In this document: positions 1 through 64,000 of the stretch, in pieces
How the letters are laid out: each line of letters starts with the position of its first letter
How positions within the stretch are numbered: position 1 is the stretch's first letter
Assembly (NCBI GenBank): GCA_965278965.1
Contig: OZ257127.1
Location: forward strand, 2,808,567-2,872,566
Source of the DNA: Actinomycetes bacterium
Lineage (GTDB): Bacteria > Actinomycetota > Actinomycetes > S36-B12
DNA length: 64,000 nt
Direction of reading: 5' to 3'
The notes under the pieces: generated by a model
Database searches by the model: none
Seen by the model: the letters and a program-made list of their open reading frames with translations, nothing else
Told to the model about the DNA's origin: nothing
Position numbers and translations under genes: made by a program

Positions 1-744
1 TCCCGCGTGCTGATCACCGGCTCGCATCCGGAGTACCACACGCTCGAGACGATGAGCGCGACCAAAGAGTTCCGCGATGCGGGCGGGCGGATCATGTACC
101 TCGGCGCGAACGGCTTCTACTGGGTCACGGGAGTCGTCAGTGAGTCACCCCTGGTCACGGAGATCCGGCGAGGTCAGACGGGCATCCGCAGCTGGGAGTC
201 CTACCCGGGAGAGGTCACCCTCCAGTCGACCGGTGAGCCTGGGGGACTGTGGCGGCATCGCGGCATCGCTCCCAACACGATCGTCGGCGTCGGAATGGCC
301 GCTCAGGGGTGGGGCCAGTCGGAGCCGTACTGGAGATCGCCGATCTCGTTCTCCGACGACTACGCGTGGATCTTCGACGGCGTTGACGAGGAGCCGCTGG
401 GTGCCTATGGCTTTGTCATGGGCGGAGCGGCCGGCGACGAGCTTGACCGGTTCGACCCTGCTCTCGGCTCCCCGTCCGGCACGGTCGTCCTCGCCTCCTC
501 GAGGAACCACACGAAGTACTACCAACGTGTCGTCGAAGAGGTGGCGATGAACTTCCCCGGCTACGGCGGCGGTGACCAAGACCCCGAGGTGCACGCGGAC
601 ATGGTCTACGTCGAGACACCGGGGGGAGGCCGAGTCTTCTCGGTCGGATCGATCGCGTGGTCCGGTGCGCTCCTTGTCAACGGGGGTGACAACGGTGTCT
701 CGCGGGTGACGCGAAACGTGCTGCAGGGCTTCCTTTCGACCTGA
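1..744 (+). CDS. N,N-dimethylformamidase large-subunit-like amidase family protein, C-terminal part (5' end outside window)
   Basis: Frame 1 is open from base 1 to TGA 742-744. The peptide LITGSHPEYHT..IMYLGANGFYWV..GDELDRFD recalls the C-terminal domain of DmfA2-like proteins. Family call is from memory, not searched. Confidence 0.55.
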   Translation, partial: SRVLITGSHPEYHTLETMSATKEFRDAGGRIMYLGANGFYWVTGVVSESPLVTEIRRGQTGIRSWESYPGEVTLQSTGEPGGLWRHRGIAPNTIVGVGMAAQGWGQSEPYWRSPISFSDDYAWIFDGVDEEPLGAYGFVMGGAAGDELDRFDPALGSPSGTVVLASSRNHTKYYQRVVEEVAMNFPGYGGGDQDPEVHADMVYVETPGGGRVFSVGSIAWSGALLVNGGDNGVSRVTRNVLQGFLST

Positions 745-780
745 CGCGCCAGGAGGGCCGCCGGGCTTGACGCGCGGCCG

Positions 781-798
781 CCTATAATGGACTATAGG
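781..798. promoter_or_regulatory. Palindrome CCTATA-N6-TATAGG in an AT-rich patch (781-820) just upstream of the puuD-like operon
   Basis: Perfect 6-bp inverted repeat read directly. The AT-rich patch contrasts with the >70% GC flanks. An AGGAG Shine-Dalgarno at 816-820 precedes GTG 825. Confidence 0.3.
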
Positions 799-824
799 AT
801 AAGCCAATAACTGATAGGAGCACT

Positions 825-1574
825 GTGCGGCCCATCGTCGGTATTACGACGCGGCGACTGCCCGCCTCGGCAATGGGGAACGTCCCTGCGGGCGTCGCCC
901 ACACAGAGCTCGACGGCGTGGTGGCCGACTACGCCCGTGTCGTCCACGAGGCAGGCGGCGTGCCGATCATGCTGACGCGGTACGCCGACCCGGAGGACGT
1001 CGTCGCCGTCGTAGACGCCGTGCTTCTCAGCGGCGGCGAGGACGTCGAGCCCGCACGCTACGGGGGACGAGCCGACGAGCACTCGACGACCCACGACACG
1101 CAGCGGGACGCCTTCGAGGTGGCCCTCGTCGCCGCTGCACTCGCGGCAGACGTCCCGTTGCTCGGCATCTGCCGGGGGACGCAACTACTCAACGTCGCGC
1201 TCGGTGGCACCCTCATCGCCGACGTCCCGGACAACGACGACTTCTCCCATCACCGGACGGACGAGCGGCCCGAGGCCCGACGGCACAGCGTCCGGCTCCT
1301 GGAGTCGACCCAGCTGAGTCGGATCTACGCCGACAGCGCCGACGAGAACGGCGACATCTTCGTGAACAGCTTCCACCATCAAGCCGTCGCAACCCTCGGC
1401 AGCGGACTGCGGGTTGCCGCCGCCGCCTCCGACGGGACGATCGAAGGCATCGAGCTCGACGACCGTCCCGTCGTCGGCGTGCAGTGGCATCCCGAGTGGC
1501 ACCAGGGGTGCGACTCGGTCATCGCATGGCTCGTCCTCCAAGCAGGCTCTCGGAAGGCAGGGAACACTCAGTGA
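825..1574 (+). CDS. gamma-glutamyl-amide hydrolase, class-I glutamine amidotransferase / peptidase C26 (PuuD-like)
   Basis: 249-aa ORF with GICRGTQLLNVALGG (nucleophile Cys), HHQAV and VGVQWHPE motifs. AGGAG RBS upstream. Its TGA overlaps the next gene's GTG. Confidence 0.8.
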   Translation: MRPIVGITTRRLPASAMGNVPAGVAHTELDGVVADYARVVHEAGGVPIMLTRYADPEDVVAVVDAVLLSGGEDVEPARYGGRADEHSTTHDTQRDAFEVALVAAALAADVPLLGICRGTQLLNVALGGTLIADVPDNDDFSHHRTDERPEARRHSVRLLESTQLSRIYADSADENGDIFVNSFHHQAVATLGSGLRVAAAASDGTIEGIELDDRPVVGVQWHPEWHQGCDSVIAWLVLQAGSRKAGNTQ

Positions 1575-2332
1575 TCATCAGTCACGCGGGGAAGGTCGCG
1601 CTCGTCACCGGCGCCGGCTCGGGGATCGGTCGAGGCATTGCACGAAGGCTCGTCGAAGACGGGGCCGCCGTGGCGGTCGTCGACGTGAGCGGCGAGGCCG
1701 CCGAGCAGGTCGCGGCGGAGCTTCGCGACCTCGGCGGTACCACGATCGCCGTCGCGGCAGACGTGCGCAGCCGGCGTGAGGTGCACGACGCCGTCGCGCG
1801 GGCTGTGGGCGAGCTGGGGTCTCTAGACCTGCTGGTCAACAACGCCGGCGTCGTGACGATGTCGCCGCTCGACGAGCTCACCGACGACGAGTGGGACTTT
1901 GTCGTCGATGTCAACCTGAAGGGACAGTTCATCTGCGCCCAGGAGGCAAGCCGCGTGATGCCGGCCGGGGGCGCCATCGTCAATCTCTCTACGATCGAGG
2001 CCGAGGTCGTCGTGTCGTCGAGTGGGCACTGCCAGGTGCACTACAACGCGTCGAAGGGCGGGGTGCCGGTGCTCACGAAGGCCCTCGCCGTCGAGCTCGC
2101 GTCGCGCGGCATCCGCGTGAACGCGGTAGCGCCCGGCCCGGTCAACACACGATTCAGCGGAGGCGAGATCACCGGACCCGATGCGATGGCCTTCATGATG
2201 CAGCGCCTCCTGGTCCCGCGCGTGGGCGAACCGGAGGACATCGCGAACGCTGTCTCGTTCCTCCTGTCCGACGCATCGGCATTCATCGACGGGACTCAGC
2301 TGGTGGTTGACGGAGGGTGGCTCACTCGATGA
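1571..2332 (+). CDS. short-chain dehydrogenase/reductase (SDR)
   Basis: TGAGSGIGRG cofactor motif and YNASKGG (YxxxK). GTG 1571 overlaps the upstream stop (GTGA). The longer ORF-track start at 1484 lies inside the upstream gene. Confidence 0.85.
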   Translation: MIISHAGKVALVTGAGSGIGRGIARRLVEDGAAVAVVDVSGEAAEQVAAELRDLGGTTIAVAADVRSRREVHDAVARAVGELGSLDLLVNNAGVVTMSPLDELTDDEWDFVVDVNLKGQFICAQEASRVMPAGGAIVNLSTIEAEVVVSSSGHCQVHYNASKGGVPVLTKALAVELASRGIRVNAVAPGPVNTRFSGGEITGPDAMAFMMQRLLVPRVGEPEDIANAVSFLLSDASAFIDGTQLVVDGGWLTR

Positions 2333-3684
2333 ACGGGCTCGTCGGCATGGATCAGCTCGAGCCGGACTTCGACACGGTCATCGTCGTCGCTCCGGACATG
2401 CACGGACGCCTCCTCGGCAAGCGCATGTCTCCTCGCAAGTTCCGCGAGTTCTCCGAGCGAGGCGTCGCCATGTCGGCCTGCACCTTCGGGTGGGACATCG
2501 CCCAGGACATGGGCCTGGAGGTGCCGTACGCAGGGTGGCACACCGGTTGGAAGGACTTCGTCCTCGCGCCTGACCTCTCGACCATCCGGCGGGCGGCCTG
2601 GCTGGAGCGGACCGCGATCGTGATGTCGGACGTCGTGGAGGAGTCCGATGGATCACCTGTCGAGATCACGCCTCGGCGCATCCTCCGGCGACAGGTCGAG
2701 CTCCTCGCGCAGCAGGGATTCACGTGCGATGTCGGCACCGAGCTGGAGTTTCACCTGTATCGAGAGTCCTACGACGACCTCCGGCGGGATGGCTATCACA
2801 CGAGGACGCCGACAACGCTCATTCACTCCGACTACGCGGTGCAGCAGGTAAACGCTTGGGAGCCCTTCTTCCAGCGGCTCCGTCGATGCCTGGATGAGTC
2901 CGGCCTCGATGTCGAGATGAGCCAGGGCGAATGGGGTCTCGGGCAATGGGAGATCAACCTGACCTACAGTGATGCGCTCGACATGTGCGACCGGCATGTG
3001 CTGTTCAAACTCGCGGTCAAGGACGTAGCGGCCCAGTCCGGCCTTTCGGCGACGTTCATGTCGAAGCCGAACGCCGGGCAGGTCGGGTCGTCCTGCCACA
3101 TCCACCTGTCGCTCGCCTCGGCCGATGGGGAGCCGCCCGCGTTCTGGGACCCGGAGGGGCCCTACTCGATGAGCATGGCGATGCGCAGCGCTGTCGGCGG
3201 CGTCCTCGACCGCGCTCCCGAGCTCATGGTCTTCTACGCGCCGACGATCAACTCCTACCGCCGGACGGACAGCGAGGAGTTTGCCGGCCGCGGAGCCTCG
3301 TGGGGGTACGACAACCGCACGGTCTCCTGCCGCATCCTGGGCACCGAGCCCCACTCGATCCGGATGGAGTGGCGAGTGCCAGGCGCGGACGTCAACCCCT
3401 ACCTCGCCGTCGCTGCCCTGATCGCGTCCGTGAACGACGGACTCAGGAACGGGACAGACCCGGGACCGGCGAGGACCGGCGACGTCTACCAGCAGGACAT
3501 CGGACCTCTGCTCCCGGAGACCCTCGATGTGTCGGCACGGCTTTTCCGAACCAGCCAGTTCACCTCGGACGCCTTCACGGACGAGGTCGTCGAGCAGTAC
3601 GCACGCGCGGCCGAATGGGAGTCTCGGGCCTTCCGGAACTCGGTGACCGACTGGGAGATGCAGCGCTACTACGAGAACACCTGA
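2329..3684 (+). CDS. glutamine synthetase-family gamma-glutamyl-amine synthetase (PuuA/GlnA2-4-like)
   Basis: About 450-aa GS catalytic-domain protein (GTELEFHLY, NAGQVGSSCHIHLSL, NSYRR motifs). ATG 2329 overlaps the SDR stop (ATGA). An alternative start at 2317 is possible. Confidence 0.85.
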   Translation: MNGLVGMDQLEPDFDTVIVVAPDMHGRLLGKRMSPRKFREFSERGVAMSACTFGWDIAQDMGLEVPYAGWHTGWKDFVLAPDLSTIRRAAWLERTAIVMSDVVEESDGSPVEITPRRILRRQVELLAQQGFTCDVGTELEFHLYRESYDDLRRDGYHTRTPTTLIHSDYAVQQVNAWEPFFQRLRRCLDESGLDVEMSQGEWGLGQWEINLTYSDALDMCDRHVLFKLAVKDVAAQSGLSATFMSKPNAGQVGSSCHIHLSLASADGEPPAFWDPEGPYSMSMAMRSAVGGVLDRAPELMVFYAPTINSYRRTDSEEFAGRGASWGYDNRTVSCRILGTEPHSIRMEWRVPGADVNPYLAVAALIASVNDGLRNGTDPGPARTGDVYQQDIGPLLPETLDVSARLFRTSQFTSDAFTDEVVEQYARAAEWESRAFRNSVTDWEMQRYYENT

Positions 3685-3716
3685 CCCGTCAGCGCCTTCC
3701 CAGAAGAGGTCTTCGC

Positions 3717-5177
3717 ATGCCCCGCGCTCACACAGCCGTACCCGAGCAGCTCGACCTGATCGATGGCGAGCTCCGCGTCCCAGCCGGAGATCCGGGGGCG
3801 TGGCTCGCAGACCCGAACACCGGCGCCGACCTCGCCCGTGCGGCATCGACAACGGCACGGGATGTGGACGCCGCCATCGCGGTTGCGAGCCGGGTTCACG
3901 CGGACGGCACGTGGCATGCCTTGCCGCGCGACCAGCGCGTCGCTGCCCTCCACCGGGTCGCTGTGGAGCTTGAGGCGGTGGTCGAGGACGTCGCCGTTGC
4001 GGAGTGTCTCGGCAGCGGCGTGCCGCTCGCAGTCACGAGGCTGTTCGCGGGATCGCTGCCCGATTCGTTCCGCGCGGCCGCGTCGTACCTCGACGGGGAC
4101 CCGGTCCTCGAGCTGGGCGAGGAGGACCGTGTGGTGGAGCTGCTCCGGCTCCCATGGGGTCCTGCTGCGGTGCTCGTGCCGTGGAACGCGCCCGCCGCGA
4201 TGGCCGCGAAGAAGTCTGCGTACGCGCTCGCCGCGGGGTGCCCGGTGATTGTCAAGCCGCCGGAGGCCGCTCCGCTGAGCGTGCAGTACCTGGCCGCCGC
4301 CGTCCAGCGGGCGGACTTGCCTCCCGGGGCGTTCCAGATGGTCCACGGCGGCCCTGAGGTTGGGGTCACTCTGACCACCGATCCGCGGGTCGCGGCGGTG
4401 TCCTTCACCGGGTCCGTGGCGACGGGTCGCGCGGTCGCTGTGGGCGCCGCCGCGACCTTCAAGGCCATGCAGCTCGAGCTGGGGGGCAACAACCCCGTGG
4501 TCGTGCTGCCGGATGCGGACATCGAACTAGCGGCCCAGGCGTTGGCCGACGGCATGGTCAAGCTGAACGGTCAGTGGTGCGAAGGCCCGGGAAAGGTCTT
4601 CGTCGCGGGGTCCGTCCATGACGAGCTCCTCGATGCCCTCTCGGCGCGACTGAGGTCCTTCGTCATTGGCGACACCTGGAGCACGACGTCCGACATCGGC
4701 CCGCTCGCCAACCGGAGTCACCGGGAGCAGCTGGATGACCAGGTATCCGCGATCGAGGTGGCGGGCGGCCGTGTCCAGGTGTGCGGGACCCCACCCGAGT
4801 CGGGCGGCTGGTTCTGGGCGCCACGGATCGTCACGGATGCGCCAAGTGACGCGTGCGTAGACGAGCTGTTCGGGCCAGTAGTCACCATCCATCGCGTCAC
4901 GTCCGATGCGGAGGCGGTCTCGCTCGCGAACGACTCGCCGTACGGCCTAGCCGCGTATGTGTTCTCCGGCGACCTGGGCCGTGGCCTCGCTGTGGCCCGA
5001 GCGCTTCGGTTTGGCGAGGTGAAGGTGAACGGAACAAGCATCCTGGACCTGTCCGAAGAGTCGGCGCAGAGCTTCTGGCGGGGCAGTGGGATCGGCGGGC
5101 ACGGGAACCGTGAGCTGTTCGAGTTCTTCCGCGGGACGCAGATCGTCGGGATGGACCGCGCGGGACTTCCGCTCTAG
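3717..5177 (+). CDS. NAD(P)-dependent aldehyde dehydrogenase
   Basis: FTGSVATG, ELGGNNP and NGQWCEGPG motifs. ATG 3717 is in frame within the 730-aa ORF 2985-5177, whose upstream part overlaps the GS gene and looks non-coding. Confidence 0.85.
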   Translation: MPRAHTAVPEQLDLIDGELRVPAGDPGAWLADPNTGADLARAASTTARDVDAAIAVASRVHADGTWHALPRDQRVAALHRVAVELEAVVEDVAVAECLGSGVPLAVTRLFAGSLPDSFRAAASYLDGDPVLELGEEDRVVELLRLPWGPAAVLVPWNAPAAMAAKKSAYALAAGCPVIVKPPEAAPLSVQYLAAAVQRADLPPGAFQMVHGGPEVGVTLTTDPRVAAVSFTGSVATGRAVAVGAAATFKAMQLELGGNNPVVVLPDADIELAAQALADGMVKLNGQWCEGPGKVFVAGSVHDELLDALSARLRSFVIGDTWSTTSDIGPLANRSHREQLDDQVSAIEVAGGRVQVCGTPPESGGWFWAPRIVTDAPSDACVDELFGPVVTIHRVTSDAEAVSLANDSPYGLAAYVFSGDLGRGLAVARALRFGEVKVNGTSILDLSEESAQSFWRGSGIGGHGNRELFEFFRGTQIVGMDRAGLPL

Positions 5178-5228
5178 CGCTCAGAACAGACGCGGGACCT
5201 GGCTCGCACGTCACGTCGAGCAATCCAG

Positions 5229-6314
5229 ATGATGGAGATGATCATGACCGATGACCTCTTTGGCAGTGGGCACGAGCAGGTGGTGCTGTGCCACAACCCG
5301 GAGTCTGGACTCAAAGCCGTAATCGCCTTGTACTCGACCGCCCTGGGGCCATCGTTGGGGGGAACCCGCTTCCACCCCTACGGGTCGTCGCAGGAGGCGA
5401 TCGACGATGCGCTGCGGCTGTCCAAGGCGATGGCCTACAAGAACTCCCTCGCCGGGCTCGACCACGGCGGGGGGAAAGCCGTCATCATCGGCGACCCCGA
5501 CACCCTCAAGTCGGAGACCTTGTTGCGAGCGTACGGTCGGTTCGTTGACGGGCTGAACGGCCGCTACTTGACCGCGTGTGACGTCGGCACCTACAGCCCC
5601 GACATGGACGTCATCGCCAGGGAGACGCCGTACGTCACAGGTCGGACCGTCGCGAACGGCGGGGCCGGCGACTCATCGATTCTGACCGCGTGGGGCGTGT
5701 ATCAGGGCATGCGGGCCGCGGCACAACATCGGTGGGGAAGCACGTCTCTGGCCGGTAAGCGGATCGGGGTCGCAGGAGCGGGCAAGGTGGGCTCTCGCCT
5801 CACCGAACTACTGGTTGACGCGGACGCCATCGTGACGATCGCCGACCCGCATCGTCCAGCGGTCGACGCCCTCATCGCCCGGTTCCCGAACGTGTCCGCG
5901 GTAGGGACGACCGAGGACCTGCTGGCCGTCGACATCGACATCTACTCACCGTGCGCCATGGGCGGGGCCATCAACCGCGCGTCGATCGCGTCGCTCACGG
6001 CGGCGATCGTGTGTGGGGGAGCCAACAACCAGCTGTCCGAGCCCGGTATCGATCGAGAGCTGGCTGACCGGGGCGTGCTCTACGCACCGGACTACTGCGT
6101 CAACGCCGGTGGGGTCATCCAGATCGCGGACGAACTCACGGGCTTCGACTTCGAACGAGCCAAGGCTCGGGCAACACGCATCTTCGACACGACACTTCGA
6201 GTACTCGACCTCGCCGCATCGACCGGAGTCACCACCGCGGCCGCGGCAGACCGACTCGCGGAACAGCGGATCGTCGACGTCAGCCAACTCGCCACCATCT
6301 ACCGCCGCACCTAG
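5229..6314 (+). CDS. leucine/valine dehydrogenase (Glu/Leu/Phe/Val dehydrogenase family)
   Basis: [22 protein letters not shown] (catalytic Lys) and the [12 protein letters not shown] Rossmann motif. Confidence 0.85.
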
Positions 6315-6413
6315 CAGACGGCCATCCCCGCGTAGGACGCGCGGAAGGTGTGTGCCGGCCGACCGCAGCGGACTGGCGCGCGGGACCTTTCGACCTTCGA
6401 CTCGAAGCCGAGG

Positions 6414-6968
6414 CTATGTCCGTGTCCCGGGCGGATGGCCTCCGGCGATACGGCGCTCGATGAGACCCGCGATGCGGTAGTCGACAAGTTCGCGCATGAC
6501 GAGAGACGTCGTCGTGCGGACGATGCCAGGCACAGCCAGAATCGTCCCCGCGACGCGGTAGAGGTCGTCTGCGTCGGTCGCGACGACGTGGATGAGGAGA
6601 TCGAACGGGCCACTGATCCCGTGCACCTGAAGGACTTCGGGAATTCTGTCGAGCGCGCGGGAGACAGCTTCGAGCTTGCTCTGCGTCACCTGTGCAGTGA
6701 CGAACGCGGTGAGCGGGTAGCCGAGGGACTCCGGAGCGATGCGTCGCTCGAAGGTCCCAAGGGCGCCGCCCTCCTCGAGCCTGGTGAGCCGGGTCTGCAC
6801 GGTGTTCCGGGCGAGGCCGAGTCGCTCGGAGAGAGCAACGACCGTCGATCTCGGGTGTGCGGCGAGAGCGAGGAGGAGACGCGCGTCGATGGCATCGACC
6901 GCAGGATGCCTGCGCAAATCGGCCTCCGGGGACGTTGGTGGATGCCTGGGAATGTCCATTATGCTCAA
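6414..6968 (-). CDS. Lrp/AsnC family transcriptional regulator
   Basis: N-terminal HTH (IDARLLLALAAHPRSTVVALSERLGLARNTVQTRLTRLEE) plus a RAM/AsnC_trans_reg domain. Start is TTG 6968 or ATG 6959. Confidence 0.85.
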   Translation of the reverse strand: MSIMDIPRHPPTSPEADLRRHPAVDAIDARLLLALAAHPRSTVVALSERLGLARNTVQTRLTRLEEGGALGTFERRIAPESLGYPLTAFVTAQVTQSKLEAVSRALDRIPEVLQVHGISGPFDLLIHVVATDADDLYRVAGTILAVPGIVRTTTSLVMRELVDYRIAGLIERRIAGGHPPGTRT

Positions 6969-6974
6969 TTCTGG

Positions 6975-7000
6975 GTCAATCCCTTGTTAATAATGTTGAC
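6975..7000. promoter_or_regulatory. GTCAA-N16(AT-rich)-TTGAC inverted repeat in the Lrp/E1 divergent intergenic region
   Basis: Read directly: gtcaatcccttgttaataatgttgac. The 55-bp intergenic region is unusually AT-rich, which fits an Lrp-type operator or promoter. Confidence 0.3.
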
Positions 7001-7023
7001 CATCAGGAAGTGTACGGATCACT

Positions 7024-9351
7024 ATGCAGCATTCAACCCCGATGGCGTCCATTCCCGAACTCGCGGACCTGCCCGACTTCTCGACGCTTGAGGCAATCGA
7101 GCGGCGTGTGCTGTGGCTGGCGACGTCGATGATTCATCACGCGAACCGCGTCCGGCCTAACGTGTCAGGTCTGAAGGTCGGAGGTCACCAGTCGTCGTCG
7201 GCGTCGATGGTGTCGATCATGACCACGCTGTGGTTCCGGCATCTGCGTGTCGAGGATCGGGTGTCGGTCAAGCCGCACGCGTCGCCCGTGCTGCACGCGA
7301 TCAACTACCTTCTCGGCGGCCTTGACGAGGATCGCTTGGTGACCCTGCGTGAGTTCGGAGGGTTGCAGAGCTACCCGAGTCGCTCGAAGGACCCAGACCG
7401 CGTTGACTATTCCACGGGTTCTGTAGGTATCGGGGCGACGGCGCCAGTCTGGGGCGCGGTCGCTCGCAGGTACGTCAACGATGCCTTCGGCGGTCAAGGC
7501 TTGGGGCGCCAGTACTCGCTGCTCGGTGACGCTGAGCTGGACGAGGGAGCGATCTGGGAGACCGTGCTGGATCCGATGGTCAGCGAGCTAGGCGAGGTCG
7601 TCTGGATCGTCGACCTGAACCGCCAGTCCCTCGACCGCGTGGTGCCGGGAATCGCAGTCGAGCGGCTGCAGTCGATGTTCGCTGGCGCGGGCTGGCAGGT
7701 CCTCACCGTCAAGTATGGGTCGCTCCTGGACGACCTCTTCGCGCGGCCGGGCGGTCGTGCCGTGCGAGAGCGGATCGACTCGATGCCCAACGCGGAGTAC
7801 CAGCGGCTCTTGCGCGCGAAGGGACCGGATGTCCGCGCTCGGTTGATCTCAGGTGCTACTGACGTCGAGGCCGTCGTGCGCGAGATCGACGACGACGCGT
7901 TGGCCCAGGCCGTGCGCAACCTTGGCGGGCACGACCTGCGAGCGCTCGACGCGGCGTTCGACCAGGTCGACGACACCCGCCCGACGGTGATCTTCGCTTA
8001 CACGGTCAAGGGATATGGACTGCCCACGGAAGGCCATCCACAGAACCACTCGGCGCTGCTCTCCGGGGAACAGGTGGCCGAGCTGGCCATTCGTCTGGGG
8101 GCCGACGCAGGGGATCCGTGGCGGCCGTTCGACCCCGATTCGGCTGAAGGGGAGGCGTGCCGGCACGTGTCCGAGGCGCTCCGACTACCGGAGGCGTCCA
8201 CTCAGCACGCACCGCAGGTGCCGACCGACCTAGGACTGACGCCCCGCGGGACGACGACCACGCAGGCTGCGGTTGGGCGCACGCTGCTGGACCTGACGCG
8301 GAAGGCGCCGGATGTGGCTCGGCGCGTTGTCACCGCTGCACCGGACGTCAGCTCGTCGACCAATCTCGGCGGATGGGTGAACAAGGTCGGTGTGTGGTCT
8401 ACCAAGGAACGTGAGGACTGGTTCGAGGACGACGGCGAGACGATCCTGCACTGGCGCGAGCGCCCGGCCGGACAGCACATCGAGCTCGGAATCGCCGAGA
8501 CGAACCTCGTCGGCCTCCTCGGCGAGCTGGGGGCGACGTGGAGCCGATGGGGCCAGCCGCTGCTGCCGATCGGCGTCGTCTACGACCCGTTCGTCGAGCG
8601 CGCGCTCGAACCCTGGTCGTTCGGGATCTACGCGGGAGGCCAGTCCATCCTCGTCGGAACCCCATCCGGCGTCAGCCTTGGGCCGGAAGGCGGTGCGCAC
8701 CAGTCGATCAAGACACCGTCGATCGGGATCGAGCAGCCGGGATGCGTCTACTACGAACCCGCATTCGCGCTCGACACCGAGTGGATCCTCCTTCACTGCT
8801 TGGGAAGGCTCGGACGCGCCGACGGGGAGTCGGCCTATCTGCGGCTGTCCACGCGACCAATCGACCAAGCGCGGGCGCTGGTACCCCTTGACCCGGAGTC
8901 GCGAGAAGCACGTCGTCGGCTGGTCGTCGCCGGCGCGTACCGGATCCGGGAGTCGATGAACCCGGCTGTGACGATCGCCGCCGTAGGCGCAGTCGTGCCC
9001 TCGGCCCTCGACGCTGCCGCAGATCTCGAACGCCTCGGTCTCGCCGCAGAGGTTGTCTGCATCACCAGCCCGGACCTCCTGATGCGCGCGGTGCTGGCCC
9101 GGCAGGGAGCCGGCGACGAGGCCGCCCCGATCCTCGACGACGTCCTTCCGGCAGACCGAGCCCGGCCACTGATCACCGTGATCGACGGCCACCCGCATAC
9201 GCTCAGCTTCCTCGCGACCGTGAACAACGTCCCGCACGTCGCCCTCGGGACGACCCGATTCGGACAGTCGGGCGATATCGCCGACGTGTACCGCTACCAC
9301 GGGATCGACGGCGCCAGCATCGTGAGCGCCGCCCTCGACCTCGTCGACTAG
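7024..9351 (+). CDS. homodimeric-type TPP-dependent 2-oxoacid dehydrogenase E1 component (AceE/transketolase-like)
   Basis: 775-aa single-chain E1 with GGHQSSSASMVSIM and GDAELDEGAIWE (TPP-binding) motifs. Shorter than canonical AceE. Confidence 0.75.
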   Translation: MQHSTPMASIPELADLPDFSTLEAIERRVLWLATSMIHHANRVRPNVSGLKVGGHQSSSASMVSIMTTLWFRHLRVEDRVSVKPHASPVLHAINYLLGGLDEDRLVTLREFGGLQSYPSRSKDPDRVDYSTGSVGIGATAPVWGAVARRYVNDAFGGQGLGRQYSLLGDAELDEGAIWETVLDPMVSELGEVVWIVDLNRQSLDRVVPGIAVERLQSMFAGAGWQVLTVKYGSLLDDLFARPGGRAVRERIDSMPNAEYQRLLRAKGPDVRARLISGATDVEAVVREIDDDALAQAVRNLGGHDLRALDAAFDQVDDTRPTVIFAYTVKGYGLPTEGHPQNHSALLSGEQVAELAIRLGADAGDPWRPFDPDSAEGEACRHVSEALRLPEASTQHAPQVPTDLGLTPRGTTTTQAAVGRTLLDLTRKAPDVARRVVTAAPDVSSSTNLGGWVNKVGVWSTKEREDWFEDDGETILHWRERPAGQHIELGIAETNLVGLLGELGATWSRWGQPLLPIGVVYDPFVERALEPWSFGIYAGGQSILVGTPSGVSLGPEGGAHQSIKTPSIGIEQPGCVYYEPAFALDTEWILLHCLGRLGRADGESAYLRLSTRPIDQARALVPLDPESREARRRLVVAGAYRIRESMNPAVTIAAVGAVVPSALDAAADLERLGLAAEVVCITSPDLLMRAVLARQGAGDEAAPILDDVLPADRARPLITVIDGHPHTLSFLATVNNVPHVALGTTRFGQSGDIADVYRYHGIDGASIVSAALDLVD

Positions 9352-9521
9352 CTCGACGAGACGCCACCGGCGCGGCGTCCTCCACAGAATCGTGAGAGGC
9401 CTACGACGTGACAAGAACCCCGTTGTGCGACTGCCGGCGTTGGGTGAGTCGACGAGGCGCGTCGGTCTGATGCCGTTATCGATCTGGGCGATCGGTAGTG
9501 GGGCGAACTTTTGGAAACGAC

Positions 9522-10025
9522 CTACTGCGGACCGGGACTCGAGCGACCCCAGCCTGAGTGACGCGTGATCTCCGTGAGCAGGGGGAGGACGCGATGCGGG
9601 ATGGGCGTAGACACGGTGAAGGTCGACGTGGTCTTGCGAACTCCTGCGAGCTGGACGATGGACGCGGTTAGGCGCTGCAGCTCCTCCAACGAGGCGATCG
9701 CGACGTGGACCAGCAGGTCCTCGCGGCCCGCCTGGATGCGGACCTCTAGCACTTCGGGGAGCCGGCGCAGGCCATCGATGATCGTGGGCATCTCGCGCTG
9801 GTCGATCTCCAGGCTCACCAAGGCCTGCACCGACATCCCGATCACCGACAGGTCGATGACCGGCTGGAAGCCGACCAGGACGCCCTCGTCCTCGAGCCGC
9901 CTCAGCCGGTGCTGGACGGTCGTCCGGCTCACTCCGAGTGCGGACGCCAGCTCGGCCACTCCGGCTCGTGCGTTCTCGATCAGTCGGGACAGCAGCTCGA
10001 CGTCGAGGCGGTCGATAGTTGCCAC
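9522..10025 (-). CDS. Lrp/AsnC family transcriptional regulator
   Basis: HTH (LDVELLSRLIENARAGVAELASALGVSRTTVQHRLRRLEDEG) plus a C-terminal effector domain. Confidence 0.85.
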   Translation of the reverse strand: MATIDRLDVELLSRLIENARAGVAELASALGVSRTTVQHRLRRLEDEGVLVGFQPVIDLSVIGMSVQALVSLEIDQREMPTIIDGLRRLPEVLEVRIQAGREDLLVHVAIASLEELQRLTASIVQLAGVRKTTSTFTVSTPIPHRVLPLLTEITRHSGWGRSSPGPQ

Positions 10026-10183
10026 TGTGGTGAGCTCCTCACGCTCGGCGACGTCTGATCACTGCGATCTGACTATCTAAACGCAGCGCACTTGACTATC
10101 GCGCGGAGCATATCGACACTTCTTCCATCATTACGTATTGATCTATTGGAATCAGATGTACCTCTTGGAGACCTGGAGTCCGA

Positions 10184-10477
10184 ATGGATGCGCGAACTGA
10201 CCAGACGATCTTCTCGGTCGTGGCGTCGCTGCATTCCGGTGACAGATCGACGCTGCTCGGACTCGCCTCGGCACTGCACCGTCGCGGTGTGGATGTCCTC
10301 ACCGCCGAGCTCACCTGCCCTGTCGAGGCCCGTCGGACCTTTGAGGCGACGATCCTGGCGACTGCCCGTCAGGCCGAGACCGTAGAAGCGACACTCCGCA
10401 ACCTTGTGCACGTCGCCGAGGTGAGGGTGGTGGCCTCCAGCGCCCTCATGGCGGTCGCTGGAGGCGCGATTGGGTAA
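10184..10477 (+). CDS. stand-alone ACT-domain protein (IlvN/AHAS small-subunit-like fold)
   Basis: 97-aa ORF with a GGAG RBS 7 nt upstream. Its beta-alpha-beta-beta-alpha-beta-like pattern (QTIFSVVASL..LLGLASALHRRGVDVLTAEL..FEATILA..ETVEATLRNLVHVAEVRVV) resembles ACT domains. No search was run. Confidence 0.5.
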   Translation: MDARTDQTIFSVVASLHSGDRSTLLGLASALHRRGVDVLTAELTCPVEARRTFEATILATARQAETVEATLRNLVHVAEVRVVASSALMAVAGGAIG

Positions 10478-10636
10478 GTCCAGTCCATGACCCAGATCGC
10501 GCAGCGGACACCGTTACCTCGGTGGTCGCTGTAGGGGCGTCGCAGCGCCCACGTCCGGCCGTTCCAGCGCACGCGGAGACCCCGACGTTCGCTGGACGAC
10601 CGACAGCCCCCGCCTACCGGCACAAGGAGCACAGCG

Positions 10637-11800
10637 ATGACAGCCACCACCCACGCCGAGCCACGACTGGACCTGCAGAGAAGCGGTCCGAGCGACTCGA
10701 GCAACGACCACCCTGCCGACCTGGAGACGCACTGGCTACCGGGTCGCCCGGAGCCGATCCAGTTCGTTACCCCGACCGGCGACATCACCGAGCTCGGACG
10801 CCGCCACCTCCCCGATGATCGCCTCGTCCGGTCGCTCTACCGCGACATGGCACGCGCCCGCCGCCTTGATCAGGAAGCGTTCGCCTTGCAGCGCCAGGGC
10901 GAGCTGGGCCTGTGGCTTCAGTCGTGGGGCCAAGAGGCCGCGCAGGTCGGCTCGATCCATGCGCTCGACGATGAGGACTGGGTGTTCCCGTCCTACCGCG
11001 AGCACGCCGCGGCCATGGTCCGCGGTGTCACCCCCAGCGAGCTGATGAGCCAGTGGCGTGGGTCGACGCACGCGGGATGGGACCCGGCTGCCTACCGCTT
11101 CCACTTCTACTCCCTCGTACTGGGGACGCAGACCCTTCATGCCGCGGGCTACGCCATGGGCGCCAAGCTCGACGGCGGACAACAGATCGTCGCGACGTAT
11201 TTCGGTGACGGCGCTGCGAGCCAAGGCGACGTGAATGAGGCTTTCAACTGGGCGGCAGCGAGAAGCCTGCCCGTCCTGTTCATCTGCCAGAACAACCAGT
11301 GGGCGATCTCGACGCCGACCTCTCTGCAGTACGGCGCACCGGTGCACCGGCGTGCAGCCGGGTTCGGGCTGCGCAGCTTCTACGTCGACGGCAACGACGT
11401 CCTCGCGGTGCACGCCGTGACCCGCGCCGCCGCGGCGCTCGTTCGGTCCGGCGAAGGGCCGGCGTTCATCGAAGCCGTGACATTCCGGATGGCCGGCCAC
11501 TCGACGTCGGACGACCCGAGCCGCTACCGCGACCCGTCCGAGTTTTCGGCGTGGGAAGCGCGAGATCCTCTGGTGCGGCTTCGAACGATGATGGAGCGCT
11601 CGGGCGTGCCACCAACGTACTTCGCCGACCTCGACGCCGAGCTCGAGGAGCTCGCCGTCGAGGTCCGCGCCGCCTGCCGAGCCCTCAAGGCGCCCGATCT
11701 GGACGAGGTCTTCGGCTACACGTACGCCGGTCCCCACCCCGCCGCCGACAGGGAGCGTGCGGATCGGCGCCGGTACCTCACGTCCATCGCGGAGGGCTGA
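10637..11800 (+). CDS. bkdA: branched-chain 2-oxoacid dehydrogenase E1 alpha subunit
   Basis: TPP motif GDGAASQGDVNEAFNWAA. AGGAG RBS upstream. Followed by the E1 beta and E2 genes. Confidence 0.85.
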   Translation: MTATTHAEPRLDLQRSGPSDSSNDHPADLETHWLPGRPEPIQFVTPTGDITELGRRHLPDDRLVRSLYRDMARARRLDQEAFALQRQGELGLWLQSWGQEAAQVGSIHALDDEDWVFPSYREHAAAMVRGVTPSELMSQWRGSTHAGWDPAAYRFHFYSLVLGTQTLHAAGYAMGAKLDGGQQIVATYFGDGAASQGDVNEAFNWAAARSLPVLFICQNNQWAISTPTSLQYGAPVHRRAAGFGLRSFYVDGNDVLAVHAVTRAAAALVRSGEGPAFIEAVTFRMAGHSTSDDPSRYRDPSEFSAWEARDPLVRLRTMMERSGVPPTYFADLDAELEELAVEVRAACRALKAPDLDEVFGYTYAGPHPAADRERADRRRYLTSIAEG

Positions 11801-11801
11801 C

Positions 11802-12824
11802 GTGACCGCGAGCCTCAGCCCGACCGCGACGGCGTCCCCGACGACGGGACCTGTCTCGATGACCCTGGGCAAGGCGCTCAACGCCGGACTTCGTCGAGCC
11901 ATGCGAGACGACCCCAGGGTCCTCATCATGGGCGAAGACGTGGGCGCCCTGGGCGGCGTCTTCCGGGTCACCGACGGGCTGCAGAAGGAGTTCGGCGACG
12001 ATCGGGTGATCGACTCGCCCCTGGCGGAGTCGGCGATCATCGGCACCGCGATCGGACTCGCGCTCAAGGGCTACCGCCCGGTCTGCGAGATCCAGTTCGA
12101 CGGCTTCGTCTACCCGGCCTTCGACCAGATCGTCTCCCAGCTCGCCAAGATGCGCGCACGATCCGGTGGGCGCGTCACGCTCCCGGTCGTCGTCCGGATC
12201 CCGGCAGGCGGTGGGATCGGCGCCGTCGAGCACCACAGCGAGTCCAATGAGGCCTACTTCGCTCACACAGCAGGGCTACGGGTTGTGTCGTGCTCGAACC
12301 CTCGAGACGGCTATGGCCTCCTGCGTGCGGCGATCCGCAGCGACGACCCCGTGATCTTCTTCGAGCCCAAGCGGCGGTACTGGGACAAGGGCGACGTTGA
12401 TCTCGATGCGGATCCGGCATCGCTCGACCGTGCCCGCGTGTGTCGAACGGGTACCGACGTGACACTCGTCGCCCATGGGCCGTCGGTGAGCGTTGCGCTC
12501 GCGGCAGCAGACGCGGCCGCGGAGGACGGGTTCTCGGTGGGCGTCGTCGACCTTCGGACCCTGTCACCGCTGGACGTCGACACCCTGCGAAGCTGCGCCG
12601 AGTCGACCGGACGGGTTGTCGTCGTCCACGAGGCGACGACGTTCCTCGGCATCGGCGCGGAGATCTCCGCCACCATCACAGAGTCGTGCTTCTACGCGCT
12701 GCAGGCGCCCGTCCTCCGCGTGGGCGCGTACAACTTCCCGTACCCGCCTGCGAACGTCGAGGACCAGTTCCTTCCGGACGTAGACCGCGTGCTCGACGCC
12801 ATCGACAAGTCCCTGTCGTTCTGA
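11802..12824 (+). CDS. bkdB: branched-chain 2-oxoacid dehydrogenase E1 beta subunit
   Basis: Typical E1-beta sequence (MGEDVGALGGVFRVTDGL..EQ..). GTG 11802 lies 1 nt after the E1-alpha TGA and is in frame with ORF 11757-12824. Confidence 0.85.
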   Translation: MTASLSPTATASPTTGPVSMTLGKALNAGLRRAMRDDPRVLIMGEDVGALGGVFRVTDGLQKEFGDDRVIDSPLAESAIIGTAIGLALKGYRPVCEIQFDGFVYPAFDQIVSQLAKMRARSGGRVTLPVVVRIPAGGGIGAVEHHSESNEAYFAHTAGLRVVSCSNPRDGYGLLRAAIRSDDPVIFFEPKRRYWDKGDVDLDADPASLDRARVCRTGTDVTLVAHGPSVSVALAAADAAAEDGFSVGVVDLRTLSPLDVDTLRSCAESTGRVVVVHEATTFLGIGAEISATITESCFYALQAPVLRVGAYNFPYPPANVEDQFLPDVDRVLDAIDKSLSF

Positions 12825-12870
12825 CCGATGAGTCCCTGACGGGGCGCTACTGAAGCTGAGGCCACTGACC

Positions 12871-14148
12871 ATGAACGCGTCGTACCAGTTCACGCTGCCG
12901 GATGTCGGCGAAGGGTTGACTGAGGCGGAGGTCACCTCGTGGCGCGTCGCTGTCGGCGACGACGTTGCTATCAACGACGTGATTGCGGAAATTGAGACCG
13001 CAAAGTCGCTCGTCGAGCTGCCCTCCCCGGTCGCCGGGGTTGTGCAGCAGATCCTGGTCGAGGTCGGTGCCACAGTGCCGGTCGGTACGCCCCTCATCGC
13101 GATCGGGCCCGGCCCCGCGGCAGACGAGACCGATGTGTTCGAGGGCGCACTGGATCTGGAGGGCGAAGCCGAGGAGAAGCCTCAGGTCCTCGTCGGCCCG
13201 GGGCCAAAGAGCGCGGCCGCACGCCGTCGCCGGCTCGGTGCCCATCGCGAGGTGAGCGAAGAACCTCGCCCACGAGCCAGGACGACGCCGCCGGTTCGGA
13301 TGCTGGCGAAGCAGCTCGGCGTCGACCTGGACGAGCTCGCCGCGATGACCGGCGGCTTCGTCTCTCGCGATGATGTCGAGCGCGCAGGCAGCGCTCGACG
13401 AGACCCAGCCGACCCCCGGCTTGCCCCTGGCCGCGACGACCCGCTTGCACGCGAGACCCGGGTCCCGATCCGCGGCGTGCGGAAGGCCACCGCGGCCGCG
13501 ATGGTGCAGTCGGCGTTCACCGCGCCACACGTGACCGAGTGGCTCGCGGTCGACATGACCCGCTCAATGGAGTTGGTCCGCCGGCTCAAGAACGACCGAG
13601 CGTGGGCGGGAGTCCGGGTCTCGCCACTGGTCGTTGTGGCGCGCGCGTTCCTGCTCGCGGTCCGGTCATTCCCGGAGGTCAACGCGAGCTGGGACGACGA
13701 ACTCGACGAGATCGTCCGCAAGCACTACGTGAACCTCGGCATCGCGGCCGCGACCCCGCGTGGGCTCCTCGTGCCGAACATCAAGGACGCGCACGCCCTC
13801 GACCTGCGAGCGCTAGCGCACGCGCTCGCCGACCTCGTGGAGACCGCACGTGCAGGCAGGACCCAGCCGTCAGACGTCGCGGGCGGGACGATCTCGATCA
13901 CGAACATCGGCGCCCTCGGCGTCGACGCCGGCACACCCATCCTCAACCCGGGCGAAGCGGCGATCCTCGCGTTCGGTGCGGTTCGGCCGCTTCCATGGGT
14001 CGTCGACGGGGAGATCTGCGTGCGAGACGTCACGCAGCTCGCGATGTCGTTCGACCATCGGCTCGTCGATGGCGAGCTCGGATCACAGGTCCTCGTCCGG
14101 ACTGGTGAGATCCTCAGCGACCCCGGGACCACGCTGCTCTACGCGTGA
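12871..14148 (+). CDS. bkdC: dihydrolipoamide acyltransferase E2 component
   Basis: N-terminal lipoyl domain (EIETAKSLVELPSPVAG), a Pro/Ala-rich linker, an E3-binding segment and the catalytic SFDHRLVDG motif. Confidence 0.85.
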   Translation: MNASYQFTLPDVGEGLTEAEVTSWRVAVGDDVAINDVIAEIETAKSLVELPSPVAGVVQQILVEVGATVPVGTPLIAIGPGPAADETDVFEGALDLEGEAEEKPQVLVGPGPKSAAARRRRLGAHREVSEEPRPRARTTPPVRMLAKQLGVDLDELAAMTGGFVSRDDVERAGSARRDPADPRLAPGRDDPLARETRVPIRGVRKATAAAMVQSAFTAPHVTEWLAVDMTRSMELVRRLKNDRAWAGVRVSPLVVVARAFLLAVRSFPEVNASWDDELDEIVRKHYVNLGIAAATPRGLLVPNIKDAHALDLRALAHALADLVETARAGRTQPSDVAGGTISITNIGALGVDAGTPILNPGEAAILAFGAVRPLPWVVDGEICVRDVTQLAMSFDHRLVDGELGSQVLVRTGEILSDPGTTLLYA

Positions 14149-14171
14149 CGGCACGGGTGTGCCGAGGCGCC

Positions 14172-15173
14172 TCAGTGGGCTACCACGACGTCGCGCCGGC
14201 CGATCCGTCGCCGGAAGACCCAGTACGTCCAGCCCTGGTAGATGACGACGACCGGCAGGAGCGCGGCCGTGGCCCAGGTCATGATCGTGAGCGTGTAGGG
14301 CGATGACGCGGTGTCGGCGACCGTGAGCGACCACCGCGGGGCGAGGGTGGACGGCACGACGTCCGGGTAGAGGCTGAGGAACACGGCAGCGACGCTGGAG
14401 GCGATCGCGGCCATTGTGCAGACGAAGGCCCAACCCTCCCGACCGCGAGCAGTGGCCATCACCGTGGCGGCCAGCCCGACGACGACGATCGCGAGTGCCG
14501 CGACGGCGCCGGTTGTACGCGACGGCACGTCGACGGCGACGGCGCATGCGATCAGAGCGACCCCGGCGAGTGGCGCCGACACGAACGGGATACGGCGTGC
14601 CCGGCTGCGGATCTCGCCCTCCGTCTTGAGCGACACGAAGACGGCGCCGTGCGTCAGGCACAGCAGGACCATCGTGGTCGCGCCCAGGAGGGAGACAGGC
14701 GTGATCGCGGAGCTCGCGGATGCGACGGCGACGCCGGAGGCGTCGACCGGAAGGCCGCCGACGAGCGTGGCGAGCACGGCACCCCAGCCGGCGGCCGGGA
14801 CGATCGAGCCGACCACGATCGCGCCGTCCCACAGGGCGTGCCACCGCGGGTCGTCGCGCTTGTGCCGGAACTCGAATGCGACGCCGCGCACGACCAGCGA
14901 GAGGACGATGCACAGGACCGGCAGGTAGAGGGCGCTCAGGAGCGTCGCGTACCAGCCGGGGAACGCGGCGAACATCGCGCCGACAGCCGCCAGCAGCCAG
15001 ACCTCGTTGCCATCCCAGACGGGGCCGATGGTGTTGATGAGGACGCGGCGGTCGGTGTCGTCCCGCCCGATCAGGGGCAGGAGCATGCCGACGCCGAAGT
15101 CGAACCCCTCGAGCGCGAGGTAGCCGACCCAGAGCACGGCGATGGCGACGAACCAGACGAGCGTGAGGTCCAC
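14172..15173 (-). CDS. cydB: cytochrome bd ubiquinol/menaquinol oxidase subunit II
   Basis: 333-aa polytopic membrane protein directly downstream of cydA, with the typical N-terminus (WFVAIAVLWVGYLALEGFDFGVGML). Confidence 0.9.
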   Translation of the reverse strand: MDLTLVWFVAIAVLWVGYLALEGFDFGVGMLLPLIGRDDTDRRVLINTIGPVWDGNEVWLLAAVGAMFAAFPGWYATLLSALYLPVLCIVLSLVVRGVAFEFRHKRDDPRWHALWDGAIVVGSIVPAAGWGAVLATLVGGLPVDASGVAVASASSAITPVSLLGATTMVLLCLTHGAVFVSLKTEGEIRSRARRIPFVSAPLAGVALIACAVAVDVPSRTTGAVAALAIVVVGLAATVMATARGREGWAFVCTMAAIASSVAAVFLSLYPDVVPSTLAPRWSLTVADTASSPYTLTIMTWATAALLPVVVIYQGWTYWVFRRRIGRRDVVVAH

Positions 15174-15181
15174 CGGTCCTC

Positions 15182-16639
15182 CTAGTAGGCGAACGTCAGG
15201 ACGGGTGGGCGTTCGTGGGGATCGTGCTGGTCCTCATAGGGATCGGCGTACGGCGGAGCTCCCGCCCGGACGGTGCGCACGATCAGGCCGAGCTCGACGA
15301 CGGCGAGGACGGCGTACACGGCCGTGAGCGTCGCCAGCGAGATCGCGGCGGACGCGACGTCGACGCCGGGGGAGACGGCGTTGTCGGTGGTCAGCACGCC
15401 GAACACGACCCACGGCTGACGGCCGACCTCGGTGAAGATCCAGCCGAACGAGCTGCCGGCAACGGCTGCGACGGGCAGGGCCACGGCCAACGGACCGACC
15501 CACCGCGCACGGGGTATCCGGCCGCGTCGGGTGAGCCACAGCAGCAGCCCGGCACCGGCCGCCGCGGACATCCCCAGCCCGATCATGAGCCGGAACGCCC
15601 AGTAGGTCACGGGGACTGGCGGCACGTAGTCACCGGGCTGGTAGGCCGGGGACGCCGGATCGGCGCCGTACGTAGCCCGGTACTCCGCTCGGAGGTCGTC
15701 GATACCGGCGACCGACCCGGCGAAGGACCCCGTGCCCAGGAACGACAGCAGGCAGGGCACGGTGATTGACCACCGCTCCCGCTCGCCGTCCAGCGAGCCC
15801 ACGGTCAGGATCGAGAACGGCGCGCAGCTGTCCCGTGACTCGTACAGGCCTTCGGCCGCGGCCATCTTCATCGGCTGGACCTCGGTCATCACCTTGCCCT
15901 GGGCGTCGCCGGAGAACGCGACACCGAGGCCCGCGACGAGGGACACGCTCGCACCGACCCTGAGGGCCGTCAGGTACATCGGGCGGTCTGCGCGGAACCG
16001 CTCGCGAGTGCACAGCCACGCCCCGACGGCGACGAGGAACGTCCCGGCGGTCAGGTAGGACGCGAGGACGACGTGCGGGAACGTGACGAGCTGGACGGGA
16101 TTCAGCAGCACGGCACCGAAGTCGGTCAGGACGGCGCGGCCGGTCGCGTCGTCGATGCGGTAGCCGACCGGGTTCTGCATCCAGGAGTTCGCCGCGAGGA
16201 TGAAGAACGCCGACGCCAGCGTCCCGATGTGGACGACCCACATGCAGGCGGCGTGGACCGCGCGTGGCAGCCGTCCCCACCCGAAGATCCACAAACCGAG
16301 GAAGGTCGACTCGAGGAAGAACGCCAGCAGCGCTTCCAGCGCTAGCGGTGCACCGAAGACGTCGCCCACGAAGCGCGAGTAGGCACTCCAGTTCATCCCG
16401 AACTGGAACTCCTGCACGATCCCCGTCACCACGCCGACGGCGAAGTTGATCAGGAGCAGGGTGCCGAAGAAGCGGGTCAGACGCAGGAGCTCGGGTCGGC
16501 GGCTCACGATCCACCACGTCTCGAATGCGGCCACCAGGCCCGTGAGCCCGATGGTCAGGGGGACGAAGAGGAAGTGGAAGACCGTCACGGCGCCGAACTG
16601 GAGCCTGGCGATGTCCACGACGTCCACGCGGTCCTCCAT
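15182..16639 (-). CDS. cydA: cytochrome bd oxidase subunit I
   Basis: 485-aa protein with ARLQFGAVTVFHFLFVPLTIG and a Q-loop region. The start may lie slightly downstream, because no SD precedes ATG 16639. Confidence 0.9.
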   Translation of the reverse strand: MEDRVDVVDIARLQFGAVTVFHFLFVPLTIGLTGLVAAFETWWIVSRRPELLRLTRFFGTLLLINFAVGVVTGIVQEFQFGMNWSAYSRFVGDVFGAPLALEALLAFFLESTFLGLWIFGWGRLPRAVHAACMWVVHIGTLASAFFILAANSWMQNPVGYRIDDATGRAVLTDFGAVLLNPVQLVTFPHVVLASYLTAGTFLVAVGAWLCTRERFRADRPMYLTALRVGASVSLVAGLGVAFSGDAQGKVMTEVQPMKMAAAEGLYESRDSCAPFSILTVGSLDGERERWSITVPCLLSFLGTGSFAGSVAGIDDLRAEYRATYGADPASPAYQPGDYVPPVPVTYWAFRLMIGLGMSAAAGAGLLLWLTRRGRIPRARWVGPLAVALPVAAVAGSSFGWIFTEVGRQPWVVFGVLTTDNAVSPGVDVASAAISLATLTAVYAVLAVVELGLIVRTVRAGAPPYADPYEDQHDPHERPPVLTFAY

Positions 16640-16640
16640 C

Positions 16641-16680
16641 TACTACGTTGCGTAGTAACTACGACAGAGAGTAGTACTAC
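16641..16680. promoter_or_regulatory. Array of overlapping palindromes built from TACTAC/GTAGTA; candidate BlaI-family operator
   Basis: TACTACG-N3-CGTAGTA at 16641-16657, ACTAC-N8-GTAGT at 16658-16675, and the self-complementary GTAGTACTAC at 16671-16680. It fills the 65-bp cydA/blaI divergent intergenic region and starts 2 nt from the cydA ATG. Confidence 0.5.
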
Positions 16681-16704
16681 ACCATGCGTAGGTATGCTTG
16701 ACCC

Positions 16705-17100
16705 GTGGTCATCCCCTTCACCGGCCGGCTGGGCGAGCTCGAGCGCGCGATCATGGACCGGCTGTGGGATGCCTACGAGTCCGAGGCCACGGCAACGGTG
16801 ACGGTGCGCGACCTGCACCAGGCACTGGAAATGGACCGGAGGCTCGCGTACACGACGGTCATGACCGTCCTGGATCGGCTGGCGCGCAAGGAGCTTGTCG
16901 TCCAGGAGCGTGACGGTCGGGCGTACCGGTACCGCGCCCGTGCCGGTCGCGCCGCAATGACGGCCACGCTCATGCACGACACGCTCGACGACTTTGCTCA
17001 CGAGGACCGGCGCACGGCGCTCGTCGCGTTCGTCGACGTCGCGAGCCCTGACGAGATCGAGGCGCTGCGCCAGGCGCTCGACGCAGTCCGACCGACGTGA
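16705..17100 (+). CDS. BlaI/MecI/CopY family transcriptional repressor
   Basis: Winged-helix N-terminus (LGELERAIMDRLW..TVRDLHQAL..AYTTVMTVLDRLARKELV). Its stop overlaps the start of the M56 protease gene. Confidence 0.85.
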   Translation: MVIPFTGRLGELERAIMDRLWDAYESEATATVTVRDLHQALEMDRRLAYTTVMTVLDRLARKELVVQERDGRAYRYRARAGRAAMTATLMHDTLDDFAHEDRRTALVAFVDVASPDEIEALRQALDAVRPT

Positions 17101-18002
17101 CGGCGGGCATCCTCGCGCTCCTGGCTGTCCTGCTGGCCGGACCTGTTCCGGCCGGTCTGGCACGGATGCCCGACCTCCGGCGCACGCCCCTCGCCGCTGT
17201 CGTGCTCTGGCAGGGCACGGCACTCGCCGCTGTGCTCGCGGCGGTCGGGGCGGGGCTGGCGCTGGCGACCGACCGGACGTGGAGCTCCGACTCAGGGCCG
17301 CTGGCGAACGTGGTCTCGGTGACCGCCGCCGCGTTGTCGGGTGTCGTGATCGTCCGCCTGCTGGCGAGCGGTCACGCCGTCGGCACGCGGATCCGCTCGA
17401 AGCGAAGGCGCTTCCGGCTCCACGTCGACCTGCTTGCTCACCACGACCGCGACCGGCCCGGCGTTCTCGTCGTCGACCACGACACTCCCGTCGCGTATTG
17501 CCTGCCGGCGATGGCGGCGTCTCGGGTCGTCGTCTCGACCGGGACGGTCCGCCGCCTCACCTCCGCCGAGCTGGATGCGGTCGTCTCCCACGAGCGGGCG
17601 CACGTCCGCGCTCGTCACGACCTCGTCCTCGAAGTGTTCGCCGTCATCTGGCGCGCGTTCCCGCGCGGTGTCTCCAGCCGCGCTGCCCTCGACGAGGTCT
17701 CCGTCCTCGTCGAGGTGCTGGCGGATCGGGCCGCGGCTCGGCGCCACGGCGCCGAGCCGGTGGCACACGCTCTCGTCACGTTGGCGACGGGGAACGGGGC
17801 GATGGTCGCGGCTGACGGCGTCGGGCTGGACCTACGCGGCTCGACCCGCGCGGCCCTCGCCCGCGTCCGTCTGCTCGGCCAGGACGCACGGCCGCTCGCA
17901 GACGCCTTCCAGTCCGTCGGCCTCATCGTCGCGGCAGCGGCGATCCTGGTCCTGCCGACCGTGCTCGTCGTCCGTCCCTGGATCGCGTCGATCGCCGGTT
18001 GA
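17097..18002 (+). CDS. M56-family (BlaR1-like) membrane zinc metalloprotease without an obvious sensor domain
   Basis: N-terminal TM helices and an HERAHVRARHD (HExxH) motif. GTGA overlap with blaI. Confidence 0.8.
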   Translation: MTAGILALLAVLLAGPVPAGLARMPDLRRTPLAAVVLWQGTALAAVLAAVGAGLALATDRTWSSDSGPLANVVSVTAAALSGVVIVRLLASGHAVGTRIRSKRRRFRLHVDLLAHHDRDRPGVLVVDHDTPVAYCLPAMAASRVVVSTGTVRRLTSAELDAVVSHERAHVRARHDLVLEVFAVIWRAFPRGVSSRAALDEVSVLVEVLADRAAARRHGAEPVAHALVTLATGNGAMVAADGVGLDLRGSTRAALARVRLLGQDARPLADAFQSVGLIVAAAAILVLPTVLVVRPWIASIAG

Positions 18003-18148
18003 CCGTTTCGGTGGTCCACGGCCCGCTTCCGAGGTGTAGTTGCGCAGTCTCACGCGCACGGTCGCCAGTCTCGTGCCCACAGCTTGACCAAAGGATGGGT
18101 CCGTCGGGGTCGATCGGTGCGCTCGGGGAATCAGGGTCGGATCTCGAG

Positions 18149-18190
18149 CGGCCCTGGCAGGACTCGAGCCCGCGACACAAGGCCTAGGAA
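18149..18190 (-). repeat. Decayed copy of the 3' 42 nt of tRNA-Arg(CCT), anticodon loop to acceptor end; att-like remnant
   Basis: 35/42 identical to 24983-25024 in the same orientation. The anticodon stem no longer pairs and no 5' half is present. Confidence 0.6.
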
Positions 18191-18496
18191 CTGTCGAAGC
18201 CGGTGAGGATAGTTCTTGGGCAGCAGGGGAAACCACCCTTCCTGACTGGCGCCGAGATTCGCGCAGCCACAGCAGGCGTCCTGCGGGAATGCGACGGACT
18301 GCCGGGGCTGTCGAGCTGGGCAGCTCGCCTCTCGCGGGGTTCTATGGCGACCGGAACGACCGGAACTCCGAAATGTTGAGGGCTTCTTCTACAGCTGCGA
18401 CGAGCACGAGCACGAGCACGAGAGCGGCGGCCCGGCCACGGCCAGCGTCGACCTCGCGGGTTGACTGCCCGCACAGCGAACTTCTACGGTGCCCGT

Positions 18497-19555
18497 ATGG
18501 GGGATAGGCGGGGGTTTGTCGCGTTCACGGCGCTGGTGGTCGTCCTTGGTGTTGGCCTGGCCGCTCCGGGAGCGCAAGCAGCATCCGATGGTTCCAAGTG
18601 CTCAAAGGCTGGCTCGACCACGCAGAGCGGAAAGACGACTCTGAAGTGCGTTCGACTTGTCAGCGGTTCCTTCTGGCTGAAGTTGACGCCTGCGCCGTCC
18701 TCGTCGGCAGCCGGCATGTCGCAGCTCGCGAAGTGGCGTTCCGCCCTGACTCCCGCATGGACCGCTGACGCTGAAGCCCTGCTCGCACCAGAGAAGCTGC
18801 AGGCGGTCGCGGAGGCGGTTGCTCCGGTGCAAGCCGACCGGGATGCGAAGGCCGCGGTCGTCGCCCAGTCGAATGCGTCGACGGCTGCGATCAAGTCTCA
18901 GATCGACGCCCTGCCAGGGCAGATCAGCAGTGCGACCGCGGCCCTGCAGAAGGCGAACGCTGCTGTCGTTCAGCCGCGTGCCGACGCCGACGCGGCAAGG
19001 GCTAAGACCAGTGCGCTGCGGCCTGCGTACCTAGCAGCGAGCGACGCTCAGTACCAGATTCTCAAGTGTCAGGCGGCTGCGAAATACAACCCTTCGCTCT
19101 TGCCTTGCGGAAGCACCGCCCCGTACGACCTGCTCATTGCGCAATATCGCTCGGCGGAAGTGGCTGAGACTCTCGCGGTCGCGACCTACAACGCCTACGT
19201 GCGTGCCTCGAGTCAGAAGCTCGCCGACCTACAGGCACTGCTCAAGCAACAGACGGACCTACCGGGCCAGTACGACACCGCGCTTGCCCAGGCACGGAAC
19301 GATCAGACGATCCTCGACGACGCCGACCGCGCGCTCCAGGCGGCGACTGGCCGAGTAGTAGCGCAAGCGACCCTGCGCACCGCGCTCAATCGACTGTCGA
19401 GTTCGACTCAGAGCACCAGGAAGGCCCTCTCAGTTCGTCTAACGGGAAGTTCGTGGAGCGGCGCATTCCAAAGCTCGGCACTGGCCGCCGCCAAGCATCG
19501 AGTCCTCGCCGCGCAGGCGCAGCGCGCGTACGCGCAACTGGCCGCACTGGGCTAG
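18497..19555 (+). CDS. secreted Ala/Gln-rich coiled-coil-like protein of unknown function
   Basis: Signal peptide (FVAFTALVVVLGVGLAAPGAQA), a small Cys-containing N-terminal module, then a long Ala/Gln-rich helical region. Lower-GC codons than the core genome. Confidence 0.6.
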   Translation: MGDRRGFVAFTALVVVLGVGLAAPGAQAASDGSKCSKAGSTTQSGKTTLKCVRLVSGSFWLKLTPAPSSSAAGMSQLAKWRSALTPAWTADAEALLAPEKLQAVAEAVAPVQADRDAKAAVVAQSNASTAAIKSQIDALPGQISSATAALQKANAAVVQPRADADAARAKTSALRPAYLAASDAQYQILKCQAAAKYNPSLLPCGSTAPYDLLIAQYRSAEVAETLAVATYNAYVRASSQKLADLQALLKQQTDLPGQYDTALAQARNDQTILDDADRALQAATGRVVAQATLRTALNRLSSSTQSTRKALSVRLTGSSWSGAFQSSALAAAKHRVLAAQAQRAYAQLAALG

Positions 19556-19662
19556 GTGGGTCGGAAGGCCGCCCACGGCTAGCACGCTCACCTAGCCACT
19601 CAGCGCCATGGCGGCAGTCGTGGATCCTGACAATCATGTTGCAGCGCAGTATCGTTCGAGTG

Positions 19663-19688
19663 TGGCTCCGGCAGGATTCGAACCGGCA
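19663..19688 (-). repeat. Copy of the 3' 26 nt of tRNA-Arg(CCT), T-arm plus acceptor end; att-like remnant
   Basis: 23/26 identical to 24983-25008, with a perfect 17-nt core ccggcaggattcgaacc. Upstream sequence is unrelated to a tRNA. Confidence 0.65.
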
Positions 19689-19952
19689 TCGGACTGGCTT
19701 TGCTCTCTGGTGGATAGGTCCTAGTTCGATTTCGATCACATCGGAAACCCCTAGGCCTATCTAGCGGAGGGGCACTACTCGATGGCGGCCTCGAACGCCT
19801 TGCAGCCGAGCAGAACTGCGTTTCCCGCTAGCACCAGCGAAGCCACCGTCCTCGTCATCGTCCGGCTGTCTATCTGCTGGCGAACGTGTTCCTAGTCGGG
19901 CGAGGTCCTAGAGCCCTTCCGTCTCCTGTCGGAGGGGGTTCTTCGTTCGGGG

Positions 19953-20627
19953 CTAGACGTTGCGGCGATGATCTAGGTACTTCTGCCACCACTCTCGGAC
20001 CATCGAACCGACTGGCTCCTGCACCAAGGGCCCGGTGACTGCCGGTGCCTCTGCGCCTGCCACCGTCGCCGTTCTTGCCTCGGGCGGCATCCAGGGAGCC
20101 TCGCCGGCCTCATCGGCGGCGTTGTCGAGTGCGTCTGCTTCCGCGCGAAGGTCCTCGATCTCACGCTTCGTGGGGATCAGTTTGCGTCGAATCGCATAGA
20201 TCTCTTCCTGGACAACCTGACCGGTCGGAGTGCTATACACCGCGATACGAGTGCGGCGGTGAGCGTCCTTCCACCAGAAGTAGACAACCGCCGTCAACAG
20301 GGCGAGGCCAAGCAGGAGCGACCGAAACAGGGTGAGCAGTACCGAGATGCTCACGCCCACAACTCCGGTACCCGTCAGCCAGGGATTGTCTGCCGGCCTG
20401 CTGATTACGTAACTGTCACCGTCCTTGGAGTCGACGGTGAAACCCCCAGCGACGGCGTCGTTGACAGCGCTCTCAAGCCTTGCTCGTGCCTCTTCTGGAG
20501 GGAGTGGAACCGGAGGTTTGGGCACCCAGTTCCGACCGTCCCAGACCAGGGTCACCTTCTCGTCCCCGGCCTCCTTGCCGTTTAGCAGGAAGTCCCCCAT
20601 GGCGAAAACGTAGCCGAGACCTCCCAT
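19953..20627 (-). CDS. hypothetical membrane protein: N-terminal soluble domain, TM segment(s), C-terminal charged helix
   Basis: 224-aa ORF with a hydrophobic stretch (VVGVSISVLLTLFRSLLLGLALLTAVVYFWW). Its ATG directly follows the TGA of micro-ORF 1 (TGAATG). An alternative ATG is at 20600. Confidence 0.6.
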   Translation of the reverse strand: MGGLGYVFAMGDFLLNGKEAGDEKVTLVWDGRNWVPKPPVPLPPEEARARLESAVNDAVAGGFTVDSKDGDSYVISRPADNPWLTGTGVVGVSISVLLTLFRSLLLGLALLTAVVYFWWKDAHRRTRIAVYSTPTGQVVQEEIYAIRRKLIPTKREIEDLRAEADALDNAADEAGEAPWMPPEARTATVAGAEAPAVTGPLVQEPVGSMVREWWQKYLDHRRNV

Positions 20628-20711
20628 TCACGGACCTGGGAAACACGTATCACCGGAGCTGGACGCTGCCTCGTGCCGCCTCCGTCGGGCGTCGTTCAGC
20701 ATCGCCCACAT
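20628..20711 (-). CDS. candidate micro-ORF 1 (27 aa, MWAMLNDARRRRHEAASSSGDTCFPGP)
   Basis: Paralogous to 22759-22851. The shared 34-nt core (20682-20715) differs at 3 positions, all synonymous in this frame. The stop abuts the next gene's ATG. No clear SD; upstream GTG 20738 and TTG 20735 are also possible starts. Confidence 0.35.
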   Translation of the reverse strand: MWAMLNDARRRRHEAASSSGDTCFPGP

Positions 20712-20765
20712 CGCCGACGATTTGCGACTTGGCAACACCCAAGCGATCCCCTGAACAGTAAGTCG

Positions 20766-21506
20766 CTATACCAGCCAGTCGATCGTGGCCGAATCGCCCA
20801 CAGCTTCTAGTAGGTCGATGATTCGACGCCGTCCTCGCCCCAGGTCTGTCCACATGAGTTCCTCTATGGCGACGATATAGAGGGTCGTTGAGTCTTCTCC
20901 ATGTTGCTGAAGCGTCACCTTGATGCTTGCATGCCACGAGGTGAGCCTCACGCCCTGGGTGAACACAAGGCGCGACGGCAGAGTGCTACGGCCTTTCGCC
21001 AGTCGAAATCCGATATGGGCTGCGGCTTGGAGGAGCCGGTCCGCGGTTTGATCGATCGGGAGATCAACATGGGCGGTTGCCTCGTGGGTTGCTCCGCGCG
21101 CGCTCGTCACTGTCGGTGGCCGAGCCGCGGGGGGCGAGAGGAGCTCGCCTGTGAGCTGGTCTGGGTGCGGCACCGTGTGGTCAGTCCAGACGTGCCCGTT
21201 CCAGTAGCGCAGCTGGTCGGTCGCGTTGGGTTCGGGGTTGGCGTACCAGCCCGGCGACGGCGACGCCGACGACGACGTCATCGAGCTCACGAGCCGGACG
21301 CCCTCAACCACGATCCAGATTGCCAGTCCTCCGCCGACACAAACTAGGACAAGGCCCGAATTGAACATGACTTCGGAATATCGGTCAGGGGTGATGCTGA
21401 CGCTTATCAGCACGAACGCAGCGATTTCAACGACGAACAAGATCGCGATGCCGACACCCAACTTGATCACGCCGACCTTGGCCCTGCGTTCCATCTCGCT
21501 TCCCAT
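20766..21506 (-). CDS. membrane protein with two TM helices, a DUF2510-like motif and an unknown C-terminal domain
   Basis: GWYANPEPNATDQLRYWNGHVWTDH matches the DUF2510 GWYPDP..RYWDG..WT pattern. The start is set at ATG 21506 (or 21494), because the 82-aa upstream extension of ORF 20766-21752 is Arg/Pro-rich and overlaps a divergent ORF. Confidence 0.6.
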   Translation of the reverse strand: MGSEMERRAKVGVIKLGVGIAILFVVEIAAFVLISVSITPDRYSEVMFNSGLVLVCVGGGLAIWIVVEGVRLVSSMTSSSASPSPGWYANPEPNATDQLRYWNGHVWTDHTVPHPDQLTGELLSPPAARPPTVTSARGATHEATAHVDLPIDQTADRLLQAAAHIGFRLAKGRSTLPSRLVFTQGVRLTSWHASIKVTLQQHGEDSTTLYIVAIEELMWTDLGRGRRRIIDLLEAVGDSATIDWLV

Positions 21507-21637
21507 CCCCCGACGCGCACGGTTGCGGCGGCGTGGCACCGTCGCTGCGCTCCAAAGTATGTCGCGTGAAGTGATCGGCCGGTCGGTTCGGGATCCGCTT
21601 GTCGTCCCGAGGCAATTGATAGCTGTGAAGTCCGTGC

Positions 21638-22021
21638 TTGGCGGCGCCGGGCGACCGGCGTGCCTATCCTGAGGGAGTGAGTCAGCCGTCGCCTCTGGGG
21701 CAGGCTGCTGCCTATAACGCGGCTCTAGCCAAGGGCCAGCAGTGGGTTCCATGGCAGTTGGTAAGTGAAGGTCCAGGGCTCGCGACGATCTTCAACATCG
21801 GGTCAACGGCGGCGCTACGCGTTCGTGTGGCGGCCGAACCCGGCACAGAGCTAGTCGAAGTCGAAGGTCCAGTCGACGACGTTGGGCCTGGTCGCTATTT
21901 GACGATCCGTTTCCGAGCGAGCTGGGCTGGCCCCCCGACGTTCGTCGTTCGGTGGCGCTGGCCGGCAGGGAGCCGACTGGGTGAGGTCGGCAAGCAGGTT
22001 CTCTCACTCGAAGACGCCTAG
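21638..22021 (+). CDS. hypothetical protein
   Basis: 127-aa ORF divergent from the DUF2510 gene, with protein-like composition. Start is uncertain (TTG 21638 or GTG 21677). Two small hairpins follow the stop. Confidence 0.4.
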   Translation: MAAPGDRRAYPEGVSQPSPLGQAAAYNAALAKGQQWVPWQLVSEGPGLATIFNIGSTAALRVRVAAEPGTELVEVEGPVDDVGPGRYLTIRFRASWAGPPTFVVRWRWPAGSRLGEVGKQVLSLEDA

Positions 22022-22157
22022 TGAGGCAGGCTAATGGCCTGGCGGTACTCCGGCTACGGGGGAGGACATTTCGAGACGTCCTCAGACGCGTTGCTTGCGC
22101 GTCAGACTCGCCAACTTACTTGGGAGTCGTTGCGCAGTGGCGTCGCGTTGAACTAGT

Positions 22158-22167
22158 GGGGGGGGGG
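22158..22167 (+). repeat. Homopolymeric G10 tract 2 nt upstream of a GTG start codon
   Basis: Counted directly: 10 consecutive G at 22158-22167, followed by CT and then GTG 22170. Confidence 0.9.
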
Positions 22168-22169
22168 CT

Positions 22170-22463
22170 GTGGGCCGGCTGTTACGAGTTCTCATTGCTG
22201 CTGCCTGCTGGGCCGCCGCGCTCCTGTTTTCGTTTATCTCCTTCACGGTCGCTGAGCTTGCGTTGGCGGTGGCTTTTGCAGTGGCATTCGTAGGAGCCGC
22301 CCTAACCGCCGGAATCATCTACGCAGTGATCGCGCCGTGGACCTTCGTTCGGGTTCTCGCGTTCACGGTGGGGTTGTACGTGGTTGGCGTAGTCCTGATG
22401 AGCGCTTCGCTCGTCCCAGCTGTCATCGCGAGAGCGAACTACACCGTCCTGTCGACAGGGTAA
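22170..22463 (+). CDS. small hydrophobic membrane protein (about 3 TM)
   Basis: 97-aa ORF that is almost entirely hydrophobic (LIAAACWAAALLFSFISFTVAELALAVAFAVAFVGAAL...). Confidence 0.5.
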   Translation: MGRLLRVLIAAACWAAALLFSFISFTVAELALAVAFAVAFVGAALTAGIIYAVIAPWTFVRVLAFTVGLYVVGVVLMSASLVPAVIARANYTVLSTG

Positions 22464-22469
22464 GAGGTC

Positions 22470-22688
22470 GTGCGGCTGGCGGCATTCTTGGCGGCCTTGT
22501 CGCTGTTCATCGTCGGCGTGCGATACATCGCGGCAACCGTCGGGATTCAAGTGATCGAGAGCGGGAAGCGTCACGGTGTCGACCGCTCGGAAGACACGGC
22601 GCTCCTTCTAGGACCGTTCCTTCGGGAGTTCCGGCTCACTACCGGGCAAGGGAAGGCGCCCGGAGGCAGCCAGGCGCCCGACGACTAG
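22470..22688 (+). CDS. small membrane protein (1 TM plus a charged tail)
   Basis: 72-aa ORF starting 6 nt after the previous TAA. N-terminal TM segment (LAAFLAALSLFIVGV). Confidence 0.4.
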   Translation: MRLAAFLAALSLFIVGVRYIAATVGIQVIESGKRHGVDRSEDTALLLGPFLREFRLTTGQGKAPGGSQAPDD

Positions 22689-22758
22689 TTGCGGATCGGC
22701 CGGTTGTCAGAGTCGTGCTCGTTCGGCTTCCGTCTTCGCCCGACCAGCGGAGGCGGTG

Positions 22759-22851
22759 CTAGCCGTTTCGTGGCTCGCCTCCAGCGGCTCGGACGGCCTC
22801 GGCCTCATAGCGCTGCCGTCGGGCATCGTTCAACATTGCCCACATCGCCAT
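22759..22851 (-). CDS. candidate micro-ORF 2 (30 aa, MAMWAMLNDARRQRYEAEAVRAAGGEPRNG)
   Basis: Paralogue of micro-ORF 1. The core 22816-22849 is 31/34 identical, and the differences are GCG/GCA, CTG/TTG and GAC/GAT, all synonymous. Confidence 0.3.
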   Translation of the reverse strand: MAMWAMLNDARRQRYEAEAVRAAGGEPRNG

Positions 22852-22867
22852 GACCGGGTCTACGTCG

Positions 22868-23197
22868 TCAGGTGGCTGCTAGGGGCTGGCTGGGTCGTCC
22901 ATGGCGGGAGTATCCGCAGACTTGGGTCCGGTCAAACCTGGCCTCAAGCGTCCGGGTCAATGCCCCAGTTCTGGAGGTAGGCGCGAAGCGCCTGTATCCA
23001 CGTTCGGCGGCACCCGGTGCTGTCGTCGACATCGGACGACGACGAGCAGTACGTATGGGGGAAGGCAGCCGATCGCTTGTACCGCTGACGGCGACTTCTG
23101 CTGTCGTCAGAAGCGCGGCCTTCACCTCACCCTCTGTTGGCGCTGCGGACACCGGCTGGGCGAGCACTAGGCCCGCCGTCACTGCTCCGACCGCCAA
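22868..23197 (-). pseudogene. possible eroded or frameshifted small secreted-protein gene
   Basis: Signal-peptide-like start (RRFVLLAVGAVTAGLVLAQPVSAAP) but no ATG/GTG for it. The second half of the 109-aa frame is Arg/Pro-rich, while another frame gives the more protein-like ...TWIQALRAYLQNWGIDPDA*. Confidence 0.3.
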
Positions 23198-23339
23198 CAG
23201 AACGAACCGTCGCGCTATGTCCTGGATCGCCCTCCGACCTCCGGAAACGTACCCAGCCGGAACGATCTTTGGTGCGACTCACCGGGCGCTGACGACCGCG
23301 AGGTCCGTCCCGTCGAGCTCGTTCCTACAGCCACCGCCG

Positions 23340-23996
23340 CTACCCGCAGTATTCGGAAACGACCTGCTGCACAACCGCGCCGGCTGCTTGCTCGCCGAGC
23401 CCGACTGCCTTGCCAATCTCGACCACCCGGCCGATCTCAGAGGTGCTGAGTGTCATCGACGCGCATCCACGCGAGGCGCCGTCCTGCGTCACTTGCGTAG
23501 ACCAAAGGAGAAGCTCCCGATACGCCTCAGTCCGGCCCGCGAGGGAGAAGGGTTCCGGCATCTTCACCGAGCCGCACAGCCAGTTGAGAATCGCCGTCCC
23601 AACTGTTTCGGCGTCCGCAGAGATGTCCGGCAGTCCGACGATCTCCCCCTGCGACGAATCCTCCTGTTCCAGCCCTTGCAGAACGGACGCACCATATTCG
23701 ACGGCTCCGTCGGGCGAGGAGAACTTCTCGCAGCCGTCCTTCCAGCCCGGCTCGGTCAACTCGCCGCTCTCAATGCTGTAGGAGACCATTGCCTCGCTAA
23801 ACGCGATGGCCGCCTTCAGCCCCGCAGCATGAACGCTCGACGCGGCATTCATGCCCGTCGCACCAGAAGCGGGCTGAGCGGTCGGCGCACCAGAAGTCGG
23901 CAGAGCGGTCGACGAATCGGCCGATGTCGAGCACCCTGCCAGCGCCAGACTCGCAACTGCCGCGAATACGGCGAAAGCTGTCCTTGTCCGCCTCAT
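23340..23996 (-). CDS. lipoprotein of unknown function
   Basis: Signal peptide with lipobox (AAVASLALAGCSTS), a Ser/Thr/Ala/Pro-rich linker, and a Cys-containing globular domain. Confidence 0.7.
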   Translation of the reverse strand: MRRTRTAFAVFAAVASLALAGCSTSADSSTALPTSGAPTAQPASGATGMNAASSVHAAGLKAAIAFSEAMVSYSIESGELTEPGWKDGCEKFSSPDGAVEYGASVLQGLEQEDSSQGEIVGLPDISADAETVGTAILNWLCGSVKMPEPFSLAGRTEAYRELLLWSTQVTQDGASRGCASMTLSTSEIGRVVEIGKAVGLGEQAAGAVVQQVVSEYCG

Positions 23997-24100
23997 TCCC
24001 CCACCGCCCCCGGTATCAGCCAGCGAGTCGATCGCCGACCGGGAAGTCTAGTCGGGGACATTGGTTGTCGGTCGGTTGTCCCGAACTGGCCCGCCCTAGT

Positions 24101-24703
24101 GTGCTGCGGGTGTCCCGCATACCCCGCTGGGGAGTCGTCACGGCCGCGGCAGCCCCTGCGCTGCTCGTCACCGGATGGACGATCGCCGCGCGGCTGCAGC
24201 CGGGAGGCTTCGACTCCGCCACCCAGACGATCAGTGCGCTCGCGGCGGTTGACGCATCCCATCGCTGGGTCATGACCGCCGCCATCGTGGGAACGGGCGC
24301 GGCTCAGGTCGCGACAGCTGTCGCACTGCGGCCGGCAGCACGGACGGGCCGGATCCTGCTCGCGGCCGGTGGCGTGTGCACGATGCTCGTTGCCGCATTC
24401 CCGCTACCAGCCAGTTCGGGCACGTCGCCTGCGCATGTGGTCGCCGCCGCGGGGTCGTTCAGCTTGCTAGCGGCGTGGCCGCTGCTGAGCTGGCAGCGTG
24501 GGTCGGACGTGCCATGGGGCCTTCGGCGTCGTGTGGCGACGACGGCCGGGTGCGCTTTGGTGCTGGCCACGGCCTTGTTCTTCCTCGACGCCGCTACAGA
24601 CGGCGCATACATCGGACTCACGGAGCGTGCCGCAGCCGTACTGCTGAACCTGTGGCCGCTCGCCGTCGCGGTCTCAGCGAGCGCTACGAGGCGGGAAAGC
24701 TGA
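24101..24703 (+). CDS. DUF998-like integral membrane protein
   Basis: About 200 aa with about 6 TM. The pattern LQPGGFDSATQTISALAA..RWVMTAAIV is reminiscent of DUF998. Start is GTG 24101 or 24110, in frame within ORF 23924-24703. Confidence 0.55.
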   Translation: MLRVSRIPRWGVVTAAAAPALLVTGWTIAARLQPGGFDSATQTISALAAVDASHRWVMTAAIVGTGAAQVATAVALRPAARTGRILLAAGGVCTMLVAAFPLPASSGTSPAHVVAAAGSFSLLAAWPLLSWQRGSDVPWGLRRRVATTAGCALVLATALFFLDAATDGAYIGLTERAAAVLLNLWPLAVAVSASATRRES

Positions 24704-24982
24704 CCTTGGTGCAGGGTCGAGCGGGTGGTCGGCCGAGTTTGCGGATACAGGCCCTGGGTGGCGATCGTGTCCCAACCCGAACCGACTGACGGAGGGCTCA
24801 CCGCCTGTCGGTGGTCGACATGTACGGAGCACAGGGGGATTGCCGTGCCCCTAGCGTGCCCTAGCGAGATGCACGTTGGGGTCGCTGAGGGGCCGTCGGG
24901 GCCGCTTGAGGCCATCGCCGAACTGGTCTATACGCGTCTCTTCTGCGTTGCAAACAAGAAGAAATCGCGATCCGGCTTGAAG

Positions 24983-25055
24983 TGGCCCCGGCAGGATTCG
25001 AACCTGCGACACAAGGTTTAGGAAACCTCTGCTCTATCCCCTGAGCTACGGAGCC
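24983..25055 (-). tRNA. tRNA-Arg (anticodon CCT)
   Basis: Manually folded 73-nt cloverleaf: acceptor GGCTCCG/CGGGGCC, D-arm GCTC..GAGC, anticodon loop TTCCTAA, T-arm GCAGG-TTCGAAT-CCTGC, discriminator A. CCA is not encoded. Confidence 0.9.
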
Positions 25056-25117
25056 GGGCGTGCGCCAACAGGCGCAGCGTGATTCTAGGGAGCGGCAGCG
25101 CCCTCGCTCCGGCGTGG

Positions 25118-26392
25118 TCAGCGGCGACGGCCGCGACCTGCGTCGAGCAGCGGGAGCTCGGGCATGCCGGCTGTGTGCTGACGCTCGATCCAGTGGGGGA
25201 GGAGCTGCGGGGACAGGAGCTGGTCGGTGACGAGAGCCGCGGCCCCGTACACGCCGGCGAGCTCACCGAGCTCGGACCGCGAGATGCGCAGGTCCCGGGT
25301 CGCCAGGGGCAGCGACCGCTCGAACACGGCCTGCCGGATCGTGGCGAGGAACGCGTCGCCGGACTTGGCGACGCCGCCCCCGATGATGACGAGCGAGGGG
25401 TTGTAGAAGTTGACCATCGCCGCGATCGTCTCGCCGATCAACCGACCGGAGTTGCTCATGATCGCGTTGGCGGCGCGGTCGCCGTGCAGTGCCGCCGTCG
25501 CGACGTCCTGCGCTGAGATCGACTGGCCCTCGTCGACGAGCCGGGCCAGGAAGGGGCTGTCGCCCCTGACTGCCGCGGACAGCCCCTGGACAGCGATGGC
25601 CTGCCCACCGGCGAGCGCCTCGAGGCACCCGACTTTCCCGCACCGGCAGATCTGGTCGCCGTTGTCCGCGACGGACACATGGCCGATGTCACCCGCCGCA
25701 CCCTGCGCGCCGCGATGCAGCCGTCCGTCGGAAATGAGGCCGGCGCCGATGCCCGTGCCGATCTTGATGACGATCGCGTCGCGTGCCGTGACGGCCAGGC
25801 CACGGCGGAGCTCGCCGATCGCAAGCATGTTCACGTCGTTGTCGATCCACGTCGGTGCGTCGAAGCGCTGCGAGATGCGGATGCGCACCGGGTAGCGGTC
25901 CCAGCCGGGCATGATCGGTGGCGACGTCGGCATGCCAACCCGGAACTCGACGGGCCCGGGCAGGCCGATGCCCACCCCCCAGACCGGCGTCCCGGGACGC
26001 CGGTCCAGCAGCGCGTCGAACATCTCCTCGACTCGGCTGAGGACGGCATCAGGCCCGTCCGCGATGTCGATCCCCGCGCCGTCCTGCTCGAGGATGTCCC
26101 CGCCGAGCGTGGTCAGCGCAGCGTGCAGGCCCGTAGCGCCAAGCTCCGCCACCAGCAGCGCCCCGACGGACCCGTTGAACTCCAGGCTCCGGCTGGGTCG
26201 CCCGCCCGTCGAGCGGCTCGGCGAGCCCTCGGTAATCAGGCCCGCATCCAGCAGGTCGGCCACGCGTTGGGCGACCACGGTCCGGCCCAGGCCGGTGACC
26301 TCGCCGAGCGCGGGACGGGTGTTGGCCTGGCGGAACCGGATGAGGTCGAGCACGGGCACGAGGTGGTCGGCCGTCGTGCTGCTGCCTGCCAC
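25118..26392 (-). CDS. ROK family transcriptional regulator
   Basis: N-terminal winged HTH plus a ROK sugar-kinase-like domain, with DNDVNMLA and the Zn motif CRCGKVGCLEA. Confidence 0.85.
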   Translation of the reverse strand: MAGSSTTADHLVPVLDLIRFRQANTRPALGEVTGLGRTVVAQRVADLLDAGLITEGSPSRSTGGRPSRSLEFNGSVGALLVAELGATGLHAALTTLGGDILEQDGAGIDIADGPDAVLSRVEEMFDALLDRRPGTPVWGVGIGLPGPVEFRVGMPTSPPIMPGWDRYPVRIRISQRFDAPTWIDNDVNMLAIGELRRGLAVTARDAIVIKIGTGIGAGLISDGRLHRGAQGAAGDIGHVSVADNGDQICRCGKVGCLEALAGGQAIAVQGLSAAVRGDSPFLARLVDEGQSISAQDVATAALHGDRAANAIMSNSGRLIGETIAAMVNFYNPSLVIIGGGVAKSGDAFLATIRQAVFERSLPLATRDLRISRSELGELAGVYGAAALVTDQLLSPQLLPHWIERQHTAGMPELPLLDAGRGRRR

Positions 26393-26484
26393 GTTGCCCT
26401 GCTCCTTCCTCGAGGTCGCCCGAGTGTAAACCCCGCCAGTTACCTATTCGTTATCGAAATCAGCAACTTTCTGCCGCGAAGCGG

Positions 26485-28083
26485 TTGTCTTCTGCTCAAA
26501 ACATGCAGAACTATGTGACCGCCAACACACAGCGGACAGGGGACGGCGTGGAGCACGAGACGGGCGCAGCGGCGCAGGCCCCTGATGTCCTTCTCGCGAT
26601 GTCGGGCATCGTCAAGGCCTTCCCCGGCGTACGCGCGCTCGACGGCGTCGACCTCGATGTCGTCCGCGGCGAGGTCCACTGCCTGCTCGGCCAGAACGGT
26701 GCCGGCAAGTCGACCCTGATCAAGGTCCTGGCCGGCGCGCACCAGCCCGACGAGGGCCAGATCACCTGGAACGGCGAGCCGGTACGGCTGCACGACCCGA
26801 CGGCCGCGATGCGCCTGGGGATCGCCACCATCTACCAGGAGCTCGACCTGGTCGACGACCTCACGGTCGCGCAGAACATCAGCCTGGGCCGGGAGCCGAG
26901 CTCGATCGGGTTCTCGCGCCGCCGCCAGGAACGCGACACCGCGCGCGCCCTCCTGGCCCGGCTCGGGCATCCGGAGATCCGGCCCGACGCGACGGTCGTG
27001 TCTCTCTCAGCTGCGGGCAAGCAGATCGTCAGCATGGCCCGGGCCCTGTCCCAGGACGTCCAGCTGATGGTCATGGACGAGCCGTCCGCCGTCCTGGACC
27101 AGGGCGAAGTGAACCGACTATTCGCCGTCATCCGCGAGCTCACGCGCGCGGGCGTCGCCGTCGTCTACATCTCCCACCGCCTGGAGGAGATCCGCGAGAT
27201 CGGCGACCGCGTGACCGTTCTCAAGGATGGCCGCACGGTCGCGACCGGTCTGCCGGCGAAGACGACCCCGACGATCGAGGTCATCCGTCTGATGACCGGC
27301 CGCAGCATCGAGTTCGTCTTCCCCGCCAAGGCGGCGAACCCGCCGAGCGGCGAACCGGTCGTCGAGGTGACCGGCCTCAGCCGCCACGGTGAGTTCGAGG
27401 ACGTCAGCCTGGAGGTGCGCGCGGGGGAGATCGTCGGTCTCGCCGGCCTCGTCGGCTCGGGCCGCTCCGAGGTGCTCGAGACGATCTACGGGGCCCGACG
27501 CGCCAGCGCGGGCACGGTCCGCGTGGCCGGGCGGACCCTGCCCGCCGGCTCGGTGGTCGCCGCAGTCAACGCCGGTGTCGGGCTGTGCCCGGAGGAGCGC
27601 AAGAGCCAGGCACTGCTCCTCGACGAACCCGTCACGCACAACGTGACCCTGGCCTCGATGCGCACCTTCGCCCTCGGGCCCTTCCTGCGCGCCGGCCGTG
27701 AAGAGGCCGCGGCCCGATCGCAGACGGTCGCGCTCGACGTCCGGCCCCCGGACCCGCGCCGCGACGCCCGGACGCTGTCCGGCGGCAACCAGCAGAAGGT
27801 CGTGCTCGCTCGCTGGCTGCTCAAGGGCTGCCGGGTCCTGCTGCTCGACGAGCCGACGCGCGGCGTCGACGTCGGCGCGCGCAGCGAGCTGTACGCGCTC
27901 ATCCGCGAGCTGGCCGACAGCGGAGTCGCCGTGCTCCTGGTCAGCAGCGAGGTGCCCGAGGTGCTCGGCCTGTCCGACCGCGTCCTGGTACTTCGCGACG
28001 GCGCCGTCGTCCACACCGGACCCGCTGACGAGATCGACGAAGCAGACGTCCTGGAGCTCGTGATGGAAGGAACGCCCGGATGA
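26485..28083 (+). CDS. sugar ABC transporter ATP-binding protein (duplicated ATPase, CUT2 type)
   Basis: Two Walker A motifs (GQNGAGKST, GLVGSGRSE) and two signature motifs (LSAAGKQ, LSGGNQQK). The start is uncertain (26485 or ATG 26503). Confidence 0.85.
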   Translation: MSSAQNMQNYVTANTQRTGDGVEHETGAAAQAPDVLLAMSGIVKAFPGVRALDGVDLDVVRGEVHCLLGQNGAGKSTLIKVLAGAHQPDEGQITWNGEPVRLHDPTAAMRLGIATIYQELDLVDDLTVAQNISLGREPSSIGFSRRRQERDTARALLARLGHPEIRPDATVVSLSAAGKQIVSMARALSQDVQLMVMDEPSAVLDQGEVNRLFAVIRELTRAGVAVVYISHRLEEIREIGDRVTVLKDGRTVATGLPAKTTPTIEVIRLMTGRSIEFVFPAKAANPPSGEPVVEVTGLSRHGEFEDVSLEVRAGEIVGLAGLVGSGRSEVLETIYGARRASAGTVRVAGRTLPAGSVVAAVNAGVGLCPEERKSQALLLDEPVTHNVTLASMRTFALGPFLRAGREEAAARSQTVALDVRPPDPRRDARTLSGGNQQKVVLARWLLKGCRVLLLDEPTRGVDVGARSELYALIRELADSGVAVLLVSSEVPEVLGLSDRVLVLRDGAVVHTGPADEIDEADVLELVMEGTPG

Positions 28084-29099
28084 GCGATGTGACCCTCGCC
28101 CCCGTCTCGACCGCGCCCGAGCACTCGGCCATGCGCCGCCTGCTCGGCAGCTCGGTCGGACGAAACCTCGGGCTCGTCCTCGCGCTGGTGATCTTGCTGA
28201 TCATCGGCGTCGTGTCCGCTGGCGGACGGTTCGCGAGCATCGACAACGCGCTGACCATCCTGCGGCTGGCCTCGGTGATCGGCGTCGTCAGCATCGGCAT
28301 GACGTTCGTGATCATCGGCGGGGGCATCGACCTGTCGGTCGGGGCCAACGTGGCCCTGGCCTCCGTCTGGGCGACGACGGTCGCGACGCAGACGATGGCG
28401 ACGGACTTCCACTGGATCGTCATGGTCGTCTGCGCGATCGCCGTCTCGACCTGCGTCGGCATCGTCAACGGCATCCTCGTCGCCTACGGGCGAATAGCCC
28501 CGTTCATCGCGACGCTGGCGATGCTCGCCGCGGCCCGCGGCCTCGCCGAGATCATCGCCGACCGCAAGACCCAGATCATCAACGTCCAGTCGTTCCTGGA
28601 CTTCTTTGGCGGCGACGTCCTCGGCATCCCGGCGCTTGTCGTGATCTTCGCGCTCGTCTCGGTCGTCGGTTGGATCATCCTGAACCGCACGACGTTCGGC
28701 CGGCGCACCTTCGCCGTCGGCGGCAACGCCGAGGCCGCGCGCCTCTCCGGCATCCGCGTCAAGCGGCACACCCTGTGGCTGTACGCACTCCTCGGCTCCA
28801 CCTGTGGCATCGCGGCGATCATGATCATGGCCCGCACGACCACCGGAAGCTCTACGCACGGCACGTTGTACGAGCTCGACGCGATCGCCGCTGTCGTCAT
28901 CGGCGGGACGCTCCTGTCCGGTGGCCGCGGCACGATCGTCGGCACCGTCATCGGCGTCCTGATCTTCACCATCCTGAACAACATCTTCACCCTCAACAAC
29001 CTGTCCATCTCGGCCCAGGCGATCGCCAAGGGGGTGATCATCGTCATCGCCGTGCTGCTCCAGCAGCGCATCGCCGACCGCAGCAGAGCGGCCACCTGA
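28080..29099 (+). CDS. sugar ABC transporter permease (RbsC-like)
   Basis: 339-aa polytopic membrane protein with an ATGA overlap to the ATPase gene. Typical CUT2 permease sequence (GGIDLSVG, TTFGRRTFAVGGN). Confidence 0.85.
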   Translation: MSDVTLAPVSTAPEHSAMRRLLGSSVGRNLGLVLALVILLIIGVVSAGGRFASIDNALTILRLASVIGVVSIGMTFVIIGGGIDLSVGANVALASVWATTVATQTMATDFHWIVMVVCAIAVSTCVGIVNGILVAYGRIAPFIATLAMLAAARGLAEIIADRKTQIINVQSFLDFFGGDVLGIPALVVIFALVSVVGWIILNRTTFGRRTFAVGGNAEAARLSGIRVKRHTLWLYALLGSTCGIAAIMIMARTTTGSSTHGTLYELDAIAAVVIGGTLLSGGRGTIVGTVIGVLIFTILNNIFTLNNLSISAQAIAKGVIIVIAVLLQQRIADRSRAAT

Positions 29100-29154
29100 G
29101 CACCCCGTCCGCCCCGGCCCACACCCGTGCGGACACCCACCTGAGAGGAACCCC

Positions 29155-30228
29155 ATGAAGGCACGACTGACCAAGATCGGCACCGCCGCCTGTGCGGCGG
29201 TAGCCGCGGCGACGCTCGTCGCCGGCTGCACGAACAACAGCACGTCCTCGGAGACCACGAGCGCACCGGCAGCCGCGACCGCGGCAGCGTCCGAGGCTGC
29301 TCCGGCGAGCGAGGCCGCGAGCGCGGCCAGCGGCGAGAAGATCAAGATCGGCTTCTCCGCGCCGGCGGCCGACCACGGCTGGATGGGTGCCATCACCAAG
29401 GGTGCTGTCGCCGAGGCAGCGAAGTTCGACGACGTCGAGCTCCTCGTCGCCGAGGGCACGAACGACGTCAACCTGCAGATCAGCCAGATCGAGACGTTCA
29501 TCAACGACGGTGTCGACGCGATCGTCATGCTGCCGTTCGACGGCGCCGCGCTCACCGACGTCGCCCGCAAGGCGATGGACGCCGGCATCACGGTCATCAA
29601 CGTGGACCGCGAGTTCGACAGCCCCTTCGCCGCCCGTTCTACCGTCCTGGGCGACAACTACGGCATGGGCGTGTCGGCGGGCACGTACCTGTGCGAGCAG
29701 CTCGGCGACAACCCCGATGCGGTCATCGCCGAGATCGCCGGTATCGACTCCCTGCCGCTGACGCAGGAGCGCAGCAAGGGCTTCGCCGACGCGCTCGCCG
29801 CGTGCGGTCTGAAGGTCTCCAACCGGGTCGCCGCGGAGTTCACCGTGGAGTCCGGCGAGGAGGCGGCGTCGAACCTGCTGCAGGCCGCTCCGAAGATCGA
29901 CGGTCTGTGGAACCACGACGACGACCAGGGTGTCGGCGTCATGGCGGCGATCAAGAACGCCGGTCGCGATGAGTTCATCATGGTCGGCGGCGCCGGCTCG
30001 GCGAACGTCATGCGGGACATCCAGGCCGACAACACGGTCCTCAAGGCGACGGTCATCTACCCGTCGACGCAGGCCGCTGATGGCATCGACCTCGCCCGCA
30101 TGATCGTCCAGGGCAAGGCGCTCAGTGACCTCGTCGAGGTCGAGGCACCGCGCAAGGTCACGCTGTACGCCCCGGTCGTGACCAAGGACAACGTCGACCA
30201 GTACCTGCCGACGGCGTTCGAGTCCTAG
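29155..30228 (+). CDS. sugar ABC transporter substrate-binding lipoprotein (PBP type I)
   Basis: Lipobox (ATLVAGCTNN), a Ser/Ala/Thr-rich linker and a periplasmic-binding-protein fold sequence. Confidence 0.8.
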   Translation: MKARLTKIGTAACAAVAAATLVAGCTNNSTSSETTSAPAAATAAASEAAPASEAASAASGEKIKIGFSAPAADHGWMGAITKGAVAEAAKFDDVELLVAEGTNDVNLQISQIETFINDGVDAIVMLPFDGAALTDVARKAMDAGITVINVDREFDSPFAARSTVLGDNYGMGVSAGTYLCEQLGDNPDAVIAEIAGIDSLPLTQERSKGFADALAACGLKVSNRVAAEFTVESGEEAASNLLQAAPKIDGLWNHDDDQGVGVMAAIKNAGRDEFIMVGGAGSANVMRDIQADNTVLKATVIYPSTQAADGIDLARMIVQGKALSDLVEVEAPRKVTLYAPVVTKDNVDQYLPTAFES

Positions 30229-30295
30229 CAGTCGTCGTGGTGGGGGGCGAGTGTGGCGCCCCCCACCACGATCCCTCCCAGCATGAGAGAAACCG

Positions 30296-31474
30296 ATGAC
30301 ATCAGCACAGAACGGCCGCATCGGCATCGCGATGATCGGCTACGCGTTCATGGGCGTCGCCCACTCCCAGGCGTGGCGTAACGCCCCCAGTTTCTTCACC
30401 CTCAGCGCTCAGCCCGAGCGCACCGTGATCTGCGGGCGGCACGGGGACGCCGCTGCGGACGTTGCCAGGCGGTTCGGCTGGAAGTCCGTCGAGACGGACT
30501 GGCGCAAGGTCATCGACCGCGACGACGTCGACCTCGTGGACATCTGCACCCCCGGGGATCTGCACGCGGAGATCGCGATCGCCGCGCTCGAGGCCGGCAA
30601 GCACGTCCTGTGCGAGAAGCCCATGTCGAACACGGTGACCGAGGGCACGGCCATGGAGGCCGCCGCTCGCGCGGCCCGGCCGAACGGGGTCCGCGCCATG
30701 GTCGGGTTCACCTACCGCCGCGTGCCCGCCATCGCCCTCGCCAAGTCGCTCGTCGCAGAGGGCCGGCTGGGCACGGTCCGGAACGTCCGCGCGCAGTACC
30801 TCCAGGACTGGCTCGTCGACCCGGGTGCGCCGCTGTCGTGGCGGCTGCAGCGCGAGTTCGCCGGGTCCGGGGCCTTGGGCGACATCGGCGCGCACATCAT
30901 CGACCTCGTGCAGCACATCACCGGTGAGTACCTCACCGGCGTCAACGCGCACATCAAGACCTTCATCGACAAGCGGCCCGTGGCCGAGGAGAGCACCGGC
31001 CTGACGGGTGTCGCCGGCACCGAGCTCGGCGAGGTCACGGTCGACGACACGGCGATCTTCCTGGCCCGGATGACCGGCGGCGGTCTCGCGACCTTCGAGG
31101 CGACGCGCTTCGCCACGGGGCGCAAGAACGCCATCCGGATCGAGATCAACGGCTCCGACGGCAGCCTCGCCTTCGACTTCGAAGACATGAACCAGCTGCT
31201 CTACTTCGACGGCACCGACGACCCGAACCTCGCCGGCTACCGCCGGATCCTCGTGACCGAGCCGACGCACCCGTACGTGGGCGCCTGGTGGCCGCCTGGC
31301 CACCTACTCGGCTACGAGCACGCCTTCACCCATCAGGCGGTCGACCTCATCGAGGACATCGCGAACGAGCGCGATCCGTCTCCCTCGTTCGCCGACGGCC
31401 TCCAGGTGCAGCGCGTGATGGCCGCCGTGGAGGCCAGCTCGTCCGCCGACGGTGCCTGGGCCTCGATCGAGTAG
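30296..31474 (+). CDS. Gfo/Idh/MocA family sugar oxidoreductase
   Basis: N-terminal Rossmann (IGIAMIGYAFMG) and an EKP motif (VLCEKPM). Confidence 0.8.
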   Translation: MTSAQNGRIGIAMIGYAFMGVAHSQAWRNAPSFFTLSAQPERTVICGRHGDAAADVARRFGWKSVETDWRKVIDRDDVDLVDICTPGDLHAEIAIAALEAGKHVLCEKPMSNTVTEGTAMEAAARAARPNGVRAMVGFTYRRVPAIALAKSLVAEGRLGTVRNVRAQYLQDWLVDPGAPLSWRLQREFAGSGALGDIGAHIIDLVQHITGEYLTGVNAHIKTFIDKRPVAEESTGLTGVAGTELGEVTVDDTAIFLARMTGGGLATFEATRFATGRKNAIRIEINGSDGSLAFDFEDMNQLLYFDGTDDPNLAGYRRILVTEPTHPYVGAWWPPGHLLGYEHAFTHQAVDLIEDIANERDPSPSFADGLQVQRVMAAVEASSSADGAWASIE

Positions 31475-31503
31475 CAACCCGACCTGACGAAAGGGACACC
31501 CCG

Positions 31504-32505
31504 ATGAGCCGACCGATCACGTTGTTCACCGGCCAGTGGGCCGACCTGCCGTTCGAGGAGGTCGCGCGACTGGCCTCCGAGTGGGGCTACGACGGCCTCG
31601 AGATCGCCTGCTGGGGCGACCACCTCGACGTCCAGCGGGGGGCGGAGGACGACGCCTACATCGCCGACCGGCGTGCGATCCTCGACCGCTACGGCCTTGG
31701 CGTGTGGGCGATCTCGAACCACCTCAGCGGACAGGCCGTGTGCGACGACCCGATCGACGAGCGTCACCGTTCGATCCTCGGTGACCGTGTCTGGGGTGAC
31801 GGGGACCCCGAGGGTGTCCGGCGTCGGGCGGCGACAGAGATGGAGCTGACGGCGCGCACCGCGCGCCGGCTCGGCGTCGACACCGTCATCGGGTTCACCG
31901 GCTCGTCCGTGTGGAAGTACGTGGCGATGTTCCCGCCCGTCACGCAGGAGATGGTCGACGCCGGCTACCGGGACTTCGCCGACCGTTGGAACCCGATCCT
32001 CGACGTGTTCGACGCCGAAGGTGTGCGGTTCGCGCACGAGGTCCATCCGTCCGAGATCGCCTACGACTACTGGACGACCGTCCGCACGCTCGAGGCGATC
32101 GACCACCGCCCGGCATTCGGCCTGAACTGGGACCCGAGCCACTTCGTGTGGCAGGACCTCGACCCCGTCGGGTTCCTGTGGGACTTCAAGGACCGCATCT
32201 ACCACGTCGACTGCAAGGACGCGAAGCGTCAGGTCGGCAACGGCCGCAACGGTCGCATGGGCTCGCACCTTCCCTGGGCGGATCCGCGCCGCGGCTGGGA
32301 CTTCGTGTCGACCGGGCACGGCGACGTCCCGTGGGAGGCGTGCTTCCGCATGCTCAACACGATCGGGTACGACGGCCCGATCTCGGTCGAGTGGGAGGAC
32401 GCGGGCATGGACCGGCTAGCCGGCGCACCCGACGCGTTGGACTTCGTGCGCCGGACCGCGCTGGCCCCCTCGTCGTCCTCGTTCGACGCGGCGTTCAGCT
32501 CGTAG
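31504..32505 (+). CDS. sugar phosphate isomerase/epimerase (xylose-isomerase-like TIM barrel)
   Basis: MSRPITLFTGQWADLPFEEV..GYDGLEIACWGDH is typical of this family. ATG 31504 is in frame with ORF 31288-32505, whose upstream part overlaps the previous gene. Confidence 0.8.
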   Translation: MSRPITLFTGQWADLPFEEVARLASEWGYDGLEIACWGDHLDVQRGAEDDAYIADRRAILDRYGLGVWAISNHLSGQAVCDDPIDERHRSILGDRVWGDGDPEGVRRRAATEMELTARTARRLGVDTVIGFTGSSVWKYVAMFPPVTQEMVDAGYRDFADRWNPILDVFDAEGVRFAHEVHPSEIAYDYWTTVRTLEAIDHRPAFGLNWDPSHFVWQDLDPVGFLWDFKDRIYHVDCKDAKRQVGNGRNGRMGSHLPWADPRRGWDFVSTGHGDVPWEACFRMLNTIGYDGPISVEWEDAGMDRLAGAPDALDFVRRTALAPSSSSFDAAFSS

Positions 32506-33400
32506 CGAGCCCGGCCCGAAGCCGGCGCATCGCGGGCCGGTACTCCAGCAGCCACCACGAGACGGAGTACGTCGCGACGGCGACGATCGCCCCGTACATC
32601 GCGGCCATGAGGCTGTGCTGGTGGAGCACCTGCGTCGCCACGATGATCGCTGCGGCGAGCAGGACCGCCCCCGCCGACCACCAGCGACGGTCCCGACGGA
32701 TCCACGCGATCGCGAGCGTGACCGACCAGAGCACGTGGACGCTGGGGAAGTCGCCGTAGTCCGGGTTGGCGAACATGTGCTGGTCCATGTAGCGCATCCA
32801 CGAGCCGAGGACGTCCCCGTACGCGCCCTGGCTCAGGGCGATCGTGTCGACGTCGGTCTGGAAGAGGAAGAACGTCGTGATGGCGGTGCCGACGCCGACG
32901 AGGCCGGCGACCAAAACCGTCCGCAGCTGGCGGTCGACGCGACGCGCCGCCAGGAATGTCACGGTGACGACGACCCAGACGTAGGTGAACAGGTACGGCA
33001 CGATGAACGCAGGGATCGTCGGGACGTACTGGTCCCAGTGCCCGCGGACGGAGTGGCTGCCCAGCAGGGGCGCGTTGGCCGCGCCATACGCGGTCATGAA
33101 CACCGGAAGCAGCACCAGCAGAACGATGTTCGTCCAGCCGATCACGGGGATGCGCCCGTGCCGGCCTGTTGGTGCTCCGGCGGTGCCGCGGCGCAGCAGG
33201 ACGATGTACGTCGGGAGGGCGACGAGGAAGGCGACGCCCTCGGCGGCGGGGAGCAGGTAGCCCGCCTCGAAGGCGACGGAGCCCCACGCGCCGGCGCACA
33301 TGACGGCGAACACGACCCACGTCGCGACGCGTCCCAGCGTGGATGGCGTCGACGGTTCGAAGCCCAGCCCGGGGATCGTCGGACGTGGGTCGTCGGGCAC
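32495..33400 (-). CDS. PAP2-superfamily (PAP2_C / inositol-phosphotransferase-like) integral membrane protein
   Basis: 301-aa polytopic protein. FPSVHVLWSV and TQVLHQHSLMAAMYG resemble the PAP2 C2/C3 motifs. Call is tentative. Confidence 0.5.
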   Translation of the reverse strand: MPDDPRPTIPGLGFEPSTPSTLGRVATWVVFAVMCAGAWGSVAFEAGYLLPAAEGVAFLVALPTYIVLLRRGTAGAPTGRHGRIPVIGWTNIVLLVLLPVFMTAYGAANAPLLGSHSVRGHWDQYVPTIPAFIVPYLFTYVWVVVTVTFLAARRVDRQLRTVLVAGLVGVGTAITTFFLFQTDVDTIALSQGAYGDVLGSWMRYMDQHMFANPDYGDFPSVHVLWSVTLAIAWIRRDRRWWSAGAVLLAAAIIVATQVLHQHSLMAAMYGAIVAVATYSVSWWLLEYRPAMRRLRAGLATS

Positions 33401-33429
33401 GGACCGGAACCTAGCCGACGCCCGCTAGC

Positions 33430-34824
33430 GTGCGGCCCGTGACCGACGAGGACTCCGTGCTGGCGCGGTGCGCCGTCGTTCTCGACGACCGCGACATCCT
33501 CACCGATCCCGACGTCCTGCCGACCTACAGCCACGACCGGTCGACCGGGTCGCCGGTCGGCGAGCCGTTCGCGGCCGTGTTCCCGCGCACGACTGAGCAG
33601 GTCGCTGCCGTCATGGCGGCGGCGCACCAGCACCGCGTCCCGGTCGTCCCGCGCGGCGCCGGCTCGGGTCTGGCCGGTGGCAGCAACGCCATCGACGGCT
33701 GCCTGATGGTCAGCCTCGAGCGGATGCGCGACGTCCTCCTCGTCAACGAGCAGGACGGATACGTCGAGACGCAGCCCGGTGTCCTCAACACCGAGCTGCG
33801 TGACCACGTCCGGCAGCACGGCCTCTGGTACGCGCCCGACCCGGCGAGCAAGGACTTCTGCTCCATCGGCGGCAACGTCAACACCAACGCCGGCGGACTG
33901 TGTTGCGTGAAGTACGGGGTCACGCGGGAGGCGGTCCTGGGGCTCGAGGTCGTCCTGGCCGACGGCCGGGTGACGCGGCTGGGCCGTAAGACGGTCAAGG
34001 GCGTTGCCGGATACGACCTGGCCGGCATGGTCGTCGGCAGCGAGGGGACGCTGGGCATCGTCACGAAGGCCCGGCTGCGCGTACGCCCCCTCCCGGCCCC
34101 CGCGGCGACCGCGGTCGCCGTGTTCGGCGACATCGGCGCGGCCGGCCGCGCCGTCGCCGACATCATGATGGCGCTCACGCCGAGCATGCTCGAGCTCATG
34201 GACAACGCGACGGTCGTCGCCGTCGAGCAGTGGCAGCCGATGGGCCTGGACACGTCGGCGCAGGCGCTGCTCGTCGCCCAGACCGACGCGACCGGATCGG
34301 GCGCGCTCGACGAGGCCGACGCGTTGCTCGAGCTGTGTGCCCGCAACGGCGCGCTCGAGACCCATCGGTCCGACGACCCGCAGGAGGCTGAGCTCCTCCT
34401 CGGCGCCCGCCGCATGGCGATCCCGGCCATCGAGGCGATGGGCGACTGGCTCCTCGACGACGTCTGCATCCCGCGGTCGGCGCTCGCCGAGGCGATGCTG
34501 CGGATCCAGGACATCGCCAGGCAGCGGGACGTACGGATCTGCACGTTCGGCCACGCGGGCGACGGCAACCTCCACCCGACGATCGTCACCCCGCGTGGCG
34601 ATGTCGAGGCCGCGGCCCGGGCGCTGCAGGCCTTCGACGACATCCTCGCCCTGGCGCTTCGCCTCGGCGGGACGATCACGGGGGAGCACGGCGTCGGCGC
34701 GCTGAAGAACGCCGCGCTGACGCAGGAGCTCGACCGCGTCGCGATCGACCTGCACGCACGGGTCAAGGCGGCCTGGGACCCGGCCGGCATCCTCAACCCC
34801 GGAAAGGCGCTGCCGCGCTGGTGA
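33430..34824 (+). CDS. FAD-linked oxidase (GlcD / D-lactate dehydrogenase family)
   Basis: FAD-binding PCMH domain (VVPRGAGSGLAGG) plus a C-terminal FAD-oxidase domain (GEHGVGALK). Confidence 0.8.
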   Translation: MRPVTDEDSVLARCAVVLDDRDILTDPDVLPTYSHDRSTGSPVGEPFAAVFPRTTEQVAAVMAAAHQHRVPVVPRGAGSGLAGGSNAIDGCLMVSLERMRDVLLVNEQDGYVETQPGVLNTELRDHVRQHGLWYAPDPASKDFCSIGGNVNTNAGGLCCVKYGVTREAVLGLEVVLADGRVTRLGRKTVKGVAGYDLAGMVVGSEGTLGIVTKARLRVRPLPAPAATAVAVFGDIGAAGRAVADIMMALTPSMLELMDNATVVAVEQWQPMGLDTSAQALLVAQTDATGSGALDEADALLELCARNGALETHRSDDPQEAELLLGARRMAIPAIEAMGDWLLDDVCIPRSALAEAMLRIQDIARQRDVRICTFGHAGDGNLHPTIVTPRGDVEAAARALQAFDDILALALRLGGTITGEHGVGALKNAALTQELDRVAIDLHARVKAAWDPAGILNPGKALPRW

Positions 34825-34891
34825 CCGGTCCGAGCGTGCCCCGCGCGTCGTTTCGCGAACGCCCGCGCGCGGACCCCGCCGGGTCTACCTT

Positions 34892-35287
34892 GTGCCCATG
34901 CGATTCCTCATGGGATGGATCCTCGGACTGGGCGGCAACGCCATCGGCCTGCTGCTCGCAGCGCTGATCCTGCCGACGGACCAGTTCAACATCAACAGCT
35001 TCACGGGCTTCATCGTGAGCCTCGTCGTGTTCGCTGTGCTCAGCGCGCTGTTCACGTGGATCGTCCTGAAGTTCCTGGTCCGCAACGCCGGGTCGATCGT
35101 CGCCCTGACGGGCCTGATCTCCACGTTCCTCGCGCTGCTCGTCACGGAGATCTTCACCGACGGCCTCACGATCGGTGGCTGGGGCTGGGTCTGGGGCACT
35201 CTCATCGTGTGGCTCCTGGGGATGTTCATCTGGCTCATCCCAGGGCCGTGGCGCAACCACCAGCGATCCGGCGAGATCCGCGCCTGA
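34892..35287 (+). CDS. small 4-TM membrane protein (phage-holin-4_2-like superfamily)
   Basis: 131-aa hydrophobic ORF. GNAIGLLLAALILP..FTGFIVSLVVFAVLSALF resembles PF04020-type proteins. Confidence 0.55.
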   Translation: MPMRFLMGWILGLGGNAIGLLLAALILPTDQFNINSFTGFIVSLVVFAVLSALFTWIVLKFLVRNAGSIVALTGLISTFLALLVTEIFTDGLTIGGWGWVWGTLIVWLLGMFIWLIPGPWRNHQRSGEIRA

Positions 35288-35359
35288 CGCACGAGCGCCG
35301 CTTGCTGCTACGGGACCGGTCGTCCGCGAACGGATGACCGATCCAGCAGCAGTCAGCCG

Positions 35360-36613
35360 TTAGCGGCGGCGCACCCGTACCGGGAGATCGAGGTAGCCGC
35401 GCAGGCCGTAGCTCGGCTCGTACCGCAGCGCATCCCGGTCGACGACCTCGACGGCGGTGACCGCCTTGCCGAGCTCGTGCAATGCAGCCTCGGACTCCAT
35501 CCGCGCCAGGCCGGCGCCGATGCAGACGTGGATCCCGTGACCGAACGCGAGGTGGTCGCGGACGTTGTCGCGCAGCGGGTCGTACGCGTCGGGATCCTCG
35601 AACGCAGCGTCGTCGCGGTTCGCGGACGCGTAGGCGAGGAAGACGGACGCACCCTCCGGGATCTGGACGCCACCGAGCTCGACGTCGCACGTCGTCACGC
35701 GCCACAGGCCCATGACCGGTGACGCCATCCGGATGCTCTCCTCGACGACGCCGCGGCGGAACGCCGCGTCGTCGCGCAGGCGGTCCCACACCAGCGGGTC
35801 CTTCGCGTGCATGCCGTCGATGTCGACGATCATCGAGGCGAGCGACCGGACCGTCGTCTCGTTGCCCGCGACGATGATCTCGCGGACGAACCACACGAGC
35901 TCGAGGTCGGACAGGGCGTTGCCGTCGTCGTCCGGCGCGACGAGCGCGGACAGCAGGTCGCCGCTGCGCGGGTGAGCCCGGTGCTCGGCGAGCAGCTCGC
36001 GCATGACCTGCTGGAACCGCAGCGTGTCGCGCTCGGTCTGCAGCCACTCGTCGGGGCTCAGCTTGCTGCCCATCGCCGCCGTCGCGGCTGCCGACCACTG
36101 CCGCAGCTCCGTTCGGTAGGAGTCGTCGACCCCGAGGATCCGCATGATCGCCCACACCGGCAGCGGCACGGTCAGGTGCTCCATGATGTCGATGACGTCG
36201 CCGTCCGGCAGCGCCGCGACGAGGTCACGCACGACGTCCTGGACCGGGCCGTCCATCTCGGCCAAGGCCCGCGGGGTGAACGCACGGTTGACCATCCGGC
36301 GGTACCGCGTGTGGACCGGCGGGTCGGAGGTTCCGAGCGCGGAGGCGTACGGCAGCCCCTGCGCGCGCAGGGCCTCGACCTCGGCAGCGATCTCCGGCGG
36401 CGGGGTGTCGCGGCGAGCCGGCGGGAAGATGTTCGAGTACCGGGTCGGGTCCATCAGGACCTCACGGACGAGGTCCCACGTCGTGACGAACCACAGCTCC
36501 TGCTCGCCGGGCACGCGGGAGACCGGTGCATCGCGGCGTAGCTGGGCGTACGTCGGGTACGGGTCCTGGTAGAAGGACGGCGCGTGCGGGTCGAAGGCGA
36601 AGGTCGCAGTCAT
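35360..36613 (-). CDS. cytochrome P450
   Basis: Heme-binding loop FGHGIHVCIGAGLA, EXXR motif (ESIRM) and I-helix (AGNETT). Confidence 0.9.
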   Translation of the reverse strand: MTATFAFDPHAPSFYQDPYPTYAQLRRDAPVSRVPGEQELWFVTTWDLVREVLMDPTRYSNIFPPARRDTPPPEIAAEVEALRAQGLPYASALGTSDPPVHTRYRRMVNRAFTPRALAEMDGPVQDVVRDLVAALPDGDVIDIMEHLTVPLPVWAIMRILGVDDSYRTELRQWSAAATAAMGSKLSPDEWLQTERDTLRFQQVMRELLAEHRAHPRSGDLLSALVAPDDDGNALSDLELVWFVREIIVAGNETTVRSLASMIVDIDGMHAKDPLVWDRLRDDAAFRRGVVEESIRMASPVMGLWRVTTCDVELGGVQIPEGASVFLAYASANRDDAAFEDPDAYDPLRDNVRDHLAFGHGIHVCIGAGLARMESEAALHELGKAVTAVEVVDRDALRYEPSYGLRGYLDLPVRVRRR

Positions 36614-36646
36614 GGGGGCTCCTCGTGGCCGGGGTACCTGGCCGAT

Positions 36647-36664
36647 CGTAGACGATTGTCTACG
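36647..36664. promoter_or_regulatory. Perfect palindrome CGTAGAC-gatt-GTCTACG between the TetR and P450 genes
   Basis: 7-bp arms read directly. Overlaps the TetR stop codon (36660-36662) and lies 34 nt upstream of the P450 ATG. Confidence 0.5.
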
Positions 36665-37205
36665 AAATCAGGGACTCTGTCAGCCGCATGACGCGATCGG
36701 CCTTGAGCCGCCGCGGTGGCGAGGTCGACATCGAGGCGCGGACGAGCTCCAGAACGCCGCCGACGAGGAAGCGCTCGGTCTCGACCCGGTCGTCCTCCGA
36801 CAGGCCGGGGCGGTTGCGGGCCACCAGGTCGCGGCACCACGGCCGGACGGTCTGCCGTAGGTGGTCGGAGACCTGCTGGGCGGCGAAGCTCGGGTGGACG
36901 TTGGCGTAGAGCACCCGATGCTGATCCGCCCAGGCGAGCACGCGGTGCACGGCATCGGCCGCGTCTGCGGCGTCCCGCACGGACTCGTCCATCTGCTGGG
37001 CCAGCGTGGTGACGATGAGATCGTCCCGGTCGGCGAAGTGCCGGTAGAACACCGGGCGGCTCACCTGGGCGCGGGCGACGAGGTCCGGGACGGAGATGTC
37101 CGCGATCGGACGCTCGAGCAGGAGGTCGAAGCCCGCCTGGAGGAGGGCGGCGCGGACCCGCTCGGCACGTGGGTCGGTGCTGGTCCCGCGGGGCCCGGTC
37201 GTCAT
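36660..37205 (-). CDS. TetR/AcrR family transcriptional regulator
   Basis: N-terminal HTH (RVRAALLQAGFDLLLERPIADISVPDLVARAQVSRPVFYRHF). ATGA overlap with the upstream gene. Confidence 0.85.
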   Translation of the reverse strand: MTTGPRGTSTDPRAERVRAALLQAGFDLLLERPIADISVPDLVARAQVSRPVFYRHFADRDDLIVTTLAQQMDESVRDAADAADAVHRVLAWADQHRVLYANVHPSFAAQQVSDHLRQTVRPWCRDLVARNRPGLSEDDRVETERFLVGGVLELVRASMSTSPPRRLKADRVMRLTESLIS

Positions 37206-38101
37206 CGCGGGTCCCCGGCGGCTGCCGCGACTGCTCGCAGTGCCTCCAGCAAGCGGTCTCGCAACGGGACCGTGGCCGTCATGAGGTCGCGCTGCCGGGA
37301 GGCGTACTCGCGTCGGCCGGCAGCGGTCTCGACGGGCACCGCCGCGAGCCCGTACGTCGACATGTCATACGGCGACGCCTGCATGTCCAGCTCGCGTGCC
37401 CGCGCCGCGTTCTCGAAGCAGTCAGCGACCAGGTCCGACCCCACGAACGGGGCGAACCACGACGCGTACTTGTAGAGGTCCATCGAGGCGTGCAGGCAGC
37501 CCGGCTGCTCGTCGTCCACCTGCGAGGCCCGGCTCGGCCGGCCCTCGTTGAGCGGCGTCGCCGCGGGGGTGAAGAACCTGTATGCGTCGACGTGGGTGCA
37601 CCGCAGGCCGACCTCGTCGACGGTGCGGGCGATCTCCGCCTGCGACAGGCGAAGCGGCACGTACGGGTGTCGGACGTCCGCCGGCTCCAGGCCATACGTC
37701 ATCGCCCACTCGTGCATCCCGAAGCAGCCCATCATCGGCGCACGGTCACGCGTGCCCGCGAGGATGGCGATCGCGACGCGCAGCCGCGGCAACCGCGCGG
37801 TGGTGGCGTCGGCCGTGACGCCGTTGGCGGTCTCCCGGTAGCCCTCCTCGACGAGGTAGCGGCGTGCCGCCTGCCCGCCCAGGACGACGTCGAGTCCGGG
37901 GTGCCAGGTGGCGAGCCGGCCGGGTGAGTACGGGTAGTAGTCGAAGAGGAAGTCCCACACGGCATGAGGGCGACCGCTCGACCGGCGCGCGAGCCGGTCC
38001 GCGACCCACGGCTGGACGCGGTCGGCGTGGGCGGCCGCCCGGGCCTGCCAGTCGTCCTCCGCGAGCACGACGACGGATCCGGCGGAGGCGGTGACGCTCA
38101 C
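37202..38101 (-). CDS. conserved actinobacterial protein of the family usually annotated 3-methyladenine DNA glycosylase-like
   Basis: Motifs VWDFLFDYYPYSPGRLATWHPG, FGMHEWAMTY and DAYRFFTP match my recollection of that family. GTG 38101 overlaps the upstream TGA (GTGA). Function is uncertain. Confidence 0.5.
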   Translation of the reverse strand: MSVTASAGSVVVLAEDDWQARAAAHADRVQPWVADRLARRSSGRPHAVWDFLFDYYPYSPGRLATWHPGLDVVLGGQAARRYLVEEGYRETANGVTADATTARLPRLRVAIAILAGTRDRAPMMGCFGMHEWAMTYGLEPADVRHPYVPLRLSQAEIARTVDEVGLRCTHVDAYRFFTPAATPLNEGRPSRASQVDDEQPGCLHASMDLYKYASWFAPFVGSDLVADCFENAARARELDMQASPYDMSTYGLAAVPVETAAGRREYASRQRDLMTATVPLRDRLLEALRAVAAAAGDPR

Positions 38102-39240
38102 CGTGGACCGTCCGAGGTCTGCGCCGTGAGGCCCATCGCCGCGCACCCCTCGACGAGGGCCGCCAGCCCGAACGCATCAGCGGGGCCAAGAGCGCCGACG
38201 CCGAGGTGGCGTCCAGTTCGCAGCATCGCCGCGGCCCACGCGAGTGCGTCCGCCGTGAGCGTGTAGCCGTTCGGACCGGTGACGACCGTCTGGACCAGCG
38301 TCCTGCCGACGCCGTCGCAGGCGCGCGCGACGACTAGCGACGACGACTGCGCGCGGCTCGCCGCATCGGGACCGGACCTGTCGCTCGGCCGCGCCATGGC
38401 GCCGACCGCGGCGGTCAGCCCGCGACCGACAACGGGCAGACGGGCCCCGGCCAGCGCGGCCCGCCGCGTGCGCTGCGTCCAGCCCGTCCACTTCCCGGCC
38501 CACCCCATGCCGACCTCGACGTCGCGGACGGCGTCGTCCTGGCGCGGCAGCGCGAACACCTCGCTCCCGCCGACCGGAAGGGCATCCAGCCGGCGGCCGT
38601 CGACCTCGAAGCGCAGGACGGGCGCCGATGCCTTGCTGACGACGCCGGCTCGCCGGCTGACCGGCGGCTCAAGTGCGGAGGCGAGGACGCTGGCCCGCGT
38701 GCCGCTGCTCATCGCCGCCGCCCCCCGAGTGAAGTAGCCCACCTGCACCACGCTCGGCGTCAGCCCCGCCGCACGGGCAGCCGCGATCGCCAGGGCGCCG
38801 GCGAGGTTGCCGGGCAGGAAGTCGTAGCCGAACGCGGGCAGCAGGCGCGCGCCGGTCGCGGCCGCTCGTGGGCCATCGGCCTCGAAGACGGTGCGGACGA
38901 ACGCCGGCTCGCCCGTGCTGTCGACGTAGGCGCAGCCCTGGGCCACGGCGGCGTCCACAGCGGCCCGACCGAGGCGGGTGAACGGTCCGACCGTCGAGAC
39001 GAGGACGTCGCCCGGGTCAGTGACGAGAGCCCGCACCGACGCCGGGTCCTCGACGTCCGCGACGGCCCACGACGGGGGCGTGTCCATCGGCCCCAGCCCC
39101 GCCAGGTCGCCGACGAGCTCGATCACGGCGTCGGCGGAGCGCCCGGCCAGGACCGGGGCCAGGCCGGCCCGCACCATCGCGTCGGCGGCGAGCCGGCCGG
39201 TGTAGCCGGTCGCGCCGAGGAGGACCACCCGTGGACTCAC
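38098..39240 (-). CDS. saccharopine dehydrogenase NADP-binding domain protein
   Basis: VVLLGATGYTGRL Rossmann motif at the N-terminus. The start is set at GTG 39240, in frame with ORF 38098-39294. Confidence 0.7.
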   Translation of the reverse strand: MSPRVVLLGATGYTGRLAADAMVRAGLAPVLAGRSADAVIELVGDLAGLGPMDTPPSWAVADVEDPASVRALVTDPGDVLVSTVGPFTRLGRAAVDAAVAQGCAYVDSTGEPAFVRTVFEADGPRAAATGARLLPAFGYDFLPGNLAGALAIAAARAAGLTPSVVQVGYFTRGAAAMSSGTRASVLASALEPPVSRRAGVVSKASAPVLRFEVDGRRLDALPVGGSEVFALPRQDDAVRDVEVGMGWAGKWTGWTQRTRRAALAGARLPVVGRGLTAAVGAMARPSDRSGPDAASRAQSSSLVVARACDGVGRTLVQTVVTGPNGYTLTADALAWAAAMLRTGRHLGVGALGPADAFGLAALVEGCAAMGLTAQTSDGPR

Positions 39241-39292
39241 GCTGCGGACGTTACCGGCGCCACGCCCGGGAACCGCCCCTAGAGTTCCCCGC

Positions 39293-40675
39293 ATGCCTGC
39301 TGATCACGTGTCCGCGTTCTGGCATCCGTTCGCCGACATGTCGTCGGTCGCCGGCCATGACCTCGTGATCGCGTCCGGCCGCGGGAGCACCGTCACGACC
39401 GAGGATGGTCGCGAGTTCCTCGACGCCACGGCCGGCCTCTGGTACTGCAACGTCGGCTACGGCCGCGAGGAGATCGGCGCGGCGGTCGCCCGGCAGATGT
39501 CGCAGATCGCGGCCTACTCGAACTTCGGCGACTTCGCGACGAGGCCCACGCTCGACCTCGCCGACCGGCTGGCCGCCATGGCGCCGGCCGCGGACACCCG
39601 GGTCTTCTTCACCAGCGGCGGCAGCGACGCCGTCGACACCGCGGTCAAGGTCGTCCGTCGCTACTGGAGCCTCGTCGGTCGGCCGCAGCGGACGATGATC
39701 CTCACGCGGACCCGCGCCTATCACGGCATGCATCTCGCCGGTACGTCGCTCGCCGGTATCCCGGCGAACCGCGAGGGTCATGGCCCGCTCGACAGCGAGG
39801 TCGAGCAGGTCGCGTGGGACGACTCGCAGGCGCTGGCCGACCGCATCGACGCGCTCGGCGCCGACCGGGTCGCCGCGTTCTTCTGCGAGCCGGTCATCGG
39901 TGCGGGCGGTGTCTACCCGCCGCCGCCGGGCTACCTCGAGGCGGTGCGGGCGGTGTGCGCGGACCGCGGGGTCCTGTTCGTCGCCGACGAGGTCATCACC
40001 GGCTACGGGCGCACCGGCCGGATGTTCGCGTCGACCGGACTCGACCCCGACCTGGTGCTGACGGCGAAGGGCCTGACCAGCGGCTACCTGCCCATGGGCG
40101 CGGTGCTGATCGCCGGCCGCGTCGCCGAGCCGTTCTGGACGACGCCGGGTCTGCTGTGGCGGCACGGCTACACCTACTCCGGGCACGCGAGCGCGGCGGC
40201 GGCCGCGATGGCAAACCTCGACATCGTGGAGTCCGAGCACCTCGTCGACCGCGTCGCGGACCTCCAGGTCACGCTGGCCGCGGCGCTCCAGCCGTTGCGC
40301 GCGCACGCCTGGGTCACCGACGTCCGGACCGGCTTCGGTCTGCTCGGTGCGGTCACGATCGACCCGGTCGTGCTCGCGGAGGCGCCGGCGACCCTCGGCC
40401 GGATCGTCGCGGGCATGCGCGAGCGGGGCGTGCTGACCCGCGGGCTGGCCGACGGGTCGTTGCAGATCTCGCCGCCGTTCGTCATCACCCGGGACGAGTT
40501 GCGGCGCCTCGCCGCGGCGATCGACGACACGCTCCTGGCGCTCGGGTCCACGCGGGCACGGGTTGCCAGCGGCGGCGAGGCGTTGCTGCCGGACGTGACC
40601 GGGGACGAGCGCGGCGGCTTCGTCAGCCTGGACGACCAGCTGCTCCGGGACGTCCCCCCGCACCACGGCGGCTAG
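39293..40675 (+). CDS. class-III (omega) aminotransferase
   Basis: 460 aa with GGSDAVDTAVK and DEVITGYGRTG motifs typical of the PLP fold-type I class III. Confidence 0.85.
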   Translation: MPADHVSAFWHPFADMSSVAGHDLVIASGRGSTVTTEDGREFLDATAGLWYCNVGYGREEIGAAVARQMSQIAAYSNFGDFATRPTLDLADRLAAMAPAADTRVFFTSGGSDAVDTAVKVVRRYWSLVGRPQRTMILTRTRAYHGMHLAGTSLAGIPANREGHGPLDSEVEQVAWDDSQALADRIDALGADRVAAFFCEPVIGAGGVYPPPPGYLEAVRAVCADRGVLFVADEVITGYGRTGRMFASTGLDPDLVLTAKGLTSGYLPMGAVLIAGRVAEPFWTTPGLLWRHGYTYSGHASAAAAAMANLDIVESEHLVDRVADLQVTLAAALQPLRAHAWVTDVRTGFGLLGAVTIDPVVLAEAPATLGRIVAGMRERGVLTRGLADGSLQISPPFVITRDELRRLAAAIDDTLLALGSTRARVASGGEALLPDVTGDERGGFVSLDDQLLRDVPPHHGG

Positions 40676-40696
40676 TCACGTCGTCGCTCGCCAACT

Positions 40697-40760
40697 CGTT
40701 GACTGTGCAGCTGAGCCCCGGTTGGTGCCGTTGAAGTGGGGCTCACCTGCACAGTCAACG
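40697..40760. terminator. Long hairpin (23-bp stem with 1 mismatch, 18-nt loop) between convergent genes
   Basis: cgttgactgtgcagctgagcccc / ggggctcacctgcacagtcaacg, read directly. Lies between the aminotransferase stop and the mscL stop. Confidence 0.7.
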
Positions 40761-40770
40761 AACGAAGGGG

Positions 40771-41166
40771 CTACTGCTGGCGCTGCGCCTTGAGCAGGTC
40801 GCGGATCTCGGTGAGCAGCGCGATGTCCTCGGGGGTGGCCGCGGCCTCCTCCTCGGCCGTCGCCTTGCCGGCCGCCAGCCGCTCGCGGAACTTGTTCATC
40901 GGCACCACGAAGATGAAGTAGATGACCGCGAGGGTGATCGCGAACGTGATGATCGCGTTGATCATCGCGGTGAAGTCGATGATCTGCCCGCGGATCTCGA
41001 TCGTCCCGGCGTTCACGCCGCCGCCGAGGAAGATCCCGATGATCGGCTTGATCAGCGCGCCGGTGAAGACGGCGATAAGGGCGGTGAAGGCCGCGCCGAC
41101 GACGACGGCGACAGCGAGATCGATGACGTTGCCGCGGAAGATGAACTCCCGAAAGCCCTTGATCAT
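40771..41166 (-). CDS. mscL: large-conductance mechanosensitive channel
   Basis: MIKGFREFIFRGNVIDLAVAVVVGAAFTALI is the canonical MscL N-terminus. Confidence 0.9.
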   Translation of the reverse strand: MIKGFREFIFRGNVIDLAVAVVVGAAFTALIAVFTGALIKPIIGIFLGGGVNAGTIEIRGQIIDFTAMINAIITFAITLAVIYFIFVVPMNKFRERLAAGKATAEEEAAATPEDIALLTEIRDLLKAQRQQ

Positions 41167-41213
41167 GGCTCCTCCTGACGAGGCATGCCCGGTGCCGGCC
41201 TCGTCCGGGGAAT

Positions 41214-41651
41214 CTAGCCGGTGCGGATCACCAGGGTCAGCGTCCGGCCGACGGCGGCGCTGAGCCGCAGACCCTCGGCGGCGGGCACGGCCAGCAGCAC
41301 GACGGCCGACGACGTCGAGCCGAATCCGCCCGAGGTCGCGGGCCGCAGGACACGCGCCGCGTCGGCGACGATCTCGGGCGCGGCAACGTCGTCGTCGGGC
41401 ACGGCGACGACATCGACCAGGTCCCCCGGGCCGACGGTCGCCGCGATCGCCGCACTGGCCAGGACCACGGGGACCGCCACCTCGCCGCGCCGCGGGGAGG
41501 TCTCGGACTGCGCATCCAGGCGGACATCGGCTGAGGTCGGGGGCGTGCGCAGCGCCGTCAGTGCGGCGAGCATCGCGGCAGCCGCGGCGACGGCGGCGAG
41601 CCCACGGCGATGCCGACGTGTGGCGGACTGGAGGCGAGCGGGCAGGTGCAC
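41214..41651 (-). CDS. SAF-domain / CpaB-like protein with N-terminal membrane anchor
   Basis: 145 aa with an anchor (LAAVAAAAAMLAALTAL). The position between fmdB and mscL is as in other Actinobacteria. The domain call is tentative. Confidence 0.5.
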   Translation of the reverse strand: MHLPARLQSATRRHRRGLAAVAAAAAMLAALTALRTPPTSADVRLDAQSETSPRRGEVAVPVVLASAAIAATVGPGDLVDVVAVPDDDVAAPEIVADAARVLRPATSGGFGSTSSAVVLLAVPAAEGLRLSAAVGRTLTLVIRTG

Positions 41652-41718
41652 GGCGCGACGCTAGGGCCGCCAGTCGATCAGGGCGACCGGCTGTCCACAG
41701 GCAGGCGGTGCGGCGGCG

Positions 41719-42117
41719 CTAGGAAGCGGCGGGCGTGCCCGAACTGCCGGACGAGCCGCTCGAGGACGAGCTGCCGGACGACGAGCCGCTGGAGGACGTG
41801 CTGCCGGACGACGAGCCGCCCGTCGTCGAGCCGGTCGACGAGGGGGTCGACGAGCCGGACGACGACCCGGAGTCGCCAGAGCCGGCGGAGGAGCTGCCGG
41901 AACCGGTGGAGGCCGACGTGGTGGCCGGGGTCTTGGCGTCGCGGGAGTCGGTCCGGTAGAAGCCCGAGCCCTTGAAGTGGATGCCGACGCCGGTGAACAG
42001 CTTGCGCACGCCGGGCGTCCCGCAGACCGGGCACTCGGTCAGCGTCGGGTCGGACATCTTCTGCTGGACCTCGTGCGTGGTGTCGCACGCCGCACAGGCG
42101 TACTCGTACGTGGGCAC
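41719..42117 (-). CDS. FmdB-family zinc-ribbon protein with a long Ser/Gly-rich tail
   Basis: VPTYEYACAACDTTHEV..CPVCG (CxxC..CxxC). AGGAGG RBS 6 nt upstream of GTG 42117. The C-terminal half is poly-Ser/Gly/Thr. Confidence 0.8.
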   Translation of the reverse strand: MPTYEYACAACDTTHEVQQKMSDPTLTECPVCGTPGVRKLFTGVGIHFKGSGFYRTDSRDAKTPATTSASTGSGSSSAGSGDSGSSSGSSTPSSTGSTTGGSSSGSTSSSGSSSGSSSSSGSSGSSGTPAAS

Positions 42118-42213
42118 GGATCCTCCTGGCACTCGCGGGTGAAGAGTGCTAAGTGTGCATCGGGCCGCGGCCTCGGCGCAAACCGCCCCCCCACGACGCC
42201 CCCCACCCCCGGG

Positions 42214-42269
42214 GATTCCATACGCCAGCGTCACTCGCGACATCGCTAGGGACGCTGGCGTATGGAATC
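42214..42269 (+). repeat. Hairpin repeat copy 1: perfect 19-bp stem GATTCCATACGCCAGCGTC, 18-nt loop
   Basis: Arms at 42214-42232 and 42251-42269 are perfectly complementary. Located 38 nt upstream of the acylase GTG, in a divergent intergenic region. Confidence 0.85.
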
Positions 42270-42307
42270 GGGGCCGGCCACGGCGGCTGCGCTTGTAGCG
42301 TGCCCGC

Positions 42308-44896
42308 GTGCGGACCTTCTGGCGCGTGCTCGGGATCCTCGGCCTCGTCGTGCTGCTGGTGCTCGTCGGCGTCGTGGGCTTCGCGATCCACACCGTGCGG
42401 GCCTCGTTCCCGCAGACCGACGGCCAGATCGACCTTCCCGGCCTGCGCGAACCGGTGACCGTCGTGCGGAACGCCCAGGGCGTCCCCGACATCTACGCGA
42501 CCTCGGTCGGGGACCTGTTCTACGCCGAGGGCTACGTGCACGCGCAGGACCGCTTCTGGGAGATGGACGTGCGCCGGCACATCACGGCCGGCCGGCTCTC
42601 GGAGATGTTCGGCGCGAGCCAGGTCGACACCGACACGTTCCTACGGACCCTGGGCTGGCGGCGGATCGCTGAACAGGAGGTCGGCATGCTCTCCGATCGT
42701 TCGCGGGCGATCCTCGACTCGTACGCGGCCGGGGTCAACGCCTATCTCGCCGACCACCAGGGCGACCGGCTGAGCCTGGAGTACGCGGTGCTCGGCCTGC
42801 AGAACCCCGACTACCGCCCCGAGCCCTGGTCCCCCGCCGACTCCGTTGCGTGGATCAAGGCGCTCGCCTGGGAGCTGCGCAGCAACCTCGACGACGAGGA
42901 GTACCGCTCGATCATGTCGGCGTCGGCGGGAGTCGACCGGACGGAGGAGCTCTTCCCGCCGTACCCGTACGCCACGCACCGCCCGATCGTCGAGGGCGGG
43001 GCCGTCGTGGATGGGGTGTTCGACCAGGACGCGACGGCGGACGCGGCGGTGAAGGGGGCGATGGCGTCGCCGGGCGCGCGGACAGTGCTCGCGTCGGCTC
43101 ACCGCTCCGCAGCCCTGCTCGAGGAGTGGCTCGGTCCCGTCGGGGACGGCATCGGCTCGAACTCCTGGGTTGTCGCCGGCGACAAGACGTCGACCGGCAA
43201 GCCGATCCTGGCGAACGACCCGCACCTCGCGCCGGCGATGCCCAGCCTGTGGTACCAGGTCGGCCTGCACTGCACGAGCCCGTCGACGTCCTGCGACTAC
43301 GACGTGTCGGGCTGGACGATGTCCGGGCTGCCGGGCGTGTTCATCGGGCACAACGCGGACATCGCCTGGGGTTTCACGAACCTCGGCCCGGACGTCACCG
43401 ACCTCGTGCTGCAGAAGGTCGACGGTGACACGTACCTCGTGGACGGGCAGGACGTCCCGATGACGACGCGGCGCGAAGTCATCAAGGTCGCGGGCGGGGA
43501 TCCCGTTACCGTCACCGTCCGTGAGACGGCCGACGGGCCGATCATCTCCGACGTCGCCGGCGTCGACACCTACCCGGCGATCGGGCAGGTCGCCCCCGTG
43601 CCAGCGCCCGGGTCCGCGGCCACGCGGGCCGCGCCGCCGGACCGCGGGGACGGCTACGCGGTGGCGCTGCGGTGGACGGCGCTGCAGCCGAACACGACGT
43701 TCGACGCGTTCGACCTGCTCGACACCGCGACGGACTTCGGGGAGTTCCGGGCGGCCGCGGCCCGGCTGAACGCTCCGGCGCAGAACCTCATCTACGCCGA
43801 CACGGCGGGGAACATCGGCTACCAGGCGCCCGGCCTCATCCCGATCCGCGAGGGCTACGACGGCAAGTGGCCCGTCCCGGGCTGGGACTCCCGGTACCGC
43901 TGGGCCGGCTACATCCCGTTCGAGGCGCTGCCGTTCGTCCTCAACCCGCCCGAGGGCTGGATCGTCACGGCGAACCAGGCCGTCACCGGCCCCGACTACC
44001 CGTACTTCATCACCGACGACTGGTCCTACGGAGCGCGCAGCCAGCGCATCGTCGACCTCATCGAGGCGGGGACGGCCGACGGCGCAACCTTGGACGTCGC
44101 CGAGATGCAGGCGATCCAGCGCGACTCGGTCAACGAGCTCGCGACGTTCCTCGCCCCCCGGCTCGCGGCCCTGCCCACGACGCCCGACACGCAGGCACCG
44201 GTGGACCTGCTGCGCGGCTGGGACGGCAGCCAGAGCGTCGACTCGGCGGCGGCCGCGTACTTCAACGCCGTGTGGCGCCAGCTGGTCGCGCGCATGTTCG
44301 ACGGCGAGTCCGGCACGGACCTCATCTCCGCGGACGGCGGCGACCGGTTCTGGGAGGTGATCTACCGGATCTGGGACGCCCCGGAGGACTTCTGGTGGGA
44401 CGACCGGACCGAGGACGGAAAGCAGACCCGGGACGAGACGCTGCAGGCGGCATTGGCGGCCGCCGCGGCCGAGTTGCGTTCGACGCTCGGCGACGACCCG
44501 TCGCAGTGGCGGTGGGGAGCGCTGCACACGCTGCTCCTGCGCAACGAGACGCTCGGTGACAGCGGAATCGCGCCGATCGAGGCGCTGTTCAACCGCGGGC
44601 CGATCGAGGTGGCCGGCGGGGACTCGACTGTGGATGCGACAGGCTGGACGCCGGTCGACGGCTACGGGGTGGACTGGGTACCGAGCATGCGGCAGGTCGT
44701 CGACCTCGCGGACCTCGACGCGTCGACGTGGGTCAACCTCACGGGCGCGAGCGGCCACGCCTTCGACCCGCACTACGACGACCAGGTCGAGGCCTGGCGC
44801 ACCGGCGCGCAGTACGCGTGGCCGTTCACGCCGGCGGCGGTGCAGGCGGCGGCGGCGCAGACGCTGACGCTCGCGCCGACCCCCGCCTCCGACTAG
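42308..44896 (+). CDS. penicillin acylase family (Ntn hydrolase, peptidase S45) protein
   Basis: 862 aa with an N-terminal TM/signal sequence, the GIGSNSWVV processing/nucleophile Ser motif and typical family length. Confidence 0.85.
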   Translation: MRTFWRVLGILGLVVLLVLVGVVGFAIHTVRASFPQTDGQIDLPGLREPVTVVRNAQGVPDIYATSVGDLFYAEGYVHAQDRFWEMDVRRHITAGRLSEMFGASQVDTDTFLRTLGWRRIAEQEVGMLSDRSRAILDSYAAGVNAYLADHQGDRLSLEYAVLGLQNPDYRPEPWSPADSVAWIKALAWELRSNLDDEEYRSIMSASAGVDRTEELFPPYPYATHRPIVEGGAVVDGVFDQDATADAAVKGAMASPGARTVLASAHRSAALLEEWLGPVGDGIGSNSWVVAGDKTSTGKPILANDPHLAPAMPSLWYQVGLHCTSPSTSCDYDVSGWTMSGLPGVFIGHNADIAWGFTNLGPDVTDLVLQKVDGDTYLVDGQDVPMTTRREVIKVAGGDPVTVTVRETADGPIISDVAGVDTYPAIGQVAPVPAPGSAATRAAPPDRGDGYAVALRWTALQPNTTFDAFDLLDTATDFGEFRAAAARLNAPAQNLIYADTAGNIGYQAPGLIPIREGYDGKWPVPGWDSRYRWAGYIPFEALPFVLNPPEGWIVTANQAVTGPDYPYFITDDWSYGARSQRIVDLIEAGTADGATLDVAEMQAIQRDSVNELATFLAPRLAALPTTPDTQAPVDLLRGWDGSQSVDSAAAAYFNAVWRQLVARMFDGESGTDLISADGGDRFWEVIYRIWDAPEDFWWDDRTEDGKQTRDETLQAALAAAAAELRSTLGDDPSQWRWGALHTLLLRNETLGDSGIAPIEALFNRGPIEVAGGDSTVDATGWTPVDGYGVDWVPSMRQVVDLADLDASTWVNLTGASGHAFDPHYDDQVEAWRTGAQYAWPFTPAAVQAAAAQTLTLAPTPASD

Positions 44897-44899
44897 CTC

Positions 44900-44955
44900 G
44901 ATTCCATACGCCAGCGTCACAAGGCGGCCCGGGAACGACGCTGAGGTATGGAATC
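44900..44955 (+). repeat. Hairpin repeat copy 2: same 19-nt left arm, right arm with 2 mismatches, 18-nt loop
   Basis: The left arm 44900-44918 is identical to 42214-42232. The right arm 44937-44955 is gacgctgAGgtatggaatc. It starts 4 nt after the acylase TAG. Confidence 0.85.
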
Positions 44956-44960
44956 GCCTG

Positions 44961-45554
44961 CTAGCCGAGGGGGACGACGCCCGACGGGGTCAACGCGACG
45001 TCGACGGTGAGGTCGTGCTCCTCGTTCGGGACCTCGTCGACGATCTCGTCGTCGAACACGCAAGCCACCCGCAACGGCCCGCCGTCCGCGTGGGGCGGGA
45101 CGTCGGCGAGCGCGCGGTCGTAGAACCCGCCGCCCTGCCCGAGTCGGCGGCCGGCGCGGTCGACCGACAGCGCCGGCAGGAACACGACCGCGACCTGCGC
45201 GAGCGCGCCAATCACGGCGGGCCCGGTCGGCTCGGCGATGCCGAACGCGCCCGGGGTCGTCGGCACATCCGGCCGCCACTCCACCCACTCGAGCACGCCG
45301 CCTGCGACCCTCGGGACGATCACGGCAGCGCCAGCGGCGTCGAGCGCAGCGAGCAGCGGGTCCGTGCCCGGCTCGGTCGGCAGCGACAGGTGTGCGGCGA
45401 CGGTCACCGGCCCGGCGACGAGGTCGCGGCCATGCCGCGCCAGCGCCTGCGCGGCGGCTTGCCGTTCTGGCAGGTCGCGGGCGGCGCGTGCGTCGCGGAC
45501 GTCCGCCCGCATGCGCGCCTTGGCCTCGCCTACGTCGACGGTCACCTGGGCCAT
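44961..45554 (-). CDS. 5-formyltetrahydrofolate cyclo-ligase
   Basis: 197 aa with the family pattern (..VAAHLSLPTEPGTDPL.., GQGGGFYDR). Conserved position next to galU. Confidence 0.75.
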   Translation of the reverse strand: MAQVTVDVGEAKARMRADVRDARAARDLPERQAAAQALARHGRDLVAGPVTVAAHLSLPTEPGTDPLLAALDAAGAAVIVPRVAGGVLEWVEWRPDVPTTPGAFGIAEPTGPAVIGALAQVAVVFLPALSVDRAGRRLGQGGGFYDRALADVPPHADGGPLRVACVFDDEIVDEVPNEEHDLTVDVALTPSGVVPLG

Positions 45555-45580
45555 GCTGCCCGATCCCCTAGGGTCTGGCC

Positions 45581-46477
45581 ATGGATGGCCGACCCGTGCG
45601 CAAGGCCGTGATCCCCGCCGCGGGGCTCGGCACTCGCTTCCTGCCCGCCACGAAGGCGACGCCGAAGGAGATGCTGCCCGTCGTCGACAAGCCGGCGATC
45701 CAGTACGTCGTCGAGGAGGCCGTCGCCGCCGGCCTCGAGGACGTCCTGTTCATCACCGGCCGTAGCAAGCGCCCGCTCGAGGACCACTTCGACCGCAACC
45801 TCGAGGTCGAGCAGGCCCTCCAGGACAAGGGCGACACCGCGCGGCTGGACGCCGTGACCGAGTCGACCGACCTTGCTCGCATCCACTACGTCCGTCAGGG
45901 CGACCCCCTCGGCCTGGGGCACGCGGTGCTCGTGGCGGAGAACCACGTGGGCGACGAGCCGTTCGCCGTGCTCCTCGGCGACGACCTCATCGACCCGCGC
46001 AACCCCGTCCTGGCGTCGATGGCGGAGGTGCGCGAGCGGTTCGGCGGCTCGGTGCTGTGCCTCATGCGCGTGCCGCGCACGTCGATCTCGTTGTACGGCT
46101 GCCCGGCCGTCGAGCCGACCGACGACCCGGGCGTCGTCACGGTCACGGACCTGGTCGAGAAGCCCGACATGGACGCCGCCCCGAGCGACTTCGCCGTGAT
46201 CGGCCGCTATCTACTCGACCCCGCCGTGTTCGACGTGCTGCGCGCGACGCCGCCGGGCCGCGGCGGCGAGATTCAGCTGACGGACGCGCTCCGCGTGCTC
46301 GCGACGATGCCGGTGGCCGACGGCGGCGGCGTGCACGGCCTCGTCTTCGACGGACTGCGGTACGACACGGGAGACCGCCTGTCCTACCTGCAGGCCAGCA
46401 TCATGCTCGCCTGCGAGCGCGAGGACCTCGGTCCGCCGCTGCGCGCGTGGCTGGCGGACTTCGTCAACGGAACGTGA
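45581..46477 (+). CDS. galU: UTP--glucose-1-phosphate uridylyltransferase
   Basis: VIPAAGLGTRFLPATKATPKEMLPVVDKP is the canonical GalU N-terminus. Confidence 0.9.
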   Translation: MDGRPVRKAVIPAAGLGTRFLPATKATPKEMLPVVDKPAIQYVVEEAVAAGLEDVLFITGRSKRPLEDHFDRNLEVEQALQDKGDTARLDAVTESTDLARIHYVRQGDPLGLGHAVLVAENHVGDEPFAVLLGDDLIDPRNPVLASMAEVRERFGGSVLCLMRVPRTSISLYGCPAVEPTDDPGVVTVTDLVEKPDMDAAPSDFAVIGRYLLDPAVFDVLRATPPGRGGEIQLTDALRVLATMPVADGGGVHGLVFDGLRYDTGDRLSYLQASIMLACEREDLGPPLRAWLADFVNGT

Positions 46478-47085
46478 TCGCTCGGGCCTGGCCGGCCACC
46501 CTCACCCACGGCGACGTCACGCTGCGACCGCTGCGCCAGCTCGACGGGCGTGCCTGGCGCGAGGTCCGCACGCGCAACGCCGACTGGCTGCGTCCGTGGG
46601 AGGCGTCGCTGCCGCCCGAGGCCGAGGGCCTGGAGGAGGTGCCGTCGTTCTCGATGATGGTCCGGCGGCTGCGACGTGAGGCCCGTCAGGGCCGGACGTT
46701 GCCCTTCGCCGTCACCTACCAGGGGCGGCTCGTCGGCCAGCTCACCGTCGGCGGCATCACCTGGGGCTCGCTGCGCGCCGCGTACGTCGGCTACTGGATC
46801 GACCGGGAGGTCGCCGGCCGCGGGATCATGCCCACGTCAGTCGCCCTGGCACTGGATCACTGCGTCGATGTCATGAACCTGCATCGGGTCGAGGTGAACA
46901 TCCGGCCGGAGAACGCCGCTTCTTTGCGCGTCGTCGAGAAGCTCGGGCTCCAGCTCGAAGGCGGCCGCCGGGAGTACCTTCACATCGACGGGGCGTGGCG
47001 CGACCACCTCGTGTTCGTCCTGCATCGTGGCGACTTCCCGGACGGCGTCCTCACCACGTATCTGCGGACGCGCACGCCTTCCTAG
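46474..47085 (+). CDS. GNAT family N-acetyltransferase (RimJ/RimL-like)
   Basis: GTG 46474 overlaps the galU TGA (GTGA). Acetyl-CoA-binding region YWIDREVAGRGIMPTSV and RVEVNIRPENAASLRVVEKLG. Confidence 0.8.
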   Translation: MIARAWPATLTHGDVTLRPLRQLDGRAWREVRTRNADWLRPWEASLPPEAEGLEEVPSFSMMVRRLRREARQGRTLPFAVTYQGRLVGQLTVGGITWGSLRAAYVGYWIDREVAGRGIMPTSVALALDHCVDVMNLHRVEVNIRPENAASLRVVEKLGLQLEGGRREYLHIDGAWRDHLVFVLHRGDFPDGVLTTYLRTRTPS

Positions 47086-47145
47086 CGCGACACGCCGATC
47101 GCACGGTGCTCGCCTGCCCGATCTCAGGCGGCGTGCCCCCTAACG

Positions 47146-48021
47146 TTGCATTTCGTGACGGGCCTGATCTACCTGGTGATCATCGCCTTGTGGGCCGCCG
47201 TCCTCATCCCCATCTGGCTGCGCCGGCACGACCAGATCAGCGAGGTCCGGTCGACCGCCCGTTTCAGCTCCGCGATGCGCTCCCTGGGCACGCCCGGGCA
47301 GCTGCAGTACGCCGCAGACACGTACGTCCTCGACAGCCGCGACGTGGACCTGACCCTCCAGGCCTCCGCCGCCCCGCGATCGGAGGCTCGCATGACGCGA
47401 CCGACGGCTGACCGGACCACCCGCCCCGCCGAAGGCCTGGACCCCGACTACGAACGCGAGCTCATCCGGCAGGCCGCCGCGACGCGTCGTGCCGTGGTGC
47501 TCGGTGCCCTCACGGCGATCCTGCTCGTCACGCTCCTTCTTGCCATCGTGTCCGTCCTGCCGAAGTGGGCGCCCGCGCTGGCGGCCGTGCCGGTCGTCGG
47601 CTTCGTCGTCGCTGCCGCGATGACGTCCTCGTCCCGGTCGTCGGCCCCGGCACGTCCGGCCACGCGCCGCGAGCGTCGTCCGGCCGCAATGCCCGAGCCC
47701 GCCCGTCGGGGTGCCGCCGCGCAGACGGACGAGGAGTGGGAGAGCTGGAACGCCTGGGACGACGACTCGTGGGAGGCGCAGCCGACGACGCTGCCGACCT
47801 ACGTCAGTGCCCCGCGCGCGTCGGCCGTCCCCCGCGGGATCGACCGCGAGAGCCCGGGGGAGTGGACCGGCGAGGCGATGGTGCAGGCGGCGCAGGCGAT
47901 GCGCTCGCGGCCGCGATCTGCGCCGCTGGTCAATGCCAGTGCGCTCGACTATGGCGCGCAGACCGCGGAGATCCCGGCCGTCACCGACGACTACCCCGCC
48001 CGCCGCGCCGCCGGGGAGTAG
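47146..48021 (+). CDS. SepX/GlpR-like divisome membrane protein
   Basis: The N-terminal TM helix plus GLIYLVIIALWAAVLIPIWLRRHDQISEVRSTARFSSAMRSL matches my recollection of SepX/GlpR. Position after the GNAT gene is as for Rv0996. The rest is disordered. Confidence 0.55.
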   Translation: MHFVTGLIYLVIIALWAAVLIPIWLRRHDQISEVRSTARFSSAMRSLGTPGQLQYAADTYVLDSRDVDLTLQASAAPRSEARMTRPTADRTTRPAEGLDPDYERELIRQAAATRRAVVLGALTAILLVTLLLAIVSVLPKWAPALAAVPVVGFVVAAAMTSSSRSSAPARPATRRERRPAAMPEPARRGAAAQTDEEWESWNAWDDDSWEAQPTTLPTYVSAPRASAVPRGIDRESPGEWTGEAMVQAAQAMRSRPRSAPLVNASALDYGAQTAEIPAVTDDYPARRAAGE

Positions 48022-48074
48022 GGCCGGTCCGACGACGGTCGGCCGCTTGCTACCCTTTACCCCCGCACGACAAA

Positions 48075-48147
48075 GGGGCTGTAGCGCAGCTGGTAGCGCA
48101 CCTCGTTCGCAACGAGGGGGTCAGGGGTTCGAATCCCCTCAGCTCCA
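48075..48147 (+). tRNA. tRNA-Ala (anticodon CGC)
   Basis: Manually folded 73-nt cloverleaf: GGGGCTG acceptor with the G3:U70 Ala identity pair, anticodon loop TTCGCAA, T-arm AGGGG-TTCGAAT-CCCCT. Confidence 0.9.
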
Positions 48148-48151
48148 CTTC

Positions 48152-48197
48152 CGTGAAGTCCCGGGACTCCCCTGATGGGGTGTCCCGGGACTTCACG
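48152..48197. terminator. Near-perfect 46-nt hairpin (15-bp outer stem, inner CCCC/GGGG stem, TGAT loop) followed by TTT
   Basis: cgtgaagtcccggga...tcccgggacttcacg, read directly. Sits between tRNA-Ala and the convergent SDR gene. Confidence 0.8.
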
Positions 48198-48212
48198 TTT
48201 CGCCCCCACTGC

Positions 48213-48998
48213 TCACAGCGTGGTGACGAGTCCGCCGTCGATCCGCAGGTCGCTCCCGGTGATGTTGGCCGCGCGATCGCTCGCCAGGTACAGCACGAGG
48301 CTCGCGATCTCGTCCACGTCGGTGAACCTCCCGGTCGCGGCCTGGGCCGCCTGCTGGCGGACGACCTCCGAGGCGTCCACACCGGTCGCCCGACCGACGG
48401 CAGCGGCGACGCCGGTGTCGGCGAGCCAGAGGTCGGTCCGCACCGGTCCAGGGCTGATCGTGTTCACCCGGATGTGTGGGCCGAGCTCCTTCGACAGGGA
48501 CTTGCACAGGTTGACGAGGGCGCCCTTGGCCGCGCTGTAGTCGATGACGCCAGGGTCCGGCAGCGCGGCGTTGACCGAGCCGACCGTCACGATGTTCGCC
48601 CCGGGCCTGCCGGTCATCGCCGGGATGGCCGCTCGCATCGTCCGCACGGCGGCGAGGAAGTTGATCGTCAAGGACCAGTCCCATTCGTCGTCCGTGACGG
48701 CCAGGAACCCGTCGACACGGGGGCGGACCGCCCCGACGTTGTTGACGAGGATGTCGATTCCGCCCAGCCGGCCCACCGCGCTGTCGATCAGCTCTCGTGG
48801 CCCCGTCGGGGTCGAGAGGTCGACGGCGACGGCGTGCACGCGCCCGCCGCGGGTCAGCTGGTCGAGCTCGTCGCTGCCCCGAAGCGCCCCGGCGACGACC
48901 GTCGCGCCCTCGGCCGCGAGCGCGGTCGTGATGGCCAGCCCGATTCCCTTGCTTGCGCCGGTGACGACCGCGGTGCGGCCCGCGAGGTGAAGGTCCAC
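48213..48998 (-). CDS. short-chain dehydrogenase/reductase (SDR)
   Basis: VTGASKGIGLA and YSAAKGA motifs. Confidence 0.85.
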   Translation of the reverse strand: MDLHLAGRTAVVTGASKGIGLAITTALAAEGATVVAGALRGSDELDQLTRGGRVHAVAVDLSTPTGPRELIDSAVGRLGGIDILVNNVGAVRPRVDGFLAVTDDEWDWSLTINFLAAVRTMRAAIPAMTGRPGANIVTVGSVNAALPDPGVIDYSAAKGALVNLCKSLSKELGPHIRVNTISPGPVRTDLWLADTGVAAAVGRATGVDASEVVRQQAAQAATGRFTDVDEIASLVLYLASDRAANITGSDLRIDGGLVTTL

Positions 48999-48999
48999 G

Positions 49000-49803
49000 T
49001 CACAGTCCCTGCCGGCCCAGCCACGACAGGCAGGCGTCAGCGACGTCCCGCCAGCCGTGGTCGATGGTCAAGGAGTGACCACGGTCGGGGAACTCCATGA
49101 TGTCGGTGACGGCATCGCTGTGCCGGTACTGCTTCAGCGTCGCCCGTGTCACGGCCTCGGGCACGGTGTTGTCCTTGCCGCCGGTGATCAGAAGGAGCGG
49201 GCCTCGTCCGGAGTTGGCGGTGTCGACCTTGGCGGCGGAGTGCGGGTTGAAGCTGGCTGCCGCGGCCTCGAAGAGCGGCTTGCCGGGTGCCGGGATCGTC
49301 CATCGGGAGAAGAGGGCGTCCGACTCCTCCTCCGGGATGGCGTTACCGAAGGCGAACCGGAACTGCTCGGCCGTCAGGGAGACCGCGCGATGCCGGTTCG
49401 CCGGGTTCTTGAAGACGGGCAAGGTCGCCCGCAGTGCCGACAGCGGCAGAGGCAGGACGCCCTTGATCTGCGCGGCGTCGATGGCGACCGCCGCGGCAGC
49501 CAGGTCCTCGCCTAGGAGCCGCTGGGCGATCATGCCCCCGAACGAGTGCCCGACCAGGATCGGTTTGGCGGGCAGGCCGGCGATGACGTCTGCGTAGTGC
49601 GCGACGACGTCGTCGATGCCGTGGTCGGCGATCAGGTCCGGGTGTTCGCGCGCTTCCTCGACCGTGTCGGGATCCCCGGGCCACCCGGGAGCGGAGGCGT
49701 CGTATCCGGCCGCCGTGAACGCATCGATCCAGTCCTCCCAGGACCGAGCGTGCAGCCAGAGGCCGTGGATGAGGAGAACGGGGGTGCTCGCGGTCATGTA
49801 CAT
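49000..49803 (-). CDS. alpha/beta hydrolase
   Basis: GHSFGG nucleophile elbow, 267 aa. Its stop lies 1 nt from the SDR start. Confidence 0.8.
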   Translation of the reverse strand: MYMTASTPVLLIHGLWLHARSWEDWIDAFTAAGYDASAPGWPGDPDTVEEAREHPDLIADHGIDDVVAHYADVIAGLPAKPILVGHSFGGMIAQRLLGEDLAAAAVAIDAAQIKGVLPLPLSALRATLPVFKNPANRHRAVSLTAEQFRFAFGNAIPEEESDALFSRWTIPAPGKPLFEAAAASFNPHSAAKVDTANSGRGPLLLITGGKDNTVPEAVTRATLKQYRHSDAVTDIMEFPDRGHSLTIDHGWRDVADACLSWLGRQGL

Positions 49804-49818
49804 GTCCTCTCAGATGAA

Positions 49819-49836
49819 GTAGACCGATCGATCTAC
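49819..49836. promoter_or_regulatory. Near-palindrome GTAGAC-CGATCG-aTCTAC in the hydrolase/TetR divergent intergenic region
   Basis: 16 of 18 positions are palindromic, read directly. Lies 16 nt from the hydrolase ATG. Confidence 0.45.
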
Positions 49837-49933
49837 CTACGTCGGTCGTAACATAGACGCGCCGCCCCGTGCTGACAAGCAGGTGCGGTCACGGACCGGC
49901 GGTTCGTGGTGGGCAGCCGGAGTCGAGGAGCAG

Positions 49934-50605
49934 ATGACGACGAGCACGGGTACTTCGCCCGACGTCGCGCCCACCGGAGAGGCTCCCGGTGCTGGTGCGG
50001 CCCGCCCCTCCAAGGCGCGTGAGCGGATCCTCGCGACGGCGGACCGGCTCTTCTACGACGAGGGCATCCATGCCGTTGGGATCCAGCGGGTCATTGCGGA
50101 GGCATCGGTGACTCGCGTGACGCTCTACCGACACTTCCCCTCGAAGGACGACCTGATCTCCGCCTACCTCGAGCGCCGGGCTCAGCACGACCGCACGCAG
50201 ATCACCGGGATCATCGAGTCCCACCGTGGCGAACCCCGGCGCGCGCTCACCGAGCTGGCTACCGCACTCACCCGCGACGACTTCGGTGCGGTGAAGCGCG
50301 GGTGCCCGTTCATCAACGCCTCGGCCGAGTTCGTCGGCAACCACCCCGCGCTTCGTCAGGCCCACGAGATCCGACGCTGGGTGACCGACCGCCTCGAGGA
50401 GCTCCTGGCGGTGGTGGGCCACCGCGATCCGCACGGGACAGCGGCGCAGCTGATGATGGTCCGCACGGGTGCCGTCGTGTCCGGAGCGCTCGACTCCGAC
50501 GATCGGCTGAACGAGCACTTCCTGACCTGCTGGGAGAAGCTGATCGACGACGGGATCCCGGTCGCCCGGGCCGGGAGCCGGTCGAGCGCGCCGCTCGCGC
50601 GGTGA
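49934..50605 (+). CDS. TetR/AcrR family transcriptional regulator
   Basis: HTH (RERILATADRLFYDEGIHAVGIQRVIAEASVTRVTLYRHF). ATG 49934 has a GAGGAG upstream and is in frame with ORF 49883-50605. Confidence 0.85.
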   Translation: MTTSTGTSPDVAPTGEAPGAGAARPSKARERILATADRLFYDEGIHAVGIQRVIAEASVTRVTLYRHFPSKDDLISAYLERRAQHDRTQITGIIESHRGEPRRALTELATALTRDDFGAVKRGCPFINASAEFVGNHPALRQAHEIRRWVTDRLEELLAVVGHRDPHGTAAQLMMVRTGAVVSGALDSDDRLNEHFLTCWEKLIDDGIPVARAGSRSSAPLAR

Positions 50606-50624
50606 CGTCGGGACGACGGGCGCC

Positions 50625-51485
50625 CTACGGACCGACGGGGACGTCGCCGACCCACGTGACGCGTTGCATGACGCGGCGGAAGTCGCCGTAGTCGAGGTTC
50701 GCGTAGTGCGCGGTCGCGCGGTTGTCCCACACCACGACGTCGCCGGCCGACCATCGATGGCGGACGACGTGCTCGGGCTTGCTCAGATGCGCGAACAGCG
50801 CGTCGAGCAGGCCGCGGCTCTCGAAGGACGACAGGCCGACGATCGACGTCGTGAACTCGGGGTTCACGAACAACGCCTTGCGGGCGGTCTCGGGGTGCAC
50901 GCGCACGACGGGATGCTCGACCGGCGCGAACCCGCCGAACACGTCGCCGTCCCACGCGTTGCCCCGCCCGCGCTCCGCCAGCGTCGCGGCGAAGGTCCGC
51001 GACCCGTCGTGCAGAGCCGTGAGGCCGTCGACGAGGTCGCGGATCGGCGCGGACAGCGACGCGTAGGCGGCCTCGAGATCGGCCCAGTTCGTGTCACCCC
51101 CGACCTCGGGCACCGTCACGGCGCGCAGCACGCTGCCTAGCGGGGGTCGCTGCACGAAGGTCACGTCGGTGTGCCAGACGTCGTTGCGGATCTCGCCGTA
51201 GCTGTCGATCTGCCAGATCTGCGGGTGGTCGGCATCGACCGGTGCCATCACGGGGTGCGAGGCCGTCAGCTCCGCGAACTGGGAGGCGAACGCGACCTGG
51301 CCGTCGGAGTCGAGTGCCTGCGCGGGGAACACGAGCACCTTGTGGTCCAGGAGCAGCTGCCACAGGTGGGCCCGGCCGGTCTCGTCCAGGGGCGTGCGTA
51401 GGTCGACTCCGTCGATGCGCGCACCGAACGTCGTCGACAGGCGGTGCACGCCACGGTGCTGCTCGGTCGTTGTGGTCATCGTCAC
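50625..51485 (-). CDS. TauD/TfdA family Fe(II)/2-oxoglutarate dioxygenase (taurine/sulfonate dioxygenase-like)
   Basis: WHTDVTFV (HxD) and WDNRATAHYA motifs. GTG start. Confidence 0.8.
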   Translation of the reverse strand: MTMTTTTEQHRGVHRLSTTFGARIDGVDLRTPLDETGRAHLWQLLLDHKVLVFPAQALDSDGQVAFASQFAELTASHPVMAPVDADHPQIWQIDSYGEIRNDVWHTDVTFVQRPPLGSVLRAVTVPEVGGDTNWADLEAAYASLSAPIRDLVDGLTALHDGSRTFAATLAERGRGNAWDGDVFGGFAPVEHPVVRVHPETARKALFVNPEFTTSIVGLSSFESRGLLDALFAHLSKPEHVVRHRWSAGDVVVWDNRATAHYANLDYGDFRRVMQRVTWVGDVPVGP

Positions 51486-51512
51486 GGTCCCTTCGTTGGA
51501 CGTACGGTCGTG

Positions 51513-51536
51513 AACCTATATGCTACGAAACCTATA
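51513..51536. promoter_or_regulatory. Direct repeat AACCTATA x2 (16-nt register) in the AT-rich tauD/tauC divergent intergenic region
   Basis: Copies at 51513-51520 and 51529-51536, read directly. The 83-bp intergenic region is markedly AT-rich. Confidence 0.3.
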
Positions 51537-51568
51537 GACAAAGTAGCTAAAACCGAGAGGTCAACGGC

Positions 51569-52441
51569 GTGACGCTGGTGGGCGAGCAGGAGGCGACGGC
51601 GACGGCCGTGGCCTCGTCCACCGCGCGCGTCCCGAGCCGCCCCCGTCGCCGCCATCGCCGGTCGGTCCCGGCGTGGGCGGCGGCGACGGGGGCGCTGGCC
51701 GCGTTCATCGCGATCTGGTGGGTTGTCGCCCGGCTGGAGATCTGGGACCCGATCTTCGTGCCGTCCCCAGAGTCGGTGCTCACCAAGCTCATCGAGACCT
51801 CGACGGTGCACGACGGACGCGTCGGCTACAACGGCCACTTGCTCATCGAGCACCTGTGGGCGACCCTGCGGCGCATCCTCGTCAGCGCGTCGGTCGCCGT
51901 GCTCGTCGGTGTCCCCGTCGGCCTGCTGCTCGGCCTGGTCCCCGTCTTCCGGCACGCGTTCGGCCCGGCGATCACGTTCTTGCGCCAGCTGCCGCCGCTG
52001 GCCTACTTCAGCCTGCTCATCATCTGGTTCGGGATCGACGAGAGCCCGAAGATCGTGCTCCTGGTGATCGCCGCGATGCCGCCGATCATCGTCGCGACCG
52101 CAGCCGGCATCGACGGCGTCAACCGGGACTACGTCTACGCCGCGCAGTCGCTCGGGGCGCACCGCCTCAGCCTCATCCAGACGGTGCTGCTGCCGGCATC
52201 GCTGCCCGAGATCTTCACGGGCATCCGGCTCGGCGTCGGCGTCGCGTACACCTCGGTCGTCGCGGCGGAGACGGTGAACGGCCTGCCAGGCATCGGCGGC
52301 ATGATCCGCGACGCCCAGCGCTACAACCAGACCTCTGTCGTCATCCTCGGGATCCTCGTCCTGGGCCTGACCGGCCTGGTCATCGAGCTGTGTCTGTCGC
52401 GTCTCCAGGCGCGCATGACCCCCTGGCGCGGTCGCGCCTAG
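51569..52441 (+). CDS. taurine/aliphatic-sulfonate-type ABC transporter permease
   Basis: 290-aa BPD-type permease (..PPLAYFSLLIIWFGIDESPKIVLL.. EAA-loop region). Confidence 0.8.
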   Translation: MTLVGEQEATATAVASSTARVPSRPRRRHRRSVPAWAAATGALAAFIAIWWVVARLEIWDPIFVPSPESVLTKLIETSTVHDGRVGYNGHLLIEHLWATLRRILVSASVAVLVGVPVGLLLGLVPVFRHAFGPAITFLRQLPPLAYFSLLIIWFGIDESPKIVLLVIAAMPPIIVATAAGIDGVNRDYVYAAQSLGAHRLSLIQTVLLPASLPEIFTGIRLGVGVAYTSVVAAETVNGLPGIGGMIRDAQRYNQTSVVILGILVLGLTGLVIELCLSRLQARMTPWRGRA

Positions 52442-52507
52442 CCCTCGGGCTCCCCTGACGCCGGCGCGTGCCGGCTGCCTCACCCATCCCTACCGAGAGG
52501 AAACGCA

Positions 52508-53638
52508 GTGTCCATTCGCACCAGACGTCCCCTGCCGGTCGCGGCGGTACTAGCCGCGGCAGTCCTGGCCGTGGCGGGCTGCTCGTCCAGCGGGAGCGCG
52601 GACGGAGCGTCCTCGTCGGCGCCGGACACCGAGGCCGCCGCTGCGACCTCGGCGGCAGCCCCCAGCGCGTCGAGCGCGCCGGCGGCCGCTGACGCCCCGG
52701 CTGAGATCCGCATCGCGTACCAGGCGATCCCGAACGGCGACCTCGTCGTGAAGAACCAGGGCTGGCTCGAGGAGGCCCTCCCAGGCACCACAATCACCTG
52801 GACGAAGTTCGACTCGGGCGGCGACGTAAACACGGCGGTCCTCGCCGGTGCCGTCGATATCGGCCTGGCCGGCAGCAGCCCCGTCACCGGTGGGTTGTCG
52901 GAGCCGAACAACATCCCGTACCGGGTGCCGTGGATCTTCGACGTCATCGGAGACGCGGAGTCCCTCGTCGTTCGCAACGACGCGGGCGTGACCGACGTCG
53001 TGGGGCTGAAGGGCAAGAAGATCGGCACGCCGTTCGCCTCGACCTCGCACTACAGCCTGCTTGCCGCGCTGAAGGAAGCCGGCCTGACCGAGAGCGACGT
53101 CACCCTCGTCGACCTGCAGCCGCCGGACATCCTGGCCGCCTGGCAGCGCGGGGACATCGACGCCGCCTACGTGTGGTCGCCGACGCTGGACGAGCTGAAG
53201 AAGGACGGCACAGTCCTCACGTCGTCCGCGGAGCTGGCGTCGAAGGGGTACCCGACGTACGACCTCGCTGTCGTCACGAACGACTTCAGCGAGAAGTACC
53301 CCGCGGCGGTGCAGGAGTGGTTGCGCCAGCAGAACAGAGCCGTGGAGCTCATCGCCTCGGATCCGGCGGCAGCAGCCGATGCGATCGCGGCCGAGCTGGG
53401 GATCACCGCGGACGAAGTGACCGCGCAGCTGGCCGGACTCGTGTTCCTTGGCCAGGAGGCGCAGAGTTCGGCCGACTACCTGGGCACGCCTGACCAGCCG
53501 GGGGCGTTCGCCGCCGGACTCCTCAAGGCGGCGGAGTTCCTGAAGACGCAGGGCAAGATCGACGCCGTGCCGTCGCTGGAGACGCTGCAGGCCGGCATCG
53601 ACACGTCCGACCTGAACGATGCGTTCGCCGGACAGTAG
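52508..53638 (+). CDS. taurine/sulfonate/nitrate-type ABC substrate-binding lipoprotein
   Basis: Lipobox (LAVAGCSSS), an Ala/Ser-rich linker and an NMT1/TauA-like sequence. Confidence 0.75.
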   Translation: MSIRTRRPLPVAAVLAAAVLAVAGCSSSGSADGASSSAPDTEAAAATSAAAPSASSAPAAADAPAEIRIAYQAIPNGDLVVKNQGWLEEALPGTTITWTKFDSGGDVNTAVLAGAVDIGLAGSSPVTGGLSEPNNIPYRVPWIFDVIGDAESLVVRNDAGVTDVVGLKGKKIGTPFASTSHYSLLAALKEAGLTESDVTLVDLQPPDILAAWQRGDIDAAYVWSPTLDELKKDGTVLTSSAELASKGYPTYDLAVVTNDFSEKYPAAVQEWLRQQNRAVELIASDPAAAADAIAAELGITADEVTAQLAGLVFLGQEAQSSADYLGTPDQPGAFAAGLLKAAEFLKTQGKIDAVPSLETLQAGIDTSDLNDAFAGQ

Positions 53639-53648
53639 CCCGGCGAGT

Positions 53649-53676
53649 CCGGATCCGGCCTTCGGGCCGGATCCGG
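53649..53676 (+). other. Perfect 12-bp GC hairpin with a TTCG loop, 10 nt after the substrate-binding gene stop
   Basis: ccggatccggcc-ttcg-ggccggatccgg, read directly. It is intercistronic if the ATPase starts at GTG 53709. Confidence 0.7.
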
Positions 53677-53708
53677 GCGGACGCGCTGCGGCGACGACTG
53701 GTGGTCGC

Positions 53709-54464
53709 GTGACGTTCGAGGGCGTCACGCAGGTGTTCGGCGAGGGGCGCGACGAGCGCGTCGCCGTCGAGGAGGTCGATCTCGACATCGCGCCGGGCGA
53801 GCTCGTGTGCCTCGTCGGCCCTTCCGGCTGCGGCAAGTCGAGCCTGCTCAACCTTGTCGCCGGCTTCGCGGAGCCGGCGGTCGGCCGGGTGCTCGTCGAC
53901 GGCGTCGAGGTCGACGGCCCGGGGGCAGATCGAGGAATGGTCTTCCAGCACCACCGGCTGTTCCCGTGGATGTCGGTGCGCCGCAACGTCGAATTCGGCC
54001 CCCGGCGGGCGGGGGTGTCGAAGGCCCGAAGCAGGGAGATCGCCGAGGACCAGCTCGCGCTCGTCGGCCTCGCCGACGTCGCGGACCGTCCGCCGTACGA
54101 GCTGTCCGGTGGCATGCAGCAACGGGCGGCCATCGCGCGCGCCCTCGCCGGCCGGCCGCGGGTCCTGCTGATGGATGAGCCGTTCTCCGCGCTGGATGCC
54201 CTGACCCGTGAACGGTTGCAGGACGAGCTCATCGCCATCTGGCGGGCGACCGGCGTGACTGTCGTGTTCGTCACCCACAGCGTCGACGAGGCCGTCTACC
54301 TGGCCAGTCGGCTCCTCGTGCTCAGCGCGCACCCGGGCCGGATCCTGGTCGACCGGACGGTGCCGTTCTCGTCGTCGGCCCGCCCAACGCGCAGCCGGAC
54401 CGAGCCGGAGTTCGCGTCGACCCGCGACGAGCTGTCCGCCGTGCTTCGCCAGACCGCCGCCTGA
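53709..54464 (+). CDS. ABC transporter ATP-binding protein (TauB/SsuB-like)
   Basis: Walker A GPSGCGKSS, signature LSGGMQQR, Walker B LLMDEP. The start at GTG 53709 is preferred over ATG 53619, because the 30-aa extension is Pro/Gly/Ser-rich and contains the hairpin. Confidence 0.8.
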   Translation: MTFEGVTQVFGEGRDERVAVEEVDLDIAPGELVCLVGPSGCGKSSLLNLVAGFAEPAVGRVLVDGVEVDGPGADRGMVFQHHRLFPWMSVRRNVEFGPRRAGVSKARSREIAEDQLALVGLADVADRPPYELSGGMQQRAAIARALAGRPRVLLMDEPFSALDALTRERLQDELIAIWRATGVTVVFVTHSVDEAVYLASRLLVLSAHPGRILVDRTVPFSSSARPTRSRTEPEFASTRDELSAVLRQTAA

Positions 54465-54481
54465 GAGCAGAGGAGCCCCCC

Positions 54482-54751
54482 ATGACCCGCCGTTCCCGGC
54501 TGATCACCGATGCCGACCCGAGTTGGCAGGCCGACGCACGCTGCCTCGGGCTCGACCCCGACCTGTTCTTCCCGGCGGACAAGACCAACGCCGCGGGGTA
54601 CGAGGAGGCGGCCGCTCGGGCCGTGTGCCGCCGCTGCCCGGTGAGCGCGCAGTGTGTCGCGTGGGCCTTGGCGATCGGCGCGAGCGATGGGATCTGGGGC
54701 GGCTTCACCGCCGCGGAGCTCCGTCGCCGCACCGCGTCCCGCGTCGCGTAG
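54482..54751 (+). CDS. WhiB-family [4Fe-4S] transcriptional regulator
   Basis: Four Cys (C..C-X2-C-X5-C), a GIWGG turn and a basic tail. GAGGAG RBS upstream. Confidence 0.85.
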   Translation: MTRRSRLITDADPSWQADARCLGLDPDLFFPADKTNAAGYEEAAARAVCRRCPVSAQCVAWALAIGASDGIWGGFTAAELRRRTASRVA

Positions 54752-54772
54752 GCCTCCGGATACCGTGAGCCG

Positions 54773-55804
54773 GTGAGCGCGTTCGCCGACATCCCAGTCG
54801 TGTCGCTCGCTGCCGGTCGCGACGACCCGGCGTTCTCGGACTCGCTCGTCCGCATCTGCCACGAGGTCGGCTTCTTCATGCTCGTCGACCACGGCGTGCC
54901 CGACGACGTGCTGGACCGGTACGTCGAGCAGCTGCAGGCGTTCTTCGCTCTGCCCGCCGACGTCAAGGAGCGCATCGACAAGCACCGCTCGCCGCACTTC
55001 CGCGGGTGGGAACGCGTCGGCGCCGAGCTGACGGACAACCGGGTCGACTACCGCGAGCAGCTCGACCTCGGGACCGAGAACCCGCCGTACCCCGCGGACG
55101 CCGAACCGGCGTACCTGCGGCTGGACGGTCCGAACCAATGGCTGCCGGAGGATGTCCTGCCCGGCTTCCGGGCAACGGTCACCGACCTGCTCGCGCGCCT
55201 CGCGACCATCGCCGAGGAGCTCATGGCGCACCTCGCCGTCGGCCTCGGCCTTCCGGCCCGGTCGTTCCGTGACGCGTTCGGTGAGCGGCCACTGTCGTTG
55301 GCGAAGCTCATCTCCTACCCGCCGACACCGCCGGGCGAGGCCGGGGTCAACAGCCACCACGACGCGGGGTTCCTGACGGTCCTGCTCCAGCACGGCGTCG
55401 GCGGGCTGGAGGCGCAGAACCCCGACGGCGACTGGATCCCGGTCCCGCCGACGCCGGGAGCGTTCGCGATCAACCTCGGCGAGATGCTCCAGTCGATGAC
55501 GGGCAACTACCTCGTGGCCACGACCCACCGCGTGATCTCACGGGAGCAGCGCTTCTCCTCCGCCTACTTCCACGGCCCCGACCTTCGCGCGCACCTGGCC
55601 CCGCTCGCCCTTGCGCCGCGGTTCGCCGAGGCCGTCGCCGCCAGCCCGCGTCATCGCGATGCCGGCTTCATGGCCAAGCGCGATGAGCTGCTCGCCGGGG
55701 AGTCGGGGACGCGGAGCACTCCCACCGCTGTGTACGGGCAGATGCTGTGGAACTACTACGCCCGCAGCTATCCCGACGTCCTCCGCGAGCACTACGGGGT
55801 CTGA
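54773..55804 (+). CDS. 2OG-Fe(II) oxygenase (isopenicillin-N-synthase family)
   Basis: HHDAGFLTVLLQ (HxD), distal His ATTHRV and RFSSAYF (RxS). Confidence 0.8.
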   Translation: MSAFADIPVVSLAAGRDDPAFSDSLVRICHEVGFFMLVDHGVPDDVLDRYVEQLQAFFALPADVKERIDKHRSPHFRGWERVGAELTDNRVDYREQLDLGTENPPYPADAEPAYLRLDGPNQWLPEDVLPGFRATVTDLLARLATIAEELMAHLAVGLGLPARSFRDAFGERPLSLAKLISYPPTPPGEAGVNSHHDAGFLTVLLQHGVGGLEAQNPDGDWIPVPPTPGAFAINLGEMLQSMTGNYLVATTHRVISREQRFSSAYFHGPDLRAHLAPLALAPRFAEAVAASPRHRDAGFMAKRDELLAGESGTRSTPTAVYGQMLWNYYARSYPDVLREHYGV

Positions 55805-55876
55805 CCCGGCGAGCGTCTGACCGCGAGGCCGTCGAAGCCCCGGCGCCGATCGCTCGCGTGCGGCACGATCACGGGC

Positions 55877-57256
55877 ATGACCGAGCCGGCGTTCCGCACC
55901 ATCTTCGAGCCGTTCCGCATCCACTCCGTTGAGCCGCTGACGATGACGACTGCCGAGCAGCGACGGGCCGCGCTCGTGGCAGCCGGCTACAACCTGTTCC
56001 GCGTCGACGCGACGGACGTCCTCATCGACCTGCTCACCGACTCCGGCACGGGCGCAATGAGCCGCGACCAGTGGGCGGCGCTGCAGCACGGCGACGAGTC
56101 GTACGCGGGGTCGCCGTCGTACTACCTGTTCCGCGACGCCGTTCGCGCGCTGTTCCCGTTCGAGCACATCATCCCCACGCATCAGGGACGCGCAGCGGAG
56201 CGGATCCTCTTCAGCGTGGTGGGCGGGCCGGGCAGGGTCGTCCCGAACAACACGCACTTCGACACCACCCGCGCGAACATCGAGTACACCGGTGCTGAGG
56301 CGATCGACCTCGTCATCCCCGAAGGCCGCGACCCCCAGGCCGTGCACCCCTTCAAGGGGAACATGGACGTCGATGCGCTCGACCGCCTCCTCACCGAGCG
56401 CGGCGACGACGTGCCACTGGTGATGATGACGATCACCAACAACAGCGGCGGCGGCCAGCCGGTCTCACTGGCAAACCTGCACGAGGTGCGGCGGGTCTGT
56501 GACGCACACGGCAAGCCGTTGTTCCTCGACGCGTGCCGCTTCGCCGAGAACGCCTGGTTCATCCGATCGCGCGAGGAGGGCCAGGGCGACCGGGACGTCG
56601 TCGACATCGTCCGGGAGATCGCCGGCCTGGCTGACGGCATGACGATGAGCGCGAAGAAGGACCCGATGGGCAACATCGGCGGGTGGCTGGCGATGGCCGA
56701 CGACGACCTCGCTCGACGCTGCCGCGACCTGCTGATCCTCACCGAGGGCTTCCCGACCTACGGCGGCCTCGCCGGCCGCGACCTTGAGGCGCTCGCGCAG
56801 GGCCTGACCGAGGTCGTCGACCACGACTACCTGCGCTACCGCATCCGGTCGACCGAGTACGTCGGCGGCGCCCTGCACGACGCGGGCATCCCGGTCATCC
56901 GCCCGATCGGCGGGCACGCCGTCTACATCGACGCGCGCGCGATGCTGCCGCACATCGACCCGCTCGCGTACCCGGGCCAGGCCCTGGCCGTCGCGCTGTA
57001 CGAGGCCGGCGGGATCCGCACGTGCGAGATCGGCACGGTGATGTTCGGCCGTCGCCCGGACGGGTCGGAGGTGCCGGCGGCGCTCGACCTCGTGCGGCTG
57101 GCGATCCCGCGTCGCACGTACACGCAGAGCCATATGGACTACGTGGTCGAGGTGTGCCGGTATGTCGCCGGGCGTGCGGGCGACCTCACCGGCCTGCGCA
57201 TCGTCGAGGAACCCCCGACCCTGCGGCACTTCACCGCGACCTTCGCCCCGCTCTGA
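55877..57256 (+). CDS. beta-eliminating lyase (tryptophanase / tyrosine phenol-lyase family)
   Basis: FRTIFEPFRI, DLLTDSGTGAMS and the PLP-lysine motif MSAKKDPMGNIGG. Confidence 0.8.
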   Translation: MTEPAFRTIFEPFRIHSVEPLTMTTAEQRRAALVAAGYNLFRVDATDVLIDLLTDSGTGAMSRDQWAALQHGDESYAGSPSYYLFRDAVRALFPFEHIIPTHQGRAAERILFSVVGGPGRVVPNNTHFDTTRANIEYTGAEAIDLVIPEGRDPQAVHPFKGNMDVDALDRLLTERGDDVPLVMMTITNNSGGGQPVSLANLHEVRRVCDAHGKPLFLDACRFAENAWFIRSREEGQGDRDVVDIVREIAGLADGMTMSAKKDPMGNIGGWLAMADDDLARRCRDLLILTEGFPTYGGLAGRDLEALAQGLTEVVDHDYLRYRIRSTEYVGGALHDAGIPVIRPIGGHAVYIDARAMLPHIDPLAYPGQALAVALYEAGGIRTCEIGTVMFGRRPDGSEVPAALDLVRLAIPRRTYTQSHMDYVVEVCRYVAGRAGDLTGLRIVEEPPTLRHFTATFAPL

Positions 57257-57272
57257 CCGCCGACGCGCCTCT

Positions 57273-57315
57273 AGTGGTCGTTATGCGGGCGGAATGTCCG
57301 TTTATTACGACCACT
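57273..57315. terminator. AT-rich compound hairpin (9-bp outer stem AGTGGTCGT/ACGACCACT) between convergent genes
   Basis: Read directly. Lies between the lyase stop (57256) and the aldo/keto reductase stop (57332). Confidence 0.6.
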
Positions 57316-57331
57316 CAAGGCGCCTCGGCGG

Positions 57332-58288
57332 CTAGGCGGAGGCGGTGTCGAGCGCGGCGACCTCGTCCGGCGTGAGCACGAGATCGCCGACGGCCAGCAG
57401 GTCCGTCAGCTGGTCCAGGTTTCGCGCGCTCGCGAGCGGGGCGATGACGCCCGGCCGGGACAGCAGCCAGCCCAGTGCGACGGCGGCCTGCGTGACACCG
57501 TGCGCCTGAGCGACCTCGGCGAGCACGGTAAGCACGGCATCACCGCGCGGGCCGATGTACGGCTCCGCACCCTTGGCGCGCGGGCTGTCGATCGTGATGC
57601 CGGGCGCGTACTTGCCGGTGAGGAACCCGCGGGCCAGGGAGTAGTACGGGAAGACGCCTAGCCCGAACTCCGCGACGACCGGCGCGATCTGGTCCTCGAA
57701 CTTCACGCGCTCCATGAGGTTGTACTGGTCCTGGGTCGCGACGTACGCGGTCAGGCCCTCCGCGGCCGCGACCTCCATCGACTCACGCAGCCGCTCGCCG
57801 GTGAAGTTCGACGCGGCGACGTGGCGCACCTTCCCCGCGGCGATCAGCTCCCCGAAGGCGCCCAGCGACTCGGCGATCGGCACCTCCGGGTCGTCCTCAT
57901 GCGCATAGAACAGGTCGATGTAGTCGGTCTGCAGACGCCGCAGCGAGTCGTCGCAGGCACGGCGGATCGTGTCCGGCGCAAGCCCGCGCGCCGTCGACAG
58001 CTTGCCGACCTTCGTCGCGATGACCATGTCCGCACGGTTCGCGCGGGCCGACATCCACTCGCCCATGATCAGCTCGGAGTCGCCGCCGGTGTTCCCCGGG
58101 ATCCACTCGGAGTACACGTCCGCGGTGTCGATGAAGTTGCCGCCCGCATCGGCGTACGCGTCGAGCACGGCGAACGACTGGTCGCGGTCCGCCGTCCAGC
58201 CGAACACGTTGCCGCCGAGGGCCAGCGGCGTGACGAGCAGGTCGGTGGGTCCCAGTGCGCGGGAGGCAGTCATCGGCATGCACCGCAT
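57332..58288 (-). CDS. aldo/keto reductase
   Basis: TPLALGGNVFGW..., typical AKR length. The start is one of ATG 58288, 58279 or 58273. The upstream 98 aa of ORF 57332-58582 overlap trmB and are Arg/Pro-rich. Confidence 0.8.
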   Translation of the reverse strand: MRCMPMTASRALGPTDLLVTPLALGGNVFGWTADRDQSFAVLDAYADAGGNFIDTADVYSEWIPGNTGGDSELIMGEWMSARANRADMVIATKVGKLSTARGLAPDTIRRACDDSLRRLQTDYIDLFYAHEDDPEVPIAESLGAFGELIAAGKVRHVAASNFTGERLRESMEVAAAEGLTAYVATQDQYNLMERVKFEDQIAPVVAEFGLGVFPYYSLARGFLTGKYAPGITIDSPRAKGAEPYIGPRGDAVLTVLAEVAQAHGVTQAAVALGWLLSRPGVIAPLASARNLDQLTDLLAVGDLVLTPDEVAALDTASA

Positions 58289-58311
58289 TGTGCACGCGCC
58301 GACCGGCGGCC

Positions 58312-59052
58312 TCAGTCTCGGGTGCGGTAGACGAGGTCGGTGACCGGACGACCTGCGGCGAGCGCACGTCGCTCGAACCGGGTCACGGGACGCTCCGGCG
58401 GACGGGCGACGACGCCACCGGTCCACCCGTCGCTGGTATCGAGGCACGCGACCATCGCCTCCGCGTACTCCGGCCAGTCGGTGGCCAGGTGCCACCACCC
58501 GCCAGGGACGAGGCGGTCCCGGACGAGCGCGGCCACGGCCGGCTGCACGAGCCGACGCTTGTGGTGGCGGGCCTTCGGCCACGGGTCGGGGAAGAACGTG
58601 CGCAGACCCGTCAAGGAAGCCGGCGGGACCATTCGGTCGAGGACGGCCAGACCGTCGCCCTCCACGACGCGGACGTTCACGAGCCCGGCCTCGTCGATGC
58701 GTGCGAGCAGCTCGCCGACACCGGGGGTGTGGACGTCGACGGCGAGGACGCCGACCGCCGGTTCGGACGCCGCGAGCGCGGCGGTGGCCGCGCCGTCGCC
58801 GAACCCGAGCTCGACGACGACCGGGACGCCCGCCCCGAAGACGGCGTCCAGGTCGAGCGGCACGTCGCCGGAGCTCAGGAGGAACGCGCTGCCGCGCGCC
58901 AGCGCCCGCGACGCCCGCACGGTCGGCCGGGAACGGCGCGGCTTGTAGGTGCGCACCCCGCGCGGCAGGACGCTGCTGCGCGGCTGGGATCGCAGGTCGG
59001 CGCGCGGGACCGGCCGTGCGTCACGCCCGTGGTCCGGCTCGTCGACGGTCAC
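58312..59052 (-). CDS. trmB: tRNA (guanine46-N7)-methyltransferase
   Basis: VVELGFGDG SAM motif and FFPDPWPKARHHKRRL. Confidence 0.85.
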   Translation of the reverse strand: MTVDEPDHGRDARPVPRADLRSQPRSSVLPRGVRTYKPRRSRPTVRASRALARGSAFLLSSGDVPLDLDAVFGAGVPVVVELGFGDGAATAALAASEPAVGVLAVDVHTPGVGELLARIDEAGLVNVRVVEGDGLAVLDRMVPPASLTGLRTFFPDPWPKARHHKRRLVQPAVAALVRDRLVPGGWWHLATDWPEYAEAMVACLDTSDGWTGGVVARPPERPVTRFERRALAAGRPVTDLVYRTRD

Positions 59053-59777
59053 GGAACCTCGCCGGCGACGTCGAGCAGCAGCGGGGCGAGCACGCGACGG
59101 CGCGCCTCAGCCTCGATGACCCACGCCGAGCCACGTCCGCGCGCACGGAACTCCCAGGGGCCCGGGTCGGCCGCCGGCTCGCCGGCAAGCGCGGTCGCGC
59201 GGTCGAGCCCGACGACCGTCGCCCGCGGGTCGGCCAGCCGCGCGAGCACGGAGTGGGGGATGGCGGGGCCGAGGCCGTCGATGTCGGGCACGAGACGTAG
59301 GGCCGGGACCACGCCAAGACCGCGGCTGGGGCCTGACCGGCTGGGCCGTGCCTCCGGGACGCTGCCGCACAACGCCATCGCCGCGACGCCACTGGCGGCG
59401 ATCGCGGCCCCGTCGCGCCACGCGGCGAGGACGGCCTCCCAGACCGCCGACGCGCGCAGCGTCTGGACGACGTAGCCGCTCGTCTCCCCGACGAGCAGGA
59501 CGAGCCCCGCGCCGGCGACGGCCTCGGCGAGCGCGGGTGAGGTCGCGTCGTCACGGGTGCGGACGTCGACGGCGCCGAGCTCTGCCCCCAGCCGGGCCAC
59601 CGTCTGCTCGCTTTGCTCGCGCCACTGCGCGAGGGTTCGCGCTCCGTCGAACCCGCCGACGACGCCAACCTGCACGACGCGACGCGGCTGGTCCTCCAGG
59701 GCCCAGCCGAGAACGTCCTGCATCGCCGGCTCGTGCTCACCGCTGCCGATGAGGGCGAGGCGGCCGGGAGTCGTCAC
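59049..59777 (-). CDS. type-1 glutamine-amidotransferase-like / peptidase S51-like protein
   Basis: 242 aa. LALIGSGE.. and LVLLVGETSGYVVQTL.. resemble the cyanophycinase/peptidase-E fold. GTGA overlap with trmB. Call is tentative. Confidence 0.45.
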   Translation of the reverse strand: MTTPGRLALIGSGEHEPAMQDVLGWALEDQPRRVVQVGVVGGFDGARTLAQWREQSEQTVARLGAELGAVDVRTRDDATSPALAEAVAGAGLVLLVGETSGYVVQTLRASAVWEAVLAAWRDGAAIAASGVAAMALCGSVPEARPSRSGPSRGLGVVPALRLVPDIDGLGPAIPHSVLARLADPRATVVGLDRATALAGEPAADPGPWEFRARGRGSAWVIEAEARRRVLAPLLLDVAGEVP

Positions 59778-59790
59778 CCGGGCAGGGTAG

Positions 59791-60990
59791 TCAAGCGTCG
59801 ACGCGGCGCACCCAGTGCTGTCGCGGCGGCAGCGGTGGTCCGGCGAGCAGCCCGATGACGACCGCCACCAGATGGAGGGTCGCTCCGAACACGATCACCG
59901 CCCAGACCCCCGTGTGCAGCAGCCAGCCGCTCACCGCGGTCGCGACGGCGAAGGCCGAGGTCCGCAGGCTCGAGGCGGTCGTGAACACCTGGCTCTGCAC
60001 GTGCGCCGGGGACTCGCGAATCCGGACCTGGAAGATCGAGGCCAGCAGCGGCGGCTCGCTGAGCCCGAGCGCGAACGCGGCGGCGAGCAGGAGCGGGACG
60101 GTCGGGGCGAGCCCGATCGCGAGGACGCACAGGCCGCCGATCGCCGTCATCGCAATGATCATGCGGTCGGGGCGGCCGACGGGTCGCCGCGCCAGGACGG
60201 CGGACGACACGACGCCGCCGGCCGCGAGGGTGCCGAGGATGACGCCGGTGAACTCCAGTGAGCCGGTCCGCTCCTGGGCGAGGACCGGAGCCGCGACGAA
60301 GACGGCGGCGGTGCCCGCGAAGCCGATCGTCGTGATGAGGGCCGTGCGCCGCAGCGCGGGCCGCCGGACCAATGCGTGCAGGCCATCGCGAAGGGCGTGG
60401 CGAAGCGAGGTGGCGCGCGCGCTCTCGGCGCGCGGGTGCAGCGGCATGCGGACGAGCGCGACGAGCGCGAGCAGCGCGAGGGTCGCCGGCATCCACAGCG
60501 GCGCGCGGGCCGCGACCGCGACGAGCGCGGCGGCGGCCGGGGGAGCGACGACCGCGGCCACGCTGTAGGTCGCGGCGTCGTAGCCGTAGGCGTGACTCAG
60601 GCGCTCGGCCGGCACGAGGCGCGACAGCTGGGCGCTCCAGGCGCCCGTGATCGCCGGGTACGCCAGGCCCGCCGCGAACGCGAGCGCGAGGACCACGGCC
60701 AGCGGCACGCGCCCGATCGTGACCGACACCGCGGCGAGCGAGAACGACAGCAGGAGGAGGAAGAACACGAAGGCGCGACGTGGGTGCTGGCTGCGGTCGA
60801 GCATCGCGCCCACCACCGGACCGGCCAGGGCCGCCGACGCACTCATGCACGCCGCGACGTACGACCCGGTTGTCGCGCTGCCCAGCACGGCGACGCCGAC
60901 GACGAGCAGCGCCGGCCCGGCGGACTCGGTCGCCGAGCGGGCGAGGGTCGCCGTCACCAGGTAGTCGGGCAGGCGCGCGGTCACGCGCAC
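59791..60990 (-). CDS. MFS transporter
   Basis: 399 aa with about 12 predicted TM helices and basic loop motifs. Confidence 0.8.
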   Translation of the reverse strand: MRVTARLPDYLVTATLARSATESAGPALLVVGVAVLGSATTGSYVAACMSASAALAGPVVGAMLDRSQHPRRAFVFFLLLLSFSLAAVSVTIGRVPLAVVLALAFAAGLAYPAITGAWSAQLSRLVPAERLSHAYGYDAATYSVAAVVAPPAAAALVAVAARAPLWMPATLALLALVALVRMPLHPRAESARATSLRHALRDGLHALVRRPALRRTALITTIGFAGTAAVFVAAPVLAQERTGSLEFTGVILGTLAAGGVVSSAVLARRPVGRPDRMIIAMTAIGGLCVLAIGLAPTVPLLLAAAFALGLSEPPLLASIFQVRIRESPAHVQSQVFTTASSLRTSAFAVATAVSGWLLHTGVWAVIVFGATLHLVAVVIGLLAGPPLPPRQHWVRRVDA

Positions 60991-61028
60991 AGGATGTCGC
61001 GTGCCGCTCGGTCGTCGAGCGCCCCCCT

Positions 61029-61044
61029 ATACCCCACCGGGTAT
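61029..61044. promoter_or_regulatory. CsoR-type operator ATACCC-N4-GGGTAT
   Basis: Inverted repeat read directly, flanked by C/G runs. Lies 19 nt upstream of the csoR ATG, in the intergenic region shared with the MFS gene. Confidence 0.6.
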
Positions 61045-61053
61045 GGGGGCTAG

Positions 61054-61323
<270 letters not shown>

Positions 61324-61360
61324 GACGACCGCCGATCCCCCCATCACGAAGGGAATCCCC

Positions 61361-61576
61361 ATGACCACTGCGACGTTCTCCGTGTCGGGCATGACCTGCG
61401 GCCACTGCGTCTCTGCGGTCCAGACTGAGCTCTCCGCACTCCCGGGTGTCGGGGAGGTCGTCGTGGACCTCGTGCCTGGCGCGCCGTCGACGGTCACCGT
61501 CGTCAGCGACGCGCCACTGGACCTCGGTGCCGTCCGCGCCGCGGTCGACGAGGCGGGCTACGACCTGGTGGGGTGA
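61361..61576 (+). CDS. copZ: heavy-metal-associated copper chaperone
   Basis: GMTCGHCV motif, 71 aa. Confidence 0.85.
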
Positions 61577-61598
61577 GCGATATGAGCGGAGGCGAGGA

Positions 61599-63929
61599 GT
61601 GAGCGTCAGCGAGCCCCGCAGCCCCCGCGCCATGGACGCGAGCGGGGCCGAGGTCGACCTGCGCATCGAGGGCATGACGTGCTCGTCGTGCGCGGCGAGG
61701 ATCGAGCGCAAGCTCAACAAGGTCCCGGGCGTTCAGGCGAGCGTCAACTACGCGACGGAGAAGGCGTACGTCGTCCTGCCCCCCGATGTCAGCGTCGACG
61801 ACGCGATAGCCGTCGTCGAGGCGACGGGGTACCGCGCGTTCCCGCCGCCGCCGCCGGCCCGGCCGACGCCCGCGTCAGGTGAAGCGCACGCCGGTCACGC
61901 CGGCATGGCCAAGACCGGATCGTCGGCGCACGTGCACGGGGACGAGCCGATCGACGAGCTGCGCCGACGGCTCCTGGTCAGCACGGTGCTGACGGTCCCG
62001 GTGGTCGTGCTGGCGATGATCCCGGCACTGCAGTTCGACTACTGGCAGTGGGCCAGCCTGGCCCTCGCGGCCCCGGTCGCCGTGTGGGGGGCGCTGCCGT
62101 TCCACCGGGCGGCGTGGCTGAACGCGCGGCACGGCGCCGCGACGATGGACACGCTCGTGAGCGTCGGGATCATCGCGGCGTTCGGCTGGTCCCTGTACGC
62201 GCTGTTCCTCGGCGGGGCGGGCGAGACCGGCATGACGATGACCTTCGCGATCAACCCACGGCACGCGTCGGCGACGCCGGAGCCGTACCTGGAGGTCGCC
62301 GCCGCGGTCACGTGCTTCCTGCTGCTCGGCCGCTATCTGGAGGCGCGGGCCCGGACGCGCTCGGGCGAGGCCCTGCGCGAGCTGGCGTCGCTCGGCGCGA
62401 AGGACGCGACCGTGCTGCGCGATGGCGTGGAGCACACGGTCCCGGTCGAGGACGTCGTCGTCGGCGACCGGTTCGTGGTCCGGCCGGGGGAGAAGATCGC
62501 CACCGACGGGGTGGTCGTCGAGGGCGCCTCTGCCGTCGATGCGAGCCTGCTGACCGGCGAGGCCGTCCCCGTCGAGGTGTCGGTGGGCGATGCGGTCGTC
62601 GGCGCGACGGTCAACGCCGGCGGGCGCCTGGTCGTCGAGGCGACGCGTGTCGGGGCCGACACGCAGCTCGCCCGCATCGCGCGGCTGGTCGAGCAGGCTC
62701 AGACCGGGAAGGCGCCGGTCCAGCGGCTCGCCGACCGCGTCTCGGCCGTCTTCGTCCCGATCGTCATCGGTCTGGCGCTCGCGACCCTGGCGGGCTGGCT
62801 GATCGCAGGCGGCAGCACGCAGGAGGCGTTCACCGCCGCGGTGGCCGTCCTGATCATCGCGTGCCCGTGCGCGCTCGGCCTGGCGACACCGACGGCCCTC
62901 CTGGTCGGCACGGGTCGCGGTGCGCAGCTCGGGATCCTCATCAAGGGCCCGGAGGTGCTGGAGTCGACGCGCCGTGTCGACACCGTCGTCCTGGACAAGA
63001 CCGGCACGGTGACGACCGGCACCATGACGCTCGTCGACGTGGTGCCGGCGGGAGACCGGGCGGCGTCCGACCTGCTTCGGCTCGTCGGTGCCCTCGAGGA
63101 CGCCTCCGAGCATCCGGTCGGCCGGGCGGTGGCCGCAGGCGCTCGCGCACGGGTCGGGCAGCTGCCCCGGGTCGAGGACTTCGCGTCGACCCGTGGCCTG
63201 GGCGTCCAGGGCGTTGTCGACGGCCACGGCGTCGCTGCCGGCAGGCCGTCCTGGCTCGCGGAGGCCTGGTCGGTGTCGCTGGACGACCCGCTCGCGTTCG
63301 CCCGCGAGCAGCACGAGGCAGCCGGCCGGACCGTCGTCGCCGTCGCTGTCGACGGCACACTGGCCGGCCTCGTCGTCGTGTCGGACACGGTCAAGCCCGA
63401 GGCGGCAACGGCGGTCGCGGCGCTGCGGGACCTGGGGCTGAGGCCGATCCTCCTCACCGGCGACAACGCCCGAGCGGCTCGCGCGGTCGCGACGGAGGTC
63501 GGCATCGACGAGGTCGTCGCCGAGGTGCTGCCCGAGGACAAGGTCGCCGTCGTCCGCGACCTGCAGGAGCACGGACGGGTCGTCGCCATGGTGGGCGACG
63601 GCGTCAACGATGCCGCCGCGCTGGCCCAGGCCGACCTCGGGCTCGCCATGGGGACCGGCACCGACGTCGCGATCGAGGCGTCCGACATCACTCTCGTCCG
63701 CGGCGACCTGCTGGCCGCCGCGGACGCCGTCCGGCTCTCCCGGCGAACGCTGCGGATCATCCAGGGCAACCTCTTCTGGGCGTTCGCCTACAACGTCGCC
63801 GCCATCCCCTTGGCGATGGCCGGACTTCTCAGCCCGCTGGTCGCGGGCGCCGCCATGGCGTTCTCCTCCGTGTTCGTCGTCACGAACAGCCTGCGGCTGC
63901 GCCGGTTCCGCGCCCTGGGCGCCGGGTGA
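61599..63929 (+). CDS. copA: copper-translocating P1B-type ATPase
   Basis: N-terminal [11 protein letters not shown] (ACPCALGLA), DKTGT and GDGVNDA motifs. GTG 61599 has a GGAGG 6 nt upstream. ATG 61632 is an alternative start. Confidence 0.9.
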
Positions 63930-64000
63930 CGCCCGACGCCCGGCCGTTCGACCCGGACGCGGTCGACCTCGCGGCGCTGCGCGGCCGACTTAGCGCGAAG
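63926..64000 (+). CDS. possible start of a downstream gene (N-terminus resembles MalY/PatB-type aminotransferases); truncated by the window end
   Basis: GTG 63926 overlaps the copA TGA (GTGA). The 25 codons [25 protein letters not shown] are open to the window end. The family guess is weak. Confidence 0.3.

Follow-up and report, generated by a model that had tools for sequence, protein, structure and literature searches.

The 6.8 kb that separate a displaced tRNA fragment (copy A) from an intact tRNA-Arg(CCT) gene are probably the fossil of at least one integrative element, which would have entered the tRNA 3' end by tyrosine-integrase recombination. We analyzed this region within a 64,000-nt stretch of actinomycete DNA, here called the window, and its features are listed in Table 1. 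An earlier note on the same DNA had proposed two tandem integrase-less islands. Integration scars and the lack of a remaining integrase hold, but the count of exactly two islands is less certain, and the segments on either side of a second fragment (copy B) are alike in composition.

Table 1. Features of the tRNA-Arg(CCT) island, ordered from the tRNA gene to copy A
Feature	Position	Strand	Evidence or remark
Intact tRNA-Arg(CCT)	24982-25055	minus	ARAGORN; Rfam RF00005 24983-25055, 65.7 bits
tRNA-proximal flank, P'-arm-like features	24840-24981	minus	tandem GGGCACG pair
DUF998 multi-pass membrane protein, convergent on tRNA	24110-24703	plus	Pfam PF06197, E=4e-24
Predicted lipoprotein, lipobox LAGC, 218 aa	23340-23996	minus	GC3 0.74, signal-like segment
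Two small membrane protein ORFs, 97 aa and 72 aa	22170-22688	plus	G10 run before, 22158-22167
DUF2510-domain membrane protein	20766-21752	minus	Pfam PF10708, E=4e-9
Single-TM protein ORF, 224 aa	19953-20627	minus	ORF, TM-like segment
CTAG-rich non-coding stretch, tRNA-ward side of copy B	19689-19952		8 CTAG in 19700-19990
Copy B, tRNA-Arg 3' fragment, T-stem to 3' end	19662-19688	minus	24/27 identical
Secreted or membrane-anchored protein, 352 aa from ATG	18497-19555	plus	N-terminal signal-like segment
Copy A, tRNA-Arg 3' fragment, anticodon loop to 3' end	18148-18193	minus	36/46 identical

Displaced tRNA fragments and a shift in composition

ARAGORN, Rfam and a scan of the window agree with the earlier note in placing two copies of the tRNA 3' end downstream of an intact gene, both in tRNA orientation and both on its 3' side. 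The last 42 nt of the tRNA are identical across 18 metagenome loci, and the gene would represent the integration target with a regenerated attL core. Copy A starts with the TTCCTA of the anticodon loop and is 84% identical to the tRNA over 44 nt (18147-18190). It had been reported as a 35/42 match into the anticodon loop, and its reach is unchanged in the longer alignment obtained here. The copy is non-functional, because its T-loop carries the changes T54C and A58G. Its extent, from TTCC to GGCCAC, recurs in the distal repeats of seven metagenome loci at the same tRNA (L014, L015, L017, L020, L022, L023 and L029). Adjoining the blaI/blaR1 flank, copy A appears to mark the distal boundary of the island as an att scar of the anticodon class.

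Copy B begins at the 5' strand of the T-stem and, like copy A, ends exactly at the tRNA 3' end. The perfect 17-nt run ccggcaggattcgaacc, previously seen within a 23/26 match, is kept in the present alignment. Copy B is most likely a second displaced fragment, an att scar of the T-stem class. It could be an internal relic rather than a second island boundary, and it is short with a T-arm common to many tRNAs and may be of different origin. Islander tDNA islands comprise 2083 anticodon-centred and 1836 T-stem cases (PMC4383910). Since copy A falls into the first class and copy B into the second, we read the repeats as integration scars. An intact target tRNA thus lies at one end of the island and a co-oriented displaced fragment of the same tRNA at the other, and the extents of both copies correspond to known crossover sublocations.

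The earlier note had named chance-level similarity of the fragments as a result that would refute its reading. In 200 sequences simulated from the window with a first-order Markov model and scanned on both strands, the best matches were 29/46 and 21/27, and both copies lie above all 200. Apart from these copies and the gene itself, no sequence of the window matches the tRNA 3' end better than 26/46.

The composition of the DNA changes at the same points, with boundaries at copy A and at the tRNA. The island (18194-24981) has a GC content of 64.6% compared with 70.5% for the rest of the window; the shift had been noticed before, but the 50-55% GC then given is too low, as values for 500-nt windows lie between 60.6% and 67.6%. 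The A/T-ending codons previously remarked upon are reflected in a GC3 of 0.71-0.79 for the enclosed genes versus 0.89 +/- 0.05 for 50 outside genes, with values of 0.88 in blaR1 and 0.91 in ROK just outside. The island makes up 10.6% of the window and holds 28 of its 65 CTAG sites (43%). The CTAG cluster described near 19715-19975 is likewise recovered (Table 1), and the non-coding stretch that it occupies has no Rfam match and no arm-site motif.

A candidate arm-type site next to the tRNA

Read in tRNA sense, CGATTTCTTCTTGTTTGCAACG begins 15 nt beyond the tRNA end, and a tandem GGGCACG pair (24844-24861), which reads CTAGGGCACGCTAGGGGCACGG and is preceded by GTGCATC, lies 121-138 nt past that end in tRNA orientation with an 11-nt spacing. 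It is the only GGGCAC[GA] pair spaced by 10-12 nt within the 64 kb. A pair of this type occurs in 2% of simulated windows, and the corresponding value at the same position and strand is ~5e-6. Four metagenome loci (L018, L020, L024 and L026) carry the same motif in the same orientation, 117-129 nt from the tRNA end. The complete mini-island in L020 has it in both arms, and in L017 the tandem is intact on the distal side and degenerate in the proximal arm. In two IMG/VR contigs (L035 and L036), the motif is found 110-170 nt from a core resembling a tRNA 3' end, where it adjoins Pfam-confirmed tyrosine integrase genes; exact matches to the tRNA half or to copy B were absent from IMG/VR. The phased GGGCACG repeats ~120 nt from the core are thus a candidate arm-type site, possibly common to tRNA-Arg(CCT) scars and phage attP sites.

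The likeness is confined to the motif level, as global alignment and nhmmer comparisons of the whole window flank with the P' arms of relatives were not significant. HMMs built from the P and P' arms of relatives found no match in the window, and global and local alignments of the window arms with those of relatives did not score above shuffles. No arm site was found beside copy A or copy B, and a PWM scan returned no further ones in the island. A shared TCCTCACC at equal offset in the inner arms of copy A and L015 was not significant and was rejected. Taken as att sites, attL would comprise an intact core with the tandem motif, and the attR candidates, 84% and 89% identical to the tRNA for copies A and B, have no detectable arm sites.

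Gene content and related loci

The absence of mobility genes from the island, already noted, is upheld. Searches of the island with PHROGs, PADLOC and NCBIfam, and with Pfam for both the ORFs and the six-frame translation of 18100-25060, detected neither an integrase, recombinase, phage or conjugation gene nor a remnant of one. The six-frame search recovered DUF2510 and DUF998 only, with no PF00589 in any frame and no AICE gene (int, rep, FtsK/TraB-type transfer), and PHROGs gave one marginal match to an uncharacterized family (E=0.003) through the DUF2510 stretch. The island contains no phage structural, lysis or regulatory gene of the kind that marks a prophage, and PADLOC found no known defence-system protein, so that an anti-phage defence island is not supported. 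A tblastn search with the two integrases of the motif-bearing viral contigs gave no match, and inspection of ten unassigned ORFs elsewhere in the window revealed no integrase. In blastn searches of the island against 50,697 phage records and against plasmids, the tRNA alone matched.

Seven of the eight island ORFs have signal-peptide, lipobox or TM-like segments, consistent with the earlier description of the cargo as membrane, secreted or uncharacterized proteins. In viral contig L035, the gene following the motif is an integrase gene, and the DUF998 gene takes the corresponding place in the island. On its own (24089-24728), it is 86% identical at the nucleotide level to a JGI contig (L032/L033), where it lies in an unrelated context without a tRNA, and its neighbors differ again in L034, L042 and L044. 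Its overall GC of 0.71 is ordinary, and its GC3 is low also in the other genome carrying the gene. We rejected DUF998 as a native neighbor, because the gene orders are incompatible and the context differs in four of five genomes (L034 and L042 share one). An Na/H antiporter ortholog adjoins ROK in L013 and lies near DUF998 in L034 and L042.

The predicted lipoprotein has no Pfam, PHROG, PADLOC, NCBIfam or PDB match, and its AF2 model is all-helical with low confidence (pLDDT 56), too poor for a fold search. PDB sequence searches with three cargo proteins gave no match, and the 97-aa and 72-aa ORFs have no family match in Pfam, PHROGs, PADLOC or NCBIfam. The DUF2510 protein, whose true start is likely M87 at 21494 (242 aa), has two matches in 5.8 billion proteins, namely itself and P0242, an 82% identical paralog encoded on the same 3.68-Mb contig outside the window. 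A small ORF (~20643-20726) directly upstream of the single-TM ORF has a paralogous copy at ~22763-22853, and a 55-nt repeat (20661-20715 and 22795-22849) is 80% identical. Copies A and B enclose a single gene, that of the secreted or membrane-anchored protein, for which only 25 matches with E<=1e-3 were found among 1.84 billion representatives. Logan contig L041 contains a 77% identical homolog, with homology limited to 18459-19555, that is, the gene and ~40 nt upstream. The cargo thus appears to be restricted and itinerant, with the DUF998 gene and this one recurring singly in other contexts. Homologs of the two genes in other uncultured actinobacteria are 77-87% identical, a level also seen for the core ROK protein (78%), and neither gene can thus have arrived recently from a distant donor.

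In three related loci (L014, L016 and L019), synteny is preserved 5' of the tRNA and includes a homolog of window 33430-34824; the 3' side is different in every related locus. Judged from these sequences, the hypervariable 3' side of tRNA-Arg(CCT) appears to be a recurrent integration hotspot in relatives. In the window, a ROK-ABC operon separates the tRNA from the 33430 homolog, and the 5' side is thus rearranged as well when compared with relatives. A ROK protein scan of genome contigs recovered relatives with 67-75% identity only, in which no tRNA follows ROK and synteny exists only to the right of 25157. The nearest ROK in the protein database is ~78% identical, and its contigs carry other genes after ROK. 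An empty site, with blaR1 adjoining tRNA-Arg, was present in no comparator, the nearest relatives having ~78% identity in ROK. As neither an empty site nor a close genome was found, we infer the insertion rather than demonstrate it.

Three of the related loci harbor small integrase-less islands with direct repeats and conserved arms on both sides. Those in L017 and L022 are 2.3 kb in size and encode HxlR, an epimerase and DUF1330, and L022 and L017 differ by an apparent further insertion at the distal repeat of the island. The mini-island in L020 is 1.6 kb in size and encodes an AAA_14/DUF4143 ATPase. The gene following the P' arm is not an integrase in any of six relatives' loci, nor in the window.

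History of the region and comparison with known systems

Each integration would have split the tRNA gene, with the element bringing a replacement 3' part and moving the original one to the opposite end of the insert. A fragment displaced in this way would be preserved as copy A, which starts in the anticodon loop, and copy B is most likely a second one, left by an element that crossed over at another point of the gene. The region may thus represent an accretion of two remnants of ~5.3 kb and ~1.5 kb, which would since have lost their integrase by deletion, along with whatever genes they had for excision, replication, transfer or phage functions. The proximal arm with its tandem GGGCACG, two diverged core repeats and eight lineage-restricted genes would be what is left over.

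Alternatively, the segments could be still-functional, integrase-less CIME-like cassettes that are excised and re-integrated at tRNA-Arg(CCT) by a cognate tyrosine integrase. Such an enzyme, from elsewhere in the 3.68-Mb genome or from an incoming phage or AICE, would bind GGGCACG and act in trans, or in cis after accretion. The complete mini-islands of relatives, the apparent further insertion in one of them and the arm motif retained in the window are in line with this, and the uniform presence of a non-integrase gene after the arm would be odd for random decay. Cis-mobilization of such remnants is moreover an established idea (PMC5704250, PMC9513070). We nevertheless regard functional cassettes as unlikely: invariant T-loop bases are gone from copy A, the unassigned ORFs of the window include no integrase, and there is no sign that the island exists as a circle or recurs in a different setting. 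Divergence of the distal repeats from the tRNA amounts to 11-16%, and neither repeat is flanked by arm sites, which argues for a fossil and not for an active, trans-mobilized element. Of the two fates envisaged in the earlier note, erosion or mobilization in trans, the former is thus the likelier.

It is also unlikely that the region is an ordinary flexible-genome patch, shaped by illegitimate or homologous recombination, in which the tRNA pieces are leftovers of duplication or were carried in as fragments. The lack of an integrase, empty site or P arm, the varied contexts of single cargo genes and the rearranged 5' side would all fit such a patch. It does not account for two co-oriented fragments on the 3' side of the tRNA that consist of 3' portions only and start at canonical crossovers, for a composition shift that begins and ends at the fragments, for an arm motif at canonical distance, or for the finding of the same repeat extent in seven related loci. 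Fortuitous matches in GC-rich DNA, to which a 15-nt tRNA probe with <=3 mismatches would by itself give room (5 matches versus 2.2 expected, not significant alone), are effectively refuted by the simulations and further contradicted by the orientation of the fragments, their position and their overlap with the composition boundaries.

An integrative fossil fixes the boundaries of 6.8 kb of horizontally acquired or reshuffled DNA and accounts for eight orphan membrane or secreted genes between blaR1 and tRNA-Arg, in an island that integrase-dependent island finders would miss. The hotspot belongs to poorly known freshwater and soil actinomycetes, and the mini-islands with intact arms in L017/L022 and L020 are the more interesting lead; if trans-mobilized, they would be the actinobacterial equivalent of CIMEs or satellites. 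We consider it quite improbable that tRNA-Arg(CCT) is a capture platform for small integrase-less cassettes moved in trans, with the window as an old array of them. If it were, each cassette would be equipped with complete attP-type arms bearing GGGCACG sites in 11-nt phase, an integrase encoded elsewhere would move it, and genes would be shuffled at a tRNA gene in an integron-like or satellite-like manner.

Phages use the same type of target. The attP region of Microbacterium phage Min1 matches the tRNA-Arg(CCT) of the window, and Streptomyces phage VWB integrates at tRNA-Arg(AGG). In both, the attP core covers the tRNA's 3' part, with a tyrosine integrase gene beside attP, but they are complete phages, and no DNA or protein similarity to the cargo of the window was found.

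In Streptomyces, arrays of elements and remnants separated by direct repeats occupy a tRNA-Arg hotspot much as seen here, and one array includes an old remnant without mobility genes (Choufa et al. 2022, PMC9513070). These arrays hold AICEs, some defective, with int and traB, as well as identical repeats, none of which the window has, and the present host is an uncultured actinomycete outside Streptomyces. CIMEs (Guedon et al. 2017, PMC5704250) likewise lie in tandem at a tRNA 3' end and, as observed for our island, have no integration or transfer genes. They are defined by a retained attL and attR; here the putative attR is degenerate and without detectable arm sites, and there is no conjugation relic. 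Islander tDNA islands (Hudson, Lau & Williams 2015, PMC4383910; Williams 2002) require an integrase gene and intact att sites, both missing from our diverged, integrase-less island, but share with it a regenerated tRNA, a displaced co-oriented 3' fragment, fragments in tandem and extents of the same two crossover classes. The region is a known kind of genomic scar rather than a new system.

Partial copies of tRNA-Arg(CCT) and the DNA between them

We scanned both strands of the window with the 46 nt that form the 3' end of tRNA-Arg(CCT), one of two tRNAs called there by ARAGORN and also called by Rfam (65.7 bits). Copy A is 36/46 identical to this query and the segment at 19662-19707 is 30/46 identical, with the next-best site in the window reaching 26/46. 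Copy B matches the last 27 nt of the tRNA at 24/27 positions, with a perfect run of 17 nt; a 15-nt probe by itself is insufficient for significance. Both copies are found on the 3' side of the tRNA and in its orientation, and their match stops precisely at the tRNA 3' end. Copy A starts in the anticodon loop (TTCCTA) and contains 7 substitutions in 44 nt, invariant T-loop positions among them. Copy B starts at the 5' strand of the T-stem and contains 3 substitutions in 27 nt. The acceptor stem of the tRNA harbors a T4-G69 wobble (5' strand GGCTCCG, 3' strand CGGGGCC), with position 4 being a C in the metagenome loci L016 and L020. The wobble is compatible with a tRNA 3' half supplied by an element, although it is not diagnostic.

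The island between copy A and the tRNA (18194-24981) has a GC content of 64.6%, compared with 70.5% outside, and the GC3 of its genes is 0.71-0.79, compared with 0.89 +/- 0.05 for 50 genes outside. An earlier note had put the GC content at 50-55%; the shift exists, but this figure is overstated, as 500-nt sliding windows within the island range from 60.6% to 67.6%. The cluster of CTAG sites reported near copy B is confirmed by 8 sites within 19700-19990, the island containing 28 such sites and the remainder of the window 37.

Features of the tRNA-Arg(CCT) region in window coordinates
Feature	Position	Strand	Remark
Copy A	18148-18193		partial tRNA copy
Hexanucleotide tandem repeat	~18399-18424		(GCACGA) x ~4
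352-364-aa protein	18461/18497-19555		N-terminal signal-like segment
Copy B	19662-19688		partial tRNA copy
224-aa protein	19953-20627	minus	single-TM
Direct repeat, first unit	20661-20715
DUF2510 protein	20766-21494/21752	minus	two-TM
127-aa ORF			doubtful
Run of ten G	22158-22167
Small membrane ORF	22170-22463
Small membrane ORF	22470-22688
Direct repeat, second unit	22795-22849
Lipoprotein	23340-23996	minus
DUF998 membrane protein	24110-24703
GGGCAC[GA] pair	24844/24855	minus	putative arm-type site
tRNA-Arg(CCT)	24982-25055	minus

Gene content and history of the cargo

We found eight plausible genes in the island. Pfam searches with the ORFs and all six frames of 18100-25060 returned DUF2510 and DUF998 only and no mobility domain. 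PHROGs yielded a single marginal match of unknown function, running through the DUF2510 stretch, and the island had no match in PADLOC or NCBIfam. Two tyrosine integrases from the motif-bearing viral contigs described below found no match by tblastn, and the ten ORFs left unassigned in other parts of the window include no integrase. When the island was compared with phage and plasmid collections by blastn, the tRNA was the only part matched, in one case to the attP/integrase end of Microbacterium phage Min1.

The unusual run of ten G is located two bases ahead of the GTG start of a 97-aa membrane ORF and represents a possible slipped-strand switch. The two units of the 55-nt direct repeat share 80% identity. 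On the minus strand, each encodes a small ORF starting (MA)MWAMLNDARR, and the two ORFs are paralogs; one is located immediately before the 224-aa gene, and no gene follows the other. The hexanucleotide repeat lies upstream of the 364-aa gene.

Among 5.8 billion proteins, the DUF2510 protein has two matches, itself and P0242, a paralog sharing 82% identity and encoded outside the window on the same 3.68-Mb contig, near which there may be a second related island. The 364-aa protein is a member of a tiny family; its homolog on comparison contig L041 is 77% identical, and the shared DNA comprises the gene and ~40 nt upstream. The DUF998 gene alone is 86% identical at the nucleotide level to a JGI contig, where it has unrelated neighbours and no tRNA. 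The patch shared with L032 (window 24089-24728, L032:9981-10614) is made up of the gene and ~20 nt on each side, and the gene has a GC3 of ~0.78 in both genomes, with neighbours at 0.85-0.93. Its neighbours are different again in L034/L042 and in L044. By these comparisons, the cargo genes belong to an itinerant gene pool restricted to the lineage. Cargo divergence is no smaller than core-gene divergence, and the insertions are therefore not recent.

The tRNA-Arg(CCT) locus in relatives and a putative arm-type motif

An exact scan of metagenome contigs with the 42-nt tRNA 3' half recovered 18 loci. Three of these (L014, L016, L019) contain a homolog of window 33430-34824 on the tRNA 5' side and are thus true relatives. 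The tRNA 3' side is different in each locus examined. Seven loci contain a second partial tRNA copy, which always extends from TTCC in the anticodon loop to GGCCAC and thereby has the extent of copy A. Where tRNA and second copy reside on one contig, they are separated by 0.8-2.3 kb with no integrase. The cargo here consists of HxlR, epimerase and DUF1330 genes in L017/L022, an AAA_14/DUF4143 ATPase in L020, and an HTH_17 protein and a BrnT toxin in L014, where we read the ORFs adjoining BrnT as a BrnA antitoxin and a nucleotidyltransferase. L017 and L022 are 99.3% identical across tRNA, island and repeat and divergent beyond, and L019 corresponds to L022 minus 6 kb, the segment beginning exactly at the tRNA end. 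The tRNA-Arg(CCT) locus in relatives behaves as an integration hotspot.

The L019 and L022 contigs are 98% identical, and the missing segment (L022:4713-10714) runs from the tRNA 3' end to a point within a small ion-channel-like gene, so that L019 has a truncated version of this gene. The difference has the appearance of an event anchored at the att core, namely an aberrant deletion or excision. Two mini-islands are complete, one of 2.3 kb (L017:208-2600, equivalent to L022:8407-10788) and one of 1.6 kb (L020:1711-3451), both bounded by tRNA-Arg(CCT) and an anticodon-loop-to-3'-end repeat. Both of their arms are conserved (nhmmer E 1e-26 to 1e-37). They are candidate trans- or cis-mobilisable mini-elements.

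On the tRNA 5' side, the nearest ROK regulators to that of the uncultured source actinomycete are 78% identical. The GTDB relatives and the two closest contigs keep synteny right of 25157; in them, ROK is followed by other genes and no tRNA. In the window, ROK, a sugar ABC operon and a 301-aa ORF (25118-33400) lie between the tRNA and 33430-34824, the homolog of which is ~1-1.7 kb or less from the tRNA in L014, L016 and L019. The tRNA 5' side has therefore been remodelled too in this genome, by DNA whose composition is native (GC3 0.85-0.95).

In relatives, the DNA flanking the repeats on the inner side is conserved. The distal repeats have ATTGGGCACGTATTGGGCACGAC upstream, followed ~45 nt on by CGTTGGTAnCAAACAnnTCTTG...CGATACTC and then the core, in L014, L017/L022, L029 and, partly, L020. 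A conserved stretch is also present downstream of the tRNA, with a tandem TTGGGCACGG repeat of 11-nt spacing ~120 nt out (intact in L018, L020, L024 and L026, degenerate in L017 and in the L023 second copy). Across its 64 kb, the window contains a single GGGCAC[GA] pair spaced 10-12 nt. This pair is 121-138 nt past the tRNA end, reads in the same direction as the tRNA and has GTGCATC ahead of it, which is also the case in L017, L020 and L023. Of the simulated windows, 2% contain a pair of this kind, and the chance of one at the given position and strand is ~5e-6, a post hoc estimate. A scan of IMG/VR for TTGGGCACGNNTTGGGCACG identified six contigs, three of which (L035, L036 and L040) have the motif 110-170 nt from a tRNA-3'-end-like core. 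In L035 and L036 it adjoins genes confirmed by Pfam as tyrosine integrases. The window pair, the relatives' tandems and the viral integrase-adjacent motifs together lead us to read GGGCAC[GA] as a putative arm-type site bound by integrase or excisionase, and to take 24840-24981 for the likely remnant of an element's P' arm. Whole-arm alignments and HMMs comparing the window flank with the relatives' arms stayed below significance, and near copies A and B there are no comparable arm sites and no arm similarity. A convergent DUF998 gene is found in the window where L035 has its integrase gene after the motif.

In the three viral contigs the motif takes the form of 11-nt-phased TTGGGCACG repeats (L035:~8520-8800, L036:~6130-6410, L040:~2270-2545), which may represent an arm-site type common to tRNA-targeting actinophage integrases.

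Origin of the region

Because copies A and B are substituted and both are without arm sites, we consider the region to be a fossil and no longer a moving element, and it is unlikely that the cassettes can still be mobilised. The composition shift is bounded by copy A and tRNA-Arg(CCT), the flanking genes being genome-typical in GC3 (blaR1 on the copy A side, 0.88; ROK, 0.91), and a non-integrative origin seems quite improbable. Chance similarity of the copies to the tRNA can be dismissed for practical purposes, as 200 Markov-simulated windows gave matches of 29/46 and 21/27 at best. The partial tRNA copies proposed in the earlier note are thus real, and the absence of integrase and phage genes that it described is borne out by the Pfam six-frame, PHROGs, PADLOC, NCBIfam and tblastn searches. 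What the note described is recognised correctly in outline, with the GC contrast exaggerated. The region probably consists of two accreted remnants, generated by integrases of different crossover class; both the island count of exactly two and the sequence in which events took place are inferred.

The main gain is a picture of the hotspot and its arm sites for an uncultured lineage, and the intact integrase-less mini-islands of relatives provide a further lead. Our data agree with the standard tDNA-island model. Accretion and decayed integrase-less remnants between repeats have been described at a tRNA-Arg gene in Streptomyces (PMC9513070), and integrase-less elements retaining att sites are covered by the CIME concept (PMC5704250). 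The island is a further case of an already known kind of genomic scar.

Follow-up and report, generated by a model that had tools for sequence, protein, structure and literature searches.

A pair of short repeats in the window, the whole 64,000-nt stretch of actinobacterial DNA analysed here, is a real, rare and constrained element, one further independent copy of which was recovered from an uncultured relative. The likeliest reading, which we favour tentatively, is that each copy opens a small ORF, which may also enclose a hairpin, and that this ORF would be translated. The readings weighed below overlap, and our confidence in all of them taken together sums to slightly under one.

The repeat pair and its shared reading frame

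Copy 1 (core at 20682-20715, minus-strand letters GGCGATGTGGGCGATGCTGAACGACGCCCGACGG) and copy 2 (core at 22816-22849, minus-strand letters GGCGATGTGGGCAATGTTGAACGATGCCCGACGG), both read on the minus strand, agree at 31 of 34 core positions, and a recomputed alignment bears out the identity reported for them in the initial annotation. Without gaps the repeat extends over 55 nt at 80% identity (Table 1), far above chance. When the two neighbourhoods were compared by blastn (1.9 kb against 1.9 kb), these 55 nt were the one match (E=3.8e-9), which rules out the upstream genes of copy 1 and copy 2 as paralogues. A degenerate pattern allowing at most three mismatches hit these two sites of the window and no others, and had no match in 100 shuffled sequences; nor did sensitive alignment of tiles across the window reveal a third copy, even a weak one. 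The homology of copy 1 begins abruptly at the core, and the core contains a tandem 9-nt repeat (GGCGATGTG / GGCGATGCT).

Table 1 Features of the repeat region, numbered along the window.
Feature	Position	Strand	Description
Second, older repeat of the 3' part of tRNA-Arg	18147..18190	(-)	84% over 44 nt; outer edge of the low-GC island
Direct repeat of the tRNA-Arg 3' end	19662..19687	(-)	Att-type scar; 92%
224-aa membrane-protein gene	19953..20627	(-)	Downstream of copy 1; one homologue cluster, 57% identical, downstream of the third copy
Copy 1 micro-ORF	20628..20711	(-)	MWAMLNDARRRRHEAASSSGDTCFPGP*, 27 codons + TGA; in-frame alternative GTG at 20738 gives 36 aa
Copy 1 conserved segment	20661..20715	(-)	34-nt core plus 21 nt of weaker similarity
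Copy 1 hairpin	20687..20707	(-)	GGGCG, 11-nt loop, CGCCC
Copy 2 micro-ORF	22759..22851	(-)	MAMWAMLNDARRQRYEAEAVRAAGGEPRNG*, 30 codons + TAG; in a convergent intergenic gap, no same-strand gene downstream
Copy 2 conserved segment	22795..22849	(-)	From the repeat alignment
Copy 2 hairpin	22821..22841	(-)	GGGCA, 11-nt loop, UGCCC; both sides of the closing pair differ from copy 1
Copy 2 tract alignable with the relative	22795..22945	(-)	Matches L001 at about 1400-1560; begins just past the stop of the frameshifted secreted-protein gene
Block A	22882..22902	(-)	ATGGACGACCCAGCCAGCCCC; 20/21 identical to L001:1455-1475; outside the micro-ORF; missing from copy 1
tRNA-Arg(CCT)	24982..25055	(-)	tRNA call; integration target anchoring the island

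Read in the frame SAMWAMLNDARRRRHEAAS / MAMWAMLNDARRQRYEAEA, the three core differences (GCG/GCA, CTG/TTG and GAC/GAT) are all synonymous, as they are in none of the other five frames, so the claim originally made for the minus-strand AMWAMLNDARR frame stands and the frame is unique among the six. The corresponding peptides are S-A-M-W-A-M-L-N-D-A-R-R-R-R-H-E-A in copy 1 and M-A-M-W-A-M-L-N-D-A-R-R-Q-R-Y-E-A in copy 2. An ORF check returned both micro-ORFs with the positions and lengths first given for them (27 and 30 aa), and copy 2 likewise lies behind the eroded secreted-protein gene described at the outset and has, as stated there, no downstream partner; that gene is frameshifted, and the gap is a convergent one. 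Three random transitions were placed in the 34-mer in 20,000 simulations, and in 8.6% of these at least one frame free of stops had synonymous changes only, in keeping with the earlier rough estimate of about 10%; the window pair alone is therefore suggestive only, as the initial annotation had said.

A third copy in an uncultured relative

One independent third copy was found on metagenome contigs of an uncultured relative, in the same orientation and upstream of the sole known homologue of the 224-aa membrane-protein gene. Eight contigs of this relative were recovered, five of them added through members of the homologue cluster, and their motif regions show no difference at all (100% identity); they were thus counted as one independent sequence, from one organism. 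On contig L001 the copy (1513-1581) has a GTG start and 22 codons with the frame open, (M)ATWAILDDARRTREE..., the full peptide being (M)ATWAILDDARRTREEPAESVG*. Positions 1510-1581 of this contig read ATC GTG GCG ACG TGG GCG ATT TTG GAC GAC GCC CGC CGA ACC CGG GAG GAG ... TGA. The core of L001 has only conservative or synonymous changes, namely M>T, M>I, N>D and two silent ones in Arg codons. The start codon of L001 (GTG) aligns with the first ATG of copy 2, two codons ahead of the Trp; copy 1 has TCG at this place and retains the next ATG. Such start-codon turnover among the three copies fits a translated ORF.

In the relative, the motif lies beyond a tRNA-Arg(CCT) gene, two membrane-protein genes (one of them DUF4190) and a further ~200 nt. 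Past it come ~130 nt, a 31-nt repeat of the tRNA 3' end (96.8%), ~70 nt and the homologue of the 224-aa gene. The source genome of the window also carries a homologue (P0010) of the relative's DUF4190 gene, located outside the window.

Constraint on the core and a coding-like pattern

The core of L001 is identical to that of copy 1 at 28/34 positions and to that of copy 2 at 27/34 (79-82%). The neighbouring 224-aa gene pair has a pS of 0.53 (dS about 0.9) and a pN of 0.20, its 34-nt windows averaging 24.4 identities with a maximum of 30, and the neutral expectation at the same divergence is near 16/34. With about 53% of the synonymous sites of the neighbouring gene changed, core identities of 27-28/34 indicate that the core is under constraint. 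Conservation is moreover patchy, since the core and block A (Table 1) are kept with unalignable sequence and an indel between them, which argues for selection rather than recent copying. The segment is one short module under selection.

Its substitutions show a coding-like pattern, as far as three sequences go. Among the three copies, variable columns number 6/4/11 at codon positions 1/2/3, out of 18 each (Fisher one-sided p=0.019, uncorrected for three frames). With one further homologue, the third copy, included in the dN/dS analysis suggested earlier, NG86 pN/pS in the micro-ORF frame was 0.29, 0.68 and 0.51 for the three pairs, the lowest or near-lowest of the six frames; four of the others gave 0.9-3.2, and the fifth, an antisense frame, gave 0.47-0.62 but has a stop in copy 2. 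The pS in the micro-ORF frame (0.41-0.54) matches the value of the neighbouring gene. There are no indels, and hence no frame-breaking ones, in codons 1-19 across the three copies, and each copy has both a start and a stop, delimiting 27 (ATG) or 36 (GTG), 30 (ATG) and 22 (GTG) codons in copy 1, copy 2 and L001, respectively. Upstream of the start, the differences between copy 2 and L001 fall mostly at position 1 and not at position 3, a loss of position-3 bias that fits an ORF beginning at the proposed start. The GC3 of the micro-ORFs was 0.69-0.76, compared with 0.72-0.76 for real island genes; a G/C-skew test, with the method taken from PMC9094748, gave a pooled p=0.11 and has no power at micro-ORF length. 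The C-terminal halves, the ORF lengths and the stop positions differ among the copies and the tails are unrelated, the constrained part being the N-terminal A-(M/T)-W-A-(M/I)-L-(N/D)-D-A-R-R-x-R-x-E.

The copies could instead be leftover 5' ends of a once longer island gene that was copied with the units in which they lie and then truncated, leaving functionless micro-ORFs whose codon-like pattern would be a trace of former selection. We consider this unlikely. Neutral sequence would be unalignable at the divergence of the neighbouring gene, yet the core has stayed as similar as it is between the two genomes. The surroundings do show decay, with a frameshifted secreted-protein gene, lost or degraded att repeats and no integrase, and the abrupt start of homology in copy 1 resembles a breakpoint; similarity nonetheless ends at about the same codon in all three copies, which would require three independent truncations, or one old truncation plus a conservation left unexplained. 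The lack of translation signals described below would suit a relic, and the two defects of block A, a TAG in copy 2 and a one-base frame offset in L001, could be two lesions in one older ORF, but no full-length relative of such an ORF was found among 5.8 billion or 1.84 billion proteins.

A candidate hairpin within the core and conservation beyond the ORF

Codons 4-11 are spanned by a hairpin (GGGCG-N11-CGCCC; 5-7 bp) that RNAalifold recovered with 100% pairing in 3/3 copies. Two of the three differences between the window copies, GCG/GCA and GAC/GAT, face each other in the stem, where together they turn a G:C pair into A:U. Because the two sides of this pair lie 12 nt apart, both changes fall on third codon positions, and because two of the three differences thus amount to a single base pair, the "all synonymous" pattern is explained equally well by structure. 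The chance of two random hits falling on one of five pairs is about 3% (15/561), no larger than the 8.6% obtained for three synonymous changes. Between the arms, L001 differs at loop positions only, and its A>C substitution allows one more pair to form.

These features agree with the repeat being a cis-acting nucleic-acid site and not a gene, made up of the hairpin or inverted repeat, its flanks and block A. As RNA it would influence stability or processing from the 3' part of the gene upstream; as DNA it could bind a protein, for instance as an arm-type or accessory recombination site (attR-proximal, within the island units) or as an operator. Taken jointly, we regard these forms as less probable than a small ORF and rather unlikely overall. 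The isolated 31-nt hairpins (-9.3, -9.9 and -11.9 kcal/mol) are modestly stable relative to shuffled sequences (z = -1.6 to -2.2), but the stem is short and the 101-nt contexts fold no better than shuffles (z = -0.3 to -1.7). Rfam returned no match except the tRNA, on which ground a known RNA family was rejected, and a covariation control gave 171/500, which is uninformative with three sequences. Moreover, a uniform constraint on a site does not predict the excess of changes at position 3 or the frame-specific low pN/pS, and conservation runs for at least 20 nt 3' of the hairpin in a codon-like manner (R-x-R-x-E).

The region upstream of the start bears on the same question. Between copy 2 and the relative, conserved sequence continues upstream past an in-frame TAG, to ~95 nt from the ORF, and includes GACCCGrTC ahead of the start; its best-conserved piece, block A, is not part of the ORF. 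In copy 2 this block (MDDPASP) shares the micro-ORF frame but is cut off by the TAG, and in L001 it is one base out of frame. Such conservation beyond the ORF favours a site, as does the absence of translation signals: no Shine-Dalgarno sequence (GGAGG-like) was found within 20 nt of any candidate start in all three copies, no TANNNT box lies at leaderless distance (-12 to -7) before any copy, and a scan found no sigma-70-like or promoter-like site before any of them. The TTGAAC...TATGAG of copy 2 was rejected as a promoter, its -10 box not being conserved in copy 1 or L001 and the scan having found nothing.

The original proposal of purifying selection on a peptide rather than on a DNA or RNA motif is therefore upheld in part. 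The open frame of the third copy, the position-3 bias and the pN/pS of 0.29-0.68 support it; the base-pair explanation, the missing Shine-Dalgarno sequence, the upstream conservation and the variable tails do not. The peptide and hairpin readings do not exclude each other, and three copies cannot separate them.

A decayed island at tRNA-Arg(CCT)

The GC content around both window copies is low, 62-66% compared with 70-74% in the flanks. This low-GC stretch starts at the 3' end of the tRNA-Arg(CCT) gene and contains repeats of the 3' part of this tRNA (Table 1). The genes of this island encode small membrane or secreted proteins, namely a DUF998 protein, a 218-aa lipoprotein, the frameshifted secreted protein, a DUF2510 protein and the 224-aa protein, and two small membrane ORFs lie on the opposite strand within it. 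Searches of the window island against Pfam, PHROGs and NCBIfam found no recombinase, phage-like or other named family, and tblastn found no integrase relic. Decay is visible in the frameshifted gene, in att repeats that are lost or degraded and in the missing integrase.

The arrangement is better preserved in the relative, where the tRNA (L001:9-82) and the repeat of its 3' end (1714-1744; 31 nt) bound a 1.7-kb integrase-less unit with the motif at its tRNA-distal end. In strain variants represented by contigs L016 and L017, the same tRNA site is occupied by a tyrosine recombinase element, 131 nt from a 46-nt tRNA fragment, which identifies the site as an active integration hot spot. The window island is probably a stack of decayed integrase-less units at tRNA-Arg(CCT), of the CIME or accretion type. 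A distance of 2.1 kb separates the two window copies, and each of them comes after cargo genes of its own strand; we infer that they represent two units integrated in succession, the att repeats between them having since been lost. The placement of the motif at the end of a unit has one clear case, L001. An origin of the motif as a relic of an opposite-strand integrase gene was discarded, as tblastn with the relative's integrase was empty in both the window and L001.

Arm-type or accessory sites occur in the attP and attR arms of tyrosine-integrase elements, following the lambda paradigm. The segment of the relative resembles them in being short and conserved, in its internal tandem 9-mer and in lying ~170 nt from the att core at the element end, which is within arm distance and speaks for a cis-acting site. 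When arm-type sites are taken to lie within about 250 bp of an att core and to occur as several motif copies, this distance fits only L001, and there are no extra copies or sub-motifs, either near the other att end or elsewhere; each unit has one copy and the other arm has none, which tells against a site. No att core was detectable within 300 nt of either window copy, and a degraded one just past copy 1 or copy 2 was dismissed because alignment scores there were no better than those of shuffles (p=0.13-0.66). The segment is also unlike the tandem arm-like repeats beside the relative's integrase (ATTGGGCAC, present twice), and its substitutions appear codon-patterned.

A more speculative proposal, which we hold to be very improbable, makes the module the only shared backbone of an undescribed family of ~2-kb integrase-less mini-elements targeting tRNA-Arg(CCT). 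Its 20-30 aa peptide, with an N-terminal helix AxWAxLxDARRxRxE, would let the element exploit a helper integrase, perhaps as a minimal factor in directionality or recruitment, perhaps as a nascent-peptide sensor coupling the element's terminal transcription to the neighbouring host gene.

Relation to the downstream 224-aa gene

In copy 1 the TGA of the micro-ORF is directly followed by the ATG of the 224-aa ORF in the same frame. The abutment claimed in the initial annotation is thus real at this junction, but it is not conserved: in L001 the ORF stop lies ~130 nt from the tRNA-fragment repeat and ~230 nt from the start of the 224-aa homologue, with the att repeat in between, and copy 2 is partnerless. 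The window appears to lack ~290 nt that are present in the relative, so that the TGA-ATG junction is most simply explained by a lineage-specific deletion. The first 25 residues of the 224-aa ORF align weakly to the relative. A micro-ORF representing the N-terminus of the 224-aa protein split off by the TGA was rejected, because the frames, which agree in the window, differ in the relative, where the att repeat stands between the two. The 224-aa protein has exactly one other cluster among 5.8 billion proteins, on short metagenome contigs.

The confirmed junction invites the view that the micro-ORF is a translated leader peptide (uORF) controlling the 224-aa gene, through coupling or through ribosome pausing at its Arg cluster (CGA CGG AGG CGG). 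A same-strand gene of the same rare family does follow in 2/3 cases; in L001, however, the intervening ~230 nt with their tRNA-derived att repeat suggest that ORF and gene were probably joined by integration, and no gene follows copy 2. The conserved N-terminal part with a free tail recalls erm leaders, and L001 has a stable hairpin after the conserved part (-42.9 kcal/mol, z = -1.7), but no terminator, antiterminator or RBS-sequestering alternative structure was found. The Arg residues are not consecutive in every copy (RRRR / RRQR / RRTR), and a leaderless promoter of the kind that precedes mycobacterial polycysteine sORFs (10.1101/834739) is lacking. On balance, we find control of the 224-aa gene by such a leader quite doubtful, more so than the truncated-gene origin considered above.

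Searches for further copies

A two-peptide profile run against the index of 5.8 billion proteins returned three word candidates, none of them scoring, and a HMMER search of 1.84 billion representative proteins gave one chance match, to a 1207-aa repeat protein; the HMM search for MWAMLNDARR-like peptides envisaged at the start thus yielded no related protein in either collection. ORFs of micro-ORF length are rarely called as genes, which limits the weight of these peptide-search negatives. At the DNA level, a strict peptide-degenerate pattern had 0 matches in species-representative genomes and a loose pattern had 9, all inside unrelated proteins (adenylosuccinate-synthetase-like and response-regulator-like). 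The strict pattern also had 0 matches among metagenome contigs, in a collection that missed even the motif-bearing JGI contigs L016 and L017, so that absence there is weak evidence. Block A had 4 chance matches in metagenomes, inside other genes. Viral contigs searched with three patterns and for relatives of the 224-aa protein yielded nothing, and BLAST against phages and plasmids, at both the DNA and the protein level, returned nothing relevant.

Discussion

In the explanation that we favour, the module would sit at the tRNA-distal end of ~2 kb integrase-less units piled at the 3' end of tRNA-Arg(CCT), and the core would most likely correspond to the first ~17 codons of an unannotated 22-30-codon small ORF carried by these units. 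The N-terminal part of its product would be constrained, and the tail and the stop position would be free to vary. Because no copy has a Shine-Dalgarno sequence, the presumed translation would use transcripts from the upstream same-strand gene, or non-canonical initiation. The G+C-rich hairpin of codons 4-11 may be part of the same unit, for example by tuning initiation. In copy 1, the TGA-ATG junction would permit termination-reinitiation into the 224-aa gene, as a property of this genome and not a conserved function; it probably arose through the ~290-nt deletion, which would have removed an att scar still present in the relative.

The element is minor and very rare, the region around it encodes membrane and secreted proteins that evolve fast, and the key inference draws on three sequences. 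The analysis also carries a caution of a more general kind: the pattern behind an "all synonymous" argument built on two short copies can equally be produced by a single compensatory base pair, provided that a multiple of three separates its two sides.

Among known systems, leader peptides of the erm type have a conserved N-terminal part and a free tail. The micro-ORF is similar in that its first 12-17 residues are kept and the remainder and the stop position are free, and it differs in that no conserved regulated gene or alternative mRNA structures were found. Mycobacterial polycysteine leaderless sORFs act as attenuators (Canestrari et al., bioRxiv 10.1101/834739). Like them, the micro-ORF is a short ORF in which a single amino acid (Arg in this case) is clustered, upstream of a gene that copy 1 abuts; unlike them, it has no TANNNT-box leaderless start, its Arg run is not kept, its gene linkage is unconserved and copy 2 is geneless.

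The units that carry the module resemble CIMEs, which have been reviewed together with tandem accretion at tRNA genes (Guedon et al. 2017, PMC5704250). The likeness lies in tandem units devoid of genes for integrase and transfer, with a tRNA gene and copies of its 3' end as boundaries, and in a functional integrase element at the same site in a related strain. CIMEs, as treated there, are defined in Firmicutes by retained attL and attR and by demonstrated mobilisation, whereas some att repeats of the present, putatively CIME-like units are degraded or missing. The repeat studied here, moreover, is not an att core.

A close parallel to the ORF that we favour is found among the unannotated short ORFs that ribosome profiling has revealed in G+C-rich actinobacteria (Shell et al. 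2015, PMC4633059; Smith et al. 2022, PMC9094748), most of which show no sign of selection (PMC9094748). The micro-ORFs share with them their size (22-30 codons), the lack of a Shine-Dalgarno sequence, their intergenic position and their being missed by gene callers, and the codon-position test applies to both. The putative micro-ORF differs from them in being conserved between paralogues and across a dS of about 0.9. If translated, it would be a lineage-restricted small protein of decayed tRNA-linked islands, a class missed by gene callers and protein databases.

The low-GC island and its attachment site

The low-GC island, with a GC content of 62-66% versus 70-74% in its flanks, is anchored by tRNA-Arg(CCT), whose 3' end is repeated twice within it, both times in decayed form, and no integrase was found in the window island. 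At the same tRNA-Arg(CCT) site a related uncultured strain (contig L016) carries a tyrosine-integrase element. On L016, ATTGGGCAC-GG-ATTGGGCAC, a perfect tandem, lies between the integrase start and a 46-nt tRNA-Arg fragment. These repeats are candidate arm-type sites for the L016 integrase.

Coordinates of the features in the window and in related contigs
Feature	Location	Strand
Low-GC island	18147-25055	
Shared reading frame	19953-21752	-
W-D-G-x-x-W pair (tblastx E=3e-4)	L001:121-678 vs window 20540-20560	
G10 homopolymer	22158-22167	+
97-aa membrane ORF	22170-22463	
109-aa ORF	22868-23197	-
27-nt tandem duplication	23859-23911	-
Tyrosine-integrase element	L016:3-1130	
Tandem ATTGGGCAC repeats	L016:1170-1200	

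Genes within the island

Three ORFs lie in the same reading frame: the DUF2510 gene, the micro-ORF of copy 1 (one of two window copies of the conserved short repeat, or motif) and the 224-aa membrane-protein ORF. Between the first two stand only a TAG and 17 codons, and between the last two only one TGA. This common frame is probably a coincidence, because the arrangement is absent from the relative. The G10 tract, 2 nt 5' of the GTG that opens the 97-aa membrane ORF, could be slippage-prone or an assembly-error hotspot.

The 109-aa ORF begins with a good signal peptide and continues as Arg-rich nonsense, and a protein-like end is found in another frame (...TWIQALRAYLQNWGIDPDA*, stop near 22945); read in this way, the region looks like a small secreted-protein gene with a frameshift. 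The tandem duplication in the 218-aa lipoprotein gene, with copies 88% identical, encodes the repeated linker TA(L/Q)P(T/A)SGA(P/T).

Relatives of the unit genes

P0010, a 238-aa DUF4190 protein encoded outside the window on the same 3.68-Mb contig, is 71% identical to the DUF4190 protein adjoining the motif in the relative, and its locus may hold an additional motif copy. A DUF2510-type motif, W-D-G-x-x-W, occurs both in the 224-aa protein and in the gene that comes first in the unit of the relative (L001, a metagenome contig). Among the genes of the island units is a set for related membrane proteins that evolve fast.

Follow-up and report, generated by a model that had tools for sequence, protein, structure and literature searches.

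The window analysed here is a stretch of 64,000 nucleotides of bacterial DNA in which a penicillin-acylase family gene is flanked on both sides by a long hairpin. The genes and features of the locus are listed by window position; scores in bits were obtained with covariance model R1, and features that carry no strand are given as unstranded.

41719–42117, minus strand: Zn_ribbon_8/FmdB gene (Pfam)
42127–42152, minus strand: CIRCE-like operator, TGGCACTC-N9-GAGTGCTAA, in the fmdB/ruc leader, conserved in all relatives
42198–42269, unstranded: approximate 72-nt inserted segment that begins with a C-rich lead, GCCCCCCACCCCCGGG, and contains hairpin copy 1
42214–42269, unstranded: hairpin copy 1, perfect 19-bp stem with an 18-nt centre (64.4 bits, E = 2e-17)
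42296–42301, plus strand: −10-like box TAGCGT, conserved, ending 6 nt ahead of the GTG start codon
42308–44896, plus strand: penicillin-acylase family gene (Penicil_amidase, PF01804, E = 1e-240), 862 aa, context rather than part of the element
44893–44963, unstranded: convergent-stop junction with the acylase TAG, hairpin copy 2 and the cyclo-ligase stop codon (CTA, 44961–44963)
44900–44955, unstranded: hairpin copy 2, arms as in copy 1 with two mismatches (62.2 bits, E = 1e-16)
44961–45554, minus strand: 5-formyl-THF cyclo-ligase gene (5-FTHF_cyc-lig, Pfam)

The identities of the fmdB, penicillin-acylase and cyclo-ligase genes, proposed in a first-pass annotation, were upheld by Pfam. Copy 1 consists of a left arm GATTCCATACGCCAGCGTC, an 18-nt loop and a right arm GACGCTGGCGTATGGAATC that pair perfectly over 19 bp, and its stem is composed of TCCATAC, a GCCA spacer and GCGTCAC. 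Copy 2 has an identical left arm, an 18-nt loop and the right arm GACGCTGAGGTATGGAATC, in which the two mismatches both fall in the 4-bp spacer. The loops of the two copies are unrelated (on direct reading, they agree at 6 of 18 positions), and conservation within the pair is 87% in the arms versus 25% in the centre. When the 19-mer was searched for with up to three mismatches, only these four arms were found in the 64 kb window; 0.01 matches were expected in shuffled sequence, and four were reached in none of 100 shuffles. On either strand, both hairpins fold far above shuffled sequence (z = −5.2 to −6.5). The hairpins are thereby confirmed as a genuine repeat pair, and the coordinates, 19-nt stems and differing 18-nt loops originally described were all reproduced. 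The same orientation that had been ascribed to the two copies cannot properly be assigned, because each copy is a palindrome and the pair forms direct and inverted repeats at the same time. All remaining long hairpins of the window are singletons that score at most 18 bits, and they were rejected as members of the family. Another unrelated long palindrome (40696–40761) occupies the aminotransferase/mscL convergent junction, where relatives have 14–32 nt.

Copy 1 lies in the divergent fmdB/acylase region, and its end is separated from the acylase GTG (42308) by 38 nt, as first annotated. In the folds it is enclosed by an outer clamp in which CCCCC (42207–42211) pairs with GGGG (42270–42273); the boundaries of the 72-nt segment are uncertain by a few nucleotides. 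The block GCTTGTAGCGTGC is near-invariant across the window and four relatives, L054 differing at two bases. An earlier acylase start is ruled out by an in-frame TAG (42296–42298), and the spacing of the −10-like box suggests that the acylase mRNA is leaderless. Since copy 1 lies upstream of this box, it is probably absent from the acylase transcript. The fmdB side of the region is marked by the CIRCE-like operator, which serves here as context only; in Mycobacterium tuberculosis, HrcA acts as a direct repressor of Rv0991c (ruc) (PMC7448276).

Copy 2 begins, as had been noted, at the fourth nucleotide past the acylase TAG (44894–44896), and ends 5 nt from the stop codon of the convergent cyclo-ligase gene. 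Its outer pairing, CTAGC with GCTAG, draws both stop codons into an extended stem. A terminator scan of positions 41500–45800 gave no U-tract terminator (0 sites); the tails of the hairpins read GCCTGCTAG and GAGCTAGTC, and neither has the form of a canonical intrinsic terminator. A terminator role for copy 2 is unproven because it has no U-tract, which mycobacterial RNA polymerase is reported to require for intrinsic termination in vitro (PMC3993855).

The locus was compared with those of nine relatives (L050–L054 and L072–L075), in which the acylase is 65–84% identical. The acylase gene was present at the same locus in nine of nine and adjoined the cyclo-ligase gene wherever that flank was covered; in most of the nine, fmdB and the cyclo-ligase/galU block stand on either side of it. 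No hairpin of the family was detected by covariance model R1 in approximately 140 kb over the nine relatives. The acylase promoter-like box and stop-codon context are conserved among these, and the acylase identity of 79–84% falls within the range of the flanking genes (57–93%). The spacer between the fmdB and acylase starts measures 190 nt here versus 117–118 nt in L050, L052, L053 and L054 (+72), and alignment with MAFFT placed a 72-nt gap in the relatives at the copy 1 segment. The convergent stop codons stand 64 nt apart here versus 3 nt in L054 and L073 (+61). A different palindrome, with a 20-bp stem, is found at the same acylase/cyclo-ligase junction in L053. Judged by this comparison of gene orders, the acylase is ancestral at the site and was not brought in by the hairpins, and the hairpins are themselves insertions into an older gene order. 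The first-pass annotation had taken the acylase for the cargo of a mobile or cassette-like unit and had asked whether fmdB lies directly beside the cyclo-ligase gene in relatives. All nine relatives retain the acylase and lack the hairpins, with acylase divergence matching that of the neighbours; the arrangement that the annotation itself had named as speaking against it, namely relatives carrying the acylase here with unrelated flanks, is what was encountered as far as cargo is concerned. Its statement that the acylase splits fmdB from the cyclo-ligase gene holds relative to Mycobacterium; this split is of old date and has no connection with the hairpins. A horizontal replacement of the acylase gene they enclose was considered separately and rejected, as its divergence equals that of its neighbours.

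Further copies were sought outside the window. A scan of 185,579 species-representative genomes with the strict 19-mer (GATTCCATACNNCAGCGTC) returned 49 matches, of which 48 were chance single occurrences with no partner arm and just one was a true relative, a real hairpin with an 18-nt centre in a metagenome-assembled genome labelled Actinomycetes; this pattern was too subfamily-specific. A structured pattern of approximately 23 specified bases matched 17 metagenome stretches (well under one expected by chance), and four further copies were recovered with covariance model R1. With each orthologous site counted once, 21 distinct copies are known: the two of the window, 18 on lake or wetland metagenome contigs and the one in the Actinomycetes genome. 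To judge from these sequences, the family is carried in the intergenic DNA of several uncultured high-GC bacteria, at least one of them labelled Actinomycetes. Judged by their flanks, the copies in other organisms occupy at least 13 non-orthologous sites, and some contigs carry two or three copies; the genes alongside are of unrelated kinds (glycosyltransferase, metallophosphoesterase, CHAP, hexapeptide transferase, response regulator, CopD-like). Family density is estimated at one extra copy per 30–60 kb of DNA examined. No match was found among viral contigs (0) or plasmids, and Rfam, at gathering thresholds and at permissive E-values, gave only sub-threshold matches to miRNA-like generic hairpins.

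Common to the copies are a co-varying 4-bp spacer, a free centre and two boxes, TCCATAC and GCGTC(A)C, whose universality is overstated by ascertainment as both were partly imposed by the search pattern. In the stem, 84% of cells are paired, and the observed pairing or covariation was reached in none of 500 shuffles; five different, perfectly complementary spacers occur (GAAA, CCCG, GTTT, GCAC and GCCA). Within one subfamily, conservation is 96% in the arms versus 44% in the centre. The starts of the two boxes are 11 nt apart, approximately one helical turn, which suggests that a protein may recognize one face of the stem. The earlier view of the hairpins as a repeat element, and not as two independent terminators, is borne out by the dispersed family, the conserved boxes, the unrelated contexts and the lack of a U-tract. 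The notion that the 19-mer might occur nowhere else fails at the level of the family, for which relatives were found.

These copies bear on two local explanations. A single hairpin could have arisen, for instance at the convergent junction, and ectopic repair or gene conversion could then have placed a second copy 2.7 kb upstream, in which case this organism would have no genome-wide family. This would fit the presence of only two, adjacent copies in 64 kb, the near absence of the strict 19-mer from species-representative genomes and the occurrence of another hairpin family as a local pair in L052. Relatives with the same boxes and architecture exist in other organisms, however, and the sequence is therefore not of local origin; the unrelated centres of the two copies also speak against a recent simple copy. 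We regard a purely local event as quite improbable. The hairpins could instead be paired operators of a local transcription factor for the acylase or the divergent fmdB gene, as their palindromic nature and the position of one copy in the divergent promoter region might suggest. This is extremely improbable. In other organisms the motif adjoins genes of unrelated kinds, none of the relatives that share this gene pair has it although their promoter elements are conserved, and the second copy here lies past a stop codon. Half-sites of 19 bp set 18 bp apart, with complementary bases at non-contact positions, would likewise be atypical of an operator.

Evidence of mobility was obtained for two members of the family. 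A filled site in L068 (4730–4804) corresponds to an empty site in the ortholog L056 (94–96% identical); on either side of the insert stands an 11-bp sequence, GCGACTCGCGC, that is single in L056. The copy in L065 is bordered by a duplicated stretch of 18 bp, TGTCCATGTGTCGGAAAC. In each case the duplication is placed exactly 25 nt to the left and 17 nt to the right of the core. Duplications were found in two of approximately 20 copies, and their lengths (11 and 18 bp) are not fixed, which is unusual for a classical transposase. The window copies show no target duplications, the best direct repeats being 5 nt in length (p about 1), and the inserted lengths there are 72 and 61 nt versus units of roughly 92 nt elsewhere. 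A non-exhaustive inspection of the genes annotated around the copies revealed no transposase or autonomous parent.

A cassette or transposon unit, in which the hairpins would act as recombination sites or ends (attC-like, IS200/IS605-like or RAYT-mobilized) and move the acylase, can be weighed against the same observations. Pairs of hairpins of this family bracket one or two genes in L068 (a 710-aa gene), L071 (a 270-aa gene), L070 and L056, and another hairpin family is also paired in L052; moreover, the layout of the hairpins, with its two boxes, its variable centre and a spacer that is unpaired in some cases, has a loose resemblance to folded attC sites. Against this, the acylase retains its promoter and stop contexts in nine hairpin-less relatives and has diverged like its neighbours, no integrase or Y1 transposase was found among the genes annotated around the copies, the boxes are unlike GTTRRRY and the pair spacing is compatible with the density of the family. 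A deletion of a cassette was considered for the 1,587-nt indel between L056 and L068 and rejected, as the boundaries of the indel lie outside the hairpins and do not match them. Y1/HUH elements are not known to make target duplications, and the IS200/IS605 or RAYT mechanism suggested by the first-pass annotation is therefore not favoured; duplications are seen in two members, and a GTAG-type foot is not. Taken together, movement of the acylase by the hairpins appears very improbable.

The family was further compared with known systems. Correia/NEMIS elements are small intergenic MITEs of Neisseria with inverted-repeat arms, filled/empty polymorphism, target duplications in some copies and RNA hairpins that can affect neighbouring transcripts. 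The present elements are likewise small (60–95 nt), non-coding and made of one long inverted repeat, and are dispersed over the non-orthologous sites described above. As to polymorphism with target duplication, a clean filled/empty pair is seen at L068/L056 (11 bp) and a duplication at L065 (18 bp), but the other 18 copies, both window copies among them, show none. Classical MITEs differ in having a duplication of fixed length (TA for Correia) and a conserved interior, in contrast to the 11 and 18 bp duplications and hypervariable centre found here. REP/BIME palindromes have roles in the protection of mRNA 3′ ends and in termination. Like the present elements, they and REPINs are short palindromes found at the ends of genes, in which the stem is conserved and the loop varies. 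The present family differs in that its stems are much longer (19–27 bp), it has no RAYT among the genes examined and no conserved GTAG/GGAG foot (the 5′ flanks read GGGGAT, CGCTGA, CCCTCA and similar, with no common GTAG), and two of its copies carry target duplications, which REP insertion does not entail. An IS200/IS605- or PATE-like cargo arrangement is not seen, since the relatives without hairpins keep the acylase and both supposed ends are the same palindrome, where such a unit would be bounded by different subterminal hairpins. With attC sites the family shares a folded hairpin, two conserved boxes, a sometimes unpaired spacer, a variable terminal structure and a location at gene ends, whereas its boxes TCCATAC/GCGTCAC are unrelated to RYYYAAC/GTTRRRY and the gene between the hairpins here is ancestral; the annotated neighbours include neither an integrase nor a cassette array, and hairpins do not delimit the L056/L068 indel. 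The literature searched contained no paper on both REP/RAYT and Actinobacteria, and nothing relevant on MITEs in Actinobacteria.

Among described systems, TRIT (Tuberculosis Rho-Independent Terminator) of M. tuberculosis comprises 147 palindromic hairpins, conserved in sequence, located where genes end and for the most part bidirectional (Gardner et al. 2011, PMC3152330). The present family resembles it in being palindromic and multicopy, in the conservation of both sequence and structure, in having some copies beside or overlapping stop codons, in hairpins that would mostly be usable on either strand, in its occurrence in Actinobacteria and in the absence of a canonical U-tract; TRIT has been reported only from Mycobacterium, and mobility or target duplications are not described for it (PMC3152330). 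No Rfam model matched the present family, and several of its copies lie in promoter regions. By crude gene calls, eight of 21 copies are located within 25 nt of a stop codon, many of them at 1–21 nt, with copy 2 between two stop codons and others in promoters.

A further reading takes the hairpins for a host-encoded signal under selection, of which new copies would arise rarely and by any route. The signal could be TRIT-like and sequence-specific, marking transcript ends or directing RNA processing, or it could be bound by a protein of the nucleoid or by one that binds RNA. Strongly conserved arms with a free centre, the 11-nt box spacing expected of recognition on one helix face, the many copies that abut stop codons and the independent gain of different palindromes at the same convergent junction would all be accounted for. 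Copy 1, L066, L070a and L065, however, lie in divergent or promoter regions ill-suited to a transcript-end role, the target duplications and the clean filled/empty pair mark discrete insertion events, and the element is missing in close relatives with the same genes. A host signal in place of a mobile element is unlikely; it is not exclusive of mobility, as a mobile element can be co-opted.

The best explanation, to which we assign a probability of about 0.6, is that the hairpins are two copies of a short palindromic mobile element of MITE/REP/TRIT-like type, recently inserted here in a vertically inherited gene order. The element would be a non-coding unit of approximately 60–95 nt forming a single long hairpin, built from the outside inwards of a C-run/G-run clamp, TCCATAC, a variable and usually complementary 4-bp spacer, GCGTC[A]C and a centre of 12–16 nt that is free to vary; with the boxes spaced by 11 nt, a protein may recognize the stem from one side. 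Both copies would have entered the older order mscL, hypothetical gene, fmdB/ruc, acylase, cyclo-ligase and galU, and their distance of 2.7 kb may reflect local hopping or the mere density of the family. Copy 1 would have inserted between the acylase promoter, apparently leaderless, and the CIRCE-controlled promoter of fmdB; it is probably a bystander, untranscribed and neutral, at most a spacer or insulator. Copy 2 would have landed exactly between convergent stop codons originally 3 nt apart; it is probably a two-way transcript-end hairpin, kept because a strong hairpin on both strands may end or protect both transcripts and limit antisense read-through.

A more far-reaching proposal is doubtful and is put forward tentatively, namely that the elements constitute an undescribed palindromic family of approximately 90 nt in uncultured high-GC Actinobacteria that combines movement by a mechanism leaving target duplications of variable length (11–18 bp), selection on the boxes and recruitment at convergent stop codons. 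If true, the family would amount to a mobile version of the mycobacterial TRIT that has been recruited repeatedly as a two-way transcript-end signal with no U-tract, two 7-bp boxes one helical turn apart would be under sequence selection while the centre turns over freely, and a stem-reading protein common to these lineages, a transposase or a termination or processing factor, would be implied.

For the annotation of the locus, the acylase is not mobile cargo, and no history of horizontal transfer need be invoked for it. Covariance model R1 may be used to annotate the family, and the two-box stem motif offers a handle with which to fish for the binding factor or the transposase. Elements of this kind would mark very recent genome change between close strains. 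More generally, the data suggest that high-GC Actinobacteria beyond Mycobacterium bear sequence-conserved palindromic hairpins at gene ends, at least some of which arrived by insertion, and this bears on how transcription units end where U-tract terminators are scarce.

Copy 1 (42214-42269) consists of the left arm GATTCCATACGCCAGCGTC, a centre of 18 nt and the right arm GACGCTGGCGTATGGAATC, and ends 38 nt ahead of the acylase start. Copy 2 (44900-44955) has the identical left arm (GATTCCATACGCCAGCGTC), a different 18 nt centre and the right arm GACGCTGAGGTATGGAATC, and occupies nearly all of the 64 nt between the convergent stop codons of the acylase and cyclo-ligase genes. The 19-mer was searched through the 64 kb at up to three mismatches and matched these four arms only (shuffle expectation 0.01); the hairpin pair that the first-pass annotation had placed around the acylase was thus borne out, its arms, 18 nt centres and 38 nt distance being the same on rereading. 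Whichever strand is folded, both copies are far more stable than their shuffled versions (z = -5.2 to -6.5). The copies had also been described as like-oriented; their left arms are indeed identical, but palindromes are mutually direct and inverted repeats, so that 'same orientation' has no firm meaning. A covariance model of the hairpin family (R1), run on the window with filters off, returned the two known copies only, and the runners-up were unrelated long hairpins of at most 18 bits. A U-tract was absent 3' of both copies and the terminator scan returned 0 sites. The genes of the locus were assigned from Pfam.

40771-41166, minus strand, MscL
41719-42117, minus strand, FmdB-type zinc ribbon
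42308-44896, plus strand, penicillin-amidase family (the acylase)
44961-45554, minus strand, 5-formyl-THF cyclo-ligase
45581-46477, plus strand, GalU-like nucleotidyl transferase

Nine related loci (L050-L054 and L072-L075; acylase identity 65-84%) were obtained by protein search for comparison. All nine carry the acylase here. It is followed by the cyclo-ligase/galU block in eight, L052 having other genes downstream, and preceded by fmdB in seven, the upstream place being taken in L074 and L075 by crcB and other genes. The covariance model detected the hairpin in none of these loci. Between the fmdB and acylase starts lie 190 nt in the window versus 117-118 nt in L050, L052, L053 and L054, and alignment of the divergent region with these four left a single window-specific block of 72 nt (~42198-42269). 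The convergent stop codons of the acylase and cyclo-ligase genes stand 64 nt apart in the window versus 3 nt in both L054 (TAGcggTCA) and L073 (TGAgcaCTA). These differences, together with the hairpin-free relatives, argue that the hairpins were inserted and did not bring the acylase. On the sequences compared, the gene order is inherited, and copies 1 and 2 entered it by insertion in this lineage. The proposal that the acylase is cargo between element ends was abandoned: besides its constant position, its identity to four relatives (79-84%) is like that of the flanking genes (57-93%), and nothing marks it as foreign.

Other features of the neighbourhood were recorded. Additional genes beside the acylase in some relatives (a sulfatase gene, DUF222/HNH genes that are 13E12-like, a TetR gene and, upstream, crcB genes) make the acylase/cyclo-ligase neighbourhood a gene-gain hotspot (L050 6006-7862, L072 12519-14093, L074 2390-4399, L052 12531-13265). 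The 3' half of fmdB/ruc (window 41723-41870) is made of 15-nt tandem units (GACGAGCCGCTGGAG-like, plus strand) that give a low-complexity tail, and the repeat pattern varies among relatives (compare L052 9500-9660). A 21-bp-stem hairpin at 48152-48197 directly follows tRNA-Ala (48075-48148) and is probably the terminator of its transcript; the long ORF overlapping this tRNA (47565-49100) gave no match in Pfam and is unlikely to be a real gene.

Three conserved blocks were found in the fmdB-acylase divergent region in the alignment of the window with four relatives.

42127-42152, fmdB leader (minus strand), CIRCE-like HrcA operator TGGCACTC-N9-GAGTGCTAA directly upstream of the likewise conserved fmdB/ruc ribosome-binding site, conserved in all relatives aligned
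second conserved block of the alignment, GCAAACC
42290-42310, GCTTGTAGCGTGC block, almost unchanged between the window and the four relatives, with two bases different in L054

In M. tuberculosis the FmdB-like Rv0991c (ruc), a neighbour of the cyclo-ligase gene, is directly repressed by HrcA (PMC7448276), and the conserved operator suggests that this zinc-ribbon chaperone gene is under HrcA control in the present lineage as well. Within the GCTTGTAGCGTGC block TAGCGT (42296-42301) ends 6 nt ahead of the acylase GTG, and the in-frame TAG rules out any start further upstream. The acylase is probably translated from a leaderless mRNA; copy 1 would then lie between two divergent promoters, probably in neither transcript, and is most simply a neutral insertion between them.

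A strict scan with the pattern GATTCCATACNNCAGCGTC over one genome per species gave 49 matches, of which 48 were lone chance matches; the sole true hairpin, in an Actinomycetes MAG (L035), has an 18-nt centre and starts within the TGA stop of the gene for a 695-aa membrane protein. A structured pattern built from the six arms then known (TCCATAY-N4-GCGTC-N16-20-GACGC-N4-RTATGGA), which specifies ~23 bases so that chance matches should be well below one by our own calculation, matched 17 metagenome stretches, with several contigs from the same assemblies; one 96.6-kb metagenome contig contained two family copies. The covariance model, trained on 18 copies, found four more in the fetched loci. 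Comparison of flanks left at least 13 non-orthologous sites with mutually unrelated neighbours (hexapeptide transferase, secreted metallophosphoesterase, GT4 glycosyltransferase, CHAP-domain protein, response regulator and several hypotheticals), which upholds the earlier reading of the hairpin as a repeat element. No matching family was found in Rfam, permissive thresholds included, and no copies were found in viral contigs and plasmids. These hairpins make up a new family within a known class, that of short palindromic repeats that are mobile or intergenic; it stands out by its two conserved boxes, by a centre free to vary and by target duplications of variable length. A 21-bp-stem hairpin in L074 (21580-21646; GAATGAGTCCAGGCGTCGC...GCAACGCCTGGACTCATTC) has TCCA and GCGTC in family order without the intervening 7 nt; it is missed by the covariance model and could be either a shortened relative or just a chance resemblance.

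Every copy contains box 1 (TCCATAC) and box 2 (GCGTC, mostly followed by AC), which start 11 nt apart and are separated by a 4-bp spacer. The box cores were demanded by the search pattern and their constancy is therefore partly ascertainment; that the pattern recovered copies with differing spacer, centre and flanks is still informative. The spacer varies among subfamilies, being fully complementary in five of them (GAAA, CCCG, GTTT, GCAC and GCCA) and mismatched in others, window copy 2 included. Over the 26 proposed pairs 84% of cells were paired and double changes occurred in 13 pairs; the observed pairing or covariation score was attained by none of 500 shuffles, and shifting the partner abolished the signal. 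G-U pairs are scarce, as expected if both strands must fold or the constraint is on DNA. Arms are conserved far better than centres: 96% versus 44% when non-orthologous copies within one subfamily are compared, and 87% versus 25% between copies 1 and 2. When folded, the units show a common layout (outer C-run/G-run clamp, internal loop, long stem), to which copy 1 conforms.

Insertion as a unit was seen between two metagenome contigs, L068 and L056, whose orthologous segments are 94-96% identical: in L068 a family copy (4730-4804) separates a hexapeptide-transferase gene from the following one and is bracketed by two copies of GCGACTCGCGC, whereas L056 has no copy and a single GCGACTCGCGC. The copy in L065 is bracketed by two copies of the 18-mer TGTCCATGTGTCGGAAAC (p = 0, 300 shuffles). 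Measured from the TCCATA...TATGGA core, both duplications begin at exactly the same offsets, 25 nt to the left and 17 nt to the right, so that the unit comes to 92-93 nt; at 72 and 61 nt, the inserts of the window fall short of this. No target duplication was found around the remaining 18 copies, copies 1 and 2 included. Y1/HUH elements (IS200/IS605, RAYT) leave no target duplication, in contrast to L068 and L065, and duplications of two lengths, as seen here, are atypical of a classical DDE transposase.

Same-family pairs 1.1-2.8 kb apart also surround one or two genes in L068, L071, L070 and L056. When the copies through which each locus had been retrieved are set aside, ~4-5 extra copies remain across ~150 kb from metagenomes and one in the 64 kb of the window. 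A family of this density should place a second copy within 3 kb of the first in ~10-20% of cases (own estimate); the pairs need no explanation beyond chance or local hopping. Deletion of a cassette by recombination between hairpins was tested on the one informative case, the indel at which L056 is 1,587 nt longer than L068, with a degenerate copy and a toxin-antitoxin-like pair inside, and is unsupported since the indel boundaries lie outside the hairpins. In this ~1.6-kb segment absent from L068, L056 11385-12389 holds a small membrane ORF, the degenerate copy and two minus-strand ORFs which, read from translation, may be an HTH antitoxin and its partner. In L071 (35-2133) a copy follows each of two paralogous genes arranged in tandem, whose flanks are 79% identical over 958 nt; this looks like tandem duplication of a gene together with its hairpin. 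L052 has the same both-ends layout with an unrelated hairpin family (arms ~GGTGTTGAGGTTCG.CCCGG; 2870-2932 and 5167-5231, 2.3 kb apart) bracketing an FAD-oxidase gene and a small ORF.

At the acylase/cyclo-ligase junction of the closest relative, L053 (84%), the stop-to-stop gap of 66 nt holds a different palindrome (3208-3287; stem CTAGCTCCCACACCTGCAGC, internal repeat of GCTGCAGGTG) with both stop codons within the stem. Two lineages each acquired a long palindrome of their own, independently, at this originally 3-nt convergent junction. A further palindrome of the window (40696-40761; 25-bp stem, 16-nt loop, TCGTTGACTGTGCAGCTGAGCCCC...), a singleton unrelated to copies 1 and 2, lies between the convergent aminotransferase and mscL genes; this junction measures only 14 nt in L050 and 32 nt in L052, so that the palindrome is another lineage-specific hairpin gain. 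Together with the many family copies near stop codons, these gains suggest that head-to-head gene ends benefit from a strong hairpin acting both ways. Among known systems TRIT comes nearest, a set of 147 palindromic, sequence-conserved and mostly bidirectional hairpins at M. tuberculosis gene ends, for which a factor reading the double-stranded motif was proposed (PMC3152330). A statement in PMC3993855 has mycobacterial RNA polymerase require a U-tract for intrinsic termination in vitro, so that these hairpins may serve in 3'-end protection, pausing or factor-assisted termination and not in classical termination.
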